Shown here piece by piece: positions 1-54,166 of a DNA stretch of 54,166 nucleotides. Source of the stretch: Psammoneis japonica. Taxonomy: Eukaryota. The position numbers were made by a program, and so were the translations under genes. The notes below the pieces were generated by a model. The model was not told the origin of the DNA, did no database searches, and was given only the letters and a program-made list of their open reading frames with translations. The stretch spans positions 1 through 54,166 of the forward strand of contig QPGO01000327.1 of assembly GCA_008632985.1 (NCBI GenBank). The letters are read 5' to 3'. Every line of letters starts with the position of its first letter. Position 1 is the first letter of the stretch.

Positions 1-371
1 CGTCTTGTTTGACCATCGACCACTGCCGACCAGTCGATCAACGTGACGTGCTTCCTCATCTCCATCCATGCCATTGCATCCATCCAACTATCATGATTTG
101 CTCAGTAAATGCTTCTTGCTGAAGATGCTGCTATGATGCTTTAGACGGCCGGGCAAAAGTAACAAAAACGGCATGGTGATTGGCCCTTCACTTCTACATC
201 AGCAACATGCAACTACGAACTACGTCGTAGTAAACGATGGCATTGACAGTAAATTGAAGATTGAAACAATGTATTATTTACAATATGCAACTCTGGGTGC
301 CTGGTTGCCAAGCAATCATTGGCACCACGACTGACAATCACTGGAGTGGGATATCTACCGGTACTTAGAAC

Positions 372-2097
372 TTAGACACTGTCTTCTCCGCTGATACTCT
401 CTTCTTCGATTTCCCTCAACTTATGTTCAGTCATGGTCTGCGAGACAGGAATCCCATGTTCCATTTGGCTATTTTGCTCTTTGAGGGAAACCCACCTATC
501 AATGTCAATGTCATCGCCATCGAGTAGGAGCAACTCCCATCCCTCGAAGAAGCGAGGCAAAAAGAATAGACGAGCGGGGATGCACAAGAAGGTCATCAAG
601 GGGAAAGCGATTGCGATGGGCTTGTAGTTCTGAACAAAGAACACGAGACCAAAGAAGCAGAACTCAAGACAAGTGTACATGTGAACTCTCTTCTTCTTCA
701 TGTACTTGTTGAAGAAAGGCGTCTCGGGGTACTTGCTGGGTTGCATAAAGAAGAGGAGGAAGCGTCCCCACAATTCAATACCTGCGAGGCTTGAAAGCCC
801 CATAAACAGAAACACTCCGTACAATACGGGAAGAGGCAGGAGCTTGAGTGCATCCAATGCAAAGATTGAACATAGAACCAGCACGTGCGAGAAGAAGTGC
901 GTCAATCTTGTCTCCTGAACGTTAAGGATCTCGCCATCACGGTCCTTCACGGAAAGGGCATTGACATGGACCATACAAGGGACGGTTGTGGCGACAAGAG
1001 GCGGGAGGCCAAGAGCAGCGTTTACAAGGTTGAAGAAACCAGAAAGAATCAAGTCGTAATTGTACGCTTCACCGTGTCTGAAGGAGCAAATACAGCAGGA
1101 GAAATAAAGGCGTGAGCGCTTCTGTTCAGATTCCAAAGTGGTATCCTGATTTCCCGAAATCCTTGTACTTACTGGAGCTTGTTGCTCGGGTGAGCGATAA
1201 GATGCCAAGTGATACCATTGTCGAGGTATACCAAAAGGAAAGCGAGAACAGCTGGACCGGCCGCCATAATGGGAACCCATGCCTTGCCGTTAAGGTTGCC
1301 GTAATCGACGAGCCAGTCACGAGTTCCCCATGACTCGTCTTGTTCAGGGCAGTCTTCGGGAAACGCCGTCGTACAAGAAGAGTCGCAGCACTGAAAGGTG
1401 GGTTCAATCGCGTCAGGAACCTTGAGAGTCTGGAGCGTTACTTCATCGTTCCAAATCCTGCTAATGCCGGTCCAAATAAGGACGGACAGGATGACCGCAA
1501 AGTCCGCAATGAATGTACGACAAAAGTCGTTGGGGAGAAAGCTCGAAAAGCGGAAACCACGGAAGAAAAAGATTGTAAACGTGGTACAAGACCGAGGATA
1601 AGACTTAGGAAGGCGACGGACAGATAGTTGTAGTTAGGGTCATCTGCGTTGTCTTCGTGGTGAGGATGATCTTTCTCGAAGTATCGCAACATTCCAGAGG
1701 TGGAGAATGGGTCACCGAGGGCATCCATGACAAAAATACTGACAATCAAGCCGGCAAACACTTCATCGGTGAAGCGAGTCGCCAACCGGACGTAGCGAGT
1801 TAAGTCAAAGAAGCCTGAAATGACGGTGTAGATGAAGACCCAGACAAATACCCACGCGTTGAAGGTTAGGAAAGGGACGCCAACATTGTCAGCGATATCA
1901 AAAAGGACGGTGGTCATAATGGAGAGAGGACCAGTGGACCCAATGATGCACATGGGCTGTCCTCCAATAAGGGCAAAGGTCGATCCGACCCAGCCAGTTG
2001 CAATAAGGGTTTCGATGGCACCCATGTATCCATTGGTGATATTGGTGTACACAGCACCAAAGGTCAAAGTTGGGACAATGACGGAGATGAACATGAG
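372..2097 (-). CDS. SLC4: SLC4-family bicarbonate/borate transporter, 5' part lost in the gap; intron 1078-1172; apparent 1-nt deletion at about 1587
   Basis: Contains family-typical segments PTLTFGAVY, LIGGQPMCIIGSTGPL, TRFTDEVFAGLIVSIF, VQETRLT, PLPVLYGVFLFMGLSSL and IAFPLMTFLCIPAR. Restoring one G at about 1587 gives LGLGTTFTIFFFRG, which reads on to HPSNKLQ. A GTAAGT...CTTCAG intron then joins to HGEAYNYDL. Confidence 0.9.
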
Positions 2098-2899
2098 NNN
2101 NNNNNNNNNNNNNNNNNNNNNNNNNNNNNNNNNNNNNNNNNNNNNNNNNNNNNNNNNNNNNNNNNNNNNNNNNNNNNNNNNNNNNNNNNNNNNNNNNNNN
2201 NNNNNNNNNNNNNNNNNNNNNNNNNNNNNNNNNNNNNNNNNNNNNNNNNNNNNNNNNNNNNNNNNNNNNNNNNNNNNNNNNNNNNNNNNNNNNNNNNNNN
2301 NNNNNNNNNNNNNNNNNNNNNNNNNNNNNNNNNNNNNNNNNNNNNNNNNNNNNNNNNNNNNNNNNNNNNNNNNNNNNNNNNNNNNNNNNNNNNNNNNNNN
2401 NNNNNNNNNNNNNNNNNNNNNNNNNNNNNNNNNNNNNNNNNNNNNNNNNNNNNNNNNNNNNNNNNNNNNNNNNNNNNNNNNNNNNNNNNNNNNNNNNNNN
2501 NNNNNNNNNNNNNNNNNNNNNNNNNNNNNNNNNNNNNNNNNNNNNNNNNNNNNNNNNNNNNNNNNNNNNNNNNNNNNNNNNNNNNNNNNNNNNNNNNNNN
2601 NNNNNNNNNNNNNNNNNNNNNNNNNNNNNNNNNNNNNNNNNNNNNNNNNNNNNNNNNNNNNNNNNNNNNNNNNNNNNNNNNNNNNNNNNNNNNNNNNNNN
2701 NNNNNNNNNNNNNNNNNNNNNNNNNNNNNNNNNNNNNNNNNNNNNNNNNNNNNNNNNNNNNNNNNNNNNNNNNNNNNNNNNNNNNNNNNNNNNNNNNNNN
2801 NNNNNNNNNNNNNNNNNNNNNNNNNNNNNNNNNNNNNNNNNNNNNNNNNNNNNNNNNNNNNNNNNNNNNNNNNNNNNNNNNNNNNNNNNNNNNNNNNNN
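2098..2899. other. Assembly gap (802 N)
   Basis: Run of N. ORFs spanning it are artefacts. Confidence 1.
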
Positions 2900-2914
2900 C
2901 ACACACACACACAC
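2900..2914 (+). repeat. (CA)n microsatellite at the gap edge
   Basis: cacacacacacacac directly after the N run. Confidence 0.8.
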
Positions 2915-5900
2915 TTTTTTTCAAAGTCACACCTCCTGCCTGGTGTGTGGGGCTGCTCTGCTTGCTGCCTGCTGGCTGTGTGTTTGAGCTGGTGACTGGG
3001 CTGCTTTGCCCCACACTGCACAGGCCAAGCTTGATGACAAGCACAAAGGCAGTTGCAAAAATTGCTGCTTGCAACTGCTGCAAGACTGTTCTTTCTCAAG
3101 CAGTGCATTCTTTGCACACACCATGAAATGTTCGAAGGGTCGCGCAAATCATGCACTCTTTCTTGTTTCAAGCACACACACACATGAGAGTTTTTCCATC
3201 CACAATTTGGCATCCACTGGCAAACACTGCACACAGTGAACAGCTTGTGCACAAAGTGTTTGTGCACTCGGCAGCATGAAGTTGGCAAGGAGCAATCAAG
3301 TGCACAACCCCAACCACATGCCAGGCCAGCACAGCATTTGCTCAGCGGACTCAGTGCAAGCAATGTGGGCTTGTGCAGTGTGCAAGCACATTGTTTGTGT
3401 CATGCACCCTCACCTCTAAAAGGCTTGCACTGTGTGCACTGCAAGGCATTTGCTGTTTTGCCAGCAGCACAGCAGCGCATGCTGCAGCAACTTGCCATTG
3501 CCACCTGGTGCCCCAGGCAGCTGTCAGCACAGGAGCAGGCACAAGCAAATGACATGCAAGAAAGAGGCACACATTGGGGTTTGTCATTGCTCTCAATGGG
3601 GGGCACTTGCCAACAAGTTTGGCAATCTTGCCATGAAAGCAGCAAAGGACACCACAGTGTGCAAGATGAAAATTTTTAAGAAAAATTGTGTTTCTGAGAC
3701 ACACAAACAAAGCCAAGTGTGTTTGCAGCTGTGAGACATGTGTGTGGCACACTGGCCACATGTGGGGCAGTGGCCAAACTGTGGCATGGTTTTGTGTGCT
3801 GGGGAAATGCACACTGCTTGTTGTGAACAGACACCCTGTCACATGCAGAGAGATTTGACAATCTCTCACACACTTTTCATCTGATCTGGCATGTGCTTGT
3901 TGCCATCCCAGGTGTTGTTGGATCATCCAATGGCTGCTGATTTGCAAGGTCATGAGCAGTGCTGTGCTGCACCATCTCTTTCCCATGTCATGTGCATTTG
4001 ATGGTTTTCCACTGAGATGTGGCCATCATCACCACATCTGCCATTTTTCTTTCTTGACTGCAGCAATCACAATGGCCACCAAACACACACCAGAGCTCTG
4101 CACAGGATTTTGATTTGTTTTTCCCAGCAGAGCCATGGTTCTGAGGAGCACAAATGCCATTGATTTGGTTGCCTCATGCCTGCACATGCACCCAGATGCA
4201 TTTTGTTCCAACAAGACAGGCCCAAATCCAAAGTTCTTTTGAAATAATTTTTGCACACCTTGATCTTAAGAAAAACACTCTTGTGATTCTTTGTCTGGAC
4301 CAGCCACCAACAAAGCTCCTCCTCTCTTTGTCAGGTTTTTCCAATGCCCTCGAACTTGTCTTGACAAGGCCAATCTTTGCAAGGTTGTGATTGAAGTGCC
4401 ACAAGATGGTGCCAGCATGTGTGGGCCAATGAGATGTCTTCTGTGTTTGTTGTGACAAATGAGAACAAGACACTTTCTGCTCTTTGCTGCAAGTTGTCTT
4501 CCTCACCCCCCACCTTTTGATGTGCTGGCTGAGCTTCTGGTTCAGCCCTTGAAGAGGGTTCTTGAGGAGGCTGGGCATCTCTTGTGGTGCCAACAACTGC
4601 TTGGCAGCCCCAGCAATCAACATGTTTGTGCCGCACACACAAGCACACAAAGGGCACACCAAATTTAAAAACCATGCCAACCCAGTGCTTGGTGTTTGCC
4701 TCCACCAACAAGCATTCTGGTGAAACAAATCAAAACTCCTGTCAGTCCTCTCATTGCCTGCATGGCTGGTCAGGCTTGCCAAGGTCTCACTGTCAATTCT
4801 GCTGCTTTTGCTGGCAAGCTGTCAAAGAGTGCAGATCATCAGCCTGGCTGTGTTGGATGCAATGAAAAAGAGAGGTCTGTTGGGTTGCAGCAAACAACCA
4901 CCACTTGTGTGTCCTCCCTGGCATTGTTTTTGTTTCTTCCAAGGCTGCCCACTGAGGAGTTGGCTTTGCTGCTGTTTTTTCTTTTCACCAGGAGGTTGTT
5001 GTGACAAACACATGTGTGTGGACCCAGGTGGCAAGCAGCAGAGGATGATGATTTCTTCAGTGAGGAGAACCCAAATGTGACATTTGCCCATCTGGTGCCA
5101 GCACTTCTGGTCAATGTGTGGACCTGTGTGAATGATCACATCTCATCATTGAGAACATGATCTGGGCAAGATGCCAGTCAGTGCTGATCTTCACATTTGG
5201 CTCAGGCTGTGTTTTTCTGCTGCTCTGCCTGTGAATCAAGCTGTGCTTTCTGAGGACCAACAGGCTGCCCCAGCCAATGGATTTTACTTCAACACCATGT
5301 GCCTTGAGTTGCCATCTTTTGGTGTTTGCTTGCCAGCATGCCACGCACATTCCTTGGTGGTTTCCTTGCCCCCATGGTGTGAGAGAGACATTCTTTGACA
5401 GGACAACAATGTGGACAAGGTCAAGATTGCAAAGCACATCTGTTTTGAGGAAGGCACAAATGTTGCTCACATGCAGCACATGATCATGATGTGTTTCATT
5501 GAGCTTGTGATGAGTCGCTGAGGCTTGCAGCCACTTTTGTGCTGCTGCGCCATCTTTGCACACATTTGCCAACCAAGTGTCTGACATCATTGCTTGTGTT
5601 TGTTCTTTGCAGGCCTTGTTGTGTGCCACCTCTTCCCAACAATGAACAAGCACACACCATCAGACATCTTGGCTGTCATGACAATCTTTGGTGGAACACA
5701 TCTGCTTTAACTTGTCTGGATTGTGGGGAGTCTGGCAGCAACATGGAGGGATTTGATTGCATGGCAAGCACTTGCACAGGTTGCTGTTGGCTCTCTTTGT
5801 GATTGTTCTTCAGCTGCATGGTCTCAGTGCCCACTGTGGAATTCACAGAAAGGTGCTCAACATGCAGCAACAGGATGGAACAACATCAACCACCTGGTGG

Positions 5901-8199
5901 ATGAGACAACAGAGACCAAAAGCAATGAAACAATGCAGCCACCAGAGATGCTTGTGAGCAGAGGAGAGAACAGCAGTGTTGTTGTCAATGTGGAGTTGGG
6001 TGAGAAGAAGGGCCAAGACCACCTGCAAGTGCAGGACTGCACCCAAGGACTTCCAAAAAGGTGACTTGTGTTGCACCAACTCTGTTGCTCTCTGAATCAT
6101 TTGCTGGCCTTGCAGTTCCCTGCATGTTCACACTGCAGCAATCTAGAAGTCTGCTGGATCTTTTTCCTTCAATGACAACAACTGGGCCTGCAAAATGGAA
6201 GAGACTGGGCAACAACCCAGAGTCAATGAGATGGACATTTTTTTCAGGCATGGGAACTGGCGTGGCACCACACGCAGATTCAGTTCCAGACATGTGTGGT
6301 GGTGCACTCCAAATTGTCATGCAAGAGATGATGGGTTGAAGTTTGAACAGCTTCAGTTGCAGATGTGACTGGACGCTGTGCTTTTTTTTGGCTCTGTGCA
6401 GTCATTTCATTTTTTCATCATCACTTCACACAAACCCTGCCTTGGAGTCCTTCATTTTCACCACCATTGCTTTTGTGCCACACACTTAAAAAAGATTGCA
6501 ACAGCCCATGGAAACCAAGACACCAGCCCGGGTTGTGCACATCACACATTGCTTTTTGCTTTGATTCAGCCAGACCCTGGTGTCAATGCTGTGGGAGTTG
6601 TGAGGATGGATGCCAACAACAAAACTGCTCCCCATCATTTGGAAAGAACATTTGAAAACAGGCGCTTTGTTTGAGATGTGTGTTTTTGCTGTGTGGATGA
6701 GGGGTGGAAAAGATGCAGAGCCAAGCTTTGATTTGACATCAAAGTGCAAGCCATGTTGTTGTCTGTTTTGTTGTTGATTGTCGCTCACTGGATTTTGTGT
6801 GACACAAGTTGGAGAGAATGAAAACAGACACAGCACTGCCCCCTCCACAGTGAGAACAGCACCTCTTGTCAATCTGAGCTGGAGAGAGCAGTGTGTGTGA
6901 ACCAGACAAACACCATCACTCAGAAGCCACAGCATCTGCTCTTGTGCACAGCCAGGTTTCTTTTGTTTCTTGTCTTCCAGTGGATGTTCCAACAGCCTCA
7001 CTTGCATTGCAGTGTGTTTCGTCTGTCATTGTTGTTGTGCTTTGCCGTGGTGAAGCACCAAAAATCGGCACCCAAAACAGAAAGGAACCCGGCAATTGAG
7101 AAACCCGGAAGCATCTCCAATCTGTGACAAAATCATGCAATTTTTGAACATGCATGACCGAAGGTCATGCTTTTTTCGTCTGTCCTTGTGTCTTCGCTTT
7201 TACCCCCACAGCGTGAAATTCTCAATCTGTGGTGGTCGGAGTTGCACAAATGCGCTCTGTCGACAATGACCCGCTCACCATCGTTGCCGCTTGTGTGGCA
7301 TGGCACTTTCATTGACGTGGGCACATCCTTCATTGTCTGACACACCTCGTGATGTGTTGGTGGATTGCTGAGGTGGCACATGTGGCATTGACGGTTGCCG
7401 TTTGTTCAAGCGCCGATGATTGAGGATTTCATTTTTGCGCAGAATTTGTGTGGATGTCTGCAGGGCATCATTTTTGGTGTCAAGAGCATGCACTCGATTT
7501 GAGTGCCCCAAGTTTGTTGTGGATGATGACATGTTCCAGCTCCAGGTGGGACCTTGCACTGCTGAGCTGTGACACAATTGCTTCTCATCATCCGTCCCAT
7601 GTTTTGCACGCACATTTCTGCGTGCTCTGTTGTAAAAAATTGTTCCACACTGCCTGTTTTGCGAAGCCAAAGGCTTTCTGTAACACCCACATTTGTGTCA
7701 ACAAAAATGCACTGGGTGCATTCTTTGATGTCTGAAGAACACACCCGGGCATGCTGTGAAGAATGCACTTCAAGTGTGGAGGAGGAGACACGTTCGCAAA
7801 ATTGCCTCTTTTTCTGTTGGCGATCATTCATGTGTCCATTGCTTGACAATTTTGCTGCGGAGCTTGCACGCAGAATTCTACAGGCCCAATGTCACAAAAA
7901 GTCCCACCCAGGACTGGAACCCGTCTGATCCAGATTGTTGCATTTTGATGTCCAGTTGATGAGACGTGTCGATTCATGCCTTGGTGTTGCAGCACAGAAC
8001 AGTGTGGGAGCAACGCAAGCAGCTTTCATTGCCATGGCCGTGTCATTTTTTGCGTCAAAAATTTGGTGAGGGTCATTCTCGTTTTTGTGTGAGATTTTCA
8101 GATCCATTCAATCTGTTTTTTGTGGATTTTCAATGGGGTGTGTGCACACCTGCGTCACATCCGTTGAATCCCATGTGCAACACTCAGCTCTGCAGCGCC

Positions 8200-8610
8200 A
8201 GTTGCAACTTTCTCTCTGGGGTCCTTGAGGTTATGAATGCAAACTTTCTTGCTGGTGTTCCTGACGTTCCATGCACGCAAACTTCTCGAGCTTGCGTTCC
8301 GGGCGGGGGGCCACAAACTTTCTCACGGGGGCTCCTGACGCTGGCCTCTAGAAACTTCTCACGCTTGCGTTCCTGGGGGGCTGCAAACTTCTCTTGGGGC
8401 TTCCTGACGCTCTACAAACTTCTCGTGCTTGTGTTCCTTGGGGGCTGGAAACTTTCTCGTGGGGGTTCCTGGTGCTCTACAAACTTCTCGTGCTTGCTTT
8501 CCTGGGGGGCTGCAAACACTTTCTCGCGGGGTTTCCAGACGCTTTGCAAACTTCCTCACGCTTGTGTTCCTTGGGGCTGCAAACTTTCTCTGGGGGTTCC
8601 TTGGGTGCTG
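8200..8610 (+). repeat. Degenerate tandem minisatellite, about 65-70 bp unit made of two related subunits of about 32 bp
   Basis: aaactt(c)ctc(g/a)..gcttg.(g/t)ttcc recurs at about 8279, 8352, 8416, 8481 and 8548, alternating with aaactt(t)ctc..gggg..tcc(t/a)gacgct-type subunits. Confidence 0.85.
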
Positions 8611-9389
8611 AGACAGGGGATGGAGCAGTTGTTGCATGCGATGCACTGCGTTGGATGGAGACATTTCAGACAGGGGATGGTCGAGTTGCTGCGGTGCACA
8701 AGTGGCTGTCCACCCCTGCGGGCAACACATCATAAATGATCACATTGAAGCCGGGAGCTGCTGGAAAAAACGATTGTGCTGCTGCGGCACAACTTGATGA
8801 CACGTGGCGCCAGGCGCCATGTGCGTCCTGTGCATTGGGGGGGGGGGGGCAGACAGACGCCACCCGCAGCAGCACATGCATTGCCACAGATGCCAAACAC
8901 CCAAATCACAGCCTCACATGCATTTGACTCAATGCACAGATTAGGATTTAGGATTGTTGGCAACTGATTGGCATGAGAAAATGCCACTTTAGACAACAGT
9001 CTTGGTGCAACTGGTTGTTCGTGTGAAACGCACAACTCGGCTCAATCTTCGGCTTACGATTCGTCGGCATGTGGTGCCGGCACGGTGACATGCAGTCGTC
9101 GTCTGCTCGTGTTTTTCACCGAAAAAAAGCGCGAAACGATGCAAGACGTTTTTTCCAGCAGCTCCCACAAAAAGTGTCTACATTTTCGATCGCTTGACAA
9201 AAAATGATGTTTTTAAAATCAACACAAAATTGTTGGTCGAAAAGGACTGCCACGATCGCCGATGCCACCTTTCCAGATTTTTCTGTGACCAAACGGTTGA
9301 AAACTCTCGCTGCCATCATAGAGTTTAATCTCTGCTGCCGTGATCGTGCCGCTGAAACTGTCAAACAATCACAAAAGCTGAACCGAACA

Positions 9390-10832
9390 ATGACATCGTA
9401 TGAAATTCCGCAGCTGGCTGTCAGCACGAGCCTTTCGACTCTGTCTTTGTCGTCGGTTGGCTTTAGCACCCCCATGAACGCGACGAGGACGTTGAAAGAA
9501 CTGCACGAGGGAGCACAACTTGCACCTCCTGCAAAAGCTGATCAATTTTCCGTTGCAGAAATGGAGCGACAAGTGAATGGTTTGTTAGCTCCCGGGCATT
9601 GGGATGGCCTTGATTCGATTGGTCATGCAAAAACATCATTTCTTGTCATGCGCGAGCAACATGAATTGCTGTCGAAGCTCCTCAATGCGACACCGGAAAA
9701 GGTAGCTCAAGCATTTCATTGTGCGTTGGACATGAACCACACATTTGGAAAGAGGCTCGATGCCCTCGTCAGGAAAGGGGGGGACATGTTTTTTTCGGAT
9801 GAGGATCGAGAAGTTGCCAGTTGCCCACTGGCAACGTTTCTGAGCCGCCACAAGGAGTTTTTCGATCCGGACGATGCCCCGACCATTTTCAACTGCCAGG
9901 ATGGGTTCAAACGGGTGGAAAAACCGTTGATCTGGATACAAGAAAATACTTCGACGGTGTGTTACCTTGTCACGGTAGCCTGTGCTGTCTTTTACAACCA
10001 ATGCATCCAAAATGGGGTGACTGCGAACGATGGTCCCGTTGCGGTTCAGAAGCACTCTCTGAATGTCAGCCGGTTCATGAGGGATGAATTCGCAAATGAA
10101 GAAATCTGTGCCAATGTCTTTATGACCCAAGGGGGTCATCCCGATGCAATGATGGAACGCCTTCTCAGGCCCCAGAACCCAAACAAGAAAAAGGTTGTAG
10201 AAGACTGTTGTCTTGACGTCACCATGTCCATTGACTTGATTTTTGCGAATGTCAAACATTGGCTTGGCAAGCATGGTGCGCTTGTGGCTTCTGACTTCAA
10301 AATGTTCCCAAAGCATGTGGCGGACAAAACAAAGTGTGTCTTTCATGGAAACTGGAACGACCTCAAGCAAGACGCCATCGAAAGGGAACTCCAAGAAGCC
10401 CCCATGGATGTCGACGAATGCAACAATTTCTGGGGTCTCCCCCCAAACGACATCCAACTTCATGCTTTTCTCATCATCGGTGTACGACGTACGACAGGTG
10501 AGGATGACATGGGCGGGCTCGCGTTTCTCATTCAGGATTCGTCGGATGAAAGACCGTTTGTCATTGTTGGCCTGGATTTGCCAGTTTCTGCTGGAGTGGA
10601 ACGGTTGCATGCTGTTGCACAGGATGTGGCGTTTGACTCGGAAAACTTTTGTCATGATAGAACAGCCAGTCCGGCCTTCATCATGAGTGGGGGTCACAGT
10701 CCCAGAATCTATGACATCCCCTCGAGCGACAGCAGTGAGGAGGAGAATCTTGAGGAGAGCAACATGGTGAGGAACTTCCATCGCTGTTGGACTCCCATTG
10801 ACCCCGCTGAGATTTCTTGCATCAAAACATAA
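9390..10832 (+). CDS. Papain-like (clan CA) cysteine-protease-fold protein, partly eroded by mutation; may be a pseudogene in the making
   Basis: Open frame 9204-10832, plausible ATG at 9390. Motifs occur in papain order: WIQENTSTVCYL (Q...C), QGGHP, LHAFLIIGVR (cf. NHAVLIVGY) and FLIQDSS (cf. WLIKNSW). Only 4 Tyr in 542 codons. Confidence 0.55.
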   Translation: MTSYEIPQLAVSTSLSTLSLSSVGFSTPMNATRTLKELHEGAQLAPPAKADQFSVAEMERQVNGLLAPGHWDGLDSIGHAKTSFLVMREQHELLSKLLNATPEKVAQAFHCALDMNHTFGKRLDALVRKGGDMFFSDEDREVASCPLATFLSRHKEFFDPDDAPTIFNCQDGFKRVEKPLIWIQENTSTVCYLVTVACAVFYNQCIQNGVTANDGPVAVQKHSLNVSRFMRDEFANEEICANVFMTQGGHPDAMMERLLRPQNPNKKKVVEDCCLDVTMSIDLIFANVKHWLGKHGALVASDFKMFPKHVADKTKCVFHGNWNDLKQDAIERELQEAPMDVDECNNFWGLPPNDIQLHAFLIIGVRRTTGEDDMGGLAFLIQDSSDERPFVIVGLDLPVSAGVERLHAVAQDVAFDSENFCHDRTASPAFIMSGGHSPRIYDIPSSDSSEEENLEESNMVRNFHRCWTPIDPAEISCIKT

Positions 10833-10991
10833 TTGTGATGAAATGCTTTGCGCTTCCATTGCGTGACATGAATGTGTGTGATGTTGGCAATGGAGATGTG
10901 ATGACGTGAGCTGTAGCACGTGACAGAGACGTTCAAAAAGACTCCACAAAAACAGGTGAATGAGTTCAAAAATGAAACTGAAATTTTGCTG

Positions 10992-11437
10992 GGGCACACT
11001 GAATTAATCTCACGTATTGGGCGGTGCCCCTGACCCCACTTTCACCCCAGATTGTCAAAATGTGTAAAACACCCCTGTTTTGTAAAACGCCCTAGTAACA
11101 AGCAGCGGCTTGGGTCGTCATGGTGCTTTCGACAGTCGAGTCGAGCAGTTTTTGCTGTTTGCGCATTCAAATCGCGCGCACTGACAGTGAAAGTTCACTT
11201 CCGGGTTCCTTCTGGTTTTGGTTCGCCATCAAATATGACCGACGACTGACCGACGAATGCTCGAAAAAGCCTGCTACGTAGGATCCTACGTAAGATATAG
11301 GGTAATGAGCCAAAATGTGTGTTTTACACGACGAAGCACGTGTTTTACAGAATAACACGTGATTTTACGATTCCCCCCCTCCCCCCCCCTTCACCGCGAA
11401 GGTTGCGCCCAATACGTGAGATTAATTCAGCGCGCCC
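10992..11437. mobile_element. Non-autonomous TIR element (MITE) of about 450 bp, PIF/Harbinger-like
   Basis: Inverted ends: GGGCACACTGAATTAATCTCACGTATTGGGCG (10992-11023) versus reverse complement GGGCGCGCTGAATTAATCTCACGTATTGGGCG (11406-11437), 30/32 identical. Flanks CTG / CTA are a candidate 3-bp TSD. Subterminal inverted GTGTAAAACAC / GTGTTTTACAC. No ORF. Confidence 0.8.
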
Positions 11438-11449
11438 CTACCATCATGG

Positions 11450-14400
11450 TATCTTGAATCTACGCAACCATTTCAATGACACCGTGTAAATGGGGCTTCT
11501 AGTTGAGAGGAAAATGGGGTTTGCCATTCCTTGACAGCGGGGGAAAAAAGAACAACGTGTGTGTTCACCTCCACATGTCACCACATTGTGCCTTTTCTGA
11601 AACTGAAGTCGTCCGCAATGGGGCACTCGCCCCATCTCGTACACATGTTTCGAAAGATGACAATTGGAGACTAACAAATGTGGTGCCCAGCAAAGGCTCT
11701 ACAAAATTTCGCACCGCCGTTGCAGTTTTATGACGCACACAGCACATCATTGTTTCCGACAACCTTGCCGGTGCGTTGTTTTAATTCTGGTGGACACTGT
11801 CTGACGCTCCATGTGATCACAGTGGAAATGGTGCCGTTTGAGTTGAGGAATGAAATGAAGTTAGTTGGCCTGGGTTCCACAGTTTTCCCTGAGACTAAAA
11901 GGTGCTTCGTAAGAGGTGTGCTCGTTTTGGTCATCCTTCTTTGACGTTGCGTCTGTTGCGGATGCCAGCAAATCGAGAGGCGTCTCTGGTTGCATCTCCC
12001 GACTGTTCCACCATCGATTGGATCCCCTTGGCGCAAAAGTGAAGACCTCCAGTCTGCTGTGAACAAATCTCGGAGTCTTGCCTTGTGCAGCTCTGCCGGG
12101 GCCAAATGGATCTTGAGCCAACAGCGCAATGACCTCTGGCTGTCGCGTCAAGAGTTTCTCCATTCTGGCGGTTCGCCACCTCGCCTTGCATGCAATGGCA
12201 AAAACCAGACTCTCCAATCTGATCTTGGAAGATGGAGAGGCAACACTCTCCCACACTCGTTTGGTCCCTTGTTCAGTTTGCATTTCCAAATGCACTGATG
12301 CCAAGTCACCCCGTCCCGACTCCCCTCAAGGATTGGCTCCCACCTGAAGTCATGCATGCATGCTTGCAAACTTTCCTTGGCAGCTGCAAAGCCGCAAGCT
12401 TTGCTGCCGTCTGCAGAGCAGATGGATTCTGGTTGACAGAGTCTTGATTTGATCTTGGAGCGGCAATGCTCTCAGAGGCCAAGCTTCTGCAAAGTTGTTC
12501 ATTGAGAACTTGCCATGGCCAGCTCGGCTCAATGTCGGAATCAAGGAAACGGCCAAACATGTCATCACCATTGAAGCCACAAGCACCCTGAAACCAATCA
12601 GCAGCGCATCTGGCAAAATGATTCATTTTACAAGGCTGTGTCTTTTGTGAGTTGCAGTTTTTGTCACTGCCCCAAATGAACATGCAGGCATTTTTGTCAC
12701 GATCATGTCCTTGTCGTTGATTGGAAAAAGAAGAGCCCTGAGAACATTTGGCATTCTCCCCTTGTTTTGATTGTCATTTCCTGCTCTCTCAGCAAATGCT
12801 GGGTTCTGCATTGAAATGTTTTGCACTTGTGTGACAGCAAAAAAAGAAGTCATCAATGGGACTTGTGCTTCAATTGTGGTGTCAAAGGCAACCTCAAGAA
12901 GATGGGTCTGGGCAAGAGTGGGGGGCAGGTGTCAAGAAGCTTTCATTTGACATGAGATCTCATCCTGCTTGCCTGCATCCAAGAAAAATGTGACACAACA
13001 CCAAAAATTTTGCGAGACAACTGTCATGATGGCGTTGGCGGTGATGAAGATTCACATTGTCCCTTGTGTGCAGCAACCACTCAAGATGTTGAGCTCACCC
13101 AGATCTGGGTGCGTCATGCTGCAGTCATTTGAGGGAAGCCAGCAATTGTTTGCACTGAGCTTGAGCTCTGCAGAGAAGTCTTTCATTTGTTTCATGATGC
13201 TGGCATTTGTGTGGCGGTGCATCGTGCAGTGCACGCACAGCCAGATGACATGTCAGGAGCCCAAGGTGCACTTGGACCAATGCTGTGCATGTGCTCCACC
13301 TCCTGCATTCACCCCAGCATTGGCAGCACCTGAAGCCACAAGAAACACAATTTCCTTTGTCATCAACAAGGATTTTGTCCCTTCCATGTCAACTCACAAT
13401 GCTTGGCTGCTCTTTTCTCACCTGCAGGATTCGAGAAATGCTTGGGTCAAATTTCAATGTGCCGCTGGGCTGCCATTTGGCAACTCTTTCAAAACAATTT
13501 TTGCCATGACAAGCAAGCTGGGTCAGAGTTCCAACATGTGTTTCAAGCAAGCATGTTGCATCAAAGGACCTGACCAAACTTGCAGTTGCTCCCATGCTGG
13601 AAATTTCCACGTGTGTGCCAGTGTGGGGGTTGCAAGAAGACAACACCAGCTTGTTGTTGCACCAGCTGCACAAACACCATCCTTGCAAGCATGCAGGCTG
13701 TGCTTTGGATGTTCGTTCTTGCATGGTTTTTGACCATGTTGCAACCAATTGTGAGCAGGCATTTGCCTTGATCCTTGATGCAAATGAGCCCCACATCAAG
13801 TGGCAGAATCCTTTGCAGGCCTCAAATCAACACAAAGAGTTGCAAAAAGAGCAAGGACAAAAAACCCGCTGGATGCCTGGCCCAAACACCTTCTCCAAAG
13901 AAGGCCTCAATTGTTGCAAAGCCCCCACCCTGAACATGAGACCATGTCAACATGCCCTTCTTCTTGCAAGTTCCCATTTGCAAGGCAGAGGCAGTGCCCA
14001 AAGAACTGCAATGCATTGCAGTTTTCTGGGCAATCAAAGCAGGTCTAGAGTGGGCATCATCACTGGGATTGTTTGGCTGGCATGGGCTCAAGTTGAAACA
14101 CTGCACTCCCACTGCACATCACCAGTTTCCCATGTGTTTTACATGCAGAACAGTGAGGGTCCTCTTGCAGCAAACAGCACTTCAAATCTGGCATCTCTGA
14201 ATGCTCCAGGCACTGGGCCATCAAAAAAGTGCTGCCCCCTGGCTGTCAACCTTGTCTGGGTCTTGATGCAAATGCCAAAGCAAACTTGCAAACAACCCAT
14301 CAACCACTGTCTGTCCCATCAATCTGATTTGCTTGGGGTGTCATTGATTTGCTCAGAATGGCTCACACCAAGGCATGCTCCATTTGTGAGTCAGCAAGTG

Positions 14401-15270
14401 ACCCACCCCTTGACCATTGGAAGAGAAGATCTGTGACATCACCCTTGCCAAAAGCCATGAAAAAGAGCATGCATTTAGAGACCAGGTGTCTTGTGTGCAG
14501 ATTCAAGGAAGCTTCATTTTGATTTCACAAGTGGCTGAAAAGTTTTTTGTGCAAGTGAGTGGGTGTGTCAGTCACTGACAATTTCCAGCACAGAAATGCA
14601 CACAGGGAATGTGACAAGTCTGGGTGTTTGGCAGGACCTTGTTTCCTTGAATTTACATGAACAGAGCAACATTGGTCAATTTGAGACACTTCAGCATGAA
14701 GTGAACATTGAAGCAGCAACCAACCAAAGCTCAAAAACAATGGCAAATGTTTTGTTTGCTCTGTTGTCTGCAGAAACAGAGATGAAATGATGCACAATGT
14801 GTTTCTTGCTCCACTCCACAGACAAGCATTTGTGAAATTTTGCTGGACTGGGGTTTGCCGTTCAGCCATCTTTTGCATGTGAGCGCAGCTGTCACATGCC
14901 ATGATCGTCACGCCCAAAACAACCCCTGCAGTTCAGCATTCACACTTTTGCCTCTGAGCACTTCTTGACATTTACCCATGATGTGCTGATTGCTTGCATG
15001 TGCACAAACTGCCTGCACCTCAGAGCAGCATCATGACTTCACCGCTGGCTGGGCAGCTTTTCTGTGCGCACCGTCTCTCGCTGGTGGTGCACTCGCCATG
15101 CTGGAAACTTTTCAGCACTGACACATCAGAGCAGCCAGAGCCACGTTCTCTGCTCCACTCTGCTGGAGAGGGCTGTGTCTGTTGTCAGTCCTCCAGGGCT
15201 TTTTATCCTTTGTGGCAGAGGAAAAGCACGAGCTTGGCGCTTGGCACATTTTGTGTGCACTCGGATCTCA
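11450..15270. repeat. CpG/TpA-depleted island, containing fragments that look like a decayed minus-strand coding sequence
   Basis: Same dinucleotide signature, strongest at about 12300-15250. Protein-like minus-strand fragments (11861-12304, 12306-12683, 12623-12856) are broken by stops and shifts. Family not recognised. Confidence 0.65.
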
Positions 15271-15492
15271 CTTTCGCGCGAGCGCCGCGGTGTCGCGCGA
15301 CTCGAAGATCTGCCGCTCTGCCCTCTCGCCCGCCTCGTCTCTCGCGTGTCGACGATGAACGATGACCGTTAAAGATCGCAATCGACAACAACATTACAGG
15401 AGACGAAGCGTTCTCAACATTCAGCAGACAACTGTATTCATTCTGTATCGTATCTCTACCGCACTTCTATCCTGAAGTAATCGTTCCACACA

Positions 15493-16161
15493 ATGCGTTT
15501 CTGGACCGGACAAACACTCTTTGCATCATGCTTGTTATTGTTGCTGATGCTTGATTCGGCTCGCAGTAGCGAGGTTGTCGTGTTGACGGACGCCAACTTT
15601 GAGCACTTGACGCAAGCATCGACTGGTCAGACTACCGGCAAGTGGTTTGTCAAGTTCTTTGCACCCTGGTGCGGACATTGCAAACGCATGAGTGAAACGT
15701 GGAAAGAACTGGCTGCCGACATGGAAGCGAACCATTCGGACGATGGTATTGTCATTGCCGATCTGGACGGCACGGAAAACCGAGAAACCAATGAACGATT
15801 CGGAGTCCGGGGTTTCCCCACGTTGCTCTTTTTTGCGTCCGGCAAGGTGTACAAGTATCAGGGCGATCGGTCGTTGCAACACATGAAAGACTTTTGTCTA
15901 GGGGAATATGCTAAGGCTGAGGCTTCCGACATTGCTCCGCCGCCTAGTTGGATCGAAAAGCAGCGCAAAAAGTGGAAGAAGTTTTACAACCAACAAAAGC
16001 TGTTAACTGACTTGTCGGCTGATTTTGAACATATTATGAGGTTGAGGAAGAATGCGGCAGCCGTTTTGGTTGGCATAGGATTCGTAGCGGGTACTCTTGT
16101 GACTGTGATCATTAGCATTTTGTTTGGCCCCAAGACGGAGAAGAAGACTAAAGCGGACTAA
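15493..16161 (+). CDS. Membrane-anchored ER thioredoxin/PDI-family protein (TMX-like)
   Basis: Signal peptide, WFVKFFAPWCGHCK active site, VRGFPTL cis-Pro loop, C-terminal TM helix (AAAVLVGIGFVAGTLVTVIISILF) and KTKAD dilysine ER-retrieval tail. Confidence 0.93.
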   Translation: MRFWTGQTLFASCLLLLLMLDSARSSEVVVLTDANFEHLTQASTGQTTGKWFVKFFAPWCGHCKRMSETWKELAADMEANHSDDGIVIADLDGTENRETNERFGVRGFPTLLFFASGKVYKYQGDRSLQHMKDFCLGEYAKAEASDIAPPPSWIEKQRKKWKKFYNQQKLLTDLSADFEHIMRLRKNAAAVLVGIGFVAGTLVTVIISILFGPKTEKKTKAD

Positions 16162-16712
16162 ATAAATGAAACAGCGATAAGACATCTCAGTACCAACCTA
16201 GAAATTGTTCAGGTTAGTAGAGAGTGTGCATTGAGTATACAGCTTTCTCCCCAAACTGTACTGTGTATTCAGTGTGTCAAACACACGAAAACAATAGCGG
16301 CGATGTAGAGCAATCCTAATTCTGTGCAATACCCCTCCCAGAAAAGGATGAAACGATTAGATTAGTCTGTAATGCAATTCTGAAGCCGTCCAAACTCCAC
16401 GAAAATCTCCGCAACCATGCATCTGCTGTTAGTTATTAGTGGTTAGCTCTACTCTACTAGCTCTAGTAGCTTCTAGCCCTACTACTACTTAGTTGTACCG
16501 TAGTAGGCCCTAGTAGTCCAAAGTTTGAGCGGGATCTCCGGGTGCCCGCATCTGGTTGAGATTCGGATCGTGACGTCATCAGCGCGATCTTTCCGCGATC
16601 GAAAAAATTCTGCGAAAAATGACCGGACCATGACGACGCACAAAGTCTTCTGAATGGGCTTCGGTTCCGACTTTTTGTACAGTGTGCTATCAACGACAAT
16701 CGCTACAGCACC

Positions 16713-18293
16713 ATGGTTCCAAACCCGACGCATCGACTCGTACCCTCAGGTTCTGATCCATACGCGTATCCGTATTTTCATTCGAACGGAACAGCACCTC
16801 TTCTTTTTGAACTAGTAGACCGGTTTGTTGCAGACACAAAAGGCCAAAGACTTCGTCTACTCAAGCGCATTCAATCTAGATGCATTGTGAAGCCTGCAGA
16901 AATTTCCTGGAGGGACAGTTGCGGCGAAACCGCTTTGCATCGTTTGTGCCAGAAAACGTCCAATTTGCAAGACGAAGATGCCGTGCACATGCTTTTGCAC
17001 GTGGCTCGAGCCTTTGTTGTTGCATGCCCACAAGCCATTACGTTTCAAAACAATTGGAAAGAGACGCCCTTGCATCTCTTCGCGACTCATTGTTTCATGA
17101 CGGTTGCCTGTTGTAATGACGGTCAGCAACAAGAACGCCTTCTCGGACACGTGGTGGACCTTGTTCGGTTGCTTCTTAACGAACACGTTGCAGCTTGCCC
17201 AAACTACATGGGGTCGTTGCCGCTCCATACAGCGTGTGTGCTTGCGGAAGCTGTCAAAAAGAAAAATGGCCAAGTCGTGAACCATAATGATGACTGGGCC
17301 GTTGTGCTCCATACGGCAATCATAAGGCACCTTGTGAAACTGAATCCAGACGCGTTGTACGTTGCCGATCGCTCGGGAATGACACCCCTGCATCACGCTG
17401 CTTTCTCCGAGACCTGCAGTCCTCAGGTAGTTCAGGTGTTGCTGGACCAGATATTGTCACAAAATACAAACGATCGGCAAATGAATATAGAATCAAGAAC
17501 AGAGTTATGCAAAGGTGCTTTGGCGAGACTTAGGAGGCTCTATTTTGAATCTGGCGGCCCCGGGAAAACTCCTATCGATTACATTGAACGCGCTTTGAGA
17601 AGCAGCCTGGAAGGTATTCCAAGCGAAAGGATGCAACGGTGCATACGCAACTTTGATGCTTTGTGGACGAAAACTGTTCTCTTGATCCAAACCGGTGGCA
17701 CGCTGATGCTATCTACCAAACCTGCCCAACAAGAACCGAAACTTGTTCATTCTAGCATGATGCTGAGCGCTTCACTTGCAGTCGTTTTGGCGACAGTTTC
17801 ACTGAATCAGCCTGAGTTGCTTCAAGCAGACGGAATTACCAACAAGACACCCTTGATCATGGCACTGTTGAACACACCCGTGGTTGACTCTGAAGCCATC
17901 CGACGTGACCTCGAATATGATCACTTGAAGAGGCCATTTGATGCTTGTTATTGCAACGGGGATTGGATCCAAAGACCCCACATGGTTGATTCGATTTCTC
18001 AACGCATTTTGTTGAGTCATTTGATTGCTACCGAGCCTCGAGCTGCTCGCGTGGTGGATGGCAACGGTCGATTGCCTTTGCATTACGCCGCCGAAAATGG
18101 TGTCGGTTGGCAGAATGGCTTGGAAATACTGTTTGAAGCAGAGCCACGCGCTGTTGCTGCTCGAGATCCGGTGACACACCTATACCCGTTTTGTTTGGCG
18201 GCAACCGCAAGCAGAAACGAACCGGACGCTTCTCAAGTGTCCGACATTTATGAGTTGCTCAGAGTTGACCCTTGTGTGTTGAAGTTTTCATGA
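16713..18293 (+). CDS. Ankyrin-repeat protein
   Basis: 526-aa ORF with repeated GETALHRL, KETPLHLF, GSLPLHTA, GMTPLHHA and GRLPLHYA motifs, and a C-terminal RDPVTHLYPFCLAA...IYELLRVDP segment. Confidence 0.85.
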   Translation: MVPNPTHRLVPSGSDPYAYPYFHSNGTAPLLFELVDRFVADTKGQRLRLLKRIQSRCIVKPAEISWRDSCGETALHRLCQKTSNLQDEDAVHMLLHVARAFVVACPQAITFQNNWKETPLHLFATHCFMTVACCNDGQQQERLLGHVVDLVRLLLNEHVAACPNYMGSLPLHTACVLAEAVKKKNGQVVNHNDDWAVVLHTAIIRHLVKLNPDALYVADRSGMTPLHHAAFSETCSPQVVQVLLDQILSQNTNDRQMNIESRTELCKGALARLRRLYFESGGPGKTPIDYIERALRSSLEGIPSERMQRCIRNFDALWTKTVLLIQTGGTLMLSTKPAQQEPKLVHSSMMLSASLAVVLATVSLNQPELLQADGITNKTPLIMALLNTPVVDSEAIRRDLEYDHLKRPFDACYCNGDWIQRPHMVDSISQRILLSHLIATEPRAARVVDGNGRLPLHYAAENGVGWQNGLEILFEAEPRAVAARDPVTHLYPFCLAATASRNEPDASQVSDIYELLRVDPCVLKFS

Positions 18294-18581
18294 GCTTCAA
18301 ACCTGTGGGCTCCTTGACCATGCCACGGATCTGTTCCGAGTAGCAAAGCATTGTTTTGCAAAGGTCCTGTAGTGCTTCTAACTGCTGCCATACTCTTGCT
18401 TGCTTCCAGGTGGTATCAGGTTATGACGATATGTTCATGCGCGTGCTCGCTCTTTTTGAGTCGTGGGGTGACGGGACTGAGATGATGCGTGCACGTCTCA
18501 GCCGCCGAGCACAACTCGAGGAAAGCCACAGCTTGCGAGGCTCACAAAAAAACACATTGTCGTTGCAACCAAAGAAGAACA

Positions 18582-19968
18582 ATGAACACCTACAAAATAA
18601 AGCAACGTGAGACCAACAAGCAGATCGAGCTGCTGCGATTGAAGAATCAATTAAAAGAACTGGAATCAGCCGTCGGAAAGGGAACATCGATGATTTCGCT
18701 ACTCATCCCGCCCGGCAACGCCCAGCTCATTCGTGCCACCAAGTTGCTCAATGACGAGTTGCGAGTGGCCACCAACATCAAATCTCGGGTTTAACAGGCA
18801 ATCTGTCCAGAGTGCAATCAAGTCGGCTCAGCAGCGACTCAAGCTCTACAACAACAGGTGCCCCGCAAATGGCCTAGTCGTCTTTTGTGGTCTTGCCGAG
18901 GTACAAGACAGCCGAAAGGAAAGGATGATAACGGTTGACCTTGAGCCACCTCTACCAGTCAAATTTTTTCTTTATCGCTGTGACAGTCGTTTCCATACAG
19001 ATCAACTAACTTCATTGTGCGTGGAGGAAGGTGAAGAGCCATACGGTTTTATTATCGTGGATGGTAACGGGGCGCTATTTGGTTTGCTACAAGGGTCGAG
19101 AAGAAGAGTTTTGCACAAGTTTTCAGTTGATCTTCCCAACAAGACTCGTCGCGGAGGTCAATCGGCTTTGCGTTTTGATCGGATCCGTGTAGAAAAGCGA
19201 AACATGTACCTACGCAAGGTCGCCGAGTTGGCCATGAATTCTTTTCTTTCCCACGGTGACAAGCCCAATGTGGCCGGTCTTGTCCTTGCTGGAAAAGCAG
19301 GCTGTAAAGACGACCTTGTCCAGAGTAGCCACTTTAAGCGTCTCCGCGCACATGTTGTGGCTTGTTTGGACGTGTCGTTTGGAGGAGAACGTGGATTTGA
19401 CCAGGCAATCGACAAAAGTGCTGAAACGATCGGATGCGTCACGCTGGTTCGCGAAAAGCGTCTGTTGGAGAACTTTTTTGAACACGTCGAGCGCGATACA
19501 GGAAAGTATTGTTACTCCATAAAGGAAACCTTGCATGCTTTAGAAATGGGAGCCGTGAAAGATTTGATTGTATGGGATGGTCTCGATGCGACCCGCTGCG
19601 AGATGCAAAACAAAGAAACAGGGGAGAATGTGGTTTCCTTTTTCTCCAAGGAGCAGGAGGAAACAAACATCTTCGCTTCATTTATAGTTACCAAGACGGA
19701 ACCACTCCTGGATTGGATTGTCGACCATTACAGCAGTTTCGGTTGCAACATGGAGTTCGTGTCAGACAGAAGCGGAGTCGGAAAACAGTTTGCCGCAGGA
19801 TTCGGCGGAATTGGTGGCATGATGAGGTGGCGAGTAGATTTTGAGTCATTGAACACTGGTAGCGATAAGGAGGAGTCCGAATCTGAACGAGAGAGCTCAT
19901 GCGATACGGAGGAGAAGGGCAAGGATGACTACCGGTATGATTTTGAGGACGGAGATTTCGCGTTGTAA
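18582..19968 (+). CDS. ERF1: Divergent eukaryotic peptide chain release factor 1, split by a +1 frameshift with an in-frame TAA at 18792-18794
   Basis: First frame (70 aa) holds GTSMISL and TNIKSRV, then a stop. The +1 frame continues NRQSVQSAIKSAQQRLKLY, NGLVVFCG, YRCDSRF, GGQSALRF, ALEMGAV and QFAAGFGGIGGMMRW, collinear with eRF1. Confidence 0.92.
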
Positions 19969-20414
19969 ATCCGATAATATTGTAGGGTGAACTCCTAAAG
20001 AAGATCGATGAAAGTGCAGTCTAGCGTATTTGCCATAACAACTCAACTGTTCTATCTTCCGCTCCCACAAGTAAATGAGAAAGGAGATCAGAACAATTGA
20101 TCCTTACCGCTAACTGTTGTACCTACAAGAAGCGAGAGCAAAAATCATGAGCCAAAGCGCGAAAAACAACCCGTTTTCGACATTTTTTGTAATTCGTTGA
20201 AATATTCGAACTAATTTTTAAAAATATTGCTAAAATTAGATTTTTTAGAATCTCGCTCTCGCGCCATCCTCGCAATCCGCCAATCGCCAACATCGGTATG
20301 AACACCCAACACATCACCGCAGATAATAGCCTTCTGCTTTTGTTAGGACTACTCGATCTCAAAGTTTGAGTCTCCTTTTCTGTCATTGCCGTGACTTGAA
20401 GTCTATTGAACACA

Positions 20415-21359
20415 ATGGAACGCCGTCCCAAACGCAAGGCTGCCGAAGCGGCATTGACGGCGATGAAACAAGTACGAATGCTCGAGGACGCGCCCGACGA
20501 GGACGAATATGATTCACAGAATCTTCTCGAGAACGCTGTGGCCGCTTCCACCCCGTGCTTTGTATTCGAAACGGCTACACTCCCCCATGAGCTTGGATTG
20601 CTTGTGTTTGATTTTCTACCAAAACGGGAGCTTGTCCATGGCGCGTCTATGGTGTGCAATTCTTGGCTCGCGGCCTCGCGGAATCCGAGTCTGTGGCTTG
20701 CACTGGAAGCAGATATCTGGAGAAAAACAAGCGTTGAACGTCGTTTCTCCATGAAGAGTTTTATTACCTTTCTCCATCGTCCACAATTTGCGTTGCTCCA
20801 AAAGTTGGTGCCTCCGGATCTCTACAGAACCCTGCTTCGCAACGTTTTTGATCGTATTGCCGCGGCAATCGGTGAGCATTTGGAAGAGTTTGATCTCTCG
20901 GGATCGACGTCGATTTATTCTTTAGCGCTAGTTCCTTTTGACGAAGAACTCCTTCGAATCCCTACTCTGTTTCCAAAGCTCAAAAAGGTGTCGATCTGTT
21001 TGAGAAGTGTGCGTGAAGAGACCCTGGTGCAGTTCATTCAAGTCATGGGGGATCGCCTCGAGAGTCTCGAAATTGTGGTGAAGGACAGTGAAGCTCATTT
21101 CTGCACGGACGCAACTCTCAAGGCGCTAGCTCAAAACTGCCCCAACTTGGAGTGTGTTCGATACAAGTACCCACGAAATGCAGACTTTACACTGGGAAGC
21201 TCCTTTACGTTTCAAGCCATGGTTGGTGTACTTGAGAGTTGCCAGAAGTTACGGATCTTTGAAGTTTGCACACGTACGGATGTTGCGGCAAACGTGTTTG
21301 AATTTCTACGCCCTCGCAACTTTCTCAATCTCGACCGAGTGACTCTCTCGCATTACTAA
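20415..21359 (+). CDS. F-box protein with leucine-rich repeats
   Basis: F-box-like LPHELGLLVFDFLPKRELVHGASMVCNSW...PSLW; LRR-like TDATLKALAQNCPNLE and LESCQKLRIF; basic N-terminus RRPKRK. Confidence 0.8.
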   Translation: MERRPKRKAAEAALTAMKQVRMLEDAPDEDEYDSQNLLENAVAASTPCFVFETATLPHELGLLVFDFLPKRELVHGASMVCNSWLAASRNPSLWLALEADIWRKTSVERRFSMKSFITFLHRPQFALLQKLVPPDLYRTLLRNVFDRIAAAIGEHLEEFDLSGSTSIYSLALVPFDEELLRIPTLFPKLKKVSICLRSVREETLVQFIQVMGDRLESLEIVVKDSEAHFCTDATLKALAQNCPNLECVRYKYPRNADFTLGSSFTFQAMVGVLESCQKLRIFEVCTRTDVAANVFEFLRPRNFLNLDRVTLSHY

Positions 21360-21582
21360 TTTCACATTGAATAAGGTACTAGTACTTAGTAGTAGTGGCG
21401 CATCCAGTCACGCAGCGAATGGTGACTAGAGTATCGTGGTAGAGTCAAACAACATGCTCTACCCAATGAGAATATATCATCTTCCATGGATAACTAGCTA
21501 GGCCTAGCTACATTATTGAATAGAAAGTTTCAAAAACTACCCTCACAGCGTTACAATTGTCTTTTTCTACAATGCTACTTCT

Positions 21583-23603
21583 CTAAAACTGCTTTTCAGT
21601 CACACCCGCACCCATTGCTGCCGTCGACGAGGAGCCACCGCTGGCAACGGTCACCATGGAATCCACAAGTTCCGCTCCCGACCACTTTTGGTGTGTCAGG
21701 AGCTCCACCTTGCGGTCACGCTCTTTGCGCTGAATGTTTTGGACATAGGCCAGCATGCCACGGTCTCCAAAGGAACGAGCAAGTTCTGTAATGATGAGAC
21801 CATTGGAATGGAATCCAGCCAGCGTAATGAACTGCCAAGCGTATCCAAGACGACCCAAGTCGTCATTGAAGGAGGCAAGCTCTGCGTCCGTCATGCCAGA
21901 CGCGTCCCAGTTGAAACTCGGGCTAAGATTGTATGCCAGCATTTGATGAGGATACATTTTCTAAGTGTGAACAGAAAAGAAAAAAACATAAGGTAAGTGG
22001 ATGGGTATCATAGAATAACAAGCACTGCAACGACGCAGTACACGAAAATCCATATTATGCGGCCACATACCTTGACCCCCTCCGAAAACTTGCGAGCCTC
22101 GGGAATACCAGGCTTGGCGGTTTCCATCCAAATGAGATCCGCATATGGTGCATACGCCCTGGCACGTTGAATGCAATAATCAATGCCAGCCTTGAGGCGG
22201 TAGTATCCCTCACGGACACGGCAAAGCTCCCAGTCAAAGTAGACCGAGTTCTTTTCTCCAAAAATCGAGTCTGCAATCCTGCGTGCCTTGGCATTGCTGA
22301 GAGTGTTTGGATCACTTGCTTGCCACTGCTGCACCATTTGCTGCTTTTGCGCACTCGACACGTTGAGGGATGCAATCTTGGCCAAAACGGCCTCTCCAAA
22401 GGTCATGAGATTGGCCCGCTTGGTCCATTCTTGCGTCGCACGGTTGGCATCCTTGGCTCCCGCTACGGCGTCACGGAGCGATCCAACACCGCGAGTCGTA
22501 ACGCCCAGAATAAAGGGATGGTCACGACCGTCCACATTGGAATCCAACAAGGTGGCTGCTTCCGCGTCGGTACGAGCCACAAGGATCGTGTTGGTACCCA
22601 TCACATCACACGCCAGTCGGGCAGCCACAAGGCGATCTACATGTTCCTGCGTCGACACCAACACCTTGCCACCCATGTGTCCGCACTTTTTGGTTCCCGG
22701 CTTTTGGTCTTCAAAATGAATTCCAGCTGCGCCGGCTTCCAAAAAGAGCTTGACAAGCTTCATTACCGCGCTTAGCCCGCCATGTCCGGTATCACCGTCT
22801 GCCACGACGGGAACAAGATAGTCCGTCTTGGGACCGGGATCGGCGCCAGCCAAGAGCGCCTTGGTGCGTTCGTTGTGTTGTCGACGATCGTGGTGTTGCT
22901 GGGCTCGAACCAACTGGTCCACCTTGTTGGGGACCGTGTTCATGGGATAATCGGCAAAGTCTGGGCCGGGCTCGTTGGTAGTGGATGCCGTCGAAGAGCA
23001 CTGCCAACCCGACACGTAGATGCTGGACAAGTGAGGGGCCATTTGAATGACTTGGACGGGATCGAGAGCTCCAAACGTGTGAGAGTATCCACCGACCGAA
23101 CGGAGGGCAGTCAAGAGAGAGTAGAGCTTGTCGGATTGTTCCGATGAGAAGGCACAACTCGGTACGCACTGACGGCCACCGCGAGCTTCCAGCGATGGGC
23201 GGAGACAAGCCACGTCCATGGCTATTATGATAAGTAGAGAGAACATTGATCGACAGGGTATGACATACTTTGTTAGCAAAAGATTCGTTCCAACACATCA
23301 TATAAAAAACAAAAAAAATTAAAAACACGTCACTTCTTCAGTTTCAACGACTGACTTACCAGAGTAAGGACGCGTCGTGTGTCCCCACCGATTCTGATCA
23401 GACCACCATTGCTGAATAGCTGCAGCCTCTTGGTTGAGATTCGACAACTCTTGGGATGGGTTCGCAATCTTGGTTTGACGTGCAATCGGAAGCGAACGCA
23501 ATCCTCGGCTAACCTTGGGCGTCGTGTCGCTGCTGCTGTCTTTGTTTGACTCTCGGTTCACGGTAGCGACCATGGTAGACCGTGTCTTGACTATAAACGT
23601 CAT
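21583..23603 (-). CDS. ICL: Isocitrate lyase; exons 23603-23360, 23221-22071, 21960-21583
   Basis: Signature [12 protein letters not shown], plus [42 protein letters not shown] and [13 protein letters not shown] introns 23359-23222 and 22070-21961 restore a continuous frame. Confidence 0.97.
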
Positions 23604-23959
23604 GTGTCTCTACAATATATCAGCGACCTGATCTTGTTGAAATGGGAAGCCTGATGAAAACACACAACACGGAAATATGATCGCGTCGATGTTGTGATGC
23701 CAAGAAAAGAAATTGTGAGCGTCGGACGATGCCGATGGACTGTGCCAGTAACGAGCAGGTAGAAACATACGAGAACCACCGTAGAAAGCCAAACGGCATC
23801 GTCACATCGCGGGTGTCACGAGTGTCAAGACTGAATTTGCCTCCGATGCTTGACACGACCTGACGTCGATCTACCAATCAAAATGATTCAATTCGATGAC
23901 ACGAATCTTCTCATCTTGTCGACTCGAACGATTCAAAAATCCGACAAGAGAAACAGAGA

Positions 23960-24640
23960 TGAGAAAAGAGACAAAAACTCTGGCAGGCAACTAAATTCAT
24001 GGTGAGAAAGGATGTGCAAGGCTTCAAACAGCACAGAGCATTGCAAAGATGTGATGATCATCACAAAAATCACAGCAGCACACATGAACCTCTCAGGCAG
24101 AAGCAGCGCCAAGGACGAGGGCGCGTGCACCACGCACACAAACACAAAAAAGTGGTGCTGCAAGCATGCCCTGGCTGGAGCAACCAGCAAAAAAATTTAC
24201 ATGCTTGCATTGCTCTCTACATGTGTGGAATGCAATGACACCCCTTGCAGCACATTGATGGCAATCTGCATGCAACAATGTGGCGCCGCGCCAGCTTGTT
24301 GCAAAAAATTGGCTTTTTCATGCATGTGCTGTTTGGAGGAGATGCCTGGTGTCACTGGTGTGATGTCAGCAGCCTTTCCAACTGTGCGCATGCAAGCTTG
24401 GGCTCTTGGGATGTGTGCCTGCAATTTGCAGGTTGTGGAGAAGAAGCTCTGGTGCTCGCCGCCCTTGTGCACACACCAGCTGTGCTGTGAGGTGTCATGC
24501 GATGTGTGAGATGGCTGCCACCCTTCTGTCCTGTCTGCTTTGAACTTTGCCACACTTCCACCAAGTGTCTCTGACTCAATCAAATTGTCTTTAGGCCCTG
24601 TGAAATCATCGTGTGCACATGTTGCGATGCTGCACGGACG
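23960..24640. repeat. Small CpG/TpA-depleted island
   Basis: TG/CA-rich, almost no TA, Cys/His-rich spurious ORFs. Confidence 0.65.
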
Positions 24641-24783
24641 TTGGATGGATGCATGGACGGATGGACCCGCCCGCCCGCGCGCGCCCGCCCAGGAGGACAC
24701 GTTTCCGTCCGTCAGTCGTCAGGTTCCGTCGCTTTTGGCGCCACATCACGCGGAATCTTTGGCGGCGCGGCGGCGGCGGCCTT

Positions 24784-24962
24784 TCGGGCTTTGGATATAG
24801 CGGGGCGCGGGGGGTCCCCGCGATTTTCCTGTGATCGTGCCACGTAGACTCACCCATGGCCCAAGCAGTACATCGTTCACGCGCAGTATCGCGTAGTGCG
24901 GGGCCCCGCCGCGGGGGTGCCGTCTTTTTTCCTGAAATCGCCCCGCTATATCCAAAGGCCTA
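24784..24962. mobile_element. 179-bp GC-rich MITE, hAT-like
   Basis: Perfect 19-bp inverted core CTTTGGATATAGCGGGGCG (24789-24807 / 24939-24957), extending to 22/24 at the ends. Flanked by the 8-bp direct repeat GCGGCCTT (24776-24783 / 24963-24970). Confidence 0.75.
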
Positions 24963-25138
24963 GCGGCCTTTGCTTTGCGCTCTGGCTTTCGCGGCGCTTG
25001 TTCATTGGATTGTGCCTGTTGGATACCATACATTTTGTGGATTGAGCCTTTCCGCACCTTGCTGTTTCCTGAACCAGTGATTTCATCTTGCGTCGCTATA
25101 AAGTTTGCGCATAGAACTCAACAGAAGTTGAAAAAATA

Positions 25139-25570
25139 ATGTCTGCTACAGCGAATCCAGGCAACGAACTTGTAAATGCAGTCAATGAAAAGGTCGCATC
25201 CTTTAGAGAATTGCAGCAAGAGATAACGAAAGGCCAGGTCGATCTTCAAACTCTCTTGGGGCAACGAACCGAAAACGAAATTGTCAAGCAAGAATTAGAA
25301 ATCATGATTAAAAACAACAATGATTATGTATACAAGGAAATGGGTCCGGTGCTCATCAAGCAAGACGTATCCGAAGCCAAGGACACGGTGGAGAAGCGGT
25401 TGGAATTTATTTCAGCGGAAATGAGCAAGCTAGAAAAGTCACTAAAGAGCAAAGAAACCAAGGCTAACGAGACTGCGGCAGAGGTACAGGAAATGCAATC
25501 CAAAATGCAAAAAGCGGCTGTCGATGCGGCCATGGCTGTAGCTGCAGCCAACAAAAAGAGTGAAGAGTGA
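25139..25570 (+). CDS. PFDN6: Prefoldin subunit 6 (beta-type)
   Basis: QRTENEIVKQELE, VYKEMGPVLIKQD..EAKDTVEKRLEFISAE, with coiled-coil arms. Confidence 0.9.
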   Translation: MSATANPGNELVNAVNEKVASFRELQQEITKGQVDLQTLLGQRTENEIVKQELEIMIKNNNDYVYKEMGPVLIKQDVSEAKDTVEKRLEFISAEMSKLEKSLKSKETKANETAAEVQEMQSKMQKAAVDAAMAVAAANKKSEE

Positions 25571-25826
25571 AAAGGGGAAAACCGAAGGGATTATAAGGGA
25601 TAAGGCGTAGGAAATCTTGTCATGACACCGTCCGTTCTGGAAGACGTCATGCAGTACTTCGATTTGTGCTTAACGTACGTGTGAGCACTCATCACGAATT
25701 CCACTCCTGCTTGTAAGTCCGACAGGACGATATTCATTACATAACTATACTCATCAACGAGGTATTGTCGAAGCTTGATATTCTTGTCTTAGCATTGAAA
25801 TGAAGTTGCTGTGCGTGACCCGGTCA

Positions 25827-26480
25827 TCAATCGGGCTTGTACTTGAAGCGTCGGTCGCTGTCTCCAAAACAACAGGCTCGAAAGAGCCGTATAATAATCC
25901 ACACAACAAAGGCAGCATGCAAAATCAGAAACGACGCAACGAGAACCCTTAGGAATTTGTTTTTGTTTGTAGCATCCAAAAAACGTTTCCATTGGACACT
26001 CTACCAACTGTTGTCTGCTGCAACCATGCTAGCTTTTACAGTTGTATACCCCTCTTTCACAAACTGTAACAAATTCTCTAGAGACAAATCCCCGTCATAA
26101 GGATACTGCATGCCGCCCGTAAAGAGAATCAATGTAGGATAGCTTCTTATTTGGAATCGTTCTGCTGTCTGCGGATTGGAAAGCACGTCGAGTGCTGCGA
26201 TCTTGACTCTATCATCCTGAGCCAATGTGTTGGAGATCTCGTGCCACGTTGGCGCAAGCCTTTTGGAGAAACTGCATTTTGGAGAGTAGAATTTCACAAA
26301 CCATTTGGAAGTTGATTTTGAATTTAAGGATTGTGTGGCGCGTTCAAAGGTATCATCTGTCAGTACCAGCACATGAGATATTATCGCACCGTTCTTAGCA
26401 TTTCCAGTGCTGTCGGCATTCACATGAAGATTATAGAACCACAGAAACAGCATGAAGATCAGGATCAGATGGCAAATCAT
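25827..26480 (-). CDS. Second TMX-like thioredoxin with a degenerate active site and an internal in-frame TAG (26003-26001); pseudogene or readthrough candidate
   Basis: Signal peptide; VLVLTDDTFE..TQ, KWFVKFYSPKCSFSKRL (CxxS) and IRSYPTL. After the TAG the same frame gives 57 aa with a TM helix and a KYKPD tail. Confidence 0.75.
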
Positions 26481-26933
26481 CTTTTGATCTTCTGAAGCTA
26501 CAGTGTACTGTCGATTCAAAAGAAGATGAGCTGTACCCTTTCAATTCCTTCCTTGTTTCTCTCTCCCTCTCTCGTCTCTCGCAACTTCGCGAAACCACAA
26601 ACGACAGCGCGATCCGCGTCCATGGCGAGATTGAAGAGGCGAGATACCGGTAGTTTGCCATTCGGGTCACGCTCGTGACTCCTTTCGGAGGTGAACCTGT
26701 GAGTCACGAGTGTTATTACACTCACGACTTATTCCGCGATCACACGATAGAAGATGTGAAAGGGGGATCACTTCTGCAGTGGAGAGAAGAGCCTTTCATT
26801 CCGATGTCGAGTCACAGGCTCACAATTTGAGAAAATCGACAAACGTACCAACCAGAGGTTGATTCGTGAATTGAATTTCCCCCCTTGTACTCACCTCCGT
26901 AGTTTCGTCAACCAGCAACACCCAAGTCACACC

Positions 26934-27329
26934 ATGACGTGCCGAAGACCCTCCAACGACAAGAAGGTTGCATACAGTGCGCCAAGACACCACACTGCCA
27001 AGTCGAGATTCCCATTGAAGCGAGTAACGTTTGCTGAGCAGCCCTTGAATCATCAAGAATGTGTATTGCGCGCCCTTAGGATTGCCAACGAAAACGCTTC
27101 ACGCTTGACGAATGCACTGACGGCCAAGCTGCTCTACAAGAGTGGCAAATACAACGACGATTCACTAATCAAGATGCTCAACAGAACATCATCGGCCCTC
27201 GAAATTGCGCACAATGAATACACAAGAGCTACAAACGATTGCTCGGACATGATTGACATAGCAGAAAAGAACGGCATGATCAAGAAATCATCTTCATCGC
27301 AAAGTGTGGAGCTTGCATCTTGCGCATAA
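26934..27329 (+). CDS. Hypothetical protein (131 aa)
   Basis: ATG-initiated ORF with normal composition and helical character; no recognisable motif. Confidence 0.35.
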   Translation: MTCRRPSNDKKVAYSAPRHHTAKSRFPLKRVTFAEQPLNHQECVLRALRIANENASRLTNALTAKLLYKSGKYNDDSLIKMLNRTSSALEIAHNEYTRATNDCSDMIDIAEKNGMIKKSSSSQSVELASCA

Positions 27330-28628
27330 ACTGTCTCGTTGCGCTTACTAAACTCACGTTCGAGTAACAACGTACTCAAAAGAAGCCAATACATTCCAAT
27401 GTGGGACCTGTAATTTCAATTTGGGACTGTGTATAAAAAAGAATGTCATAATGCAATAGAAAATTGTCATCCAAGGTTTGAACGCCGAATTCTGTTCTAG
27501 TTAGTGGGATTTTTGGGCAATGTGTAACTTGAGCTACTAGTGAGCAGTACATTGCTACAGATGTATGCTGAAGTCACAACTAATTAATTGAAACTACATT
27601 GCAAAAACTATTCTAGATTCTAGATCGAATAGAACTTGATTTCGTGAAAGGGTGACCTGCGAAAAGCTAAAGCACTCGAGCGTAGCAGCGTAGACTCTAT
27701 TTCTTTCAATCACGAACGAATTTTTCGATGTCCGTATTGTTTCGTGATCTCGCAAGAGACAAACGATACACATCGGAGCAATTCTTATAGATGCTGTAGC
27801 ACTGCATCGTAGCTATTGACACGTCAATTATGCAGGTACATTATTTACTTTGGATCGAGACTTATGGACGAAGGAAAGTGAACTAGGGTGAAAGAGGGTA
27901 AATATCACTTGACATTTCCGCTGATTTAATGTTTTAGATACTGTGCTGTTAGAACAGTCGTGCATTGTGTAATGATCGGAGTGTGACACATAGCACTCAT
28001 GACATTTCCTAATGTTGCAATTAGATAAGTAGGCGTCTGCAAAGGCAAATATGAGTGAGGCGTAAAGAAATTGCTGTTTAACAAACAAGACTTTGGAAAT
28101 AATTGGGGGACGGGACCGAAGTAGTTAGTAGAGCAAGAGAGCCGTGCGAGAAAGGAACAGAGGGTGAGCGTGACTAACGTTTGAAATTTGGGCGCAGTAC
28201 CGAAACATGACCGATTGCCGTTACTCTACTTTGTATACCAGTACGAAAAATTATCATTTCTACGTGGTTTTTTGTTTCCCTAAGTAATCCCTCACGTAAC
28301 CTTATGTAACGCATTCACGTAGCTTCGGGTTTCTTAGGGTAATGACTTTGTACAAAAAAATTTGACACAGAATATTTAATGACCATCTTATTTATGCCTT
28401 TCATCAAACAATTTGTCATCGCAGAGCCAACGATGACCCAACACAAAACGCGGGCGTTGGTCACTCCACGGGATTATCGTGTAGAACTTGTACCAGGGAT
28501 TTCGAAAAGTTCGCGATCAAAGGTACAACCACTTTCACACGGGATGACTCAAGACAACAACACACTCTCATTCATTTGCAAGTCATAGTCTCCTTCGTTG
28601 TCCAACATCTCGGGTTTGTAGTACCATC

Positions 28629-31105
28629 ATGAGATCGATTAACCCCAACAATGTTGTTGCTGGAGTGCGTGCAGCCTTGAAGAGACCAACCTCGAGGATG
28701 GATATGTTGGTGGTCGGAGTTATTCTTATGTTTGGTTATCAGGCCCTGACAATGGTGAACAGAAAAGGGTCAGCGGTCAGTCCCTTCACGACTAAGCCAT
28801 CGTATGTTGTGAAGACCATTGTAGTTCCTTCTCGGATTGAGCAGGCGAGTAACAACCTACACAACATCTTTCCCGATATGGAGTTTGTCAAGGCCTTCAA
28901 CAAAACAACTGCTGATTTGCAAATGATGGAGTCTGCAAAGACATTGGACCGGTCATGGGACGATGATGGAAAACTGAGAGATATTTACACCATCCCTTAC
29001 CCCCAGGCTGGAGAGGTTTCTTGTACCATGTCTCACCGTCGTGCTTTGGAAAGCTTCTTGGCATCTGATGCAGAAACGATGCTTGTGTTGGAGGATGATG
29101 CCGTAGCGCTGGCAGATAACATCGGAGAGGAGCTCGAGGACATTTTGAATGTCGCACCAGCCGACTGGAATTACATTAATCTTGGACGATGCTGGGATAT
29201 TTGTGAGCTGCGTGACAACAACGTCGTTGCCTCGTTTGGCGTGACAAATGCTGCGAGAGTGTCGAGGAGGGGAACCCTTGAGAAAGGATCTGGTTGGGAG
29301 ATGTGCACCCACGCGTACCTAGTGAACCGAGCCGGAGCTGAGACCCTCCTCCAATACAGCCAGCCCATGGTGTTACCATATGTAAGTTGCAAAAATGAGC
29401 AAATGCCAAGGCACCGGACCCACTGTCACTCACCTTTCAATTCTCTTGAACTACCATTCAGGACCACAATGTGAATATTCTTGGACGTGAAGGGCTTCTG
29501 AATATTTATATCACCTCGCCACGACTTTTTATTCAGTCACCTGACTTTAACAGTCTCCTTCGTAGCAAGGAAAGTTCAGGAAAGCCCGTTTGTGACCCCT
29601 TTGTGAACAAGGATCGCGTTCAAGTTCTGAAGAACGAAATCCCCAAACACGACAAGTACATTATGGATAGGATGAGAGACTCGCCGGTTCAAACCATGGT
29701 GAGCAAGGAGACCATCCGTCTTCAAGAGGCGTCTAGTCCAGAAGCTGCTGAGAAACTACGCATGCAGCTTGTCGCTGACTTGTGTTCTCGCGGCAAGGAA
29801 GAATTCTGCGTTGATACTAAGAAAGTCCACCGTGAAATCTCTCAGCACTGTTCCATGCACGGTGGAGGAGCTGCTGCAGCTCAAGCAAATGATTATCCTG
29901 CCAGTGTTGAGTTCCTAAATGAGCTCGACCGAGCTGGACTCGATGGAGTAATTATTTGGGGGTTGAGACCGGAAGCGGATCATTCCCACAGATACGTTCA
30001 TGCTGCCATTGTCAAGGCAATCGAGTTTGCGCTCGATCATTCCCCTGCGCCACGCCACTTGTGTCACGTGACGGAGATCCCCGGCTTTGACCTTGGAACC
30101 TACTTGTACAAGGACAGCACCCGTGGCAAGATGGCCAAGTCTCTTGTTTTTGCGTCGCCGAAGCACATGACCTGGTCTAATGATATGGGAATGCTTGACA
30201 TGCCTGTTGAAGAATCGTCGCTTTACGTATTCCACGGCATGACTCCCCGTCCCCACGAGGCTCTCAAGAGGGCCGGTCGAGCTGCCGAATGGGAAGCGTG
30301 GGGTCCCGATGGCCACGTTCCAATCTTTGATTCTCAAGAATTTGTGCGAGGGGACATTTGGAGACCGCACAATGGCTGCAATCAGGATCATATTGGAAAG
30401 CATTTCGAGTGTCCCGAAGAAAGACTGGTTGTGATGCCTTGGGCCACGGAGTACATTCCCTCCGAGATTATGCAAAACAAAAGACGCGTCAAATCAAAGG
30501 AGCTGAAACGCATTCAAGATCAAAAAGGAATGGAGTTCATTGGAAGCATCTGGTACTGCAATCTTGATGAGTTTGTGGACTTCACTCGTGGTTGCCTGGA
30601 GCACAACATGACGGTCACCCGCCATGGCAAATGGATTCTTTCTAACGATATCGACAAGCTCAAAGAGTTGCCCAACTTCGAAATGAAGGACGATTTGGAC
30701 AAATATTCGGTGGAGGAAGTATTTCAAAATGCGAATAGCATTTATGCTCCCGCCTTCCAGGGCAAATGCCATTTGGATACAATAATCGAGCAATCGTATG
30801 TTGCAGATAGAATACTGAACGTGATTGCGATGGGTATGCTTCCCATGACGAACAATCCTGTTGCTTTGGAGCTTTTGGGATACTCTCCCGCCATTGTTTT
30901 CAATGAAGATGCTGGCGAGCTGTGCAACACCGCGTTCAAGCACAACACCAACATGAAGGAAATGACCCGCCTTATGGACTTGGTTGCTCGTGACCACACC
31001 TACCTGTCGAGATTCAGTAGTCTCTTGAAGTTTTTCAGTGGACCCGTAAAGGCTACTCTTGATCCGTTTTCCACCAGCGCTGTCTACCGTCGCCTCACAA
31101 ACTAA
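28629..31105 (+). CDS. Type II membrane glycosyltransferase: GT25-like domain plus a probable second GT-like domain; intron 29382-29461
   Basis: N-terminal TM helix; GEVSCTMSH, LVLEDDA and CTHAYLVNRAGAETLL; the spliced junction gives LPYDHN. C-terminal MEFIGSIW and YVADRILNVIAMGMLPMTNN. Confidence 0.8.
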
Positions 31106-31320
31106 TTAAGACGAGCAACAAGCAAATGCAAACAAATGCAAACAACTGGTACCAAATTAAAGATAAAGTTTAGTATTATTTTACATAATATGGATACATA
31201 CTAAAGGTAAATTTGTTTCAATGCGGTGGGGTGATAGTCCACCGGTATTCACTCTAGCTAGAGAGTAGCTCTTAGAGAGTAGAGTTGAGTAGAAAGCATT
31301 TCAATTTGATCCTGCTCTAG

Positions 31321-31483
31321 TAGCGCCGCCGTTACCCATGGAACAAACCTGCCGTTTGAGTAGGAATCCGTGGTTTTTACGTGGCTTCCGGTACATTGCA
31401 GACTCTCTACTCTAGCGGCCGTTACCATGAAAAAAATTGCCGTTTCAGTAGGAATCCGTGAAATTCACGTGGCTTCCAGTACA
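31321..31483 (+). repeat. Imperfect direct repeat of about 70-75 bp upstream of the propeller gene
   Basis: gccgttacc(c)atg...tgccgttt.agtaggaatccgtg...acgtggcttcc.gtaca at 31321-31395 and 31413-31483. Confidence 0.85.
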
Positions 31484-31684
31484 AAAGATATTCCATTGCT
31501 GGAGTGAAACGGTCGCTGCAATTGTCAGTTGAGATAGGAATTCGTAGAAGCTGGTACAAGTCCTACGGAAGGAGACTGCTCAGGTCGGTGAATTTCCCGT
31601 GACTGCTCATTCAGTCTCCTCATTCGTTGCTCTCATAATTTGCTCTTTACGCTGCAAGTTACACCTCTTCTGAAAAGTTCTTCG

Positions 31685-34296
31685 ATGCCCCGCTTCGTTC
31701 CCTCTGTCTTGACGGCCTTATTGGCAACCAATGTGGTTGCTGGGTCGCAGGACTCCCACGGATTGAACGGATTGGTAAGTGCTGCATTGTTCTCTACGCG
31801 TTCTACCCGTCGTCTTGTCGTCGTGATCTTGTGTTTTGCCATTGTTCTACGCTTTCACTCACGTTTCTCCGCTGTCCACGTCGCCATTCCACTTCAGCAT
31901 CCTTTCAAGTCTCACGCCGCTTCAGCGGTCTCTTCGTCTCTTCGTCGTTTGGATCCTACGGGTTTCACCAAGATTGGCGATACGATTTTCGGCACGCCCT
32001 CTTCGAACGGTGGGGTTGACGATGTCGAGTTCGGATCGGTTGTTGACCTTTCGTCGGCCGACGGCACACGCCTCGTTGTTGGATCCCCCCTCCACGACGT
32101 TCCGAACGAGGATGGCGGCGGGATCTTTCTCTACGATGACAACGGCACTGATTGGGACCTTCTTTGGTCGAGCTCCGACGATCCTGCCACCACCGGTGCT
32201 CTCAACGAGAAGATTCAGCACGTTTCGCTCTCCGCCGATGGTGCTCGTATCGCTCTCCGTCGTAACGATGCTTCACCCAACTACGCTCAGGTTTTTGATA
32301 TCAGCCCTGGTGGGGTTGCCACGCAACTTGGTGCGAACATTGCTAGTGCGAGCACTCAAGATGGTGAGGTCGTCACCATGTCTCCGGATGGAACCCGCAT
32401 GGCTCTTAGCAGTGAGGGTGACAACGTAAGCGCTGGCCTCGTCCAAGTCTTCGAGTGGTCGGGTACCGCGTGGAATGCCATCGGATCCTTTGCAGGGACC
32501 GCAGCGGGCGGTCGCTTCGGCTCGAGCACTGCTTTCTCCACGGATGGCAACCGCATTGCGATTTCCGCCTTCAAGTTTGACGACGGTGCAAATACGGAAG
32601 CCGGACTTGTCCAAGTCTACGAGTACAACGGCGTTTCATGGACTCAAGTTGGTACGGACATCATTGGAGCCAGCGCTGGAATGCAGCTCGGTTTTTCGAT
32701 TGACCTGAGTGGCAGTGGTTCTTCCTTGATCATTGGTTCGCCCTTTAGCGACGGAGGCGGAAGTTTGCGTGGAGCCGTGGAAGTCTACGAGTACGATGGC
32801 AGCGCGTGGGTCATTCAGGGTACCGCCATGGAAGGAGACGATAACGACAGGTTTGGTCGCTCCGTGGCCATCTCCGACGACGGGTCTCGCATCGCCGCTT
32901 CCTCCTACCAGTTCAGCAACCAAAAGGGTCGGGTCCAGCTTTTCGAGTTTGATTCCGGCGCTTGGACGCAGCTGGGAGATGACATCGAAGGGGAAGCCAA
33001 TCAGAACCGATTTGGTTTCAGTGTCTCCATGACTGGTGATGGTGTTCGTCTCGCGGGAGGAGCTACATGGGCCGACGATGACGGTGGCTTCTCGACTGGC
33101 AGTGTTCGTGTCTTTGACGGACCGGCCCTTCCTACCAGCTCTCCCTCGCAAGCACCGTCCTTGGAACCGTCTTCGTTACCTTCTTCCATCCCAACTGCAA
33201 GCCCTGCCCCGTCTTCGCAGCCTTCCGCTCTCCCTCCTCGTCGGATAGTCCTTCCGCCGCCCCGAGCTCGTACCTGGACTTGAACGTCGATCAGTTCTCG
33301 TGGGACATCTTCAGGCTGGACGATGCGGTTGTGGCGTTCAACGATGCCTCTGACACCGAGGAGATCAAGTTCAACTACAACATCACTCGTCGTGAAAACA
33401 CCGTCGTGATTTACGAGTCGGACTGCCTCACCGCTGTCCCCGATACCGTTGTTGGAGTGGCCAAGACTTTGACTCCTACTTCTCCTTCGCATGGAACTCT
33501 CGACGTTGCCCTTGATATCAAGCAGGATACCGTCACCACCAGTGGAGTCTGGAATGACACTGACGTTGGTGGAGGAACTATCAGCTTGTGTATCCGTGTT
33601 GATCTGATGCTCGACGATGATGACGACGATATCGCGACTTCGGTTCACTTCCATGAGACCAAGATCATTCTTACCATCGACTTGACCCAAGGTTTCACGG
33701 TGTCGGGAGTCCTCGATCTTGAGCGTACGGACGCTGGATTGCTCAACCAGAACGCGGACTTGGACTACAACGTGTTCGCCTGTCAGTGTGACGTGTCTTT
33801 GACATGTCTTGCCGAGACTTTGACGCAGGGAGACGACGTCTACATTTGCCTCGAAACGAACGCTACCAATCTTGTGTTTGTCGGAATCGATTCTCTGGTC
33901 TTTGAGCAGGGATTGCTTACGAGGACCCCCATCTCCAACGGGGATGCGGACGCATTGACTGCCGTGGCGTACAACGGGGACAAGTGCAACATTCGTACTC
34001 AGATGACTTCGGCGTTCTTTGTCGACGACCTTCCTGCTGATGTGCTCGCATATGGAGTTGCTGTCATGGCATTCACTGATACCGGACGTCGTCTTCGTGC
34101 CAACGTTCTCTATAGTGAACCTGAAGGAGACGAGAGCAAGCAGGTCAGGAAGCTCGACGAGCCCGATGACACCGCTGGCAGTGCTGCGTTTGAGATGGTC
34201 TTCAACTTGGATGACAAGCAGGGATCTAGCGCTTCCGTCAAGAAGGTGACGACGGTGGTGTTCATGGCTCTCAGCGGTGCCTTCTTCTTCATGTAA
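31685..34296 (+). CDS. Secreted or surface protein: FG-GAP-like beta-propeller, Pro/Ser linker, acidic beta-rich domain, hydrophobic C-terminus; probable intron 31775-31897; apparent 1-nt deletion at about 33234
   Basis: Repeats of FGSxVxLS.DG.R...G.VQV(F/Y)E..G..W.Q.G and a PSxxPS linker. Adding one base at about 33234 gives PSSSDSPSAAPSSYLDLNVDQFSW and fuses ORF 31640-33283 to ORF 33280-34296. Confidence 0.8.
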
Positions 34297-35980
34297 GGCG
34301 AAGCGGATTGAAAACTTGGGTTGAACTGCAATCGACTACGTGTATTTGTTTCAGAAATCTTTTGGATAACGTCCCTCAATGAGGGAGAGCACCATAACTT
34401 GTAAATAGTCGGCGGTTCCCTTTCACTTTGTCTTCACTGCACAAATGTACCTTAGTCTGTAGTTCTCCTTCACTTCACGCGTGTCCTCAGTCTGATTCTT
34501 CGATCGATCTCTTTGCATACCACGAAAAGCAAGCTTTTGGCGCGTTCATCGTGAGCCATGCGATACAAGTTTCAGTCTCAATGCGCGCTTCCAGCAAAGT
34601 CCAGCCATTCGCTCGTCAAGGCGGATACGGCGACATTGGTTCAATCAATAGTTCCTCAGAGAGTTCTCTACAAGTCCCGGCGTAGTCGCACTCTGGCGAC
34701 AGCTCATGGTTAAGACAGCAATAGCCAATCGCGGAAAGCTCACAAATTTTGCGTCTTGTTTCCTTCATCAACCCCAATAAAGTCCATTTTGCTCGTTCCA
34801 CGATCGTAGGCATGAATCACTTCAACGGTATCCGTCATTGCAAGTTTGCGTCCGATTTCTCTTGAAAGGAATCTTCCATCTTGCTGGAATCATCATTGGT
34901 AGCATTGAGTAAAATAGTGCGACCTGTATTATGGTGAGACGCGGAATTTGAAGTCTTACGTGTCCTTCAAAGGGTTCCTGTGCGTCATTGTCGTTGACAA
35001 AGTTCTTGAATGCTTGTGATTGTTGTTGCGTATCTCGAGTATAGTATTACTTCGAAGAAGAGATGATTGGTATTCTACCCTCGCTAGATTGACAAAGGCT
35101 TCAATCAATCTCTGATTTCTCAAGGATATTTTCAAAGGCTGTCTTCTTACTCAAAAAAAGGATTCCTGATGGGATGAAAAGAATCTTGACGTGGGTTCTC
35201 GAGGGAATGTAAAAGTGAAACAGGGACGGGTTGCGTTCTTGACCCGTCAATGACTTTTTCTCATGACAAGATGACAAGTCGAAATGCCCGATTTGGCAAT
35301 CATGTCACATGCCAATCTGAATGTTTGCGGAATGCTGCATTATTATTTGTTGTTGCCGTCGCGACCACTTTGTACTTTTGTGGGATCAACAAAGCAACGG
35401 TGATATGCTTCAAAAAGCGACTCCTTTCCAGACTTAACCGGTGCAAATATGTTGCCGTGTTTTGGCTACGATTGTAGTTCAGCCTTTTCTTTACGACTTT
35501 GAAGAAAAATGATTTATAGCAGTGCCCGCGGCTAGCTGGATCATGATGTTGTGGCCAGAGAGAATGCTTCATGAAGAACCGCCAACAAATCCATACTCGT
35601 AAATGCAACTCCAGCGCCCCAGATCCAAAAGAGAAGCCTCTCTATTCTCCTCATTGCAATGTTATGAAATGGAAAGCAGCAACGTCAGGGTTGTACTGTA
35701 ATGCCTCTGCATCTCGTCGCTGTCATCGTTGTTCGTTCTGAGTTCAGTGCCGTGCGTCTCCTCAACTCCTCAACTCTTTTTTTGTTCCGGCGCTCGTGCT
35801 GTCCACCCCAACGATTGAGCGCGCGCGATAGCGCGCGCGTCATGAGGGCGAAGAAAAGAGGGGATGGGCGACGACGACGGCAACAAACTGCTTTTACCGA
35901 CGCCTTCTTAGACACACTCGGTTAACCTCTACATAGCAACGGAAAAAAAGAAAGAAGTGCTTGACGCGACGTGTATAAAG

Positions 35981-38900
35981 ATGAGAAGCGATAGTACCAA
36001 CAGCAACAACAGCAACAATAATGATCTCCACGCTGGCTTTGCGGGTTTCAAGTGGGAGGTTCATAAGTTTGGAGGGACAAGCGTTGCCTCGTCGGAATGT
36101 TTTGTGACTGTCGCCGGAATTATCGAAGAACATTTGGGACTAAGCAGCAACAACAATGGTGATCCTACTACATACAGTGATCTCAACTTGGCTGTAGTCG
36201 TCTCAGCCATGGGAGGAAAGCCAAAGGTCACCGACTTGCTGTTATCAACAGTGTCAGCAGCCGCAAGGCGTGATTCTGAAAACGTAAAAGAAGCAATGGA
36301 TCAAATCACGACAAAGCATCAGACGTGTATTGATGAGCTATTTCCTGATGACCAGGACGAACGCAAGAGGCTTCAGGACGCTATTCAATCTGATATGGGC
36401 GATATTGGAGATATCTTGAAAACAGTGTCGGTCATGAAGTGGCAAGCTACTCGGATTTCGGAGCTTGTTTCCGGTTACGGTGAATTGTGGTCATCGCAAA
36501 TTCTGGCAGCCTTGCTTAGACAACGAGCCAAGGCCCGATCAGACATGCAAGGAGTTAATGAAGATCCCTACAAACATCATGAGTTTTGTTTCTTGGACGC
36601 TCGGCGGATCATTATTATTGACGAAGAAGCCATTCAGAACGGACAGGTCTGCTGGGATATGTCGAAAGAGTGCATGGAAGAAGTTCACAGAAAGGAGGTT
36701 GCTCGTCTCGCGAATCAGTTTGGCAGTGAGGACGAGTATGTCTTGCACTATGTTGTTACTGGATACGTTGCATCGAACACCGATGGTGTTGCAACGACGC
36801 TACAGCGGTACGTTTATTCGTCTTGTCTCCAAGTTGTCTGGCTCTAGTCATATTTCTTGTTCTTCGATACTCATGCGCCGTCTTCTCACTTTTTCTATTC
36901 CTACAACTCCTTCAAAACATAAGAGATGGTTCTGACTATTCCGCTGCAATCATGGGTCGCTTGTTGCAATCCAACAAGATTACAATTTGGACCGATGTAA
37001 ATGGCGTCATGTCCGCTGATCCTCGCCGAGTATCCCAAGCATATGTCATACCTGAAGTGTCCTACAATGAAGCAATGGAGCTTGCTTACTTTGGTGCAAA
37101 AGTGATTCATCCAAAAACAATGCAACCGGCAATCTCCTCGCAACCGCGGCAAATCCCCATTTATATCCGAAACACGTTTTGCAGCAGTGACCCCGGCACT
37201 CGTATATTCACGTCTAGTACCACTCACACGGACCGTGACAAGTGTGTTTGTGGCTTTTCCTCTGTTGATCACATGGCGCTCATCAATGTCGAAGGTTCGG
37301 GATTGATTGGAGTCCCCGGTGTTGCGCGACGAATGTTTGCAACCCTGGAGAGCTTGGGTGTCAACATTGTCTTGATTTCCCAGGCTTCCTCTGAGCATTC
37401 TATTACCTTCGCCACCAATGAACAACAGGCGGAATTAGCCAAGACGGCAATTGAGGAAGAATTTCGCAAGGAGCTCGTGGCAGTACGTGGCTAAAATGCT
37501 TGATTAACTCAACAAGAAACGAATGACTCGAAAGCCTTTTCTCACTCAATTTCTCTTTTGCTTCTTTTTATATTGCAGAATCGAATCACAAGTGTTGACG
37601 TTCAGTCACCGTGTTCCATTATCGCTGCTGTAGGTGATGGCATGAGTCACACCTCTGGCGTATCTGGCCGCTTCTTTAGTGCGTTGGGCGATGCAAAAAT
37701 CAACGTGATTGCTATTTCTCAAGGGTGTTCGGAGAGAAATATTTCCGCTGTTGTCATGACAAACGAATCAACGCGTGCACTCCGAGCTGTCCATGCGGCG
37801 TTTCGATTGTCTCAGACGGTGGTGCGCGTGGGTGTTGTTGGTATGAATGATTTGGGTATATCTTTGTTGAAGCTTCTGGAGACACAGCGCGACAAACTGA
37901 GAAGCGCTTTTGATGTTGACTTGGAAGTCTGCGCTATTGTTGCAGAAGGCAAGAGTAAGGATTTGGTTGTTTTGAAGAATGATGGAGACGGCAATTCTGG
38001 CTCATTAACATATGGGGCATTCAAGAAAGTCACGCGCGATTCCGTGAGTTCGGATGAACCTGGCGAAACTGAGCAGGTTGATAAGGCGGAGGAAATGGCA
38101 ACTGTTGTAACTGGAGGATTGTCGTCCATGTTTAAGTGTCTTTTCAATGATGAGTGCCCTCACCACGTCGTTTTCGACTGCACTAACGACGAGCTTGTCA
38201 GCGACTTACATGCTGAATGGCTGAGGGAAGGAGTTCACGTGGTGACGGCAAACAACACGGGCTTATCTGGCTCGAGAGAACAACGTCTTTCCATTAGTGA
38301 AGCGGAAATAAAATACGGCAAGCTCTCGGCCCAGTATCTTCGTGAGGTCACGGTCGGTGGTGGGCTTCCTATTGTCAGCACCTTACGAAGCCTCTTGAAT
38401 TCGGGAGATAAGATTCGTCGTATCGACGGCATTTTGTCGGTCTCGCTTTCATACATTATGTTTCGAATATCACCTCCTCCTGAGATTTCTCGATGCAGCG
38501 AGTTCGACGAACTCTTTAGTCAAGGGGCATTTCGTGGAGACCTATCCACTTCGCCCGAGGCCCAGATTGGCCGCGCATGTCTGTTTAGCGAAGCGGTGAA
38601 GGAAGCGATATCTTTAGGGCTTATGGAAGAACACCCGGAGAAGGATCTCAGCAATGAGTACTCAGCTCGAGTGCTGATGGTTTTAGCAAAAGAACTAGGT
38701 CTCGACCAGTACCACGACACTCACCAGATTCAAGAATCTGCCGATCAATTTTTCGACGTCTCTCACAACGAGCTCTACACCGCTCAGCTCGACCAACGGA
38801 TCAAGGACCGCGTGGAAGATGCCGAGAGGCAAGGTTGCGTTCTTCGACACATTTCGAGCGTCGACGTCAAAGCAAAGTCCCTCAATATCAAGCTCGTTGC

Positions 38901-39295
38901 GGTTCCCAACAATCATGTACGCACTCTTCGTATCCTTGCTGTTCCTCCTCGTTTATGTTGAGTCTAACCCTTGATTCCTTTTCCCAGATATTTGCTGTAA
39001 CTCCTCCGAGTTGTGAATGCGTTAGATTCTTTACTCAGCGCCACAAACGTTACCCGTTGGTTATTCAGGTGAGCTCTTACATGTCTTTGTGACTTCTCTC
39101 ATCGTTGCCAAATTGTTCGAAGATTTCGCTGACATCACGTGTCCGTCATATTGTACCGTACAAAAGGGGCCTTCTGCTGGGGCCGATTCTACGGCAAGTG
39201 CTCTTCTTGCAGAGTTGTTGAACTTAATGAGGAGTAAGGTGGGACCCCGATCGGGAGCTTTGTCGCGAACTGCATCAAGCGCATACCTTAAGTGA
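35981..39295 (+). CDS. AK-HSDH: Bifunctional aspartate kinase-homoserine dehydrogenase; introns 36808-36923, 37483-37578, 38917-38987, 39069-39166
   Basis: VHKFGGTSV, VVVSAMGG, TTLQRDGSDYSA, IWTDVNGVMSADPR and AYFGAKVIHP; two ACT domains (ISQASSE, ISQGCSE); HVVTAN, EVTVGGGLPI and QGPSAGADSTAS. All four introns are GT-AG and frame-consistent. Confidence 0.95.
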
Positions 39296-39489
39296 TTAAA
39301 CTCCAACAATCTGCATATGGTAGTAAGCAGATTCGGAATAAACTTGTACAAAAGTCTATAGTTTTCATGGTCAAAACCTACTGCACAATTTTAATAATGG
39401 TCGCCACCTCGTTGCATCAATCCGTCAGAACCTTCCAATCATGAACCGCATAGATCCTCGTCGTCTCCTGGAATCATCACGGGAACCAC

Positions 39490-40374
39490 TTACTCCTGGC
39501 TACCACGGAGTTCACGGCGCCTGGTGCCACTGCAGGGAACCGCAACCAGGTCATCGGCATTGCTATCATATTCAACCGTGAAGCACGTGGCACCGTTAGA
39601 GTGCAAGTCCTTGTCAAAATAGACCTTTTCGCGTGGACTCCCCTCGAAATCAATGCCAACCAACGTAAGGTGGCCATTGAGGGCGATCCTGGCGTAGTAC
39701 TCGTTGAACTCGGGTCCTGGACCATCACCCCATTCCTCGTTGGCGGCCCACAAGACATCGCCTTCAGGACGTCCAGGGCTTTTGTCCTGGTACAGAACTA
39801 GATTACCGTCCACCGACTGCATAAGAAGAGAGGTCTTGGCATCGTCGTCACGAACATACTGTCCCTGTCGAAGTATTTCGCCACGTTGTAGTGGCTCGAA
39901 CTTTACATTCGACCAGATCTCGTCCTCGATACTGACAGAGTCACAATCAAAGGTACCCCTGAAGGTGTGAAGGACACAATCATCATCAATCGCCATGAAG
40001 TACTTGCCATCAATTGGGCCGCCACCCGAATGAGTTGCATAGTCGAGAGAATAACCACAATACGCCACAAAGTTTCCATTGGGCTGGAGAGAGTATGAAA
40101 GGCTTGGGCCACTGTAAGAAGCGCATAGGGACTTTCCGTTGGCGTCCCATCCACCCACGTTGAAGCCATTTTGAGTGGCCCAGTTTCCATCTCTTGGGTA
40201 ACGAACGGTGCACTTGCCATTGCGGAATTTGGGAAACTCGCCTTCGTCCATCTCGTCAATGGTTTCACCGGCGCGAAGCACCACATCCATGTTAGCGAGT
40301 TGCGCAGAGGCGTAACCTTTGCCAAGGAGTGTGGCCAGAAGAAGGGACACGGTCGTCTTGTTGAACATTGTCAT
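39490..40374 (-). CDS. Secreted protein with bulb-type (B) lectin-like domains
   Basis: Signal peptide; LQPNGNFVAY, LLMQSVDGNLVLYQ...VLWAAN and IALNGHLTL motifs. Confidence 0.7.
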   Translation of the reverse strand: MTMFNKTTVSLLLATLLGKGYASAQLANMDVVLRAGETIDEMDEGEFPKFRNGKCTVRYPRDGNWATQNGFNVGGWDANGKSLCASYSGPSLSYSLQPNGNFVAYCGYSLDYATHSGGGPIDGKYFMAIDDDCVLHTFRGTFDCDSVSIEDEIWSNVKFEPLQRGEILRQGQYVRDDDAKTSLLMQSVDGNLVLYQDKSPGRPEGDVLWAANEEWGDGPGPEFNEYYARIALNGHLTLVGIDFEGSPREKVYFDKDLHSNGATCFTVEYDSNADDLVAVPCSGTRRRELRGSQE

Positions 40375-40929
40375 GGTTTTTAGCTTTGCGTAATTCTTTT
40401 GAGTTTGTTGCTCTTTTGTTTTTTGTGCGACTACTTGTGCAGCATCCCATCACGACAGTGTTCTCATTCGTTCCCACTGTTCTCATCGCACATTGGAAAG
40501 AATGTTCTATGCGATCAAACAAGATCAAAATTTGTGATAGTCTATGAAAAGTATATTGCAACAAAGTATGTCTCGCATCACGTAAATCTGACTTGGGTTC
40601 TTGTCGCGGATCACGTTTCAGTACAAGATCGTCGTGGAATGTGCCATCCCTAACAAAATCGCGACTTTTGTGAGGTCACTTTAAGTATCGACGAGGGACT
40701 TAACGCACGGGTAACATCATCGCGTTTTTGATGCACATGAAGAAATCGCGAATGCAGTCGGACTGTTTTGACGGGAACACAACATGAAAAAGTGAGGGGG
40801 AGCCTCCGAAACGATCAAAAACGCGACCTCGTGTCAGTTTGTGGGACCAACGTACGATGGACGGGCATTTTAAAAGGTGGTCACTGCAGTTGACAAAACT
40901 TTAGGGCCCTACTTGGTGTCACTGTTGTG

Positions 40930-41570
40930 CAGGCTGAACTCGAAGGAAACGATGATGAAGCATACAATACTGTGAAAAAAATTGGTGATGTGCCAGGAAG
41001 AAAGTTTCACATGGTTACATGTCATCAGGCCATGCCTGCAAATGCAGTCTCCACACACTCTACAGGTGGTGTGTGCGAGCACTGCCACACGCGAAGAATG
41101 GTCGACGCATGGACTCACGATGGAGAGTGCTGCAGATGTGCCACATCTGAAAATCTATCACAAAGCAACAGCATTTGGGGCCTCTTCTGCAACTGTCTGA
41201 CCTCTCATCACCATCTTGCGAAATGGCACACACCTGGCCATTGGAAAAAAAAGGCAAAAAAGCAGAGGACAAGAAGGACCTCAAATGCCGTTGGCTGGAA
41301 AGCAGTGTCTGTGCAAAACAGGCTGCTGTTGCTTCCTTTGATGCTGATTGAGACCCCAAAAAGGGGGGGCGGCATGTTGGCTGCTTGCATTGAGTGTTTC
41401 CACCTCCCACAAGCAACTGCAAAATGTGGAGAGCTGGCGGGCATGTTTGACAAAGAAGAAACGAACTTTGCTGACCCCCTCCCCTCACAGTTGTTTTTCC
41501 ACAGTTGTGGATTGAAAGGCATGTCAGGGGCATTGTTAAGAAAGCTCACTGCAGGCAGCAGCTGGTGAGA
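40930..41570. repeat. Small CpG/TpA-depleted island
   Basis: Same TG/CA-rich signature; a few TA persist near the left edge. Confidence 0.6.
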
Positions 41571-41900
41571 GCCGTGCGGTTTTTAAAAATTGATCTGTTA
41601 ACGCAGGTCGATTGGCCAGTGTTGATTGGGCGTTGGTGCGCGGACGGACCTTTTCTTTCTCGCGTGCGTCAGGGATCATTGCAGAATGTGGTTCAGTCAT
41701 GGGTAAGACTCACCATGTAGAATGTCTACGACATGACACGACCACTTCTGTTTCCACGATTGAAACTTCCGTCGAAAAAGTCGCACCCAGAGAAAGGCGA
41801 GACGTCAACAACGGAGGGAAGTTTCAGGCGCCTCAATCTCGGCCCAGCACTTTCGTTATTGCACTCATCTCATTTTCTTCTTCTTCAAGCAGTTTGAAGC

Positions 41901-43743
41901 ATGGCGCCATTGCCCGAAACAAACCAAGACAATGGCGATGATAAGCCACCGGAAGACTTTTCCTCCATTCGTGTGCTGTCCAAGCCAGTTGAGCAACTCC
42001 ATCGAGCAGAAGATGAGGACTCGTCCGGATCTTGTTGGGTGGATCTAAAAAACTTTATACCTGGCGCACTTCCCCGAGTTACCACGATTGCAGTGACGAT
42101 TGGCATTGTGTGCGGTATCGTTGCCTTTATTTACTACTCCATGCTGTTCTTCTTACTGCGCTACCTATGGCATGATTTGCCTGAAATGCTTGTGGAAAAG
42201 TACAGTATTCCTGAATCATTTCATTGGTTATGGATTCCACTCGTGGGATTTACTTGTGCGGTCTGTGTAGGACTTTCGGTTCGTCTTTTAGGTGAACCGG
42301 GCGACTTGTCTTACACAGTCCAGTGCGTTCGTGACAAGGCTTTTATTGGAATGGATCACGTTATCCCGATGGTTGCGGCTAGTCAGTTTAGTATTTTGGG
42401 AGGAGGATCGTTGGGACCTGAAGCACCTCTTGTGGCCATTTGCGCGGCTTTTGGTGCATTCATTGGCCGAAATGTGTTTGGAACGGAACGCGTTGATCTA
42501 GTTAGGAAACACACCTTAATGGTAAGCTGTTCCTGGCTACGTACCTGTTCCTGATGTTTGTCCTCCTTCCATCTCGCATCACTCATCGTTCATCACCGTT
42601 GACCCCTGAAAGGGAATGGCTTGTGCTCTGGCTGCTTTTTTTGGAGTGCCACTTGGAGGATCACTCTTTGCACTCGAAATTAACAACCGTTTCGGCATCG
42701 AATATTACGAGCATACTATGCATGCCATCTTTAGTGGCACCGTATGTCTCGTTGTCTTTCGTGGGTTGGCCGGACTCGAAATAGGACCTGTATGGAAGCT
42801 CTCGGATACTATGCTAGGACCGTCCTCGCCATCCACGGTCGGAGTGGGTGCTCTCTTGGGACTTTGTGGAGCTGCCGTTGCTGCAATGTTTGTGTACTTT
42901 CACAAGTTTGTGATTAGCTTTTTTAGGAAGTGGAATCTCATGGATAATAAAAATGCTGTTCAGCGCGCTCTTGTTGGAGCCATTGGGGTTGTGTTGATTG
43001 GCGTGTTGGTGCCTCACACCCTGTTCTGGGGTGAATTGGAGATTCCAACTGTTGCGCTAGCCGCTCCAGCGAGCGAACTGCCCAACGTCTTTCCTACCGC
43101 AGGGCTGATTGGTTTTGAAATGAATTCCTTCTGGACTGCCATGATTGTTGGCGTTCTGAAAATGGTGGCAATTTCGTTTACAGTCGCAGGCGGCTATCGT
43201 GGGGGCTTTATCTTTCCTTTCTTTTTCGCGGGATCTGCCTTCGGAAAGGCACTCACATATGTGATACCCTCGCTTTCTCCAACCCTTGCAGCCCTTTGCT
43301 TTGCTGCTGGCATTAATGTCGCGATAACACGGACTGCACTTGCATCAACCCTAATTCTCTGTGGCCTGGCAGGAGAGATCAATGCCAACCCCCCCGTTCT
43401 TGCCGCGTCGCTGGTCTCTCTTTTTGCAACGGCATACATGGTGAGCATTGTCAATGATGCTTGTGAAATTTTATACTATGTCGTCAGCACCTTACATTTC
43501 TTTGAACCGCTTCCATTTACGCTTTTCAAGCCTTTTATCCGGTCGCAAGCTGGTCGAAACGACATTACAAGGAAAAGTCTCCAGCCAATTAAAGGGGGGC
43601 GTTGGATTCACGAACATTTCAGTAGCAGCCGCGAGTTTGCGAATTCAAGCAAACTTGCTTCAACCCCAGAACACGGTGATGTGGAAGCGACCGACCAATC
43701 TACGCCTCTTGTTGACTCAGAGAAAACGAGGTACACTTCATAG
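41901..43743 (+). CDS. CLC-family chloride channel/transporter; introns 42522-42612 and 43441-43530
   Basis: GGGSLGPEAPLV, AAFFGVPLGGSLFALE and GYRGGFIFP motifs, many TM helices, GT-AG introns. Confidence 0.9.
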
Positions 43744-44311
43744 TTGGGTACAAGTAGCGCGGCAGTCTGAAGGAGATTTGGATTTGTGAATGAGCGATTT
43801 TTGTTTGTAAATGTTATTCAATATGCTAAGGTTTTTCTACTATGCTCTTTGTCCAACCATAACGTGCATTCATTCAGGCTCATCGCCACCAGTATATCTA
43901 TCATAAGTTTCGAATACTAGCTACTAGAGCGGACGTCTAAGAGTGGACAAAAGAATTCTAGAGGAACCTTTCAGTAGCAGCTAAACAAATCTAAACAAAT
44001 GTAGTTACTTTTCCAAACAAGCAAATACAATAAACATTTTAATCCAGTCCTTTTGCCATCGTCAAGGCACACACCGCACGCTCGTTCGTTCGTGAGTCGT
44101 GTGCCAGAACCTCGCCGTCGATGACCTTTTCCATCAACAACTTGGTAAGCTTGTGGCCAACTAGCTGCAGCATCACTTTTAGGTGCGAGCTGATCGTCCC
44201 CCCGTTGTCAGCAACAAGTGTGGCAATAGGCCACATGAAAGAGTAAGGTCTTTCCGAAGACGAATCGCGACAACAGGGGTTGCTTTCTGGTTTATATCCA
44301 GTTTTATTCCA

Positions 44312-46392
44312 TCAAGCGTTTTCCGTTTCCTTTTCTCTTCTGCGTTCTAACCATTCTGTGTGGTCATACTCACAGGTTCCACCCATATTGATTGGAATCA
44401 TGCTTGGGAAAATGCCATAGCTCGAAAGCGCCTCCACAACCTTTGATTCGGCAACATCATGTACAACAATCCGGGAACGACTATTCTTGGGCTGCTGAGC
44501 AAGTCCAATTGGTTTCAAGAACTTTGACACTACGTACGGTAGGCGAAGCACGTGAGTCCCGCGAACAGGCACGGGAAGAACAGCTTCGTCGAGATTCCCC
44601 ATATTCCACTCAAGTTCTAGGTCGGTGTCAAAAAGGGACGCCCCTTTCATCCATACCAATCGCACAATACCCTCCGAAGCGCCTGGGTGCTGGGCGGCCA
44701 CCTCGCACATGTACCAATATGCCCGAGTCATGTTCTTTGTATTGTACCCTTTATAGTTATTCATGCGTGCGAAACATTGCATCAACTGTCGCCCTGAAGT
44801 ATCCAAGTAAGGAAGCAGTCGAAACAATCCTGCCTCAATAGCTTCTTTATCGTCCTTCACTGCCCCATCCAAAGCCATTGGCAATGTGAACTTGTCGGAT
44901 CCGAACCATTTTCGTCGTTCTTCCCAGTACTTGACGAAACGATGTGCTGCTTTCTCTGGGTCCATATCTTCTCGTTTCAAAAACAATTCCAGTCGCTGAT
45001 CATTTATTTCTACATCACGAGCCTTGGTACGGGCCTCCAGCCACGCTTTCTTTTCACTTGCTGGTATCGAATCCAGGTGACGCTTTAATTCTACCAACAA
45101 ATACGAGACATCACTCGTACTGTTGCAACGTCTTATTCGCTTTGTGGGAGGGGGCGTCGATATGCGTAACTTTCCAAATAGATCTTGTGTGGCGGTGCGT
45201 TGCTCTTCTTCTGAAATGGCAAAATCATCTGCTTTTTGATGATTTGTAGAAGCTTCCGTCAAGGACGTAAACAAGAATTCAGCAGCCGCAATATCCTGAC
45301 TCGTCAGGGATACGTAGGATTCAGGAGGAATGACATGGGCTCTACTCTCTTGCTGTTGCCGATCATCGGGTTCATTATTGTTAAAAGTGGCATCGTGAAG
45401 CCGCTGCATTTCGTCAAGGCTGCGAAAAATTTTGGATAGGCTCCCACCTCCAAAACGACGATTAGACATCTCTCTCTGCAGCTCTTGCGTTGCATCAGGA
45501 TTGTCTTGAGGAATAATGTTTTGAACTGTTGCCTCCTCCTCTATCACCTGCGGCGGTGCTTCCTTCTGTTTCGAATCTCTTGGAGGAACAGTGTGCATAA
45601 TGGGGCGTTGACTAAGTGGGTCTTGCGGTGGCTTCTTTTCCTGTAAAAGTGAACTTGGCGCGTTTAACCTTCCTTTCGCAGCTTCCTCGCGGAATGGAGA
45701 AGGTTTTCGAATCTCCCGAGGCGACTCTGAAGACACCGTGTCTCGTTTTATCGAGCTTGTACGTGGCAGTGCGTGGTAAACACTCATAGACCCCATTGAT
45801 GAAGGCTGAACCACAAGGTGGCTTGCGGGTGCCGGGTGAAAAGACCTTGCCTCCATAGGTGGAGCCACGGGAGCAGTTGCTGCAAAGGGTTGAGAGAGAA
45901 GACCGTGAATCTGCGCTAAATGATTCAGCGCCGGTGAAATGTTTTGTTCCACTGCCATTGTCGAAAACGGAAACGCTTTCGGTTGCGGAGGCTGCGGAGG
46001 CATCACGACTCCAAGCTGATGTAATATATTATAGGAACGATACCCGTAGTTGCTGGCAGTCTCTGCAGCAGAAAATGAGGGTGATTCTTGCACAGTGTCA
46101 GCATCCAAGTTTCTCTTTTCTCTCAGCGCCTGCTTTACTTTCTTGAGTGCTTTTCGGAACTGACTTGTTCCCATTCGCCTGTTTTCTCGGATGCTTCCAA
46201 GAATCTTCCCTTTCGTCTGTAAATTGCACCTAGAATCAGCTGTGCGACGTCGTTCTTTTGCTTTCTGTTGCTCGCATCCTGGTACGCATGCTTGTAGCGT
46301 CGGACGAGCCTTAGAAATTCGCAGTTGCCAAGGTGCTCTCGTGAGCCTTTTCCCCTTCCAAACAATACATCATTGTCACTTGGTTCCAACAT
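44312..46392 (-). CDS. DUF6824-type N-terminal domain plus low-complexity linker plus CRAL-TRIO-like domain; apparent 1-nt deletion at 46151-46154
   Basis: NDVLFGRG...HLGNCEF...KGRFLE...WEQVS joins KALKKVKQALRE if one A is added. C-terminal FLKREDMDPEKAAHRFVKYWEERRKWFG, DTSGRQL and YGIFPSMIPINMGG. Confidence 0.8.
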
Positions 46393-47025
46393 GAAAATCA
46401 AGATGTTCAGAACACAGTAAGGTTACGAAATACGAACTTGCCTAAGCGTTTTTGTCATGGCGCGGTGAGAACATCTATTTTTGAGGGCAAGTTGAAGTTG
46501 TCAAGGGCGGGGGGAGTGCAGAGAGTGGGAGCGCGCACACCCACGGTGCAACCTGCACTTCATGACAATCGATGTGTCGATTGTCGATTGCTCTTTGTCG
46601 CTCGCCGACTCTGCTTCCTCTCGTGTCTGATGCGCTCTTAGTCGAGCACTCTGGTTGGTTGTGGAATGGGCCACGAGCACCAGACCTCGAGCTAGAGGGC
46701 TCCCATTCCGGGGACCAGGAATTGGAGCTCTGGCTGGAGAGCCGCAAAGGGTGGGCTGTGCAGGCTGCAAACGAAACTCGCTCTCTCGTCTCATCAACGT
46801 GCAGTGCAACATTGATGAAGAAAAAGAGTGAGTTTGCTGTGACTCAAATGGTGCTTGTAGACTCATGCACTGCTTCTGCGATGTGAGCAGCGTCGCAAAG
46901 CAGATCGCAAAAACAACCCCCCACTCACACAGGGGGGAGGCACAGACCACTGCATCTCATTGGTCTCCGATCTGCGCCAAAAAGTTACAATGGGGCTCCC
47001 AACATGGGGGTGCAAAGTTGCAAGC

Positions 47026-47492
47026 AGTGCAGTTGGATTGGAGCTCTTTGTGGTGCAAAACGACACAAAATGATGTGGTGCAGCGCAAAAAGTGCTGCGG
47101 CAGAGTGTGCCTGGAAGCACCAGCAGGTTGATTTTTTTAGAGCAAGGTGATTTACCTCCCACACCAGAGCTGCTCCAGCAAACAGTGCAGTTGGAGCTGA
47201 GCTCTTTGTGGTGCAACATGACAAAATGGTGTGGTGTGGTGCAAAAAGTGCTGCAGCAGAGTGTGCCTGGAAGCACCAGCAGGTTGATTTTTTTAGAGCA
47301 AGGTGATTTGCCTCCCATGCCAGAGCTGCTCCAGCAAACAGTGCAGCAGGAGTTGAGCTCTTTGTGGTGCAAAATGACAAAATGATGTGGTGCAGCGCAA
47401 AAAGTGCTGCGGCAGAGTGTGTCTGGAAGCACCAGCAGGTTTTTTTTTTTTAGAGCAAGGTAATTTACCTCCCACGCCAGAGCTGCTCCAGC
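47026..47492 (+). repeat. 156-bp tandem repeat (about 3 copies) inside a CpG/TpA-depleted island (about 46780-47492)
   Basis: ctggaagcaccagcagg starts at 47111, 47267 and 47423 (period 156). Confidence 0.92.
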
Positions 47493-47767
47493 GAATCCAT
47501 TCAGATGGCCTTTGGTGCCCCTCTAATAGAGGACCTTAGCTTCTACTCTCTAGCTCTCTACTCTAGAGAGTCGTCGTCGAGTGAACCGCAGAGCTCGAAT
47601 AAGCTGCACAAGTCACCGAGTCATTTGACTGAATCGCGCGAATCATCACGCTCGATCGACCCGACGGACCGACACGTTGAAATTGTTGTTGGTTGTTAGC
47701 AGTACGATACCGGTAGTATGGCAATGAGGTGTCAAACTGAAAGTCCTCCCTCTTCATCAACTCCACC

Positions 47768-49116
47768 ATGAACGGCGATGCAAAGCAAGAAACAGAGGCG
47801 GAGAACAACATCAATGGTGCAAAGGCACCTTTTTATAGAATTGTGTTGACGGGTGGTCCGTGTGGAGGAAAGACAACCGCGTTGGAACGTGTTTCGTCGT
47901 ATCTCCGAGAGCGTGGCTTTGAAGTGATTACGTGTCCCGAAGTGTTTACGATTCTAGCGTCAAACGGACTGTCTCTCGATTATTTTTCAACAGACGGCAT
48001 GGATTTAATCATTCAAGGTACAGTCATTTCGGTTCAAACATCCATGGAAGACGGGTTGGAACGAGTCCTCCGAGCACGTGGCAAACCAGCCGTGTTGCTT
48101 TGTGATCGAGGAATCATGGATGGGTCGGCGTACATGGACCCCGCCAAGTGGAATCAGTTGTTGGAATCCCGCAATTTAGATGTGACTGATATTCGCGAGG
48201 GCCGATACAACGCTGTGTACCACCTGTTGACCGCAGCCAATGGAGCACGTGAGTTTTACACGCTAGACAATAACGCAGCAAGAAGTGAGACTGCGGATGA
48301 AGCTGTTGAAGTGGATCTCAAGACACAAAAAGCATGGGTGGGCCACCCCAAACTGACTGTCATTGATAATTCCACAGCTTTTGAACCTAAACTACAAAAG
48401 TTGGTGAATGCTGTGAGCAAACTGGTTGGGCTACCTTCCAATTTGAGACGCGTCACGACCAAGTTCTTGTTGCGCTGCAAACCTGACGTTGAAGCGCTGG
48501 TTCAACAACACGGTGTTGACATTCATGTGTTTGAAGTTGAAAAGGTGTACTTGGTGCATGTCGATGCACAAGTAGATGATTCTTCACCCTTCAAGGAGGA
48601 GTATAGCTTTGTACGGAAACGAACCATTATTAGAAGCGATGGCACTCGTGGTGGATCCGTGTATGGTTTCACCGCGGCTCAAGTGACCAAAGACGACAAG
48701 GAAATTGAGGTGAAGCGTATCATCAGCAGTCGCGAGTATCTCGCAGCTGTCAAAACACGCGACTTGAAGCGGCACATTATTCGGCAGCGACGAATCTGCT
48801 TCTTGTACCATTTGCAGAGCTTTTCCATTCATGTAAGTGTTTCGAGAATCAATCAATCGATTAATCTACCTGTTGCAAGTGCATATAATCGCACTCGTGG
48901 TTGCTTTCTCAAACTCACTCCTTAATAATATGATTTATGACTCGGAAACAGGAATATGAAGAGCCTGTATCTGACATTTGCATTCTCCACGCCCAAGTCG
49001 AATCGTCGGGTGACGAGCAAGCCAAAGTACATTTGCCCCCATTCTTGGACGTGGACAGACGCTTACATAAAGAAGACGAAGCTTACAGTGCCTATAGCAT
49101 CTCAATGATTAAATAG
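47768..49116 (+). CDS. P-loop AAA_28 (Ttd14-like) protein with a C-terminal CYTH-like domain; intron 48833-48951
   Basis: RIVLTGGPCGGKTT, LLCDRGIMDGSAY, YTLDNNAARSE and KAWVGHP; terminal exon contains LPPFLDV...AYSAYSIS. Confidence 0.88.
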
Positions 49117-49168
49117 AGAGAGTTATGGCTCTAGAGAGTACAATCAATTAAATATCAAAGGATAGTCT

Positions 49169-49315
49169 TACACAACACAAACTCTTCATGAGTCTCTCAC
49201 TCTAGCTTCTACTTTTTCTCGACGTCTTTCTCGACAAATACACAACACAGATTCTTCATGAGTCTCTGCCTACTTAAGTAGCTTCTACTTTTTCTCGACG
49301 TCTTTCTCGACAAAT
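49169..49315. repeat. Tandem duplication of about 70-76 bp covering the stop codon and 3' end of the 49285-50145 gene
   Basis: tacacaacaca...tcttcatgagtctct...tagcttctactttttctcgacgtctttctcgacaaat occurs twice (49169-49239 and 49239-49315). Confidence 0.88.
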
Positions 49316-50145
49316 TCAACGTCGATAATGTCATCCTTATTCATTGGGTTTCTTCCTAACCTTTCCGTGTAGCCACCTCCAGTATCACCACCTTTGTCCG
49401 AAACATCAATGTTGTAGCTTCTGCCAGCCACATGTAACACAAGCCGAGTAATTCCTTGCTCGTTTGCAGTCATGGTGGCAGACCCGTTTTGGAAATACCC
49501 CTGAACGGGAAAGGATGCTTGGATTTGTGATGTCATTTTACCATTAATGTTTGTAGTGCTGGAGCTTTGTGAAAAGGGTGACTGCACAACAATGGGTTCA
49601 CCCAGAGCTTTTGTTGCAGCAGTGTCGCGCACAATAAAGGTTCGGGCATCGTCCAGTAATTCTGACATTTGGCGTTGCTGTTCGCCCACGGATTCAGCGA
49701 GTGTCGAAGCCATACCAGATACCAGTGGAGCAATCATGGAACCCATCATTCTGACTGGAAGTGGGGCATCTTTGAGAATTTCTTTCAATCCGCCTTTGAT
49801 TTCGTTCTTCATTTGCTTTCTGGCGAGTTCTGCTTTTTTCTCTTCTTTGGATTTAAACAAATTCTTTGGAAGAAGACTTTTGACTGTGTCTGCTGCCTTT
49901 CCTAGGAAGCTATCATTACCCTTCCTGGAAGCATAGAGACGGAGCGTCTGATGCTGAGATCTTGACAACGTCGCTCCTCCTAGCGGTTGTAATGTCGGGT
50001 GTGCAATCACGCGGTTGCTTTGGGGCAAAGTAGGAGCGAACGCGTATGAGGATGTCAACGCTGCCGCAGCTGTCCAACAAAACAAGCGTCTAGATAAGCG
50101 TCGTGGGGAGGACAACGCTTTAGATAAGGACGGAGATCGCATCAT
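49285..50145 (-). CDS. Predicted plastid-targeted protein of unknown function
   Basis: 286-aa ORF with a hydrophobic stretch ending SSYA-FAP (ASAFAP-like), an S/T/R-rich transit-like segment, PFSQSSSTTNING and a terminal DIIDVEFVEK. Confidence 0.75.
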   Translation of the reverse strand: MMRSPSLSKALSSPRRLSRRLFCWTAAAALTSSYAFAPTLPQSNRVIAHPTLQPLGGATLSRSQHQTLRLYASRKGNDSFLGKAADTVKSLLPKNLFKSKEEKKAELARKQMKNEIKGGLKEILKDAPLPVRMMGSMIAPLVSGMASTLAESVGEQQRQMSELLDDARTFIVRDTAATKALGEPIVVQSPFSQSSSTTNINGKMTSQIQASFPVQGYFQNGSATMTANEQGITRLVLHVAGRSYNIDVSDKGGDTGGGYTERLGRNPMNKDDIIDVEFVEKDVEKK

Positions 50146-50449
50146 TTGAACAATTGAAAAGCTTCGAAAATAGGAAGATCGATGGAGGCAAATGGAGGGT
50201 TGATGGCGAATGGCGAATCATCTGGAATGAATCATCATCATCCTCGCGGGACGACACGAGATTTTTCCGCCGCGTGTCGTCCGTCGCCCGTCTGTGCGTG
50301 GTGTCCATCACTCAGCTTTCAAGCGCCCCCCGTGAGATTTTTGGATTTGGATGTTGAAGTGCAAAAAGGACAACTGAGAAGAAGAAAAGGAAAGAGAGAG
50401 GGAATGGAAGGAAGGAGAATAAAGAGAGAAGGGAGCCTCACCAGGTTGT

Positions 50450-52400
50450 GATTCGGGTTCAAGGACCCAGTCAAAACCAACACACCACCTTGCAAGCAGC
50501 ACCAGTGTGTGCTGGTTGGCAGAGCAAGAGCACAAGGTGACAACTTGCAAGCGTTGAAATGTGCATTTGGTTCAGCGGCATCATTGTGCTTTGTGGCACG
50601 CTGCTTCTGATGCAATCCTTTGATTTCTGGGAGATTCTTGTGGGATTTTCCTTCTGGGGGCATGGCAGGAAAATTGACAAAAAAGCCAACAACAGAGCTG
50701 CAAGAGTCATGCAGTGTGATGAACAATTTCGATTCTCTGCAACATGCATTGTTGATTAACTCAAGTGCTCCATGGTCCAACATCCCGACCATTTTCCATT
50801 GCAACTTCTTCACAACAGTGCTTTCGCTCTGACAAAAACTCAACAAGCGCTGTCATTCCATCCGCAAGAAGCGCAGCTGTGTTTTCAGCTGCCACTCACA
50901 AAGCCAAAAGAACCTGAGCCACAAAAAAAATGAAAAGCCAGCCCATGACTGAGTCTGCAGGGGATGCAGCAAACAGACCAAATTTGTGCATGACAGCCAG
51001 AAACCTTTTGGACATTTGAGTCATCCATGTGAGATCTTTTTGTTTGTTCTGTTCCACCAGATGTGTCACACTGTCTCCCAGCACTCAGGAGGAAGCCTCT
51101 TTTCCCAACTTCCATTGTCATCCATTGGCATTCTGGCAGGTCACAGCCTTGCATGATTGTCTGATTTTCCTGCACTTTGATTCAACTTCTCATTTTTGAT
51201 GTGTGTCGAGTGTTTTGTGTGAGCTGGTCAAGCCCCCCTGAACTGCTGGGAAAGTGCTGGCACCTTCTGAGGGGCAGTGGTGTTTGCATTGGCAATTTTG
51301 AAAAGCAACACCATGCACCAAAGAGCCCCAAGAACAGCCCCACTGCCTCTTTTTGCTGAAACTTGCTTGAAATTTTAGAAATGCTCTCTTTGCTTCCAAC
51401 AGCTCCCACATGCACTTGAATGCCTTTTGTTTGGATTCTTTGATCTTTGATCTTGGCAACTCCTTTGTCAACCCAGCCCTGGTTTTTGTGTCTGTCTGGG
51501 TGGCAGTGTGTCATGACAGCAGCTTGAGGCTCTTGGCACTGGGAACAACATGGAAGACAATCTCTTTTCCAGCAAATGTGTGTTTGTCCTGAGGAAGTTC
51601 AGAGTGCATTCCTCAAGATTTTGTTGTGATCTCACATGTTTCCACAGAACAACAACAGCTGCTGCTGAAAGACTTCTTGCACATCCTGGCACAGCTTCCA
51701 GTTGGGAAACTCAGTGGGCCATTTTCTGGTGGCCAAATTTGGTGCATGAGCTCTGCAGCTGGTGCACCAAGCAAGACCCCCCCCCCCCCCCCAACACAGC
51801 ATTTGTGGCTGACATCAAAGCAAGGGCCGCTTGCTTTTGCAGCACTGCCGTGCCTCTTCACACTCAAAATGTCAAAAAATCCAGCACTTGAGCATGTCAT
51901 CTCATGGCTGGTGTGTGCCCACCTGAAGCAGCAAGCTGTTGTTGTCAAGCTTTTCCTGTGAAAGTGTCAGCTTTCTTGAGGAGTGATGAGCACACACACA
52001 AGTTGCAGCCTCTCAACTGCATGTGATGGTTCTGTTGTTTTGCGCCACCCACAAGCTCGCAAGAAAAGCCAGGCACACAAGTTGTTTTGCCATGAGATTG
52101 AACATGACACTGCTGGAGGTTGGTGTGCAGCTGTTTGGTGCTTGCACTGCAACAACATTTGAGGTCCTCCAGGTTTAGCACCCGCCTCTAATGCTGGAGC
52201 GTGCTCATGCTGTTTGTTGGAGTGGCGGTGCTTTTGTGAGGGTGCTTCCAGGGCGTCTGTGGCCGTTTTCAGAAACACTTCTCATGACTTGACAATGGCT
52301 CCAGTGCCACGTGCTGGGCCAGTGTGTGTGGTGCGGGATGGTTCTGCACTGCAGTCTCTCTAGAGAGAGAGCAGAGAGCAGACTTGAGTGGGAATGATGC
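50450..52400. repeat. CpG/TpA-depleted island
   Basis: Same signature over about 2 kb; only spurious Cys/His-rich ORFs. Confidence 0.72.
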
Positions 52401-53005
52401 TGATTTTTGTTGTTTGTTCGGATGTGCCGGCAGACGACTCACAAGGATGCCCACGCCGCCACGCACGCACAGCCAGACCTTTGTTCGTCCACCCGGGACA
52501 GGTTTACGTTGGGGGAAATATTGGTTATCCTAAAGCTCTTATAGGAATATGACTTTTTTGAAAAAACATTTCATCTATATTTTTGATAGAGACAAAAATT
52601 TTCTAAGATCATATTATTAGTAATCATAGATGTTAATAACTTATAATTAAAATTAATCTCGAATTATTATATTTATCTTGAACGGAAAGGTTTTTGGCGG
52701 CTATTCGGCAAGCTCATAAACTCATGAGCAGACGGCGACGGCGGGATGCTCATCTGATGCTGTACGATGACGATTGAAGGAGGGAACGACGAATCGGAAG
52801 TAGAGGAGGTTGATTGTTATTTGGTGAGTGGGCTCAGTGTGATCTGAGCGCCACAAAAGCGACGACCTGGCCTCTGCTTTCCCAAGAAATGCAGCAGCGT
52901 ACGACCACCAGCAACAACTCATCGATCGAAAGCCTGGTGCACAACTCGTCTCCCCTGACGGAGGAGAAAGCACCAGGAGAGGGGCCCAACGAAGCGACGG
53001 TTGTT

Positions 53006-54166
53006 GTTGCCTTGGAGAGGAAGAAAGTTCGAAGCGTGAACTCAGGGCCTCCACCAAATGGCAAGCTGTCAAACATTGATGAAGAGTCATTCCGAAAGCC
53101 AGACGAGCCATGTGTCTTGGATGAAGTGTTGAAGCAACCGTTCACCAGGGGTGTTTCGGGGCGCCAAAGAGCAAGCGATGCCGACAAGAGTGATGCTTCG
53201 GTGGAGGCGAGCGGGGGAGAGAGCGAGGAAGACGAATCTCGCAATGCATCTCGGCCGAAACGGGATGTTGCCTTGGAGAGGAAGAAAGATCGCAGCGTGA
53301 ACTCAGAGCCTCCATCAAACAGTAGCTGTCAAACATTGATGAAGATCATTCCAACAGCCAGACGAGCCATGTGTCTTGGATGAATGTGTTGAAGCGAGCA
53401 TTCACCAGGGTGTTTCCAGGAGCCAAGGAGCAAGCGGTGCTGACAAGAGTGACACTCCGGCAGAGGCGAGCGGAGGAGAGAGCGAGGAAGATGAATCTCG
53501 CAGTGCATCTCAGCCGAAACGAAATGGTGAATTCGACCGCCTTCATGACATGGAGGGACACGAAATTGTGATTGATCCGGATTCGAAAGAAGCTCCGCCA
53601 AAGGCAGAACGGGGAATCCCCCTGTTTCGAGCAAGGTCGTCTTTTAGGTGGAAGAAAAAGAAGGCGTCCGACACGATTGTGGGCGATGACAGCTCGAAAT
53701 CAAGTGGCAAAGTGGACTCCGTGGAAGTCAATCAGGGGCTCGAGATTGAGCGCAGCAATGAATCGCTCCAGATGTCACAGAAAAAACGATCAAAGATGCG
53801 TTCTTTTGGATCTAAGTCGCTGGCAAGACTTGGATCGCGCAGAGCGCCGTCTTTGGACAATCCAGCGAATCCAAGCCATGTTGAACCCGAAGATCACTCT
53901 TCCCACCAGAAAACCGCAGCCATTGCGACGTCCAAAGACAAGCCATGTGTCTTGGATGAAGGTGTTGAAGCGAGCGTTCACCAAGGCATTTCTGGGAGCC
54001 AAGGACCAAGCGACACTGACAAGAGTGATGCTCCGGTAGAGGCGAGCGGAGGACAGAGCGAGGAAGACGAATCTCGTAATACATCTCAGCCGAAACGGGA
54101 TGGTGAATTCGACCGCCTTGCTGATGCGGCGGGACACGAAATTGTGATCGATTCGGATTCGCAACA
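53006..54166 (+). repeat. Three diverged copies of a unit of about 260-320 bp within a decaying acidic/basic low-complexity coding-like sequence
   Basis: agccatgtgtcttggatgaa..tgttgaagc.a.c.ttcacca.gg...gacaagagtga...aggcgagcgg...agcgaggaaga.gaatctcg recurs near 53106, 53364 and 53941. The frames are broken. Confidence 0.85.

Follow-up and report, generated by a model that had tools for sequence, protein, structure and literature searches.

In the stretch of Psammoneis japonica DNA that forms the entire data basis of this work (one 54-kb window of 54,166 nt), it was found that TA steps were ∼6- to 14-fold scarcer than in the neighbouring genes over 17.6 kb, about a third of the 53.4 kb in which bases were called. 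CG steps were also gone from 9.8 kb of nested cores inside the TA-poor segments, and TG and CA were up correspondingly. These islands are probably diatom nuclear DNA in which two transition processes, each specific to a sequence context, have come close to exhausting their sites, a reading to which we assign a probability of roughly 0.6. One would be a TpA-directed A:T to G:C process, turning TA into TG or CA on both strands equally in blocks that range in length from some hundreds of bases to over 8 kb. Within part of these blocks CpG would also have decayed to TpG and CpA, as expected from 5-methylcytosine deamination in methylated diatom repeats. Jointly, the two processes would erase TAA and TAG stops, Tyr codons, Arg CGN codons, TATA-like motifs and further motifs, with GC content unchanged.

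TA-poor islands and nested CG-poor cores

In a 500-bp profile, positions 3001–7000 showed observed/expected ratios (O/E) of 0.00–0.19 for CG, 0.00–0.06 for TA and 1.7–2.3 for TG/CA, and similar windows were observed at 12501–15000, 24001–24500, 41001–41500, 47001–47500 and 50501–52000. The flanking genes had CG O/E of ∼0.8–1.3 and TA O/E of ∼0.4–0.8. By a two-state hidden Markov model (HMM) run over pyrimidine-purine (YR) steps, eight TA-poor segments of 0.5–7.9 kb were called, with TA O/E of 0.04–0.10 and CA/TG O/E of 1.4–1.9 compared with 0.56 and 1.15 in the background.

TA-depleted HMM segments:
2900–9933, left edge masked by an N gap at 2098–2899
9995–11000
11917–15367
23790–24792
41063–41534
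46482–47436
50180–52499
52822–54165, reaching the window end

CG-depleted cores (HMM):
2900–7015, 12554–15040, 24135–24607, 41121–41566, 46978–47393 and 50333–52179

Pooled over the window, the background class (35,748 nt) held 1361 TA (O/E 0.56) and 2068 CG (O/E 1.01). The class depleted in TA only (7,810 nt) held 44 TA (O/E 0.10) and 439 CG (O/E 0.83), and the class depleted in both (9,779 nt) held 28 TA (O/E 0.04) and 66 CG (O/E 0.12), with CA/TG O/E of 1.92/1.89. Under a Poisson model with background frequencies, the p values of the TA deficit in the two island classes were 2e-75 and 7e-120, and that of the CG deficit in the cores was 2e-157. The GC content was 0.480 in the background, 0.522 where only TA was lost and 0.480 where CG was lost too, in agreement with the statement in a preliminary description of this DNA that GC is not lowered. 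The islands poor in CG and TA and rich in TG/CA that had been described before were recovered in the profile, the segmentation and the pooled counts, at close coordinates; what had been missed was the TA loss that extends past the CG loss (7016–11000 and 11917–12553) and the TA-only block at the window end. The individual blocks and the features inside them are as follows.

2900–7015: core 1, TA and CG nearly gone (9 TA and 17 CG in 4.1 kb; CA 502, TG 516)
7016–10988: TA-only zone (TA O/E ∼0.03–0.22; CG O/E ∼0.5–1.4)
9198–10832, + strand: P0121, an intact 544-codon ORF of an orphan family, within the TA-only zone
10989–11437: MITE-like insertion of 449 bp with 33-nt terminal inverted repeats (10991–11023 and 11406–11438)
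11930–12619, − strand: truncated pseudogene fragment of a lipase maturation factor (LMF1), matching PF25179 (LMF1_C)
12554–15040: core 2, TA and CG nearly gone (6 TA, 19 CG)
23790–24792: short island with a CG-poor core at 24135–24607, upstream of an isocitrate lyase gene (22008–23279, minus strand)
41063–41566: short island (TA segment 41063–41534, CG core 41121–41566)
46482–47492: island between CRAL-TRIO and AAA_28 genes, with three 156-bp tandem units at 47020–47492
50180–52499: 2.3-kb island with a CG-poor core at 50333–52179 (4 TA, 15 CG)
52822–54165: TA-only block (7 TA, 91 CG), running past the window end

The left edge of core 1 lies behind the N gap, and the onset of depletion was already seen at ∼2016–2050. 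The right rim of core 2 (15041–15367) was depleted in TA only, and a thioredoxin-like gene follows at 15481. CA and TG counts were even, being 61 and 63 in the LMF1 fragment and 1135 and 1184 in the cores. Inspection of the bases neighbouring the surviving sites (71 TA and 66 CG) gave no clear rule. Processive editing of one strand was considered and rejected: a runs test on the order of CA and TG reached significance in core 1 alone (z −3.5), with no signal in core 2 or the 50-kb core; for a gene region, z was −2.7.

Direction and speed of the TA loss and its independence from CpG loss

The density of YR steps was 241, 240 and 247 per kb in the background, TA-only and doubly depleted classes, and that of RY steps was 241, 241 and 247. 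Transitions inside YR steps are thus the sole difference between the classes, which indicates that the island pattern is a product of mutation and not of composition or selection.

The direction of the change was read from the LMF1 fragment, which is equivalent to residues 380–619 of a 619-residue homologue and carries two frameshifts. None of the seven Tyr residues of its nearest full-length homologue (P0131, residues 394–619) was kept; five were replaced by Cys (TGT/TGC), one by His (CAT) and one, at a frameshift junction, by Arg. With six homologues compared, the consensus Tyr columns were kept in 0 of 6 cases and the other consensus columns in 117 of 155 (Fisher p 3e-4), and Arg columns were kept in 15 of 17. 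The replacement of Tyr (TAY) by Cys (TGY) or His (CAT) in this host-gene pseudogene polarises the change as TA to TG/CA. The distinct A:T to G:C transition process at TpA that the preliminary description had postulated is borne out by these codons, six of the seven having become TGY or CAT.

The TA process also appeared to act after duplication, as judged from tandem copies. In eight overlapping pairwise comparisons, 12 adjacent CA/TG doubles, five TA/TG and two TA/CA differences were counted, and the CA/TG doubles exceeded the numbers expected by permutation (2 versus 0.15, p 0.0065; 3 versus 0.23, p 0.0015; 5 versus 0.36, p<0.0005). Copies of the 156-bp array differed by CG/TG, CG/CA, TA/TG and CA/TG changes; one of its sites read CA/TG/CG across the three copies, and another tandem-array site read TA/TG/TA.

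Contigs assembled separately from a public run (X1), which may be from the same sample as the window and are thus not independent biological support, contained the island sequence: one over 2900–6272 had 16 differing letters in 3373 bases and one over 12729–15980 had 25. This argues that the island sequence is no assembler quirk of this record. Over 2900–6272, four of the 14 events that distinguished X1 from the window were CG versus TG/CA. The counts are for the most part small, with seven Tyr, 12 doubles and these 14 events. Among 40 of the 1118 difference rows, there were at least four CA/TG doubles and at least eight CG-versus-TG/CA places; TA was present in other contigs where the window has TG/CA in at least five places, and the reverse was seen in none.

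These observations bear on the idea that the pattern is not mutational at all. In such an account, the islands would be foreign DNA or functional sequence whose origin or selection keeps TA and CG rare, or the pattern would come from sequencing or consensus errors where bases are modified. Particular dinucleotides are indeed avoided by RNA viruses and some phages, and no library type is recorded for run X1. Nevertheless, the purine/pyrimidine step densities were those of the host genes, Tyr was replaced by Cys or His in a host-type gene fragment, CA/TG doubles occurred between tandem copies, and the separately built contigs reproduced core 1, so that we consider such an origin extremely unlikely.

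The LMF1 fragment contained 0 TA and 25–26 CG, and one segment of it matched P0131 at 59 of 66 residues (89%), with Tyr to His/Cys making up three of the seven differences. Because the loss of TA is complete in a sequence still this close to its homologue, it must have been fast. This speed weighs against an account without targeted defence, in which TpA (and CpG) would be intrinsically hypermutable, with repair of the damage limited to chromatin that is transcribed or open, so that silent DNA would drift slowly to TG/CA. The islands do lie between genes or in unrecognisable DNA, and block edges do fall near gene ends (15367 versus the gene at 15481; 11917 versus the pseudogene end at 11930). 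But other non-coding DNA was normal, with TA O/E of 0.85 at 27501–28500 and 0.72 in the MITE-like insertion, and an apparently intact ORF with homologues was hit in all codon phases, which makes slow drift an unlikely explanation.

In this ORF (P0121), the TA O/E by codon phase was 0.16/0.27/0.14. The depletion was equal in all three phases and was therefore not codon-driven. The Tyr content of P0121 was 0.7% compared with 2.4–3.2% in three homologues, and its Cys content was 3.1% compared with 0.6–1.9%. It has His or Cys at nine positions where some homologue has Tyr, the homologues being just 25–45% identical and too distant for proof. Its match to P0122 spanned 84% of the query at an identity of 43% (E 2e-105).

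As TA loss is wider than CG loss and is present where CG is intact, it is a separate process; its completeness in such places, e.g. in the LMF1 fragment, means that it does not depend on CpG deamination. Both losses had previously been placed on the same silenced DNA, which holds insofar as the CG-poor cores lie inside TA-poor DNA but fails in extent (17.6 kb of TA loss versus 9.8 kb of CG loss) and where TA is completely lost with CG intact. The mechanism suggested in the preliminary description, in which T:G mismatches from 5-methylcytosine deamination recruit a Pol-eta-like patch repair that miscopies A at WA, would account for the CG-poor cores always being within TA-poor DNA. It must now be regarded as very improbable, because the other WA motif, AA/TT, was not depleted (O/E of 1.18/1.17 in the background, 1.29/1.22 and 1.24/1.28 in the two island classes). 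Also against it, TA loss was complete over 7.8 kb at a CG O/E of 0.83, including the LMF1 fragment with its Arg CGN codons kept in 15 of 17 columns, and the mutations of Bigelowiella natans reported in the available part of a preprint were on TpA only (bioRxiv 10.64898/2026.01.13.699255).

The same changes separate tandem copies from one another and distinguish the two versions of a single locus, so the process works directly on DNA where it lies. An origin in RNA editing, with an ADAR-like enzyme converting A to I at UA in double-stranded transcripts and the product entering DNA via reverse transcription of retroelements or processed pseudogenes, is accordingly hard to credit. The LMF1 fragment is 5'-truncated like many retrocopies, and ADAR prefers a 5' U according to the accessible text of the same preprint (bioRxiv 10.64898/2026.01.13.699255). 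However, the two strands were equally affected, and neither a reverse transcriptase nor any other retroelement domain was found in the six-frame and ORF Pfam scans. To our knowledge, ADARs are confined to animals.

Nature of the affected DNA

The targets included repeat-family DNA, tandem arrays and a host-gene pseudogene. Positions 6.7–12.5 kb attracted many different X1 contigs. On the TA-only zone there were 11, 14 and 28 contigs at positions 7233, 7280 and 7584, and loose ends and joints were numerous at 7535–7925; with so many different contigs on it, the zone at 7016–10988 is part of a repeat family. The summed contig depth (e.g. 56,109 in the bin 7359–7995) is not a copy number. Tandem arrays were affected as well, among them a 65-bp array at 8278–8601 within the same zone. 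The block at 52822–54165 had internal repeats of ∼87% identity and two ORFs, both without tyrosine.

The two large cores attracted essentially one contig each, showed no mutual similarity even when purine/pyrimidine-coded and had no second copy, either in the window or among further long contigs. The MITE-like insertion, which was absent from two X1 contigs (joint 10988→11438), had normal TA (20 TA, O/E 0.72, compared with 0.12 in its left flank). Because this multi-contig insertion lies inside a block and was spared, repetition is not sufficient for targeting. The label 'repeat-associated' given to the islands in the preliminary description therefore fits the multi-contig DNA at 6.7–12.5 kb and the tandem arrays, but not the two large cores, which were not visibly repeated and were without a transposon domain, nor the spared insertion.

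All six frames of 2900–9100, 11000–15400 and 50300–52500 read through stops (18 translations) and 30 ORFs were compared with Pfam, and no transposon or viral domain was found, LMF1_C being the sole match. The Rfam and tRNA scans were empty, and no LTRs or terminal inverted repeats bounding the blocks were detected. A blastn self-comparison and a purine/pyrimidine-recoded comparison, which ignores transitions, were used to look for similarity between islands and detected only the known tandem repeats; a 28-base word from the most repeated stretch gave no match in metagenome contigs. For P0121, no match was obtained in Pfam or the PDB, and its family alignment had no relatives among metagenome contigs and viral contigs. 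Atlas pointed weakly (0.88) towards papain-like peptidases of viruses, and the AlphaFold model had a mean pLDDT of 35.9.

Run X2 (its kind guessed as DNA) covered the genes and was without cover on 2900–6721, 12455–13728 and 14366–15002, which is not evidence about silencing; the same applies to RNA cover, of which none was listed for 3000–9000.

Comparison with known hypermutation systems

The preliminary description had known of no named system of this kind. TpA-only hypermutation has since been found to be described in the chlorarachniophyte B. natans, where, according to the accessible part of a 2026 preprint, integrated viral DNA undergoes TpA to TpG/CpA hypermutation (bioRxiv 10.64898/2026.01.13.699255). 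Across two regions of integrated viral DNA, new mutations numbered 231, and 230 of them were A>G/T>C, all at TpA, the rate there being ∼6e-7 per site per generation, and the genome had 124 clusters of TpA-poor, CpA+TpG-rich windows (bioRxiv 10.64898/2026.01.13.699255). The B. natans type is further marked by a local rate of new mutations ∼1000-fold above the genome baseline and by activity in some lines only. For the diatom, indirect hints of such activity come from the CA/TG doubles between two versions of one locus and from the complete Tyr loss in the LMF1 segment 89% identical to its homologue. In our literature search no report of TpA loss in diatom DNA was found, the process being described only for B. 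natans.

As far as the available preprint text goes, the two cases are alike in their changes (TpA to TpG and TpA to CpA, on either strand, in kilobase blocks), in the long-term footprint of clustered TpA-poor, CpA+TpG-rich windows and in a bias towards GC, opposite to fungal repeat-induced point mutation (RIP). Extremely TpA-poor coding sequences are reported there with a TpA frequency of 0.0018, and the diatom islands have 0.003–0.006. The differences are several: B. natans belongs to Rhizaria and the diatom to the stramenopiles; the targets reported there are viral, whereas here the Pfam scans gave no viral or transposon domain and the targets include a fragment of a host gene; and the active giant-virus region there is still at a Rho of 0.45, whereas erasure in the diatom is near complete (O/E 0.04–0.10). 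Mutation rates were measured in B. natans, whereas the diatom case comes from sequence comparison. The nested CpG loss of the diatom islands has no counterpart in the available part of the preprint, a text in which the words 'CpG', 'diatom' and 'stramenopile' did not occur (bioRxiv 10.64898/2026.01.13.699255). We read the diatom window as what may be a new, more extreme member of the B. natans kind, overlaid on ordinary CpG decay, the TpA process being taken as the same kind of locally targeted hypermutation as in the B. natans mutation-accumulation lines. The blocks hit contain DNA of a repeat family, tandem arrays, part of a gene and sequence of no recognisable identity, and the host may direct the process at foreign or silenced DNA.

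The likeliest chemistry would be enzymatic deamination of the TpA adenine in DNA, with the inosine product read as G, so that the responsible enzyme would presumably be a deaminase. Because TA is a palindrome, T to C on one strand is indistinguishable from A to G on the other, and the strand symmetry of CA/TG fits adenine and thymine routes alike. In a thymine route, a TET/JBP-type oxidase would act on the T of TpA to give 5-hydroxymethyl- or 5-formyl-uracil, which mispairs with G and leads to T to C on either strand. The 5-hydroxymethyluracil of dinoflagellates and the base J of kinetoplastids are found mainly at TpA, and 5-formyluracil induces T to C mutations. We nevertheless judge this route quite unlikely: the 5-hydroxymethyluracil literature, among the matches listed, concerned dinoflagellates throughout, with none reporting the base in diatoms, and the B. 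natans authors, in the text available, prefer an ADAT2-like adenine deaminase (bioRxiv 10.64898/2026.01.13.699255).

The CpG loss resembles 5-methylcytosine decay, in that CG gave way to TG/CA within repeat-like cores and TG/CA rose correspondingly. Such decay differs from the TpA process in leaving TpA alone, and it accounts for only 9.8 of the 17.6 kb. Diatom transposons are CpG-methylated, with CG methylation maintained by DNMT5a, and 31 of 60 diatom species carry DNMT4 relatives of unknown function, as given in the accessible part of the source (PMC9998398). The cores may likewise be methylated.

Fungal RIP, which is associated with the RID/DNMT4 family, is similar in that blocks of non-genic or duplicated DNA are hypermutated by transitions and lose their coding capacity, tandem and repeat-family DNA included. 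In contrast, RIP turns CpA into TpA, raising TA and lowering GC, whereas the diatom islands lose TA with GC kept or raised. The signature of RIP is TpA enrichment and lower GC; here TpA was down 6- to 14-fold and GC was 0.480–0.522 compared with 0.480, which upholds the opposition to RIP drawn in the preliminary description. The animal deaminase defences (ADAR, A to I with a 5' U; APOBEC, C to U) follow a comparable logic, in that deamination in a set sequence context serves to hypermutate nucleic acid that is invading or repeated, and the TA context corresponds to the 5' neighbour preference of ADAR as stated in the available preprint text. They act, however, on RNA or single-stranded replication intermediates and are usually strand-biased, whereas the diatom change is strand-symmetric and in chromosomal DNA.

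It is possible, although we place it somewhat short of an even chance, that TpA editing is an old and widespread defence of SAR algae (Rhizaria and stramenopiles) which is still active and which in diatoms labels blocks of foreign, repeated or silenced DNA more quickly than CpG methylation does, and without depending on it. In that case the CA/TG flips between locus versions would show it at work, with each newly arisen TA or CG resolved at once to TG or CA, and much of the diatom repeat content would be hidden from homology-based annotation. If the likeness to B. natans holds, the TpA hypermutation of one chlorarachniophyte would also be present in diatoms, which are major and genetically tractable algae and would offer a system for finding the enzyme and the targeting signal. 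This would point to a eukaryotic defence, either old or recurrent, in which A:T pairs are mutated and which mirrors fungal RIP.

CpG and TpA decay are separable along one block and might serve as a relative clock or chromatin map obtained from sequence alone. Hypermutated repeats would lose all protein-domain signal, so that repeat content would be underestimated, and affected genes would drift from Tyr to Cys/His. The loss of TAA and TAG leads to long false ORFs on both strands, an example of which is the ORF at 9636–11003, antisense to P0121.

Separable loss of TA and CG

By its gene content, the window is diatom nuclear DNA. For the isocitrate lyase ORF at 22008-23279 (minus strand), the named best matches were all diatom proteins with 74-82% identity, including those of Nitzschia, Cyclotella, Thalassiosira, Mediolabrus, Epithemia and Attheya, and the remaining genes were ordinary eukaryotic ones with long exons. 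All results refer to this one 54-kb window, the contigs of one public run and protein relatives, and the counts are small.

In 500-bp windows, the observed/expected ratio (O/E) at 3001-7000 was 0.00-0.19 for CG, 0.00-0.06 for TA and 1.7-2.3 for TG and CA; in the genes between the islands it was about 1 for CG and about 0.5 for TA. Segmentation by a two-state HMM on pyrimidine-purine steps yielded eight TA-depleted segments (17,575 nt of 53,364 called bases) and six CG-depleted cores (9,785 nt), and all six cores were nested within TA-depleted segments. The pooled TA and CG O/E values were 0.56 and 1.01 in the background, 0.10 and 0.83 in DNA depleted of TA only, and 0.04 and 0.12 in doubly depleted DNA, where CA/TG reached 1.9. 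Relative to background frequencies, the TA deficit had Poisson p values of 2e-75 (TA-only) and 7e-120 (doubly depleted), and the CG deficit in doubly depleted DNA one of 2e-157. The TA- and CG-poor, TG/CA-rich islands of the preliminary description, made from the sequence alone, were thus confirmed, and those it listed were all alike; but it had missed that TA loss extends past CG loss (7016-11000 and 11917-12553), as well as a further TA-only block at 52822-54165.

Features of the window
9198-10832, plus strand: intact ORF of 544 codons, orphan family, three relatives found among public assemblies
10989-11437: MITE-like insert of 449 bp with 33-nt terminal inverted repeats, absent from two contigs of the public sequencing run X1
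11930-12619, minus strand: LMF1 (lipase maturation factor) fragment with two frameshifts and no upstream part
Further genes: bicarbonate transporter, ankyrin protein, eRF1-like factor, F-box protein, FG-GAP protein
Further genes: aspartokinase/homoserine dehydrogenase, CLC channel, CRAL-TRIO protein, AAA_28 protein

The TpA process was independent of CpG loss and indifferent to codon phase: TA O/E in the three codon phases of the ORF at 9198-10832 was 0.16, 0.27 and 0.14, versus 0.3-0.7 in ten neighbouring genes. TA was removed whatever its flanking context. Both strands were affected equally: the cores had CA/TG counts of 1135/1184, the LMF1 fragment of 61/63. AA/TT was untouched, its O/E being 1.24-1.29 in islands versus 1.17-1.18 in the background. 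The intact AA/TT, together with TA loss where CG was not lost, argues against patch repair by a Pol-eta-like polymerase, a mechanism that the preliminary description had named as one candidate and that is disfavoured here.

Block edges can be sharp. One TA-free run started at 11911, where the LMF1 reading frame ends, and one block ended at 15367, 114 bases ahead of the next gene. The MITE-like insert, though inside a TA-erased block, showed a TA O/E of 0.72 versus 0.12 alongside, and its CG was also normal; it is either younger than the TA-loss episode or exempt from TA loss.

Mutational origin, direction and speed

Four lines of evidence (mass balance, a pseudogene, tandem copies and two locus versions) concur that TA and CG were lost by mutation. 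Transitions leave the order of purines (R) and pyrimidines (Y) unchanged, and in this code the islands resembled the rest of the window, the sole difference being the choice of YR step. Per kb, YR steps numbered 241 in the background, 240 in TA-only DNA and 247 in doubly depleted DNA; in the same order, there were 241, 241 and 247 RY steps, and 517, 519 and 506 RR+YY steps. GC was likewise 0.480, 0.522 and 0.480 in these three classes, a rise and return as predicted by TA to TG/CA plus CG to TG/CA changes. A non-mutational origin of the composition, or an artefact, is disfavoured by this mass balance, by the LMF1 pseudogene and by a second contig set.

The LMF1 fragment, which is equivalent to positions 380-619 in a homologue of 619 residues bearing both LMF1 Pfam domains, gave the direction and speed of the change. 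None of the seven homologue Tyr in the aligned part was kept: five had become Cys (TGT/TGC), one His (CAT), and one lay at a frameshift junction, so TA to TG and TA to CA changes had occurred. Compared with six homologues, consensus Tyr was kept in 0 of 6 columns versus 117 of 155 other consensus columns (Fisher p 3e-4), and Arg in 15 of 17. The best-preserved segment was identical at 59 of 66 residues, and three of its seven differences were Tyr to His/Cys. The fragment contained no TA and 25-26 CG, implying that TA loss was completed while the remaining sequence barely changed and CG stayed intact.

At the frameshift junction (12173-12175, minus strand), the window has CGA where homologues have Tyr. 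Editing of a TA on both strands would yield CG, as in this CGA; at odds with such an origin, the tandem copies showed no TA/CG pair.

The tandem units at 47020-47492, 53005-53529, 53360-54164 and 8278-8540 differed mostly by transitions. Summed over eight partly overlapping pairwise comparisons, there were 27 CG-versus-TG/CA differences, 7 TA-versus-TG/CA differences and 12 adjacent CA-versus-TG doubles, besides 28 other transitions and 41 transversions. Such doubles are what independent decay of one ancestral CG or TA in each of two copies would produce. They were seen 2, 3 and 5 times versus 0.15-0.36 expected when transition positions were permuted (p 0.0065, 0.0015 and <0.0005). In a three-copy array, one site was CA, TG and CG across the copies, and another TA, TG and TA. 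The separate TpA to TpG/CpA process that had been proposed at first reading is supported.

Run X1, possibly the sample from which the window was assembled, contained 75% of the words sampled from 3000-9000. Its independently built contigs differed from the window at 16 letters over 2900-6272 and at 25 over 12729-15980. Because this second assembly route recovered the same TA- and CG-free sequence, the pattern is no assembly quirk. Among the listed rows of X1-versus-window differences (40 of 1118 examined), there were at least four CA/TG doubles (3763/4, 3785/6, 7960/1, 8139/40), at least eight places with CG versus TG/CA, and at least five places where other contigs had TA and the window TG or CA (6921, 8122, 11616, 11929, 11958); the reverse was found in none of these rows. 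The 16 letters of 2900-6272 represented 14 events (four CG singles, two doubles, four other transitions and four transversions). These small numbers suggest that a new TA or CG arising from CA/TG may be quickly re-resolved, in half of the cases to the opposite partner, which would explain frequent doubles at only 0.5% divergence; the process would then still be running. That differences arise in place, and the strand symmetry, disfavour RNA editing followed by reverse transcription.

Mechanism and relation to known systems

We consider it somewhat probable (about 0.6) that the adenine of TpA would be enzymatically edited in chromosomal DNA, on both strands and locally targeted, with 5mC deamination overlaid within a methylated core. 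We infer that targeting is by the host and that the process is presently active; the cores would be methylated. Deaminase chemistry, taken on its own, is a tentative suggestion and less likely than not. Rival explanations are thymine oxidation at TpA, and hypermutability without targeting, with repair limited to active chromatin.

A full-text literature search gave no paper describing loss of TpA from diatom DNA. The preliminary description knew of no named system, yet a 2026 preprint on Bigelowiella natans already describes such a process (10.64898/2026.01.13.699255). Two viral integrations of that alga, a giant-virus insert of 186 kb (silent and single-copy) and a virophage insert of 25 kb, mutated about 1000x faster than the remaining genome in mutation-accumulation lines; 230 of 231 mutations there were A>G or T>C, all 230 at TpA. 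That genome has 124 clusters of TpA-poor, CpA+TpG-rich windows; in 324 of its coding sequences TpA is very scarce, and DDE and reverse-transcriptase domains are over-represented among these. As the enzyme, the preprint's authors suggest an ADAT2-like adenine deaminase with activity on DNA; the terms 'diatom', 'stramenopile' and 'CpG' were absent from the preprint text searched (10.64898/2026.01.13.699255). Because change, symmetry, block structure and extremity match, the window appears to be a further case of the B. natans type, although B. natans belongs to a different supergroup lineage and its process is known from measured rates, that of the window from its footprint. Within one window and small counts, the novel points are the presence in a diatom, the near-complete TA erasure and an overlay with CpG decay that can be told apart from it.

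Diatom transposons are described as CG-methylated via DNMT5a, and RID-related DNMT4 enzymes of unknown function as occurring in 31 of 60 diatom species, in PMC9998398; the CpG part of the pattern fits ordinary decay of methylated CpG. Fungal RIP as a family was rejected, since RIP makes TpA whereas the process in the window removes it.

Nature of the affected DNA

At about 6.7-12.5 kb, many different X1 contigs matched at >=80% likeness (three places drew 11, 14 and 28 of them), and loose ends and joints were plentiful; this stretch therefore belongs to repeat families. At 7535-7925, short stretches were common to very many contigs, with loose ends at 7535, 7574, 7637, 7830 and 7922-7925 and joints at which 60-300 bases are skipped or inverted; these features suggest small units, highly repeated and nested together. 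Within the TA-only zone, 8278-8601 is a tandem array in which a 65-bp unit with G-runs is repeated about five times (78% matching).

In the cores at 2900-7015, 12554-15040 and 50 kb, no recognisable protein domain was found in any frame, nor any bounding repeats, and mutual comparison of the cores gave no similarity even with all transitions ignored. Each large core (2900-7015, 12554-15040) was covered by essentially one X1 contig. Association with repeats, as first claimed, is established only for the tandem arrays and the part of the TA-only DNA with many contigs. That the cores were a former transposon is a guess.

Two ORFs at 52814-54164 (plus strand), in a TA-only block, are without any Tyr and consist of units about 87% identical (53005-53529; 53360-53588 versus 53936-54164); their putative Ser/Glu/Arg-rich product had no Pfam match. 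Between the ankyrin and eRF1-like genes, 531 bases (18306-18838) are replaced by 21 other letters in contigs of X1 and of a second run, X2, which is a structural difference between locus versions.

The product of the 544-codon ORF (P0121) had its best relative at 43% identity over 84% of the query (E 2e-105), and Pfam and PDB sequence searches gave no match. It contains 0.7% Tyr and 3.1% Cys, versus 2.4-3.2% and 0.6-1.9% in its relatives. P0121 and its relatives P0122-P0124 share a C-terminal H...G...Q-[ND]-S-W-like stretch, which we take to be reminiscent of papain-type peptidases; a weak Atlas lead (0.88) also pointed from the family to these peptidases. Opposite this gene, an antisense ORF of 455 codons (9636-11003, minus strand) owes its existence solely to the loss of TAA/TAG stops, and stop-free antisense ORFs of this kind are a trap for gene prediction.

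Follow-up and report, generated by a model that had tools for sequence, protein, structure and literature searches.

Introduction

That a release factor can control its own synthesis through a shifty stop codon is textbook knowledge for bacteria; for eRF1, the only such cases to date come from giant viruses. In the bacterial prfB gene, which encodes RF2, a short first reading frame ends at a stop codon that is read by the factor itself while most of the protein is encoded in the +1 frame; the shift site, CUU UGA C, combines a P-site NUU codon with the U of the stop and a following C, and termination competes there with shifting. The giant-virus eRF1 genes shift at CUU UAG C and CUU UAA C, and autoregulation is proposed by the authors who described them (Jeudy et al. 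2012, PMC3521657; this and the other papers cited by PMC number are used here in extract). A third solution is that of the plant eRF1-1 gene, i.e. a cellular eukaryotic gene that is one of several eRF1 copies and that senses total eRF1 activity at its stop codon, where the sensor is a normal stop followed by a 3' UTR intron that operates through readthrough and NMD, and where the functional protein is produced by normal termination (PMC5397192). In their extracted sections, a 2016 review of frameshifting mentions the giant-virus case alone, and a 2017 plant paper ascribes three origins to release-factor self-control, in bacteria, in giant viruses and in plants. Cellular eukaryotes also provide +1 shifts at stop codons outside this gene family, e.g. 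antizyme (UCC UGA U), which is a feedback sensor, and Euplotes (AAA UAA/UAG), whose shifty stops occur genome-wide and are reported as non-regulatory (PMC10235951).

The gene analyzed here lies in a window of 54,166 nucleotides of Psammoneis japonica (contig QPGO01000327.1, assembly GCA_008632985.1), and it shares with prfB the short first frame, the body in the +1 frame and the NUU-U-C arrangement, and by inference the competition between termination and shifting. It differs in being of eRF1 type, in having GUU for CUU and UAA for UGA, in lacking a Shine-Dalgarno-like stimulator, in a first frame of 70 codons that ends inside the stop-codon-recognition domain, and in that the same stop would also be read by an uninterrupted canonical eRF1. 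With Mimivirus R726 and Megavirus mg280 it has in common an eRF1-type protein that requires a +1 shift at NUU UAR C; those genes, however, are viral, combine readthrough with frameshifting, use CUU and form a deep branch of their own (PMC3521657), whereas the diatom genes are cellular, require one recoding event, have GUU UAA C right after NIKSRV and branch with diatom eRF1. An assignment to the recoded release factors of R726/mg280 type was accordingly rejected on the tree position, the intron-bearing genes of the scaffold and the single interruption. Unlike in plant eRF1-1, the functional protein of the diatom paralogue would come from the recoding event, and antizyme and Euplotes differ from it in gene family, in the signal sensed (polyamines) and in the heptamer. 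Full-text literature searches, which covered few subscription journals, found a frameshifted eRF1 described neither for diatoms nor for any other cellular eukaryote; a shifty-stop eRF1 in a cellular eukaryote has thus seemingly not been described previously.

A split eRF1 gene in Psammoneis japonica

The eRF1 paralogue is an intron-less gene on the + strand that is split over two frames (Table 1) and whose G+C content matches that of the window (0.49). Positions 18774-18798 read AAC ATC AAA TCT CGG GTT TAA C AGG. Because the +1 frame is open only from 18694, the change of frame has to fall between this position and the stop, and colinearity with canonical eRF1 puts the predicted point of change at V70/N71. 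A single four-base step at the stop gives a product of 461 residues in which no residue is lost or gained at the site, and this is the only interruption across the 461 codons. A -2 shift in place of +1, which would add one Phe, fits the sequence as well; we nonetheless prefer +1 as the probable movement since it gives exact colinearity. The first Met of the second frame comes only at about residue 45.

Table 1. Coordinates of the split eRF1 gene and of its motifs (positions in the window; residues in the frame-corrected product)
Feature	Position	Strand	Description
ORF1 (frame 0)	18582..18791	+	70 codons from ATG 18582, ending ...VATNIKSRV; N-terminal part of eRF1 domain 1
GTS	18681-18689	+	residues 34-36
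Overlap zone, +1 frame already open	18694..18792	+	33 codons
NIKS	18774-18785	+	residues 65-68
Shift site GTT TAA C	18789..18795	+	last ORF1 sense codon, frame-0 stop and next C
Frame-0 stop TAA	18792..18794	+	T18792 is the base that would be skipped; reproduced in Logan contig X2 record 10
ORF2 (+1 frame)	18793..19968	+	391 codons, starting AAC AGG CAA (NRQSVQSAIK...); TAA at 19966-19968
Content of ORF2	within 18793..19968	+	rest of domain 1, domain 2, domain 3, acidic tail ending DFEDGDFAL
YRCDSRF (YxCxxxF)	18973-18993	+	residues 131-137
GGQ (domain 2)	19153-19161	+	residues 191-193
GFGGIGG (domain 3)	19798-19818	+	

Pfam divides the eRF1_1 domain between the two pieces, with profile positions 6-47 in the first and 53-123 in the second (E values of 3e-9 and 2e-5 over both pieces), and places eRF1_2 (3e-34) and then eRF1_3 (2e-28) in the second. 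The 461-residue product can be matched to a solved eRF1 structure (PDB 8ip8) with an E value of 5e-130 over residues 9-430, and the match runs unbroken across the junction. With 50% identity to canonical diatom eRF1, VAT instead of the canonical TAS before NIKS, and a conserved C-terminal part that includes the GFGGIGG..RW stretch and an acidic tail and that may bear on peptide release and eRF3 binding, the predicted product displays the three domains and the motifs by which a eukaryotic class-I release factor of eRF1 type is recognized. Since domain 1 is interrupted immediately behind its NIKS loop, neither piece is a folding unit.

A reading made beforehand from the sequence alone had proposed that NIKSRV runs into a TAA at 18792, that skipping one base restores NRQ, that the GTS, NIKS, YxCxxxF and GGQ motifs are intact and that some 461 codons carry no other lesion; re-reading the sequence confirmed the GTT TAA C site and the two frames to the base, all four motifs were located in the frame-corrected product, and a single interruption was seen. 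It had also named reads with two T's (GTTAAC) as an observation that would count against the site. The reads covering the stretch are Logan contigs of two runs (X1 and X2) from one sample, which may underlie the assembly and are thus not independent of it; these contigs of both runs keep the three T's, GTTAAC was not found in them, and no indel is listed at 18789-18795 in either. One X2 contig (record 10, 841 bases) spans 18220-19060 with 0 differences and 0 gaps. The same runs also contain diverged material, i.e. an X1 copy about 10% diverged (a 462-base piece over 18834-19295 with 46 differences from the window) and X1 and X2 contigs that differ from the window at many places over 18813-19522; these diverged contigs may represent a second haplotype or a homeologue of the paralogue.

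Relatives carrying the same break

Protein searches with each of the two pieces uncover a group of relatives in which the same interruption can be read. Among the proteins found with the second piece are canonical diatom eRF1s, which are about 457-466 residues long, share 48-53% identity and have an unbroken NIKSRVNR[LS]SVL, but its best matches (P0003, P0006 and P0008) are proteins of 401-406 residues that start in the +1 frame. Their N-termini, and those of further members, are of one kind: P0003 begins with the leader ..PTSNRVFNRQ (..PTSNRVFNRQSVQ), P0008 with ..PTSNHVFNRQ (..PTSNHVFNRQSVQ), P0334 with ..TSGRAFNRQ (..RQTSGRAFNRQSVQGAL), P0006 with MFNRQSVQ, P0130 with VFNRQ and its cluster mate P0336 with MFNRQ, and the window's own upstream bases give the same kind of leader, PPTSNLGFNRQ, when read in the +1 frame. 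Such leaders are the +1-frame reading of NI[KR]SRV followed by TAA and Y, whereby both GTT and TAA are forced; back-translation of the P0003, P0006 and P0008 leaders against NIKSRV yields ...TCN CGN GTT TAA Y. Three of these proteins (P0008, P0331 and P0334, the last assigned by its source to Pseudictyota dubia) are ORFs from culture transcriptomes with a +1-frame leader, and since the leader persists in these transcript ORFs, the mRNA keeps the shift. In a profile of the second piece, P0006, P0008, P0003, P0102 and P0130 score 637-702 bits, against at most 603 bits for canonical eRF1. Two long animal proteins with profile scores in the paralogue range, P0004 and P0005, were set aside as candidates: both have the canonical uninterrupted motif, and P0005 is placed with animal-type rows in both of the trees described below. 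As a separate observation, the P0334 leader implies NIRSRV in frame 0, i.e. Arg for the Lys of NIKS in one paralogue lineage.

The first piece recovers the complementary half. Seven proteins were found with the 70-residue ORF1, six of which (62-77 residues, 60-69% identity) end at ...KSRV. A profile search of ORF1 over 1.84 billion representatives gave 153 proteins for examination; 13 of them end at the motif by pattern, and two more ending in QIKSRV and NIKSRL bring the number to 15 of 153. Nine of these 15 short proteins score higher against the window's first piece than against canonical eRF1. The other six (P0256, P0315, P0309, P0236, P0263 and P0200) end in QIKSRV, NIKSRL, NIRSRV or NIKSRV and are no nearer to the paralogue than to canonical eRF1; judged by these ends, they may be further shifted lineages, cellular or viral, or cut gene calls.

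At the DNA level, metagenome contigs scanned with the pattern NRQSVQSAI...QQR provided six loci, four of which were discarded as uninterrupted eRF1 genes of other organisms that merely share NRQSVQ[ST]AI. The two remaining loci carry the break: L004 reads TCG CGG GTT TAA CCG ACA and L005, a complete gene of 63 + 392 codons, reads TCG CGT GTT TAA CAG ACA, where the window has TCT CGG GTT TAA CAG GCA. Many public calls of the L005-type paralogue (P0337-P0345, in the P0130 cluster) are 344-residue proteins that start from an internal Met, and the shift thus leads to systematic mis-annotation. More generally, a programmed shift would explain why these genes appear in public collections as truncated proteins of 344-407 residues alongside separate peptides of about 49-94 residues.

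Selection on the site and phylogeny of the paralogue

The site is known from three DNA sequences and is otherwise read back from five protein clusters, which together amount to seven lineages, P0130 being the L005 lineage. The heptamer GTTTAAC is identical in the window, L004 and L005, including the C after the stop (three of three DNAs), whereas the codons around it (Ser, Arg, Arg, Gln) differ among the genes, and beside the site the invariant third positions are limited to those of GTT and AAC. GTT accounts for only 0.24-0.28 of the Val codons in these genes, yet it is found at the site in all seven readable lineages. Synonymous sites in the three genes are saturated on both sides of the break (pS 0.68-0.83, against pN 0.22-0.35), and dN/dS, where computable, is 0.13-0.17. 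An invariant heptamer amid saturated synonymous sites points to selection for the site itself.

We computed a careful maximum-likelihood tree of the second-piece region with 38 rows, whose support values come from a bootstrap that had not settled (correlation 0.951). On it the seven shifted genes form one clade (100/100), which is sister to the clade of canonical diatom eRF1 (97/94) with a joint support of 98/98, and a quick tree without viral rows gives the same grouping. End branches measure 0.36-0.99 for the paralogues against 0.03-0.15 for the canonical copies. Since the shifted genes constitute a single clade that is sister to the canonical one, the break is as old as the diatom-specific duplicate itself and has persisted ever since.

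The sequence-only reading had described the gene as an eRF1 paralogue of a cellular eukaryote with a prfB-like shifty stop, and these three attributions hold on both trees. It had further held that orthologues with an uninterrupted frame would count against the site, as would relaxed selection and lack of expression, which would speak for a simple pseudogene. Every member of the paralogue clade with a readable site has the same break at the same codon and none is uninterrupted; selection is purifying on both sides, with no sign of relaxation in the dN/dS comparison; and transcripts of cultured diatoms contain the shifted form. Our results therefore show that the break is real, old, common to the whole paralogue clade, under selection and present in mRNA.

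Giant-virus eRF1 genes

Two scans of a viral collection yielded 2 and 24 eRF1 loci; from the larger set, L028 and L032 were omitted because their matches begin far inside the protein, which left 22 for examination. Only one of the 22 is interrupted. This locus, L026 (positions 1847-2888 of an uncultured giant-virus contig with a G+C content of 0.24), reads AAT ATT AAG TCG CGT GTT TAA C, i.e. it presents the stop after the codons of NIKSRV, with a first piece of 51 residues and a second piece of 295 residues that bears GGQ. Its second piece has 27% identity, and the tree places L026 at a great distance from the diatom clade, with a branch length of 8.6. L026 thus has in common with the diatom paralogue an identical heptamer directly after NIKSRV, but differs from it in its low identity, its G+C content of 0.24 and its long separate branch. 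The viral site apparently arose independently of the diatom site, and, as placed by these comparisons, the diatom gene is not viral. A one-base insertion into GTT AAC seems to have been fixed twice, once in diatoms and once in L026, and this recurrence of one heptamer at one codon, in diatoms and in a virus, is an example of convergent recoding.

Proposed mechanism

We consider it likely that the gene is a diatom-specific, fast-evolving eRF1 paralogue and that a programmed +1 frameshift at GUU UAA C is required to make its full-length product. A ribosome that reaches the end of ORF1 would have its P site occupied by Val-tRNA paired to GUU, while UAA, followed by C, would stand in the A site. 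Either eRF1/eRF3 would terminate there and release a 70-residue fragment, or the ribosome would move forward by one base and Asn-tRNA would read AAC, thereby joining NIKSRV to NRQ; the forward move could consist in a re-pairing of Val-tRNA on UUU or in the out-of-frame entry of the next tRNA. By analogy with prfB we infer a slip from GUU to UUU, its competition with termination and a negative-feedback loop. By our own reasoning, the slip from GUU to UUU would keep two of three positions and its first-position mismatch would make for poorer re-pairing than that from CUU to UUU in prfB. UAA-C is among the strongest frameshift-inducing tetranucleotides in yeast, according to the extract of Jeudy et al. 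2012 (PMC3521657).

No shared RNA structure was detected over 100 nt upstream and downstream of the site in the three genes (fold z-scores from -1.64 to +0.52), and no Rfam element flanks the site at E values up to 1 (0 hits). With neither a flanking structure nor a known RNA element found, the heptamer may act alone.

As the rate of termination at the site would depend on eRF1, the yield of full-length paralogue would fall as termination capacity rises. This would constitute a homeostat of RF2 type that senses total eRF1 activity, in which the canonical eRF1, uninterrupted in diatom proteins, would stay unbroken; given that UAA would also be read by that canonical eRF1, the feedback would act on total activity and not strictly on the paralogue's own product. 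We lean, with less confidence than for the shift itself, toward regarding the paralogue as a dedicated, feedback-controlled spare release factor in diatoms whose output rises as termination capacity falls. More speculatively, the early stop could make the mRNA a target of NMD, which also takes part in the plant eRF1-1 loop. If this mechanism is true, it would represent the first homeostat of RF2 type known from a cellular eukaryote and a further independent invention of release-factor self-control; a conserved case in a major algal group would mean that GUU UAA C serves eukaryotic ribosomes in living cells as a natural +1 signal, and termination capacity could be followed with the diatom site as a compact natural reporter.

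Alternative explanations

Several other explanations of the split gene have to be weighed against a programmed shift, and they differ in the evidence that decides on them. Since the window is a scaffold in draft state, interrupted by 802 N at 2098-2899, and the lesion lies in a short T run, one may ask whether TT was simply read as TTT during sequencing or assembly, or whether the gene is a recent pseudogene; this can practically be dismissed, because L004, L005 and five protein clusters share the break, at least nine short proteins nearest to the first piece end at the motif, and the Logan contigs of two runs agree, while a pseudogene is at odds with the lack of any other lesion in 461 codons, with purifying selection on both sides and with a break that is not private to one lineage. 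It is likewise very improbable that the frame is restored in RNA, by editing or by polymerase slippage on the T run, or that the two ORFs are expressed as two separate proteins. Three T's are a short run for polymerase slippage, and the assembled-transcript ORFs P0008, P0331 and P0334 keep the +1-frame leader, so that the bulk of the mRNA has the extra base. As to two proteins, the open second frame has no conserved start codon near the site (the first Met in the window being that at about residue 45), and the break lies within domain 1, directly after the NIKS loop, leaving two pieces neither of which is a folding unit.

An endogenised giant-virus eRF1 that brought its frameshift along might be suspected from the viral contig L026, with GTT TAA C at the same codon, and from ankyrin and F-box neighbours, which are of types common in giant viruses. 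We hold this origin to be highly unlikely: the paralogues group with canonical diatom eRF1 as its sister clade (98/98), apart from all 12 viral rows, the gene has the G+C content of the window (0.49) and shares its scaffold with genes that contain spliceosomal introns, and 21 of the 22 viral eRF1 loci examined are uninterrupted. A further explanation is a fixed, constitutive shift without any sensing role, in which GUU UAA C shifts well enough and reversion is rare or neutral. It would sit well with the fact that no stimulatory element or shared structure was found, with a site that is easy to create, inasmuch as one inserted T turns GTT AAC into GTT TAA C and such an insertion has also arisen at the same codon in the unrelated giant-virus L026, and with the Euplotes shift sites, which are reported to be neutral and non-regulatory (PMC10235951). 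The heptamer is nevertheless invariant while synonymous sites are saturated, and shifty stops turn up repeatedly in release-factor genes (RF2, giant-virus eRF1 and the diatom paralogue), a recurrence that is difficult to account for if the shift is unrelated to termination (PMC3521657; PMC5397192). A purely constitutive shift is therefore, in our estimation, unlikely, although it deserves more weight than the explanations above, and we retain the programmed shift, with a proposed feedback role, as the preferred reading.

Neighbourhood of the gene in the window

On the same strand the eRF1 paralogue is flanked by an ankyrin-repeat ORF (16623-18293, +) and an F-box ORF (20400-21359, +). A HCO3- transporter gene (PF00955; 375-3399, -) is distributed over three ORFs, and it contains the run of 802 N at 2098-2899, which is a scaffold gap inside this gene and which accounts for the low G+C of the corresponding bin and for frames that are seemingly open in all six readings. 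The three other frameshifts that the first inspection had ascribed to assembly errors in the window were not located; one apparent split of the HCO3- transporter, the junction near 1078-1172 (-), is an intron of the form GTAAGT...CAG and not a frameshift. Two further genes are divided into several ORFs, probably by introns: an aspartokinase-homoserine dehydrogenase gene in three ORFs (35912-38958, +) and a CLC chloride channel gene in two (41898-43740, +).

Follow-up and report, generated by a model that had tools for sequence, protein, structure and literature searches.

The array and its surroundings

The DNA analysed here comes from a diatom, Psammoneis japonica (contig QPGO01000327.1), and we call the whole stretch, 54,166 nucleotides long, the window. 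One gene of this genome has named homologues in Cylindrotheca, Amphora, Seminavis, Phaeodactylum and Nitzschia. A tandem array (47020-47495) sits in the window between two divergent genes, 40 bp past a dispersed repeat of about 400 bp (46582-46981) that abuts it. The gene on one side (44312-46369, minus strand) has a weak CRAL/TRIO match (E 1.6e-4, under the cut-off), and the gene on the other (47741-48925, plus strand) has an AAA_28 ATPase domain (E 3e-20); both are normal in TA and CG. Between 46477 and 47451, TA was scarce. Rfam gave no match at E<=1 over 46300-47800, and Pfam gave none for the submitted open reading frames over the array and the islands described below; we read these frames as by-products of lost TAA and TAG. 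The dispersed repeat was found in about 40 other places among the matches listed, with 69-86% identity. Its window copy is lightly hit, with 3 TA and 21 CG, and the same sites in 26 other copies read TG or CA, on both strands. This repeat has a short palindrome at its start and is tandem in some copies (L122, L123 and L126); no long terminal inverted repeats were seen in it.

Several islands of the window were depleted in TA and CG. In the large island at 3001-10900, the observed/expected ratio (o/e) between 3001 and 7000 was 0.03-0.04 for TA and 0.04-0.11 for CG, and the remainder is TA-poor with CG present. A second island (11900-15200) had ratios of 0-0.07 and 0.08-0.37 at 12001-15000, and a third (50170-52360) has a saturated core at 51001-52000 with 1 TA and 3 CG. 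A repeat block at 52900-54040 is TA-poor and CG-normal (0.06 and 0.92), and is an early stage of the process that we describe here. Taken over the window, the saturated islands had a TA o/e of 0.02-0.07 and a CG o/e of 0.04-0.2, against 0.5 and 1.0 in genes. An element with 33-bp terminal inverted repeats at 10991-11438, absent from the allelic contig C142, is TA-rich between TA-poor blocks, as expected of a young insertion not yet hit.

Contig C213 is allelic to the window over 24948-54166. Of the TA sites compared between alleles, 17 of 38 were polymorphic where the DNA is TA-poor but has CG, and 66 of 1141 in the background. In saturated DNA, 7319 sites contained 11 TG/CA doublets, against 2 in 28104. 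The classes in these counts were set by the window's own TA content and are hence biased. The alleles show 182 differences over 38000-44630 (5899 bp compared) and 14 over 44631-54166 (about 9200 bp); heterozygosity may have been lost recently in the latter part, or phasing may account for the drop. At 40871-41604 and 9239-9269, the allelic contigs hold about 10.6 kb and 5.6 kb, respectively, of other, partly TA-poor sequence, and 40956-41411 is a high-depth repeat in sequencing run X1. One-base indels relative to the X1 contigs, at 46150, 47440, 50390, 50645, 51350 and 51388, are likely consensus errors. The contigs of another run, X2, look spliced and cover neither the array nor the islands, from which we draw no conclusion.

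Three tandem copies and their alleles

The array consists of three copies of about 156 bp, at 47020-47177 (158 bp), 47178-47333 and 47334-47495. Three 37-nt segments, at 47146, 47302 and 47459, form their 3' ends; they were present as given in a preliminary description of this DNA, and their four variable sites are all TA or CG in copy 3, the copy at the edge. Of eight such sites, copy 1 kept 5 intact in the window (3 CG and 2 TA) and 6 on C213 (4 and 2), the middle copy, which is the most mutated, kept 1 (0 and 1) and 2 (1 and 1), and copy 3 kept 7 (4 and 3) and 8 (4 and 4). The edge copy had been called the least mutated, and its 7 of 8 is indeed the highest count; it differed from copy 2 (p=0.01), the lowest, but not significantly from copy 1 (p=0.57). 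A search of the genome for further copies, in which only the best candidates were scored, found the allelic contig C213 alone, and an alignment of all units comprises six sequences, three copies in two alleles.

The C213 allele added a fifth variable position to the 37-nt segment, a non-CpG C>T at 47155. All five variable columns of this segment, which was picked post hoc, fell within its 8 TA/CG columns (p=1.3e-4). Over the whole unit, a hand tally placed 8 of 21 variable columns in the 16 TA/CG columns out of 158, where 2.1 were expected, with a p of 1.7e-4 that is partly circular because a site was counted if TA or CG was present in any copy.

The CG at 47475-47476 had been proposed to be ancestral, and the alleles confirmed this: CG is ancestral and its loss recent, because three states occur there (CG in copy 3, CA in copy 1 of the window, TG in copy 2) and the C213 allele of copy 1 has CG. 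The CG of copy 1 (47162-47163, aligned to 47475-47476) was found in contigs of run X1 as well. The site thus records two independent hits on CG, one still polymorphic. At 47466-47467, copies 1 and 3 have TA and copy 2 has TG, which polarises the change as TA>TG, in the favoured TAC context. At 47461-47462, copy 3 has TA and copies 1 and 2 have TG in both alleles, and at 47492-47493 copy 3 ends in CG and both internal junctions have CA, at most one event. Since copies 1 and 2 share their state by descent, each of these two differences is a single unpolarised event. The claim that TA was ancestral is therefore supported at 47466-47467, whereas the direction at 47461-47462 is not polarised; there the context would favour an outcome other than TG. 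The difference at 47492-47493 lies at a repeat junction and may be a junction effect, and a microhomology reading also requires one change.

Other positions complete the comparison. The TA at 47451-47452, in the context TTAG of the most resistant class (YTAR), was retained in all six copies and alleles. Outside the 37-nt segment, copy 1 retained a CG at 47061-47062 that copies 2 and 3 have lost, a TT/CA doublet at 47347-47348 is private to copy 3, and a T>C in copy 2 falls in AAC, the secondary context. The first part of copy 2 groups with copy 3 and its last part with copy 1, a mosaic that we infer to be an outcome of unequal crossing-over. In the C213 allele of copy 2, 6 bp are inserted at window position 47284 and form, together with the neighbouring bases, a perfect 8-bp inverted repeat, which fits a template switch at a near-palindrome. 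Allelic SNPs were concentrated in the array, whose 476 bp contain 5, compared with 2 in the 6682 bp of flank (p=2e-5). Two of the five are CpG losses and three are non-CpG C>T changes, one of which (47378) creates a TA; the non-CpG C>T changes are explained neither by TA loss nor by CpG decay, and they speak against the simple two-process picture of the preliminary description.

The array probably arose when unique DNA beside the dispersed repeat was triplicated in place, and its patch is small and lightly hit. It is a weak witness of the process, with only two of its four sites polarised and its middle copy the most mutated. It adds little beyond a CpG component that is still polymorphic. One could suppose that ordinary CpG decay, raised C>T and exchange between copies made the array what it is, with TA incidental and the edge effect noise. 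The single polarised TA>TG, the three non-CpG C>T among five allelic SNPs, the similar counts of copies 1 and 3, and the descent shared by copies 1 and 2 in the quoted segment all agree with this account. However, TA is scarce over 46477-47451, and at TA sites of other copies of the adjoining repeat, the window copy reads TG or CA in 15 of 30 comparisons. Moreover, the invariant TA of the array is YTAR, the resistant context, its polarised hit is TAC, the favoured one, and the AAC change of copy 2 and the doublet of copy 3 are both of types known from the Copia patch described below. We consider this account, which concerns the array only, somewhat unlikely.

TA and CG loss in Copia families

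We next compared Copia elements of the genome, taking the 30 best of 150 scored reverse-transcriptase matches and comparing the 26 that form families. At 89 TA sites common to one copy (L041) and an outgroup (L043), a third copy (L067) had TG at 38, CA at 35, TA at 13 and another state at 3, and among 105 CG sites common to the same pair, 17 had become TG or CA; the remaining A>G/T>C changes of this trio amounted to 1.3-2.1%. Sites with TA, TG and CA among the copies numbered 7, 16, 29 and 8 in families A-D, and the occurrence of all three at one site indicates that TA is ancestral in these families. Columns belonging to the TA/TG/CA/CG sets made up 206/229, 211/241 and 118/135 of the variable columns in families B-D (87-90%). 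In family B, CG became TG or CA at 48 of 1240 sites, on both strands, against 5 of 5341 for other C>T. In the reverse-transcriptase matches with internal stops (12), these were TGA only in 11 and TAG in 1, the pattern expected if TAA and TAG do not survive.

The two losses proceed at different paces. TA was lost 27 and 10 times faster than CG in the two copies measured. Among 881 tiles, taken from 443 kb of stretches around repeat matches and so not giving shares of the genome, 62 were TA-low and CG-normal and none was TA-normal and CG-low, which shows that TA is lost before CG. The idea that the two mutation types act together was borne out to the extent that they share the same patches genome-wide; their pace is unequal, with TA loss faster and earlier. 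A genome-wide process almost certainly converts TA, quickly, and CG, slowly, to TG/CA in discrete repeat patches. In its first part, TpA becomes TpG or CpA on genomic DNA, on both strands, with a preference for TAC and TAT and to near saturation; in its second part, CpG becomes TpG or CpA within these patches, at a pace 10-27 times slower. The preliminary description made a real observation and read too much into it locally, while being right in substance at genome level.

Sequence context and strand

The context of the changes was read in the patch of one Copia copy on contig C388. A>G changes were found at 151 of 333 TA strand-sites against 23 of 1691 other A sites, the latter made up of 16/412 at NAC and 7/1279 at other non-TA sites. 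Among TA sites, the order was TAC (71/116), TAT (33/74), TAG (27/81) and TAA (20/62), and the strand reading TAY beat the strand reading TAR by 26:4 and 21:7. The survivors mirror this order. RTAY was left at 0.11 per kb in TA-low tiles against 12.28 in normal tiles, and YTAR at 1.47 against 7.05; 54% of the surviving TA in TA-low tiles were YTAR and 4% RTAY, compared with 18% and 31% in normal tiles. Over 12 copies, the outcomes TG and CA were 121:131 at symmetric sites, with no pooled strand bias, although one copy leaned 27:13 by strand (p=0.04). Runs of same-strand hits were absent (64 vs 68.9 expected, and 74 vs 71.5 in C388). Because there were neither strand runs nor a pooled strand bias, we saw no sign of processive action on a single strand.

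An A>G at TAY is a T>C at RTA, and therefore the modified base is not readable from the sequence. The chemistry of TA loss is probably adenine deamination, judging from its context. TadA-derived editors are most efficient at TAY (PMC10879117), with UACG as favoured substrate motif (PMC8052359), and the preference seen in the diatom matches that of TadA-type deaminases. Alternatively, thymine could be the modified base in the same patches, if the T of TpA were oxidised or alkylated (to 5-hydroxymethyluracil, 5-formyluracil or similar) and mispaired with G to give T>C. The spectrum would be formally equivalent, and in dinoflagellate DNA 5-hydroxymethyluracil replaces T at TpA. However, the TAY/NAC hierarchy fits a known adenine deaminase family, and the genome gave no Tet_JBP (PF12851) candidate in a search whose control was silent too, so that absence is not shown. 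No report linking hydroxymethyluracil at TpA with mutation of repeats was found in the literature searched. We regard a thymine lesion as unlikely.

A boundary inside one Copia copy

The C388 element (8910-15480) was compared as a whole with three sister copies, to which it is about 98% identical along its entire length. TA had become TG or CA at 148 of 166 sites in 11001-15480 (4.5 kb) and at 1 of 91 in 8910-11000, and CG was lost at 21 of 266 and 1 of 93 sites in the same two parts. Conversion in successive 500-bp bins was 0/28, 9/16, 12/16, 20/21 and 18/18, a ramp of about 1 kb. The hit part includes the 5' LTR; the two LTRs, one hit and the other not, differ by 23 changes and are 93.1% alike, against 99.7-100% in all three sisters. 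When the flank was compared with a contig without the element, the ~400 bp nearest the element had lost 4 of 8 TA, and the 900 bp beyond them 0 of 22. The boundary, the unequal LTRs and the spill into the flank indicate that the process acts on genomic DNA after insertion, led by position and with ramped edges. The weakening at the island boundary that had been proposed from the array is thus seen in this Copia copy, with its ~1-kb ramp and ~400-bp spill, but not in the array, which is mutated most at its centre (n=3). ADAR-type RNA editing fixed by reverse transcription would affect the sense strand only and leave the two LTRs alike after insertion. It is disfavoured: both strands are hit, the LTRs differ by their 23 changes, and the flank is hit.

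Targeting is very probably by position and not by duplication. We also asked whether pairing of repeat copies could trigger the mutations, as in a reverse form of repeat-induced point mutation (RIP). The patches do lie on repeats, copies within a family are hit independently, and the array is rich in allelic SNPs compared with its flank. But a boundary inside an element that matches its sisters throughout, one LTR hit and the other spared, and hits that extend into the flank are not what pairing predicts. The same can be said of the young family A, in which 10 of 11 copies had 0-2 TA hits in the region compared and one, the C388 element, had 17. Homology as the trigger is very unlikely on these grounds.

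Co-location of TA loss and CG loss

The two losses could also be joined through repair. A polymerase of the Pol eta type, acting at T:G mismatches that arise from 5-methylcytosine, would give A>G at WA as a by-product of CpG methylation, and the co-location of CG and TA loss would follow. Pol eta prefers WA, hits AA to the same order as TA, and produces transversions as well. In the C388 patch, however, AA was nearly untouched (9/493, against 151/333 for TA) and transversions were 4 of 4187, and TA loss outpaces CG loss by the 10-27 times given above. Copia loci of other organisms bear on this point too. Metagenomes gave 218 confirmed Copia loci; of the best 80, many are strongly CG-poor, and none had a 500-bp tile with a TA o/e below 0.15, against 17 of 30 of the genome's own loci. 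This comparison is a weak one, since Tyr codons were required by 4 of the 6 patterns used for the search and young copies are over-represented in assemblies, and we take it as a weak sign that the TA-loss process is not general among organisms. Several of these metagenome relatives (L175-L254) are strongly CG-depleted (o/e 0.1-0.3) with normal TA. Error-prone repair of this kind is highly improbable.

We give next to no credence to an assembly or base-calling artefact, or to selection against TA: the window has small indel errors relative to run X1, and its alleles at 47155 and 47163 are absent from the X1 contigs, which keep one allele, but the outcomes are almost only TG/CA, depend on the 3' context and vary from copy to copy and from allele to allele. 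In addition, an X1 contig agrees with 49286-51789 at every letter, so that the islands are not a consensus artefact; as X1 may come from the source sample itself, this tests the assembly and not the biology.

Proposed mechanism and known systems

Taken together, we favour adenine deamination confined to silenced patches, joined by decay of methylated CpG, as the full explanation, with a probability of roughly 0.6. The patches would be silenced, CpG-methylated chromatin domains, seeded at repeats and not by pairing of copies. A deaminase of the TadA/ADAT2 type would convert the A of TpA to inosine in transiently single-stranded DNA, where it would be fixed as G, and CpG loss would be spontaneous deamination of 5-methylcytosine. 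The effect would be to scramble transposon reading frames, through Tyr codons and TA-containing signals, that is, genome defence. As a tentative extension, which we hold at rather less than even odds, this lineage might possess a natural DNA adenine base editor, an enzyme of the TadA/ADAT type steered to silenced chromatin seeded at transposon promoters, as part of an old defence shared across SAR. Such an editor would erase TpA within a few kb long before the LTRs would otherwise diverge.

The nearest known case is Bigelowiella natans, in which integrated NCLDV and virophage DNA undergoes TpA>TpG/CpA hypermutation, with ADAT2 as the proposed enzyme (Mettrop et al., bioRxiv 10.64898/2026.01.13.699255). 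According to this preprint, the rate per generation is about 1000-fold higher and the activity is found in only some lines; 230 of 231 changes were A/T>G/C, and the TpA o/e of the NCLDV region was 0.45 (10.64898/2026.01.13.699255). Both organisms have TpA>TpG/CpA changes on both strands, regionally, leaving clusters poor in TpA and rich in CpA and TpG. In the diatom, too, changes occur almost only at TpA, TG and CA are balanced (38:35), and the hits are confined (148/166 vs 1/91). The targets differ, being Copia elements, small dispersed repeats and tandem arrays here and integrated viral DNA in B. natans, and the diatom reaches saturation (o/e 0.02-0.06), unlike the NCLDV region reported there (0.45). 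The diatom also shows CpG decay in the same patch, a 3' rule (TAY, then NAC) and a boundary inside an element; the main text of the preprint mentions neither CpG, diatoms nor trinucleotides, nor such a rule or boundary, and its supplements may hold contexts. Rates were measured in B. natans, and the patchiness from copy to copy in the diatom is only an analogue of line-specific activity.

RIP acts before meiosis and depends on RID/DIM-2. The diatom process and RIP of ascomycetes (PMC2621366) both ruin repeats by dense, context-specific transitions in a defence-like manner, but RIP changes C:G to T:A mostly at CpA and so creates TpA, whereas the diatom process removes it. RIP is set off by duplication and spans the duplicated length; in the diatom, a boundary lies inside a multi-copy element, sisters are spared and the flank receives spill. 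In Phaeodactylum, CG methylation of transposons depends on DNMT5 (PMC9998398). Decay of methylated CpG resembles the diatom process in that CG becomes TG or CA on both strands of repeats, and C5 methyltransferases are present in the genome; it covers the slow part only, and Copia loci of other organisms show CG loss without TA loss.

In the literature searched, which left out most subscription papers, no report of this process in diatoms was found. Our results take an observation made in one preprint beyond Rhizaria and viruses, to a diatom and its transposons. If the process is shared with Bigelowiella, it would be an ancient means of genome defence across SAR, a counterpart of RIP with the chemistry reversed. 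The saturated footprints, the readable motif (TAC>TAT>TAR>>NAC) and the sharp patch edges make enzyme and targeting testable. On the practical side, insertions dated by their LTRs come out too old (93% vs 100% for sister insertions), the similarity between repeats fades fast, and the loss of TAA and TAG leaves false open reading frames.

Candidate enzymes

To our knowledge, large-scale deamination of adenine in genomic DNA is not established for any natural enzyme, and the adenine base editors in use are products of laboratory evolution. The genome carries a gene that we take, from its motifs, to be ADAT2-like, a TadA-like gene that is conserved in other diatoms, two A_deamin genes and 27 matches to PF00145 (C5 methyltransferase). 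Natural TadA/ADAT2 enzymes act on tRNA, whereas the diatom proteins are candidates for action on DNA. Both the ADAT2-like and the TadA-like gene resemble ordinary editors of tRNA, no enzyme of the genome is tied to the process, and the presence of ADAT2 is near universal. No expanded or obviously chromatin-fused deaminase was found among 5 MafB19-deam and 4 A_deamin matches, in a search that was made at exon level and covered these two families. In one open frame (L095, contig C79), a zinc deaminase domain and a 2OG-Fe(II) oxygenase appear to be fused. Several C5 DNA methyltransferase genes (L105-L107, contigs C301 and C297) lie in TA-stripped DNA, with 16-23 TA in 3.5 kb and CG near normal; they occur in several copies, some with stops, and are probably mobile-element cargo hit by the process.

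What the first reader, a model, noticed from the sequence alone, without database searches (positions are those of the whole stretch)
53100..54166. Polarised TpA decay: one TA site became CA in one copy and TG in another
Seen: copy C has ctccggTAgaggcgagcgg (TA at 54037), copy B has ctccggCAgaggcgagcgg (53461) and copy A has cttcggTGgaggcgagcgg (53202). Likewise atctcgTAaTAcatctc (54077, 54080) is atctcgCAaTGcatctc in A (53242, 53245) and atctcgCAgTGcatctc in B (53501, 53504). A TA ancestor gives TG and CA by one transition each, on either strand; the extra A/G difference at 53503 fits a WA->WG signature. Caveat: an ancestral CG could also give TG, CA and, with two hits, TA. The island-wide absence of TA argues against that.
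Basis: partly seen in the sequence, partly recalled or inferred. Interest (0 to 1): 0.75.

Follow-up and report, generated by a model that had tools for sequence, protein, structure and literature searches.

The report
TA-erasing mutator recoding a host gene
Three internal repeats of an ordinary protein-coding gene in an alga (probably a diatom) show that its TA letter pairs are being rewritten to CA or TG about a hundred times or more faster than other changes, a mutation process so far described in only one unrelated alga, where it was measured on virus-derived DNA.

Summary
A, B and C are internal repeats of one ~1,700-codon PDZ-domain host ORF, not dispersed repeats; CG is normal here (o/e 1.03), TA 0.11. 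Copies differ by 9 adjacent CA/TG double changes in 567 bp where CpG decay predicts 0.3. Across 3 copies x 3 haplotypes, 12 columns show both CA and TG; 5 keep TA in some row, 0 show CG. A public DNA run differs from the allelic contig at 36 bases, all transitions, 35 in pyrimidine-purine steps: 15 of 93 TA sites against 1 of 3,244 other bases. Elsewhere in the window an allele pair gives direction: 46 TA lost, 1 gained. The WA->WG idea fails (AA/TT 1 of 410). It works like the TpA hypermutation of Bigelowiella natans (2026 preprint), here leaking RIP-style into a host gene; enzyme unknown. The scan found this process before on other DNA of this genome.

The parts
52767..54166 (+). 5' part of a long host ORF (1,717 codons stop to stop in the state shown by run X1; PDZ domain near residues 585-670, beyond the window end on contig C213)
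   Evidence: Pfam PDZ E 3.1e-6, 27.9 bits over cut-off 23.2; PDZ and C-terminal motif shared with paralogue L015; first ATG 52767. Broken in the window by 5 one-base indels (about 52832, 53126, 53151, 53323, 53345) that neither C213 nor X1 shows
53005..53270 (+). repeat copy A (96-bp head shared with B, 170-bp core shared with B and C)
53266..53926 (+). repeat copy B (head, core from 53360, and a ~400-bp tail shared with C)
53936..54166 (+). repeat copy C, cut by the contig end; continues on C213 (567 bp at 90% identity to B)
54037..54038 (.). surviving TA (GTA, Val) = CA at 53461 in B (GCA, Ala) = TG at 53202 in A (GTG, Val)
54080..54081 (.). TA in the window, CA in C213 and X1, TG in A (53245) and B (53504): all three outcomes at one site
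54077..54078 (.). TA in all three haplotypes of C, CA in A (53242) and B (53501); not polarised by itself
53062..53063 (.). CA in window and C213, TG in copy B of C213 and X1, TA kept in run X1
53417..53418 (.). CA in window and C213, TG in copy C (53993), TA kept in run X1
53623..53624 (.). TG in B; matching site in the tail of C is CA in C213 and TA in run X1
53599..53600 (.). CA in the window, TA in C213 and X1
52431..52810 (.). AT-richer single-copy spacer upstream of the ORF that keeps its TA (30 TA, o/e 0.90); possible promoter (inferred)
50250..52430 (.). upstream spent island, TA o/e 0.04, CG o/e 0.28; a second one lies just downstream of the gene on C213 (73628-75077, TA 0.06, CG 0.21)
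9269..12200 (.). internal control for direction: window allele lost 46 of 76 TA present in the collinear contig C142 (24 to TG, 22 to CA), 4 of 122 CG; 1 difference the other way

Best explanation
The three copies are old in-frame duplications inside a genuine host gene (large, low-complexity PDZ protein) that lies between two decayed repeat islands. A regional mutator converts TpA to TpG on either strand (read as TA->TG or TA->CA), hundreds of times faster than background, and it has been active since the three haplotypes separated. Shown: TA is the ancestral state, the change is TA-specific, both outcomes occur, it is regional and can hit one allele and spare the other, it runs ahead of CpG loss, and it recodes protein. 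Inferred: the domain is set by position (silent chromatin spreading from neighbouring transposon debris, as in RIP leakage; about 0.65), and the chemistry is deamination of the A in TpA to inosine by a TadA/ADAT-fold or related DNA deaminase, read as G at replication (about 0.5). CpG->TpG/CpA is a second, slower process in the same domain (ordinary 5mC decay, inferred).
For: Doubles: 9 CA/TG in 567 bp vs 0.30 expected from the observed CG decay (P 4e-11); a TA model fits with about 20 ancestral TA (3.5 per 100 bp, 95% range 1.8-5.9; ordinary DNA of the window has 3.8) and 90% lost per copy. Columns with TA in some row: 9 of 10 vary, 5 show both outcomes; columns with CG: 14 of 48 vary, 0 show both (Fisher 5.5e-5). 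Run X1 vs C213: 36 differing bases, 0 transversions; 15 TA singles, 12 CG singles, 4 CA/TG doubles, 1 other; 0 differences in 1,534 bp of spent island. TA 15 of 93 vs non-YR 1 of 3,244: about 520-fold, lower bound about 94-fold. Window vs C213 at 52128-54166: 4 TA singles, 1 double, 1 CG single, nothing else, against 39 TA-type of 267 differing bases at 24948-46800. Direction 46:1, TG:CA 24:22. TA is low beyond amino-acid composition: o/e 0.18 and 0.31 vs 0.53-0.94 in 18 control ORFs; CG 0.95 and 0.79 vs 0.67-1.20. Three PDZ paralogues have 2.8-4.1% TA vs 0.8%. Position: the gene copy at 9375-10832 is stripped in the window but not in C142, where a 5.6-kb insertion separates it from the left island. 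Precedent: TpA->TpG/CpA in Bigelowiella mutation-accumulation lines.
Against: No enzyme, lesion, chromatin or expression data. The spacer 52431-52810, which lies between island and gene, keeps its TA (2 of 32 differ vs 13 of 53 in the ORF), so simple linear spreading is not enough. 4 of the 9 variable TA columns show only TA and CA, and two window/C213 differences (52431, 54080) need either parallel losses or a new TA; single sites may be new TAs. 4 doubles between X1 and C213 are more than a uniform per-site rate would give, so rates differ among sites or bursts occur. Recent events are skewed to TA->CA on the sense strand (18:5, P 0.011; C213 lineage 12:1), which a lesion on A in the non-transcribed strand would not predict. 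X1 is one sample, held as contigs that drop variants; 15 of 23 laid records were not listed, so some columns rest on the assembly only. Allelism of C213 and C142 with the window is inferred from collinearity.
Confidence: 0.78

Rival explanations
1. Ancestral CG: methyl-CpG deamination gave TG in one copy, CA in another, and TA by two hits.
For: CG decay does occur here: 14 of 48 CG columns vary, 12 of 348 CG sites differ between X1 and C213; the genome has 27 matches to the C5 DNA methylase family; diatom repeats are CG-methylated (passages of 10.1101/2021.06.11.447926).
Against: Expected doubles 0.30 vs 9; CG at 0 of 12 double columns in 9 rows, TA at 5; CG o/e is normal; hot CG sites would need an ancestral 11.2 CG per 100 bp vs 6.0 in ordinary DNA; 0 CG/TA doubles in A-B, B'-C', A-C.
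Confidence: 0.03
2. Same process, different chemistry: the lesion is on the T of TpA (a modified or oxidised thymine that pairs with G), not on A.
For: Recent losses in this gene are mostly T->C on the sense strand (14 of 15 singles between X1 and C213; 18:5 with doubles), as expected if a T lesion persists on the non-transcribed strand (inference; transcription not shown).
Against: No strand skew in the larger set at 9269-12200 (24:22); sense-strand CA and TG totals in the gene are equal (420 vs 410); the skew sits mainly in one lineage and was noticed after the fact. A Tet_JBP search found nothing, but its control also rang nowhere, so it is uninformative.
Confidence: 0.2
3. Error-prone repair synthesis (pol eta-like, WA->WG) during repair of T:G mismatches in methylated DNA makes the A:T mutations as collateral damage.
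For: TA and CG changes co-occur in the same domains; in the C213 lineage 17 of 19 inferred TA and CG losses fall on one strand; WA is a known hotspot of somatic hypermutation (passages of PMC6423074; its link to pol eta is recalled and seen in the abstract start of PMC7884765).
Against: AA/TT are not hit (1 of 410 vs 46 of 76; 3 of 44 transitions in B'-C'; AA o/e 1.1-1.3 in islands); no transversions (0 of 36); TA loss is heavy where CG loss is slight (46 vs 4). A TA-restricted polymerase error cannot be excluded.
Confidence: 0.12
4. Targeting by homology (RIP-like): the internal repeats themselves attract the mutator, not the neighbouring islands.
For: TA o/e is lowest in the repeat-bearing 5' part (0.18) and highest in the last third (0.47); the unique spacer next to the island keeps its TA.
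Against: The next 800 codons are as depleted (0.22); 8 of the 13 recent TA singles in the ORF lie in the 3' part, where repeats are only 67-71% alike or absent; the gene at 9375-10832 has the same C120 relatives on both alleles, yet only one allele was stripped.
Confidence: 0.25
5. No special mutator: low TA follows from a Tyr-poor low-complexity protein, selection or gene conversion, or the differences are sequencing artefacts.
For: Tyr is 8 of 1,717 residues; the assembly has one-base indel errors here.
Against: Depletion remains after fixing the amino-acid sequence; PDZ paralogues have normal TA; changes are about half non-synonymous (25 of 38 codons); an independent run shares the doubles, matches the spent island exactly and has CA or TG at 6 sites where the assembly has TA.
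Confidence: 0.03

Closest known systems
TpA-restricted hypermutation in Bigelowiella natans (Mettrop et al., bioRxiv 10.64898/2026.01.13.699255)
   Same: A:T->G:C transitions only at TpA, giving TpG and CpA; regional; rate orders of magnitude above background; uneven among lineages; long-term TpA depletion; A-deaminase proposed, not shown.
   Different: There the measured targets are integrated NCLDV and virophage DNA in a rhizarian, with 210 of 211 and 20 of 20 mutations A:T->G:C. Here the target is a host PDZ gene in a probable diatom, CpG decay runs in the same domain, and the evidence is comparative, not from mutation-accumulation lines. The preprint does list host-like Pfam domains among TpA-poor CDS but shows no before/after case in the parts read.
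Repeat-induced point mutation (RIP) and RIP leakage in ascomycetes
   Same: Regional, dinucleotide-specific transition mutagenesis around repeats that overruns into adjacent single-copy genes (passage in PMC3105345). Diatoms carry DNMT4 enzymes related to RID, of unknown function.
   Different: RIP turns C:G into T:A, mostly at CpA, and creates TpA (abstract start of PMC2621366; TpA gain recalled); this process destroys TpA, and CA->TA was seen at 0 of 170 sites.
CpG decay by 5-methylcytosine deamination in methylated diatom repeats (DNMT5)
   Same: Same end products TG/CA from a palindromic step; accounts for the CG singles here and for the CG loss in the flanking islands (inferred).
   Different: Cannot give the doubles or the TA loss.
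A:T mutagenesis at WA motifs in somatic hypermutation (pol eta)
   Same: A->G at TA.
   Different: WA includes AA, which is spared here; no transversions.

Membership tests
B. natans-type TpA hypermutation | A:T->G:C transitions confined to TpA | tested here: met
   46 of 76 TA vs 1 of 410 AA/TT; 15 of 93 TA vs 1 of 3,244 non-YR bases
B. natans-type TpA hypermutation | Both TpG and CpA outcomes | tested here: met
   24 TG: 22 CA; 12 columns with both
B. natans-type TpA hypermutation | Regional, rate far above genome background | tested here: met
   about 520-fold, lower bound about 94-fold; control ORFs have normal TA
B. natans-type TpA hypermutation | Uneven between lineages | tested here: met
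   one allele lost 46 TA, the other 1; alleles, not lines, so an analogue
B. natans-type TpA hypermutation | Target is integrated viral or other foreign DNA | tested here: not met
   target is a PDZ-domain ORF with three ordinary paralogues in the genome; origin of the flanking islands not determined
B. natans-type TpA hypermutation | C:G->T:A almost absent in the hypermutable region | tested here: not met
   12 CG events beside 15 TA singles and 4 doubles; only 4 vs 46 at 9269-12200
B. natans-type TpA hypermutation | De novo rate measured per generation; same enzyme | not testable with these tools
   needs mutation-accumulation lines; the enzyme is unknown in both organisms
RIP (RID/DIM-2) | C:G->T:A transitions, CpA->TpA | tested here: not met
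   CA->TA 0 of 170, TG->TA 1 of 219
RIP (RID/DIM-2) | Triggered by sequence homology | tested here: inconclusive
   repeat part lowest in TA, but weakly repeated parts also hit; one of two alleles with the same relatives spared
RIP (RID/DIM-2) | RID/DNMT4 present and required; premeiotic timing | not tested
   27 PF00145 matches were listed but not assigned to families
5mC-driven CpG decay | CG is the ancestral step at the CA/TG columns | tested here: not met
   0 of 12 columns show CG, 5 show TA; 0.30 doubles expected vs 9
5mC-driven CpG decay | DNA is CG-methylated | not testable with these tools
   no methylome
pol eta WA->WG mutagenesis | AA mutated as well as TA | tested here: not met
   1 of 410; 3 of 44 transitions

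The most novel reading that the evidence does not exclude
A dedicated, chromatin-guided TpA DNA editor, shared by descent between stramenopiles and rhizarians, is active in this alga today, works ahead of and independently of CpG methylation decay, and spills into expressed host genes, where it removes tyrosines and recodes conserved residues allele by allele: a mirror image of RIP leakage that diversifies live genes, made by a natural DNA adenine (or thymine) editing enzyme not yet identified.
Probability: 0.3. Interest if true: 0.88.

Novelty: new variant of a known kind. Interest (0 to 1): 0.63.

Why it matters
A TpA-specific DNA mutator is known from one 2026 preprint in a rhizarian alga; four library searches found no report for diatoms. 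This locus gives site-level before/after proof that the loss of TA is mutational, directional, separate from CpG decay and recent, and that it reaches a host gene with an intact frame. It names a short amplicon where three states of one site segregate, so the rate, the damaged base (A or T) and the enzyme become directly testable in a culturable, probably transformable group. A natural double-stranded-DNA A-to-G editor would also interest base-editing work. If the mechanism is shared with Bigelowiella it is an old SAR genome-defence system.

Tried and rejected
Collecting dispersed copies of the unit: only the allelic contig C213 was found (2 candidates scored); no third contig for the 3' part of the gene. 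Orthologue as outgroup: 215 candidates, none at E<=0.001 for the PDZ part among proteins of 678-2,158 aa; Atlas hits at 0.90 are generic PDZ clusters, the first with Bacillariophyta commonest among only 3 members of known phylum, so 'diatom' rests on this weak hint and on earlier notes, and no true outgroup was obtained. Expression: no RNA holder listed; no evidence either way. Run X2 laid nothing. Same-strand (processive) mutation: suggested by the C213 lineage (17:2) but not seen in the X1 lineage (8:8) or at 9269-12200 (24:22, outcomes interleaved); kept only as an unexplained skew. TAY preference: 32 of 46 at 9269-12200 (P 0.011) but not evident among the recent events in this gene (7 of 17 by my reading). 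Enzyme hunt: 9 PF00383 matches, several with an HxE..PCxxC motif, not typed further; every eukaryote has such genes, so uninformative. Tet_JBP: no match, control silent. Recoding of conserved PDZ residues: 5 positions could derive from a TA codon matching a paralogue, e.g. Thr628 (ACA) against Ile/Val/Val; suggestive only. Older 3' repeats (67-81% alike) give weak doubles excess (1, 4, 3 vs 0.35, 1.36, 0.66). One of the 18 control ORFs (33001-34335) has no Tyr and may be a wrong frame; it was kept. Differences within 5, 2 or 3 columns of a gap were dropped before counting (18 of 299).

Full report
OBSERVATION. The window is the whole of contig C326 of a 91-Mb, 597-contig eukaryotic assembly. 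Its genes are eukaryotic; 'diatom' rests on earlier notes and one weak Atlas hint, not on a test of mine.

WHAT THE COPIES ARE. They are not dispersed repeats. The own-genome search found only a collinear contig, C213, 99.4% alike over 52128-54166. On C213 five one-base indels of the window are absent and the copies lie in frame in an ORF of 511 codons followed by one of 1,233. Contigs of public DNA run X1 agree with C213 at those five places and carry two further inserted letters; with them the frame is open for 1,717 codons and ends in a motif shared with a paralogue on C58. The protein has a PDZ domain (Pfam E 3.1e-6, over the cut-off) and three PDZ paralogues at 32-40% identity in the genome. 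So A (53005-53270), B (53266-53926) and C (53936 onward) are in-frame duplications in a host gene. The gene sits between two spent islands (50250-52430, TA o/e 0.04, CG 0.28; C213 73628-75077, TA 0.06, CG 0.21), with a 380-bp single-copy spacer upstream that keeps its TA. No RNA run was listed, so expression is unknown.

COMPOSITION. In 53100-54166 TA o/e is 0.11 and CG o/e 1.03: TA is lost and CG is not, unlike the islands. Fixing the amino-acid sequence and recoding with the window's codon usage, TA o/e is 0.18 in the repeat part and 0.31 in the rest, against 0.53-0.94 in 18 control ORFs; CG is 0.95 and 0.79 against 0.67-1.20. The paralogues have 2.8-4.1% TA, this gene 0.8%.

TA OR CG ANCESTOR. 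A palindromic step that decays on opposite strands in two copies leaves an adjacent CA/TG double difference. B' and C' (567 bp, 56 mismatches) have 9 such doubles; A-B 4, A-C 3, and the window's own B-C 5; random placement gives 0.36, 0.23, 0.16 and 0.28. The same pair shares 34 intact CG and has 9 single CG differences, so CG decay is 12% per copy and predicts 0.30 doubles (P 4e-11). It shares 1 TA and has 2 single TA differences; a TA model fits with about 20 ancestral TA (3.5 per 100 bp; ordinary DNA here has 3.8) and 90% lost per copy. The direct test: in the alignment of 3 copies x 3 haplotypes, 12 columns hold both CA and TG; TA survives in some row at 5 (53062, 53417, 54037, 54080, 53623) and CG at none. 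Of 48 columns with CG, 34 are invariant, 14 show one outcome, none both. Two more X1-TA/C213-CA sites in older 3' repeats have TG in the paralogous position. One of the 12 columns (53776) lies outside the listed X1 pieces.

RECENT ACTIVITY. X1 differs from C213 at 36 bases of the 8 kb laid, all transitions: 15 single TA<->CA/TG, 12 single CG<->CA/TG, 4 CA/TG doubles, 1 other; none in 1,534 bp of spent island. That is 15 of 93 TA sites, 12 of 348 CG sites and 1 of 3,244 bases outside pyrimidine-purine steps: about 520-fold for TA, lower bound about 94-fold. Window against C213 at 52128-54166 gives 4 TA singles, 1 double and 1 CG single and nothing else, whereas at 24948-46800 TA-type changes are 39 of 267 and transversions 100. 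About half of the changes in the ORF alter the protein. With one background event no date can be given.

DIRECTION AND SPECIFICITY. Contig C142 is collinear with window 32-18306. At 9269-12200, 46 of its 76 TA are TG (24) or CA (22) in the window; 1 difference runs the other way; CG 4 of 122; AA->AG or TT->CT 1 of 410; CA->TA 0 of 170. So TA is lost, not made; AA is spared, which removes the WA->WG reading of 53503; and TA loss precedes CG loss (next door, 7001-9300, TA is nearly gone and 49 CG sites differ). The ORF there lost 10 of 14 Tyr in the window allele. C142 carries a 5.6-kb insertion between that ORF and the left island, which fits a position-dependent domain.

RESULTS AGAINST, OR UNEXPLAINED. 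The spacer next to the island is spared (2 of 32 vs 13 of 53). Four variable TA columns show only TA and CA, 54077 among them, and cannot be polarised singly; 52431 and 54080 need parallel losses under the simplest haplotype tree. Four doubles between X1 and C213 exceed a uniform rate. Recent losses in this gene are skewed to TA->CA on the sense strand (18:5; C213 lineage 12:1, X1 lineage 6:4), while the C142 set has no skew. X1 is one sample of contigs; whether it is another strain or the same culture is unknown.

MECHANISM. Shown: a regional, TpA-specific, double-outcome transition mutator, recently active, distinct from CpG decay, recoding a host ORF. Inferred: targeting by silent chromatin around transposon debris (about 0.65; homology targeting 0.25) and deamination of A to inosine (about 0.5; T lesion 0.2; TA-restricted repair error 0.12). 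The genome has deaminase-fold and C5-methylase genes, which proves nothing.

COMPARISON. It works like the TpA hypermutation measured in Bigelowiella natans (10.64898/2026.01.13.699255; I read parts 1-3 of 5: abstract, results, discussion, conclusion; not methods or supplements). Two of that system's described features are not met here (foreign target; absence of C:G->T:A), so I do not file it as a member but as a variant. In logic it mirrors RIP leakage (passage of PMC3105345) with the opposite chemistry. For diatom methylation and DNMT4 I saw passages of 10.1101/2021.06.11.447926; for WA, passages of PMC6423074; PMC2621366 and PMC7884765 only as search listings with abstract starts. Searches for a diatom report found none; most subscription journals are outside the library.

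PRIOR NOTES OF THE SCAN. The process was noted many times on other DNA of this genome, also in a host gene and at 2900-15270 of this window; I took the preprint lead from them. No note matched this sequence. What this locus adds is a three-haplotype, three-copy proof of the TA ancestor and of recent activity inside an open host frame with CG intact.

VERDICT. Real, non-random, TA-derived; a new variant of a barely described kind; interest 0.63.

Noticed in passing
window 9375-10832 (+) vs C142 155341-156798 (L036): 485-codon ORF with no Pfam match and two 87-89% relatives on C120; the window allele differs at 38 codons (25 non-synonymous) and has lost 10 of 14 Tyr to His or Cys. A cleaner before/after pair than the finding itself.
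   Followed up: yes
window 7001-9300: Later stage of decay: 49 CG differences, 5 TA singles and 5 doubles between window and C142 in 2,270 bp.
   Followed up: partly
window 10991-11438: 448-bp element with 33-nt inverted ends, absent from C142, TA o/e 0.72 inside a stripped domain: probably inserted after the TA loss.
   Followed up: partly
C213 about 91690-102300 (L012, L013): About 10.6-kb insertion missing from the window (which has about 730 other bases at 40872-41603); TA-poor, CG near normal; split direct repeats in the order A1...B1-A2-B2, a layout recalled from tyrosine-recombinase retroelements, with no Pfam support. A1 keeps TA at 4 of 6 sites where A2 has CA/TG; B1/B2 have 8 CA/TG doubles in 448 bp.
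   Followed up: partly
C142 149662-155234 (L035, L036): 5.6-kb insertion with a weak DDE_Tnp_4 match (E 5e-4, under the cut-off); TA falls in its first 3 kb and is normal beyond, as if it absorbed the domain edge.
   Followed up: partly
window 44700-54166 vs C213: Allelic divergence drops from about 1.3% to nearly nil (2 differences in 2,694 bp at 47501-50200): recent homogenisation, which makes the later TA changes stand out.
   Followed up: partly
L011 2000-8129: Inferred TA and CG losses in the C213 lineage fall 17:2 on one strand, in the X1 lineage 8:8; not reproduced elsewhere.
   Followed up: partly
window 52431-52810: Single-copy spacer with 30 TA (o/e 0.90) between a spent island and the stripped ORF; something protects it.
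   Followed up: partly
window 7528-7926: About 400-bp repeat with more than 30 listed copies at 86-91% identity in the genome; a ready set for context statistics.
   Followed up: no
window 47020-47495: Three 156-bp tandem copies, TA- and CG-poor, with 2, 1 and 0 CA/TG doubles in the three pairings.
   Followed up: partly
L056 (C301 34166-37723): 27 matches to the C5 DNA methylase family in the genome; one 365-codon open frame has only 0.2% TA, so a methylase-like gene has itself been stripped.
   Followed up: no
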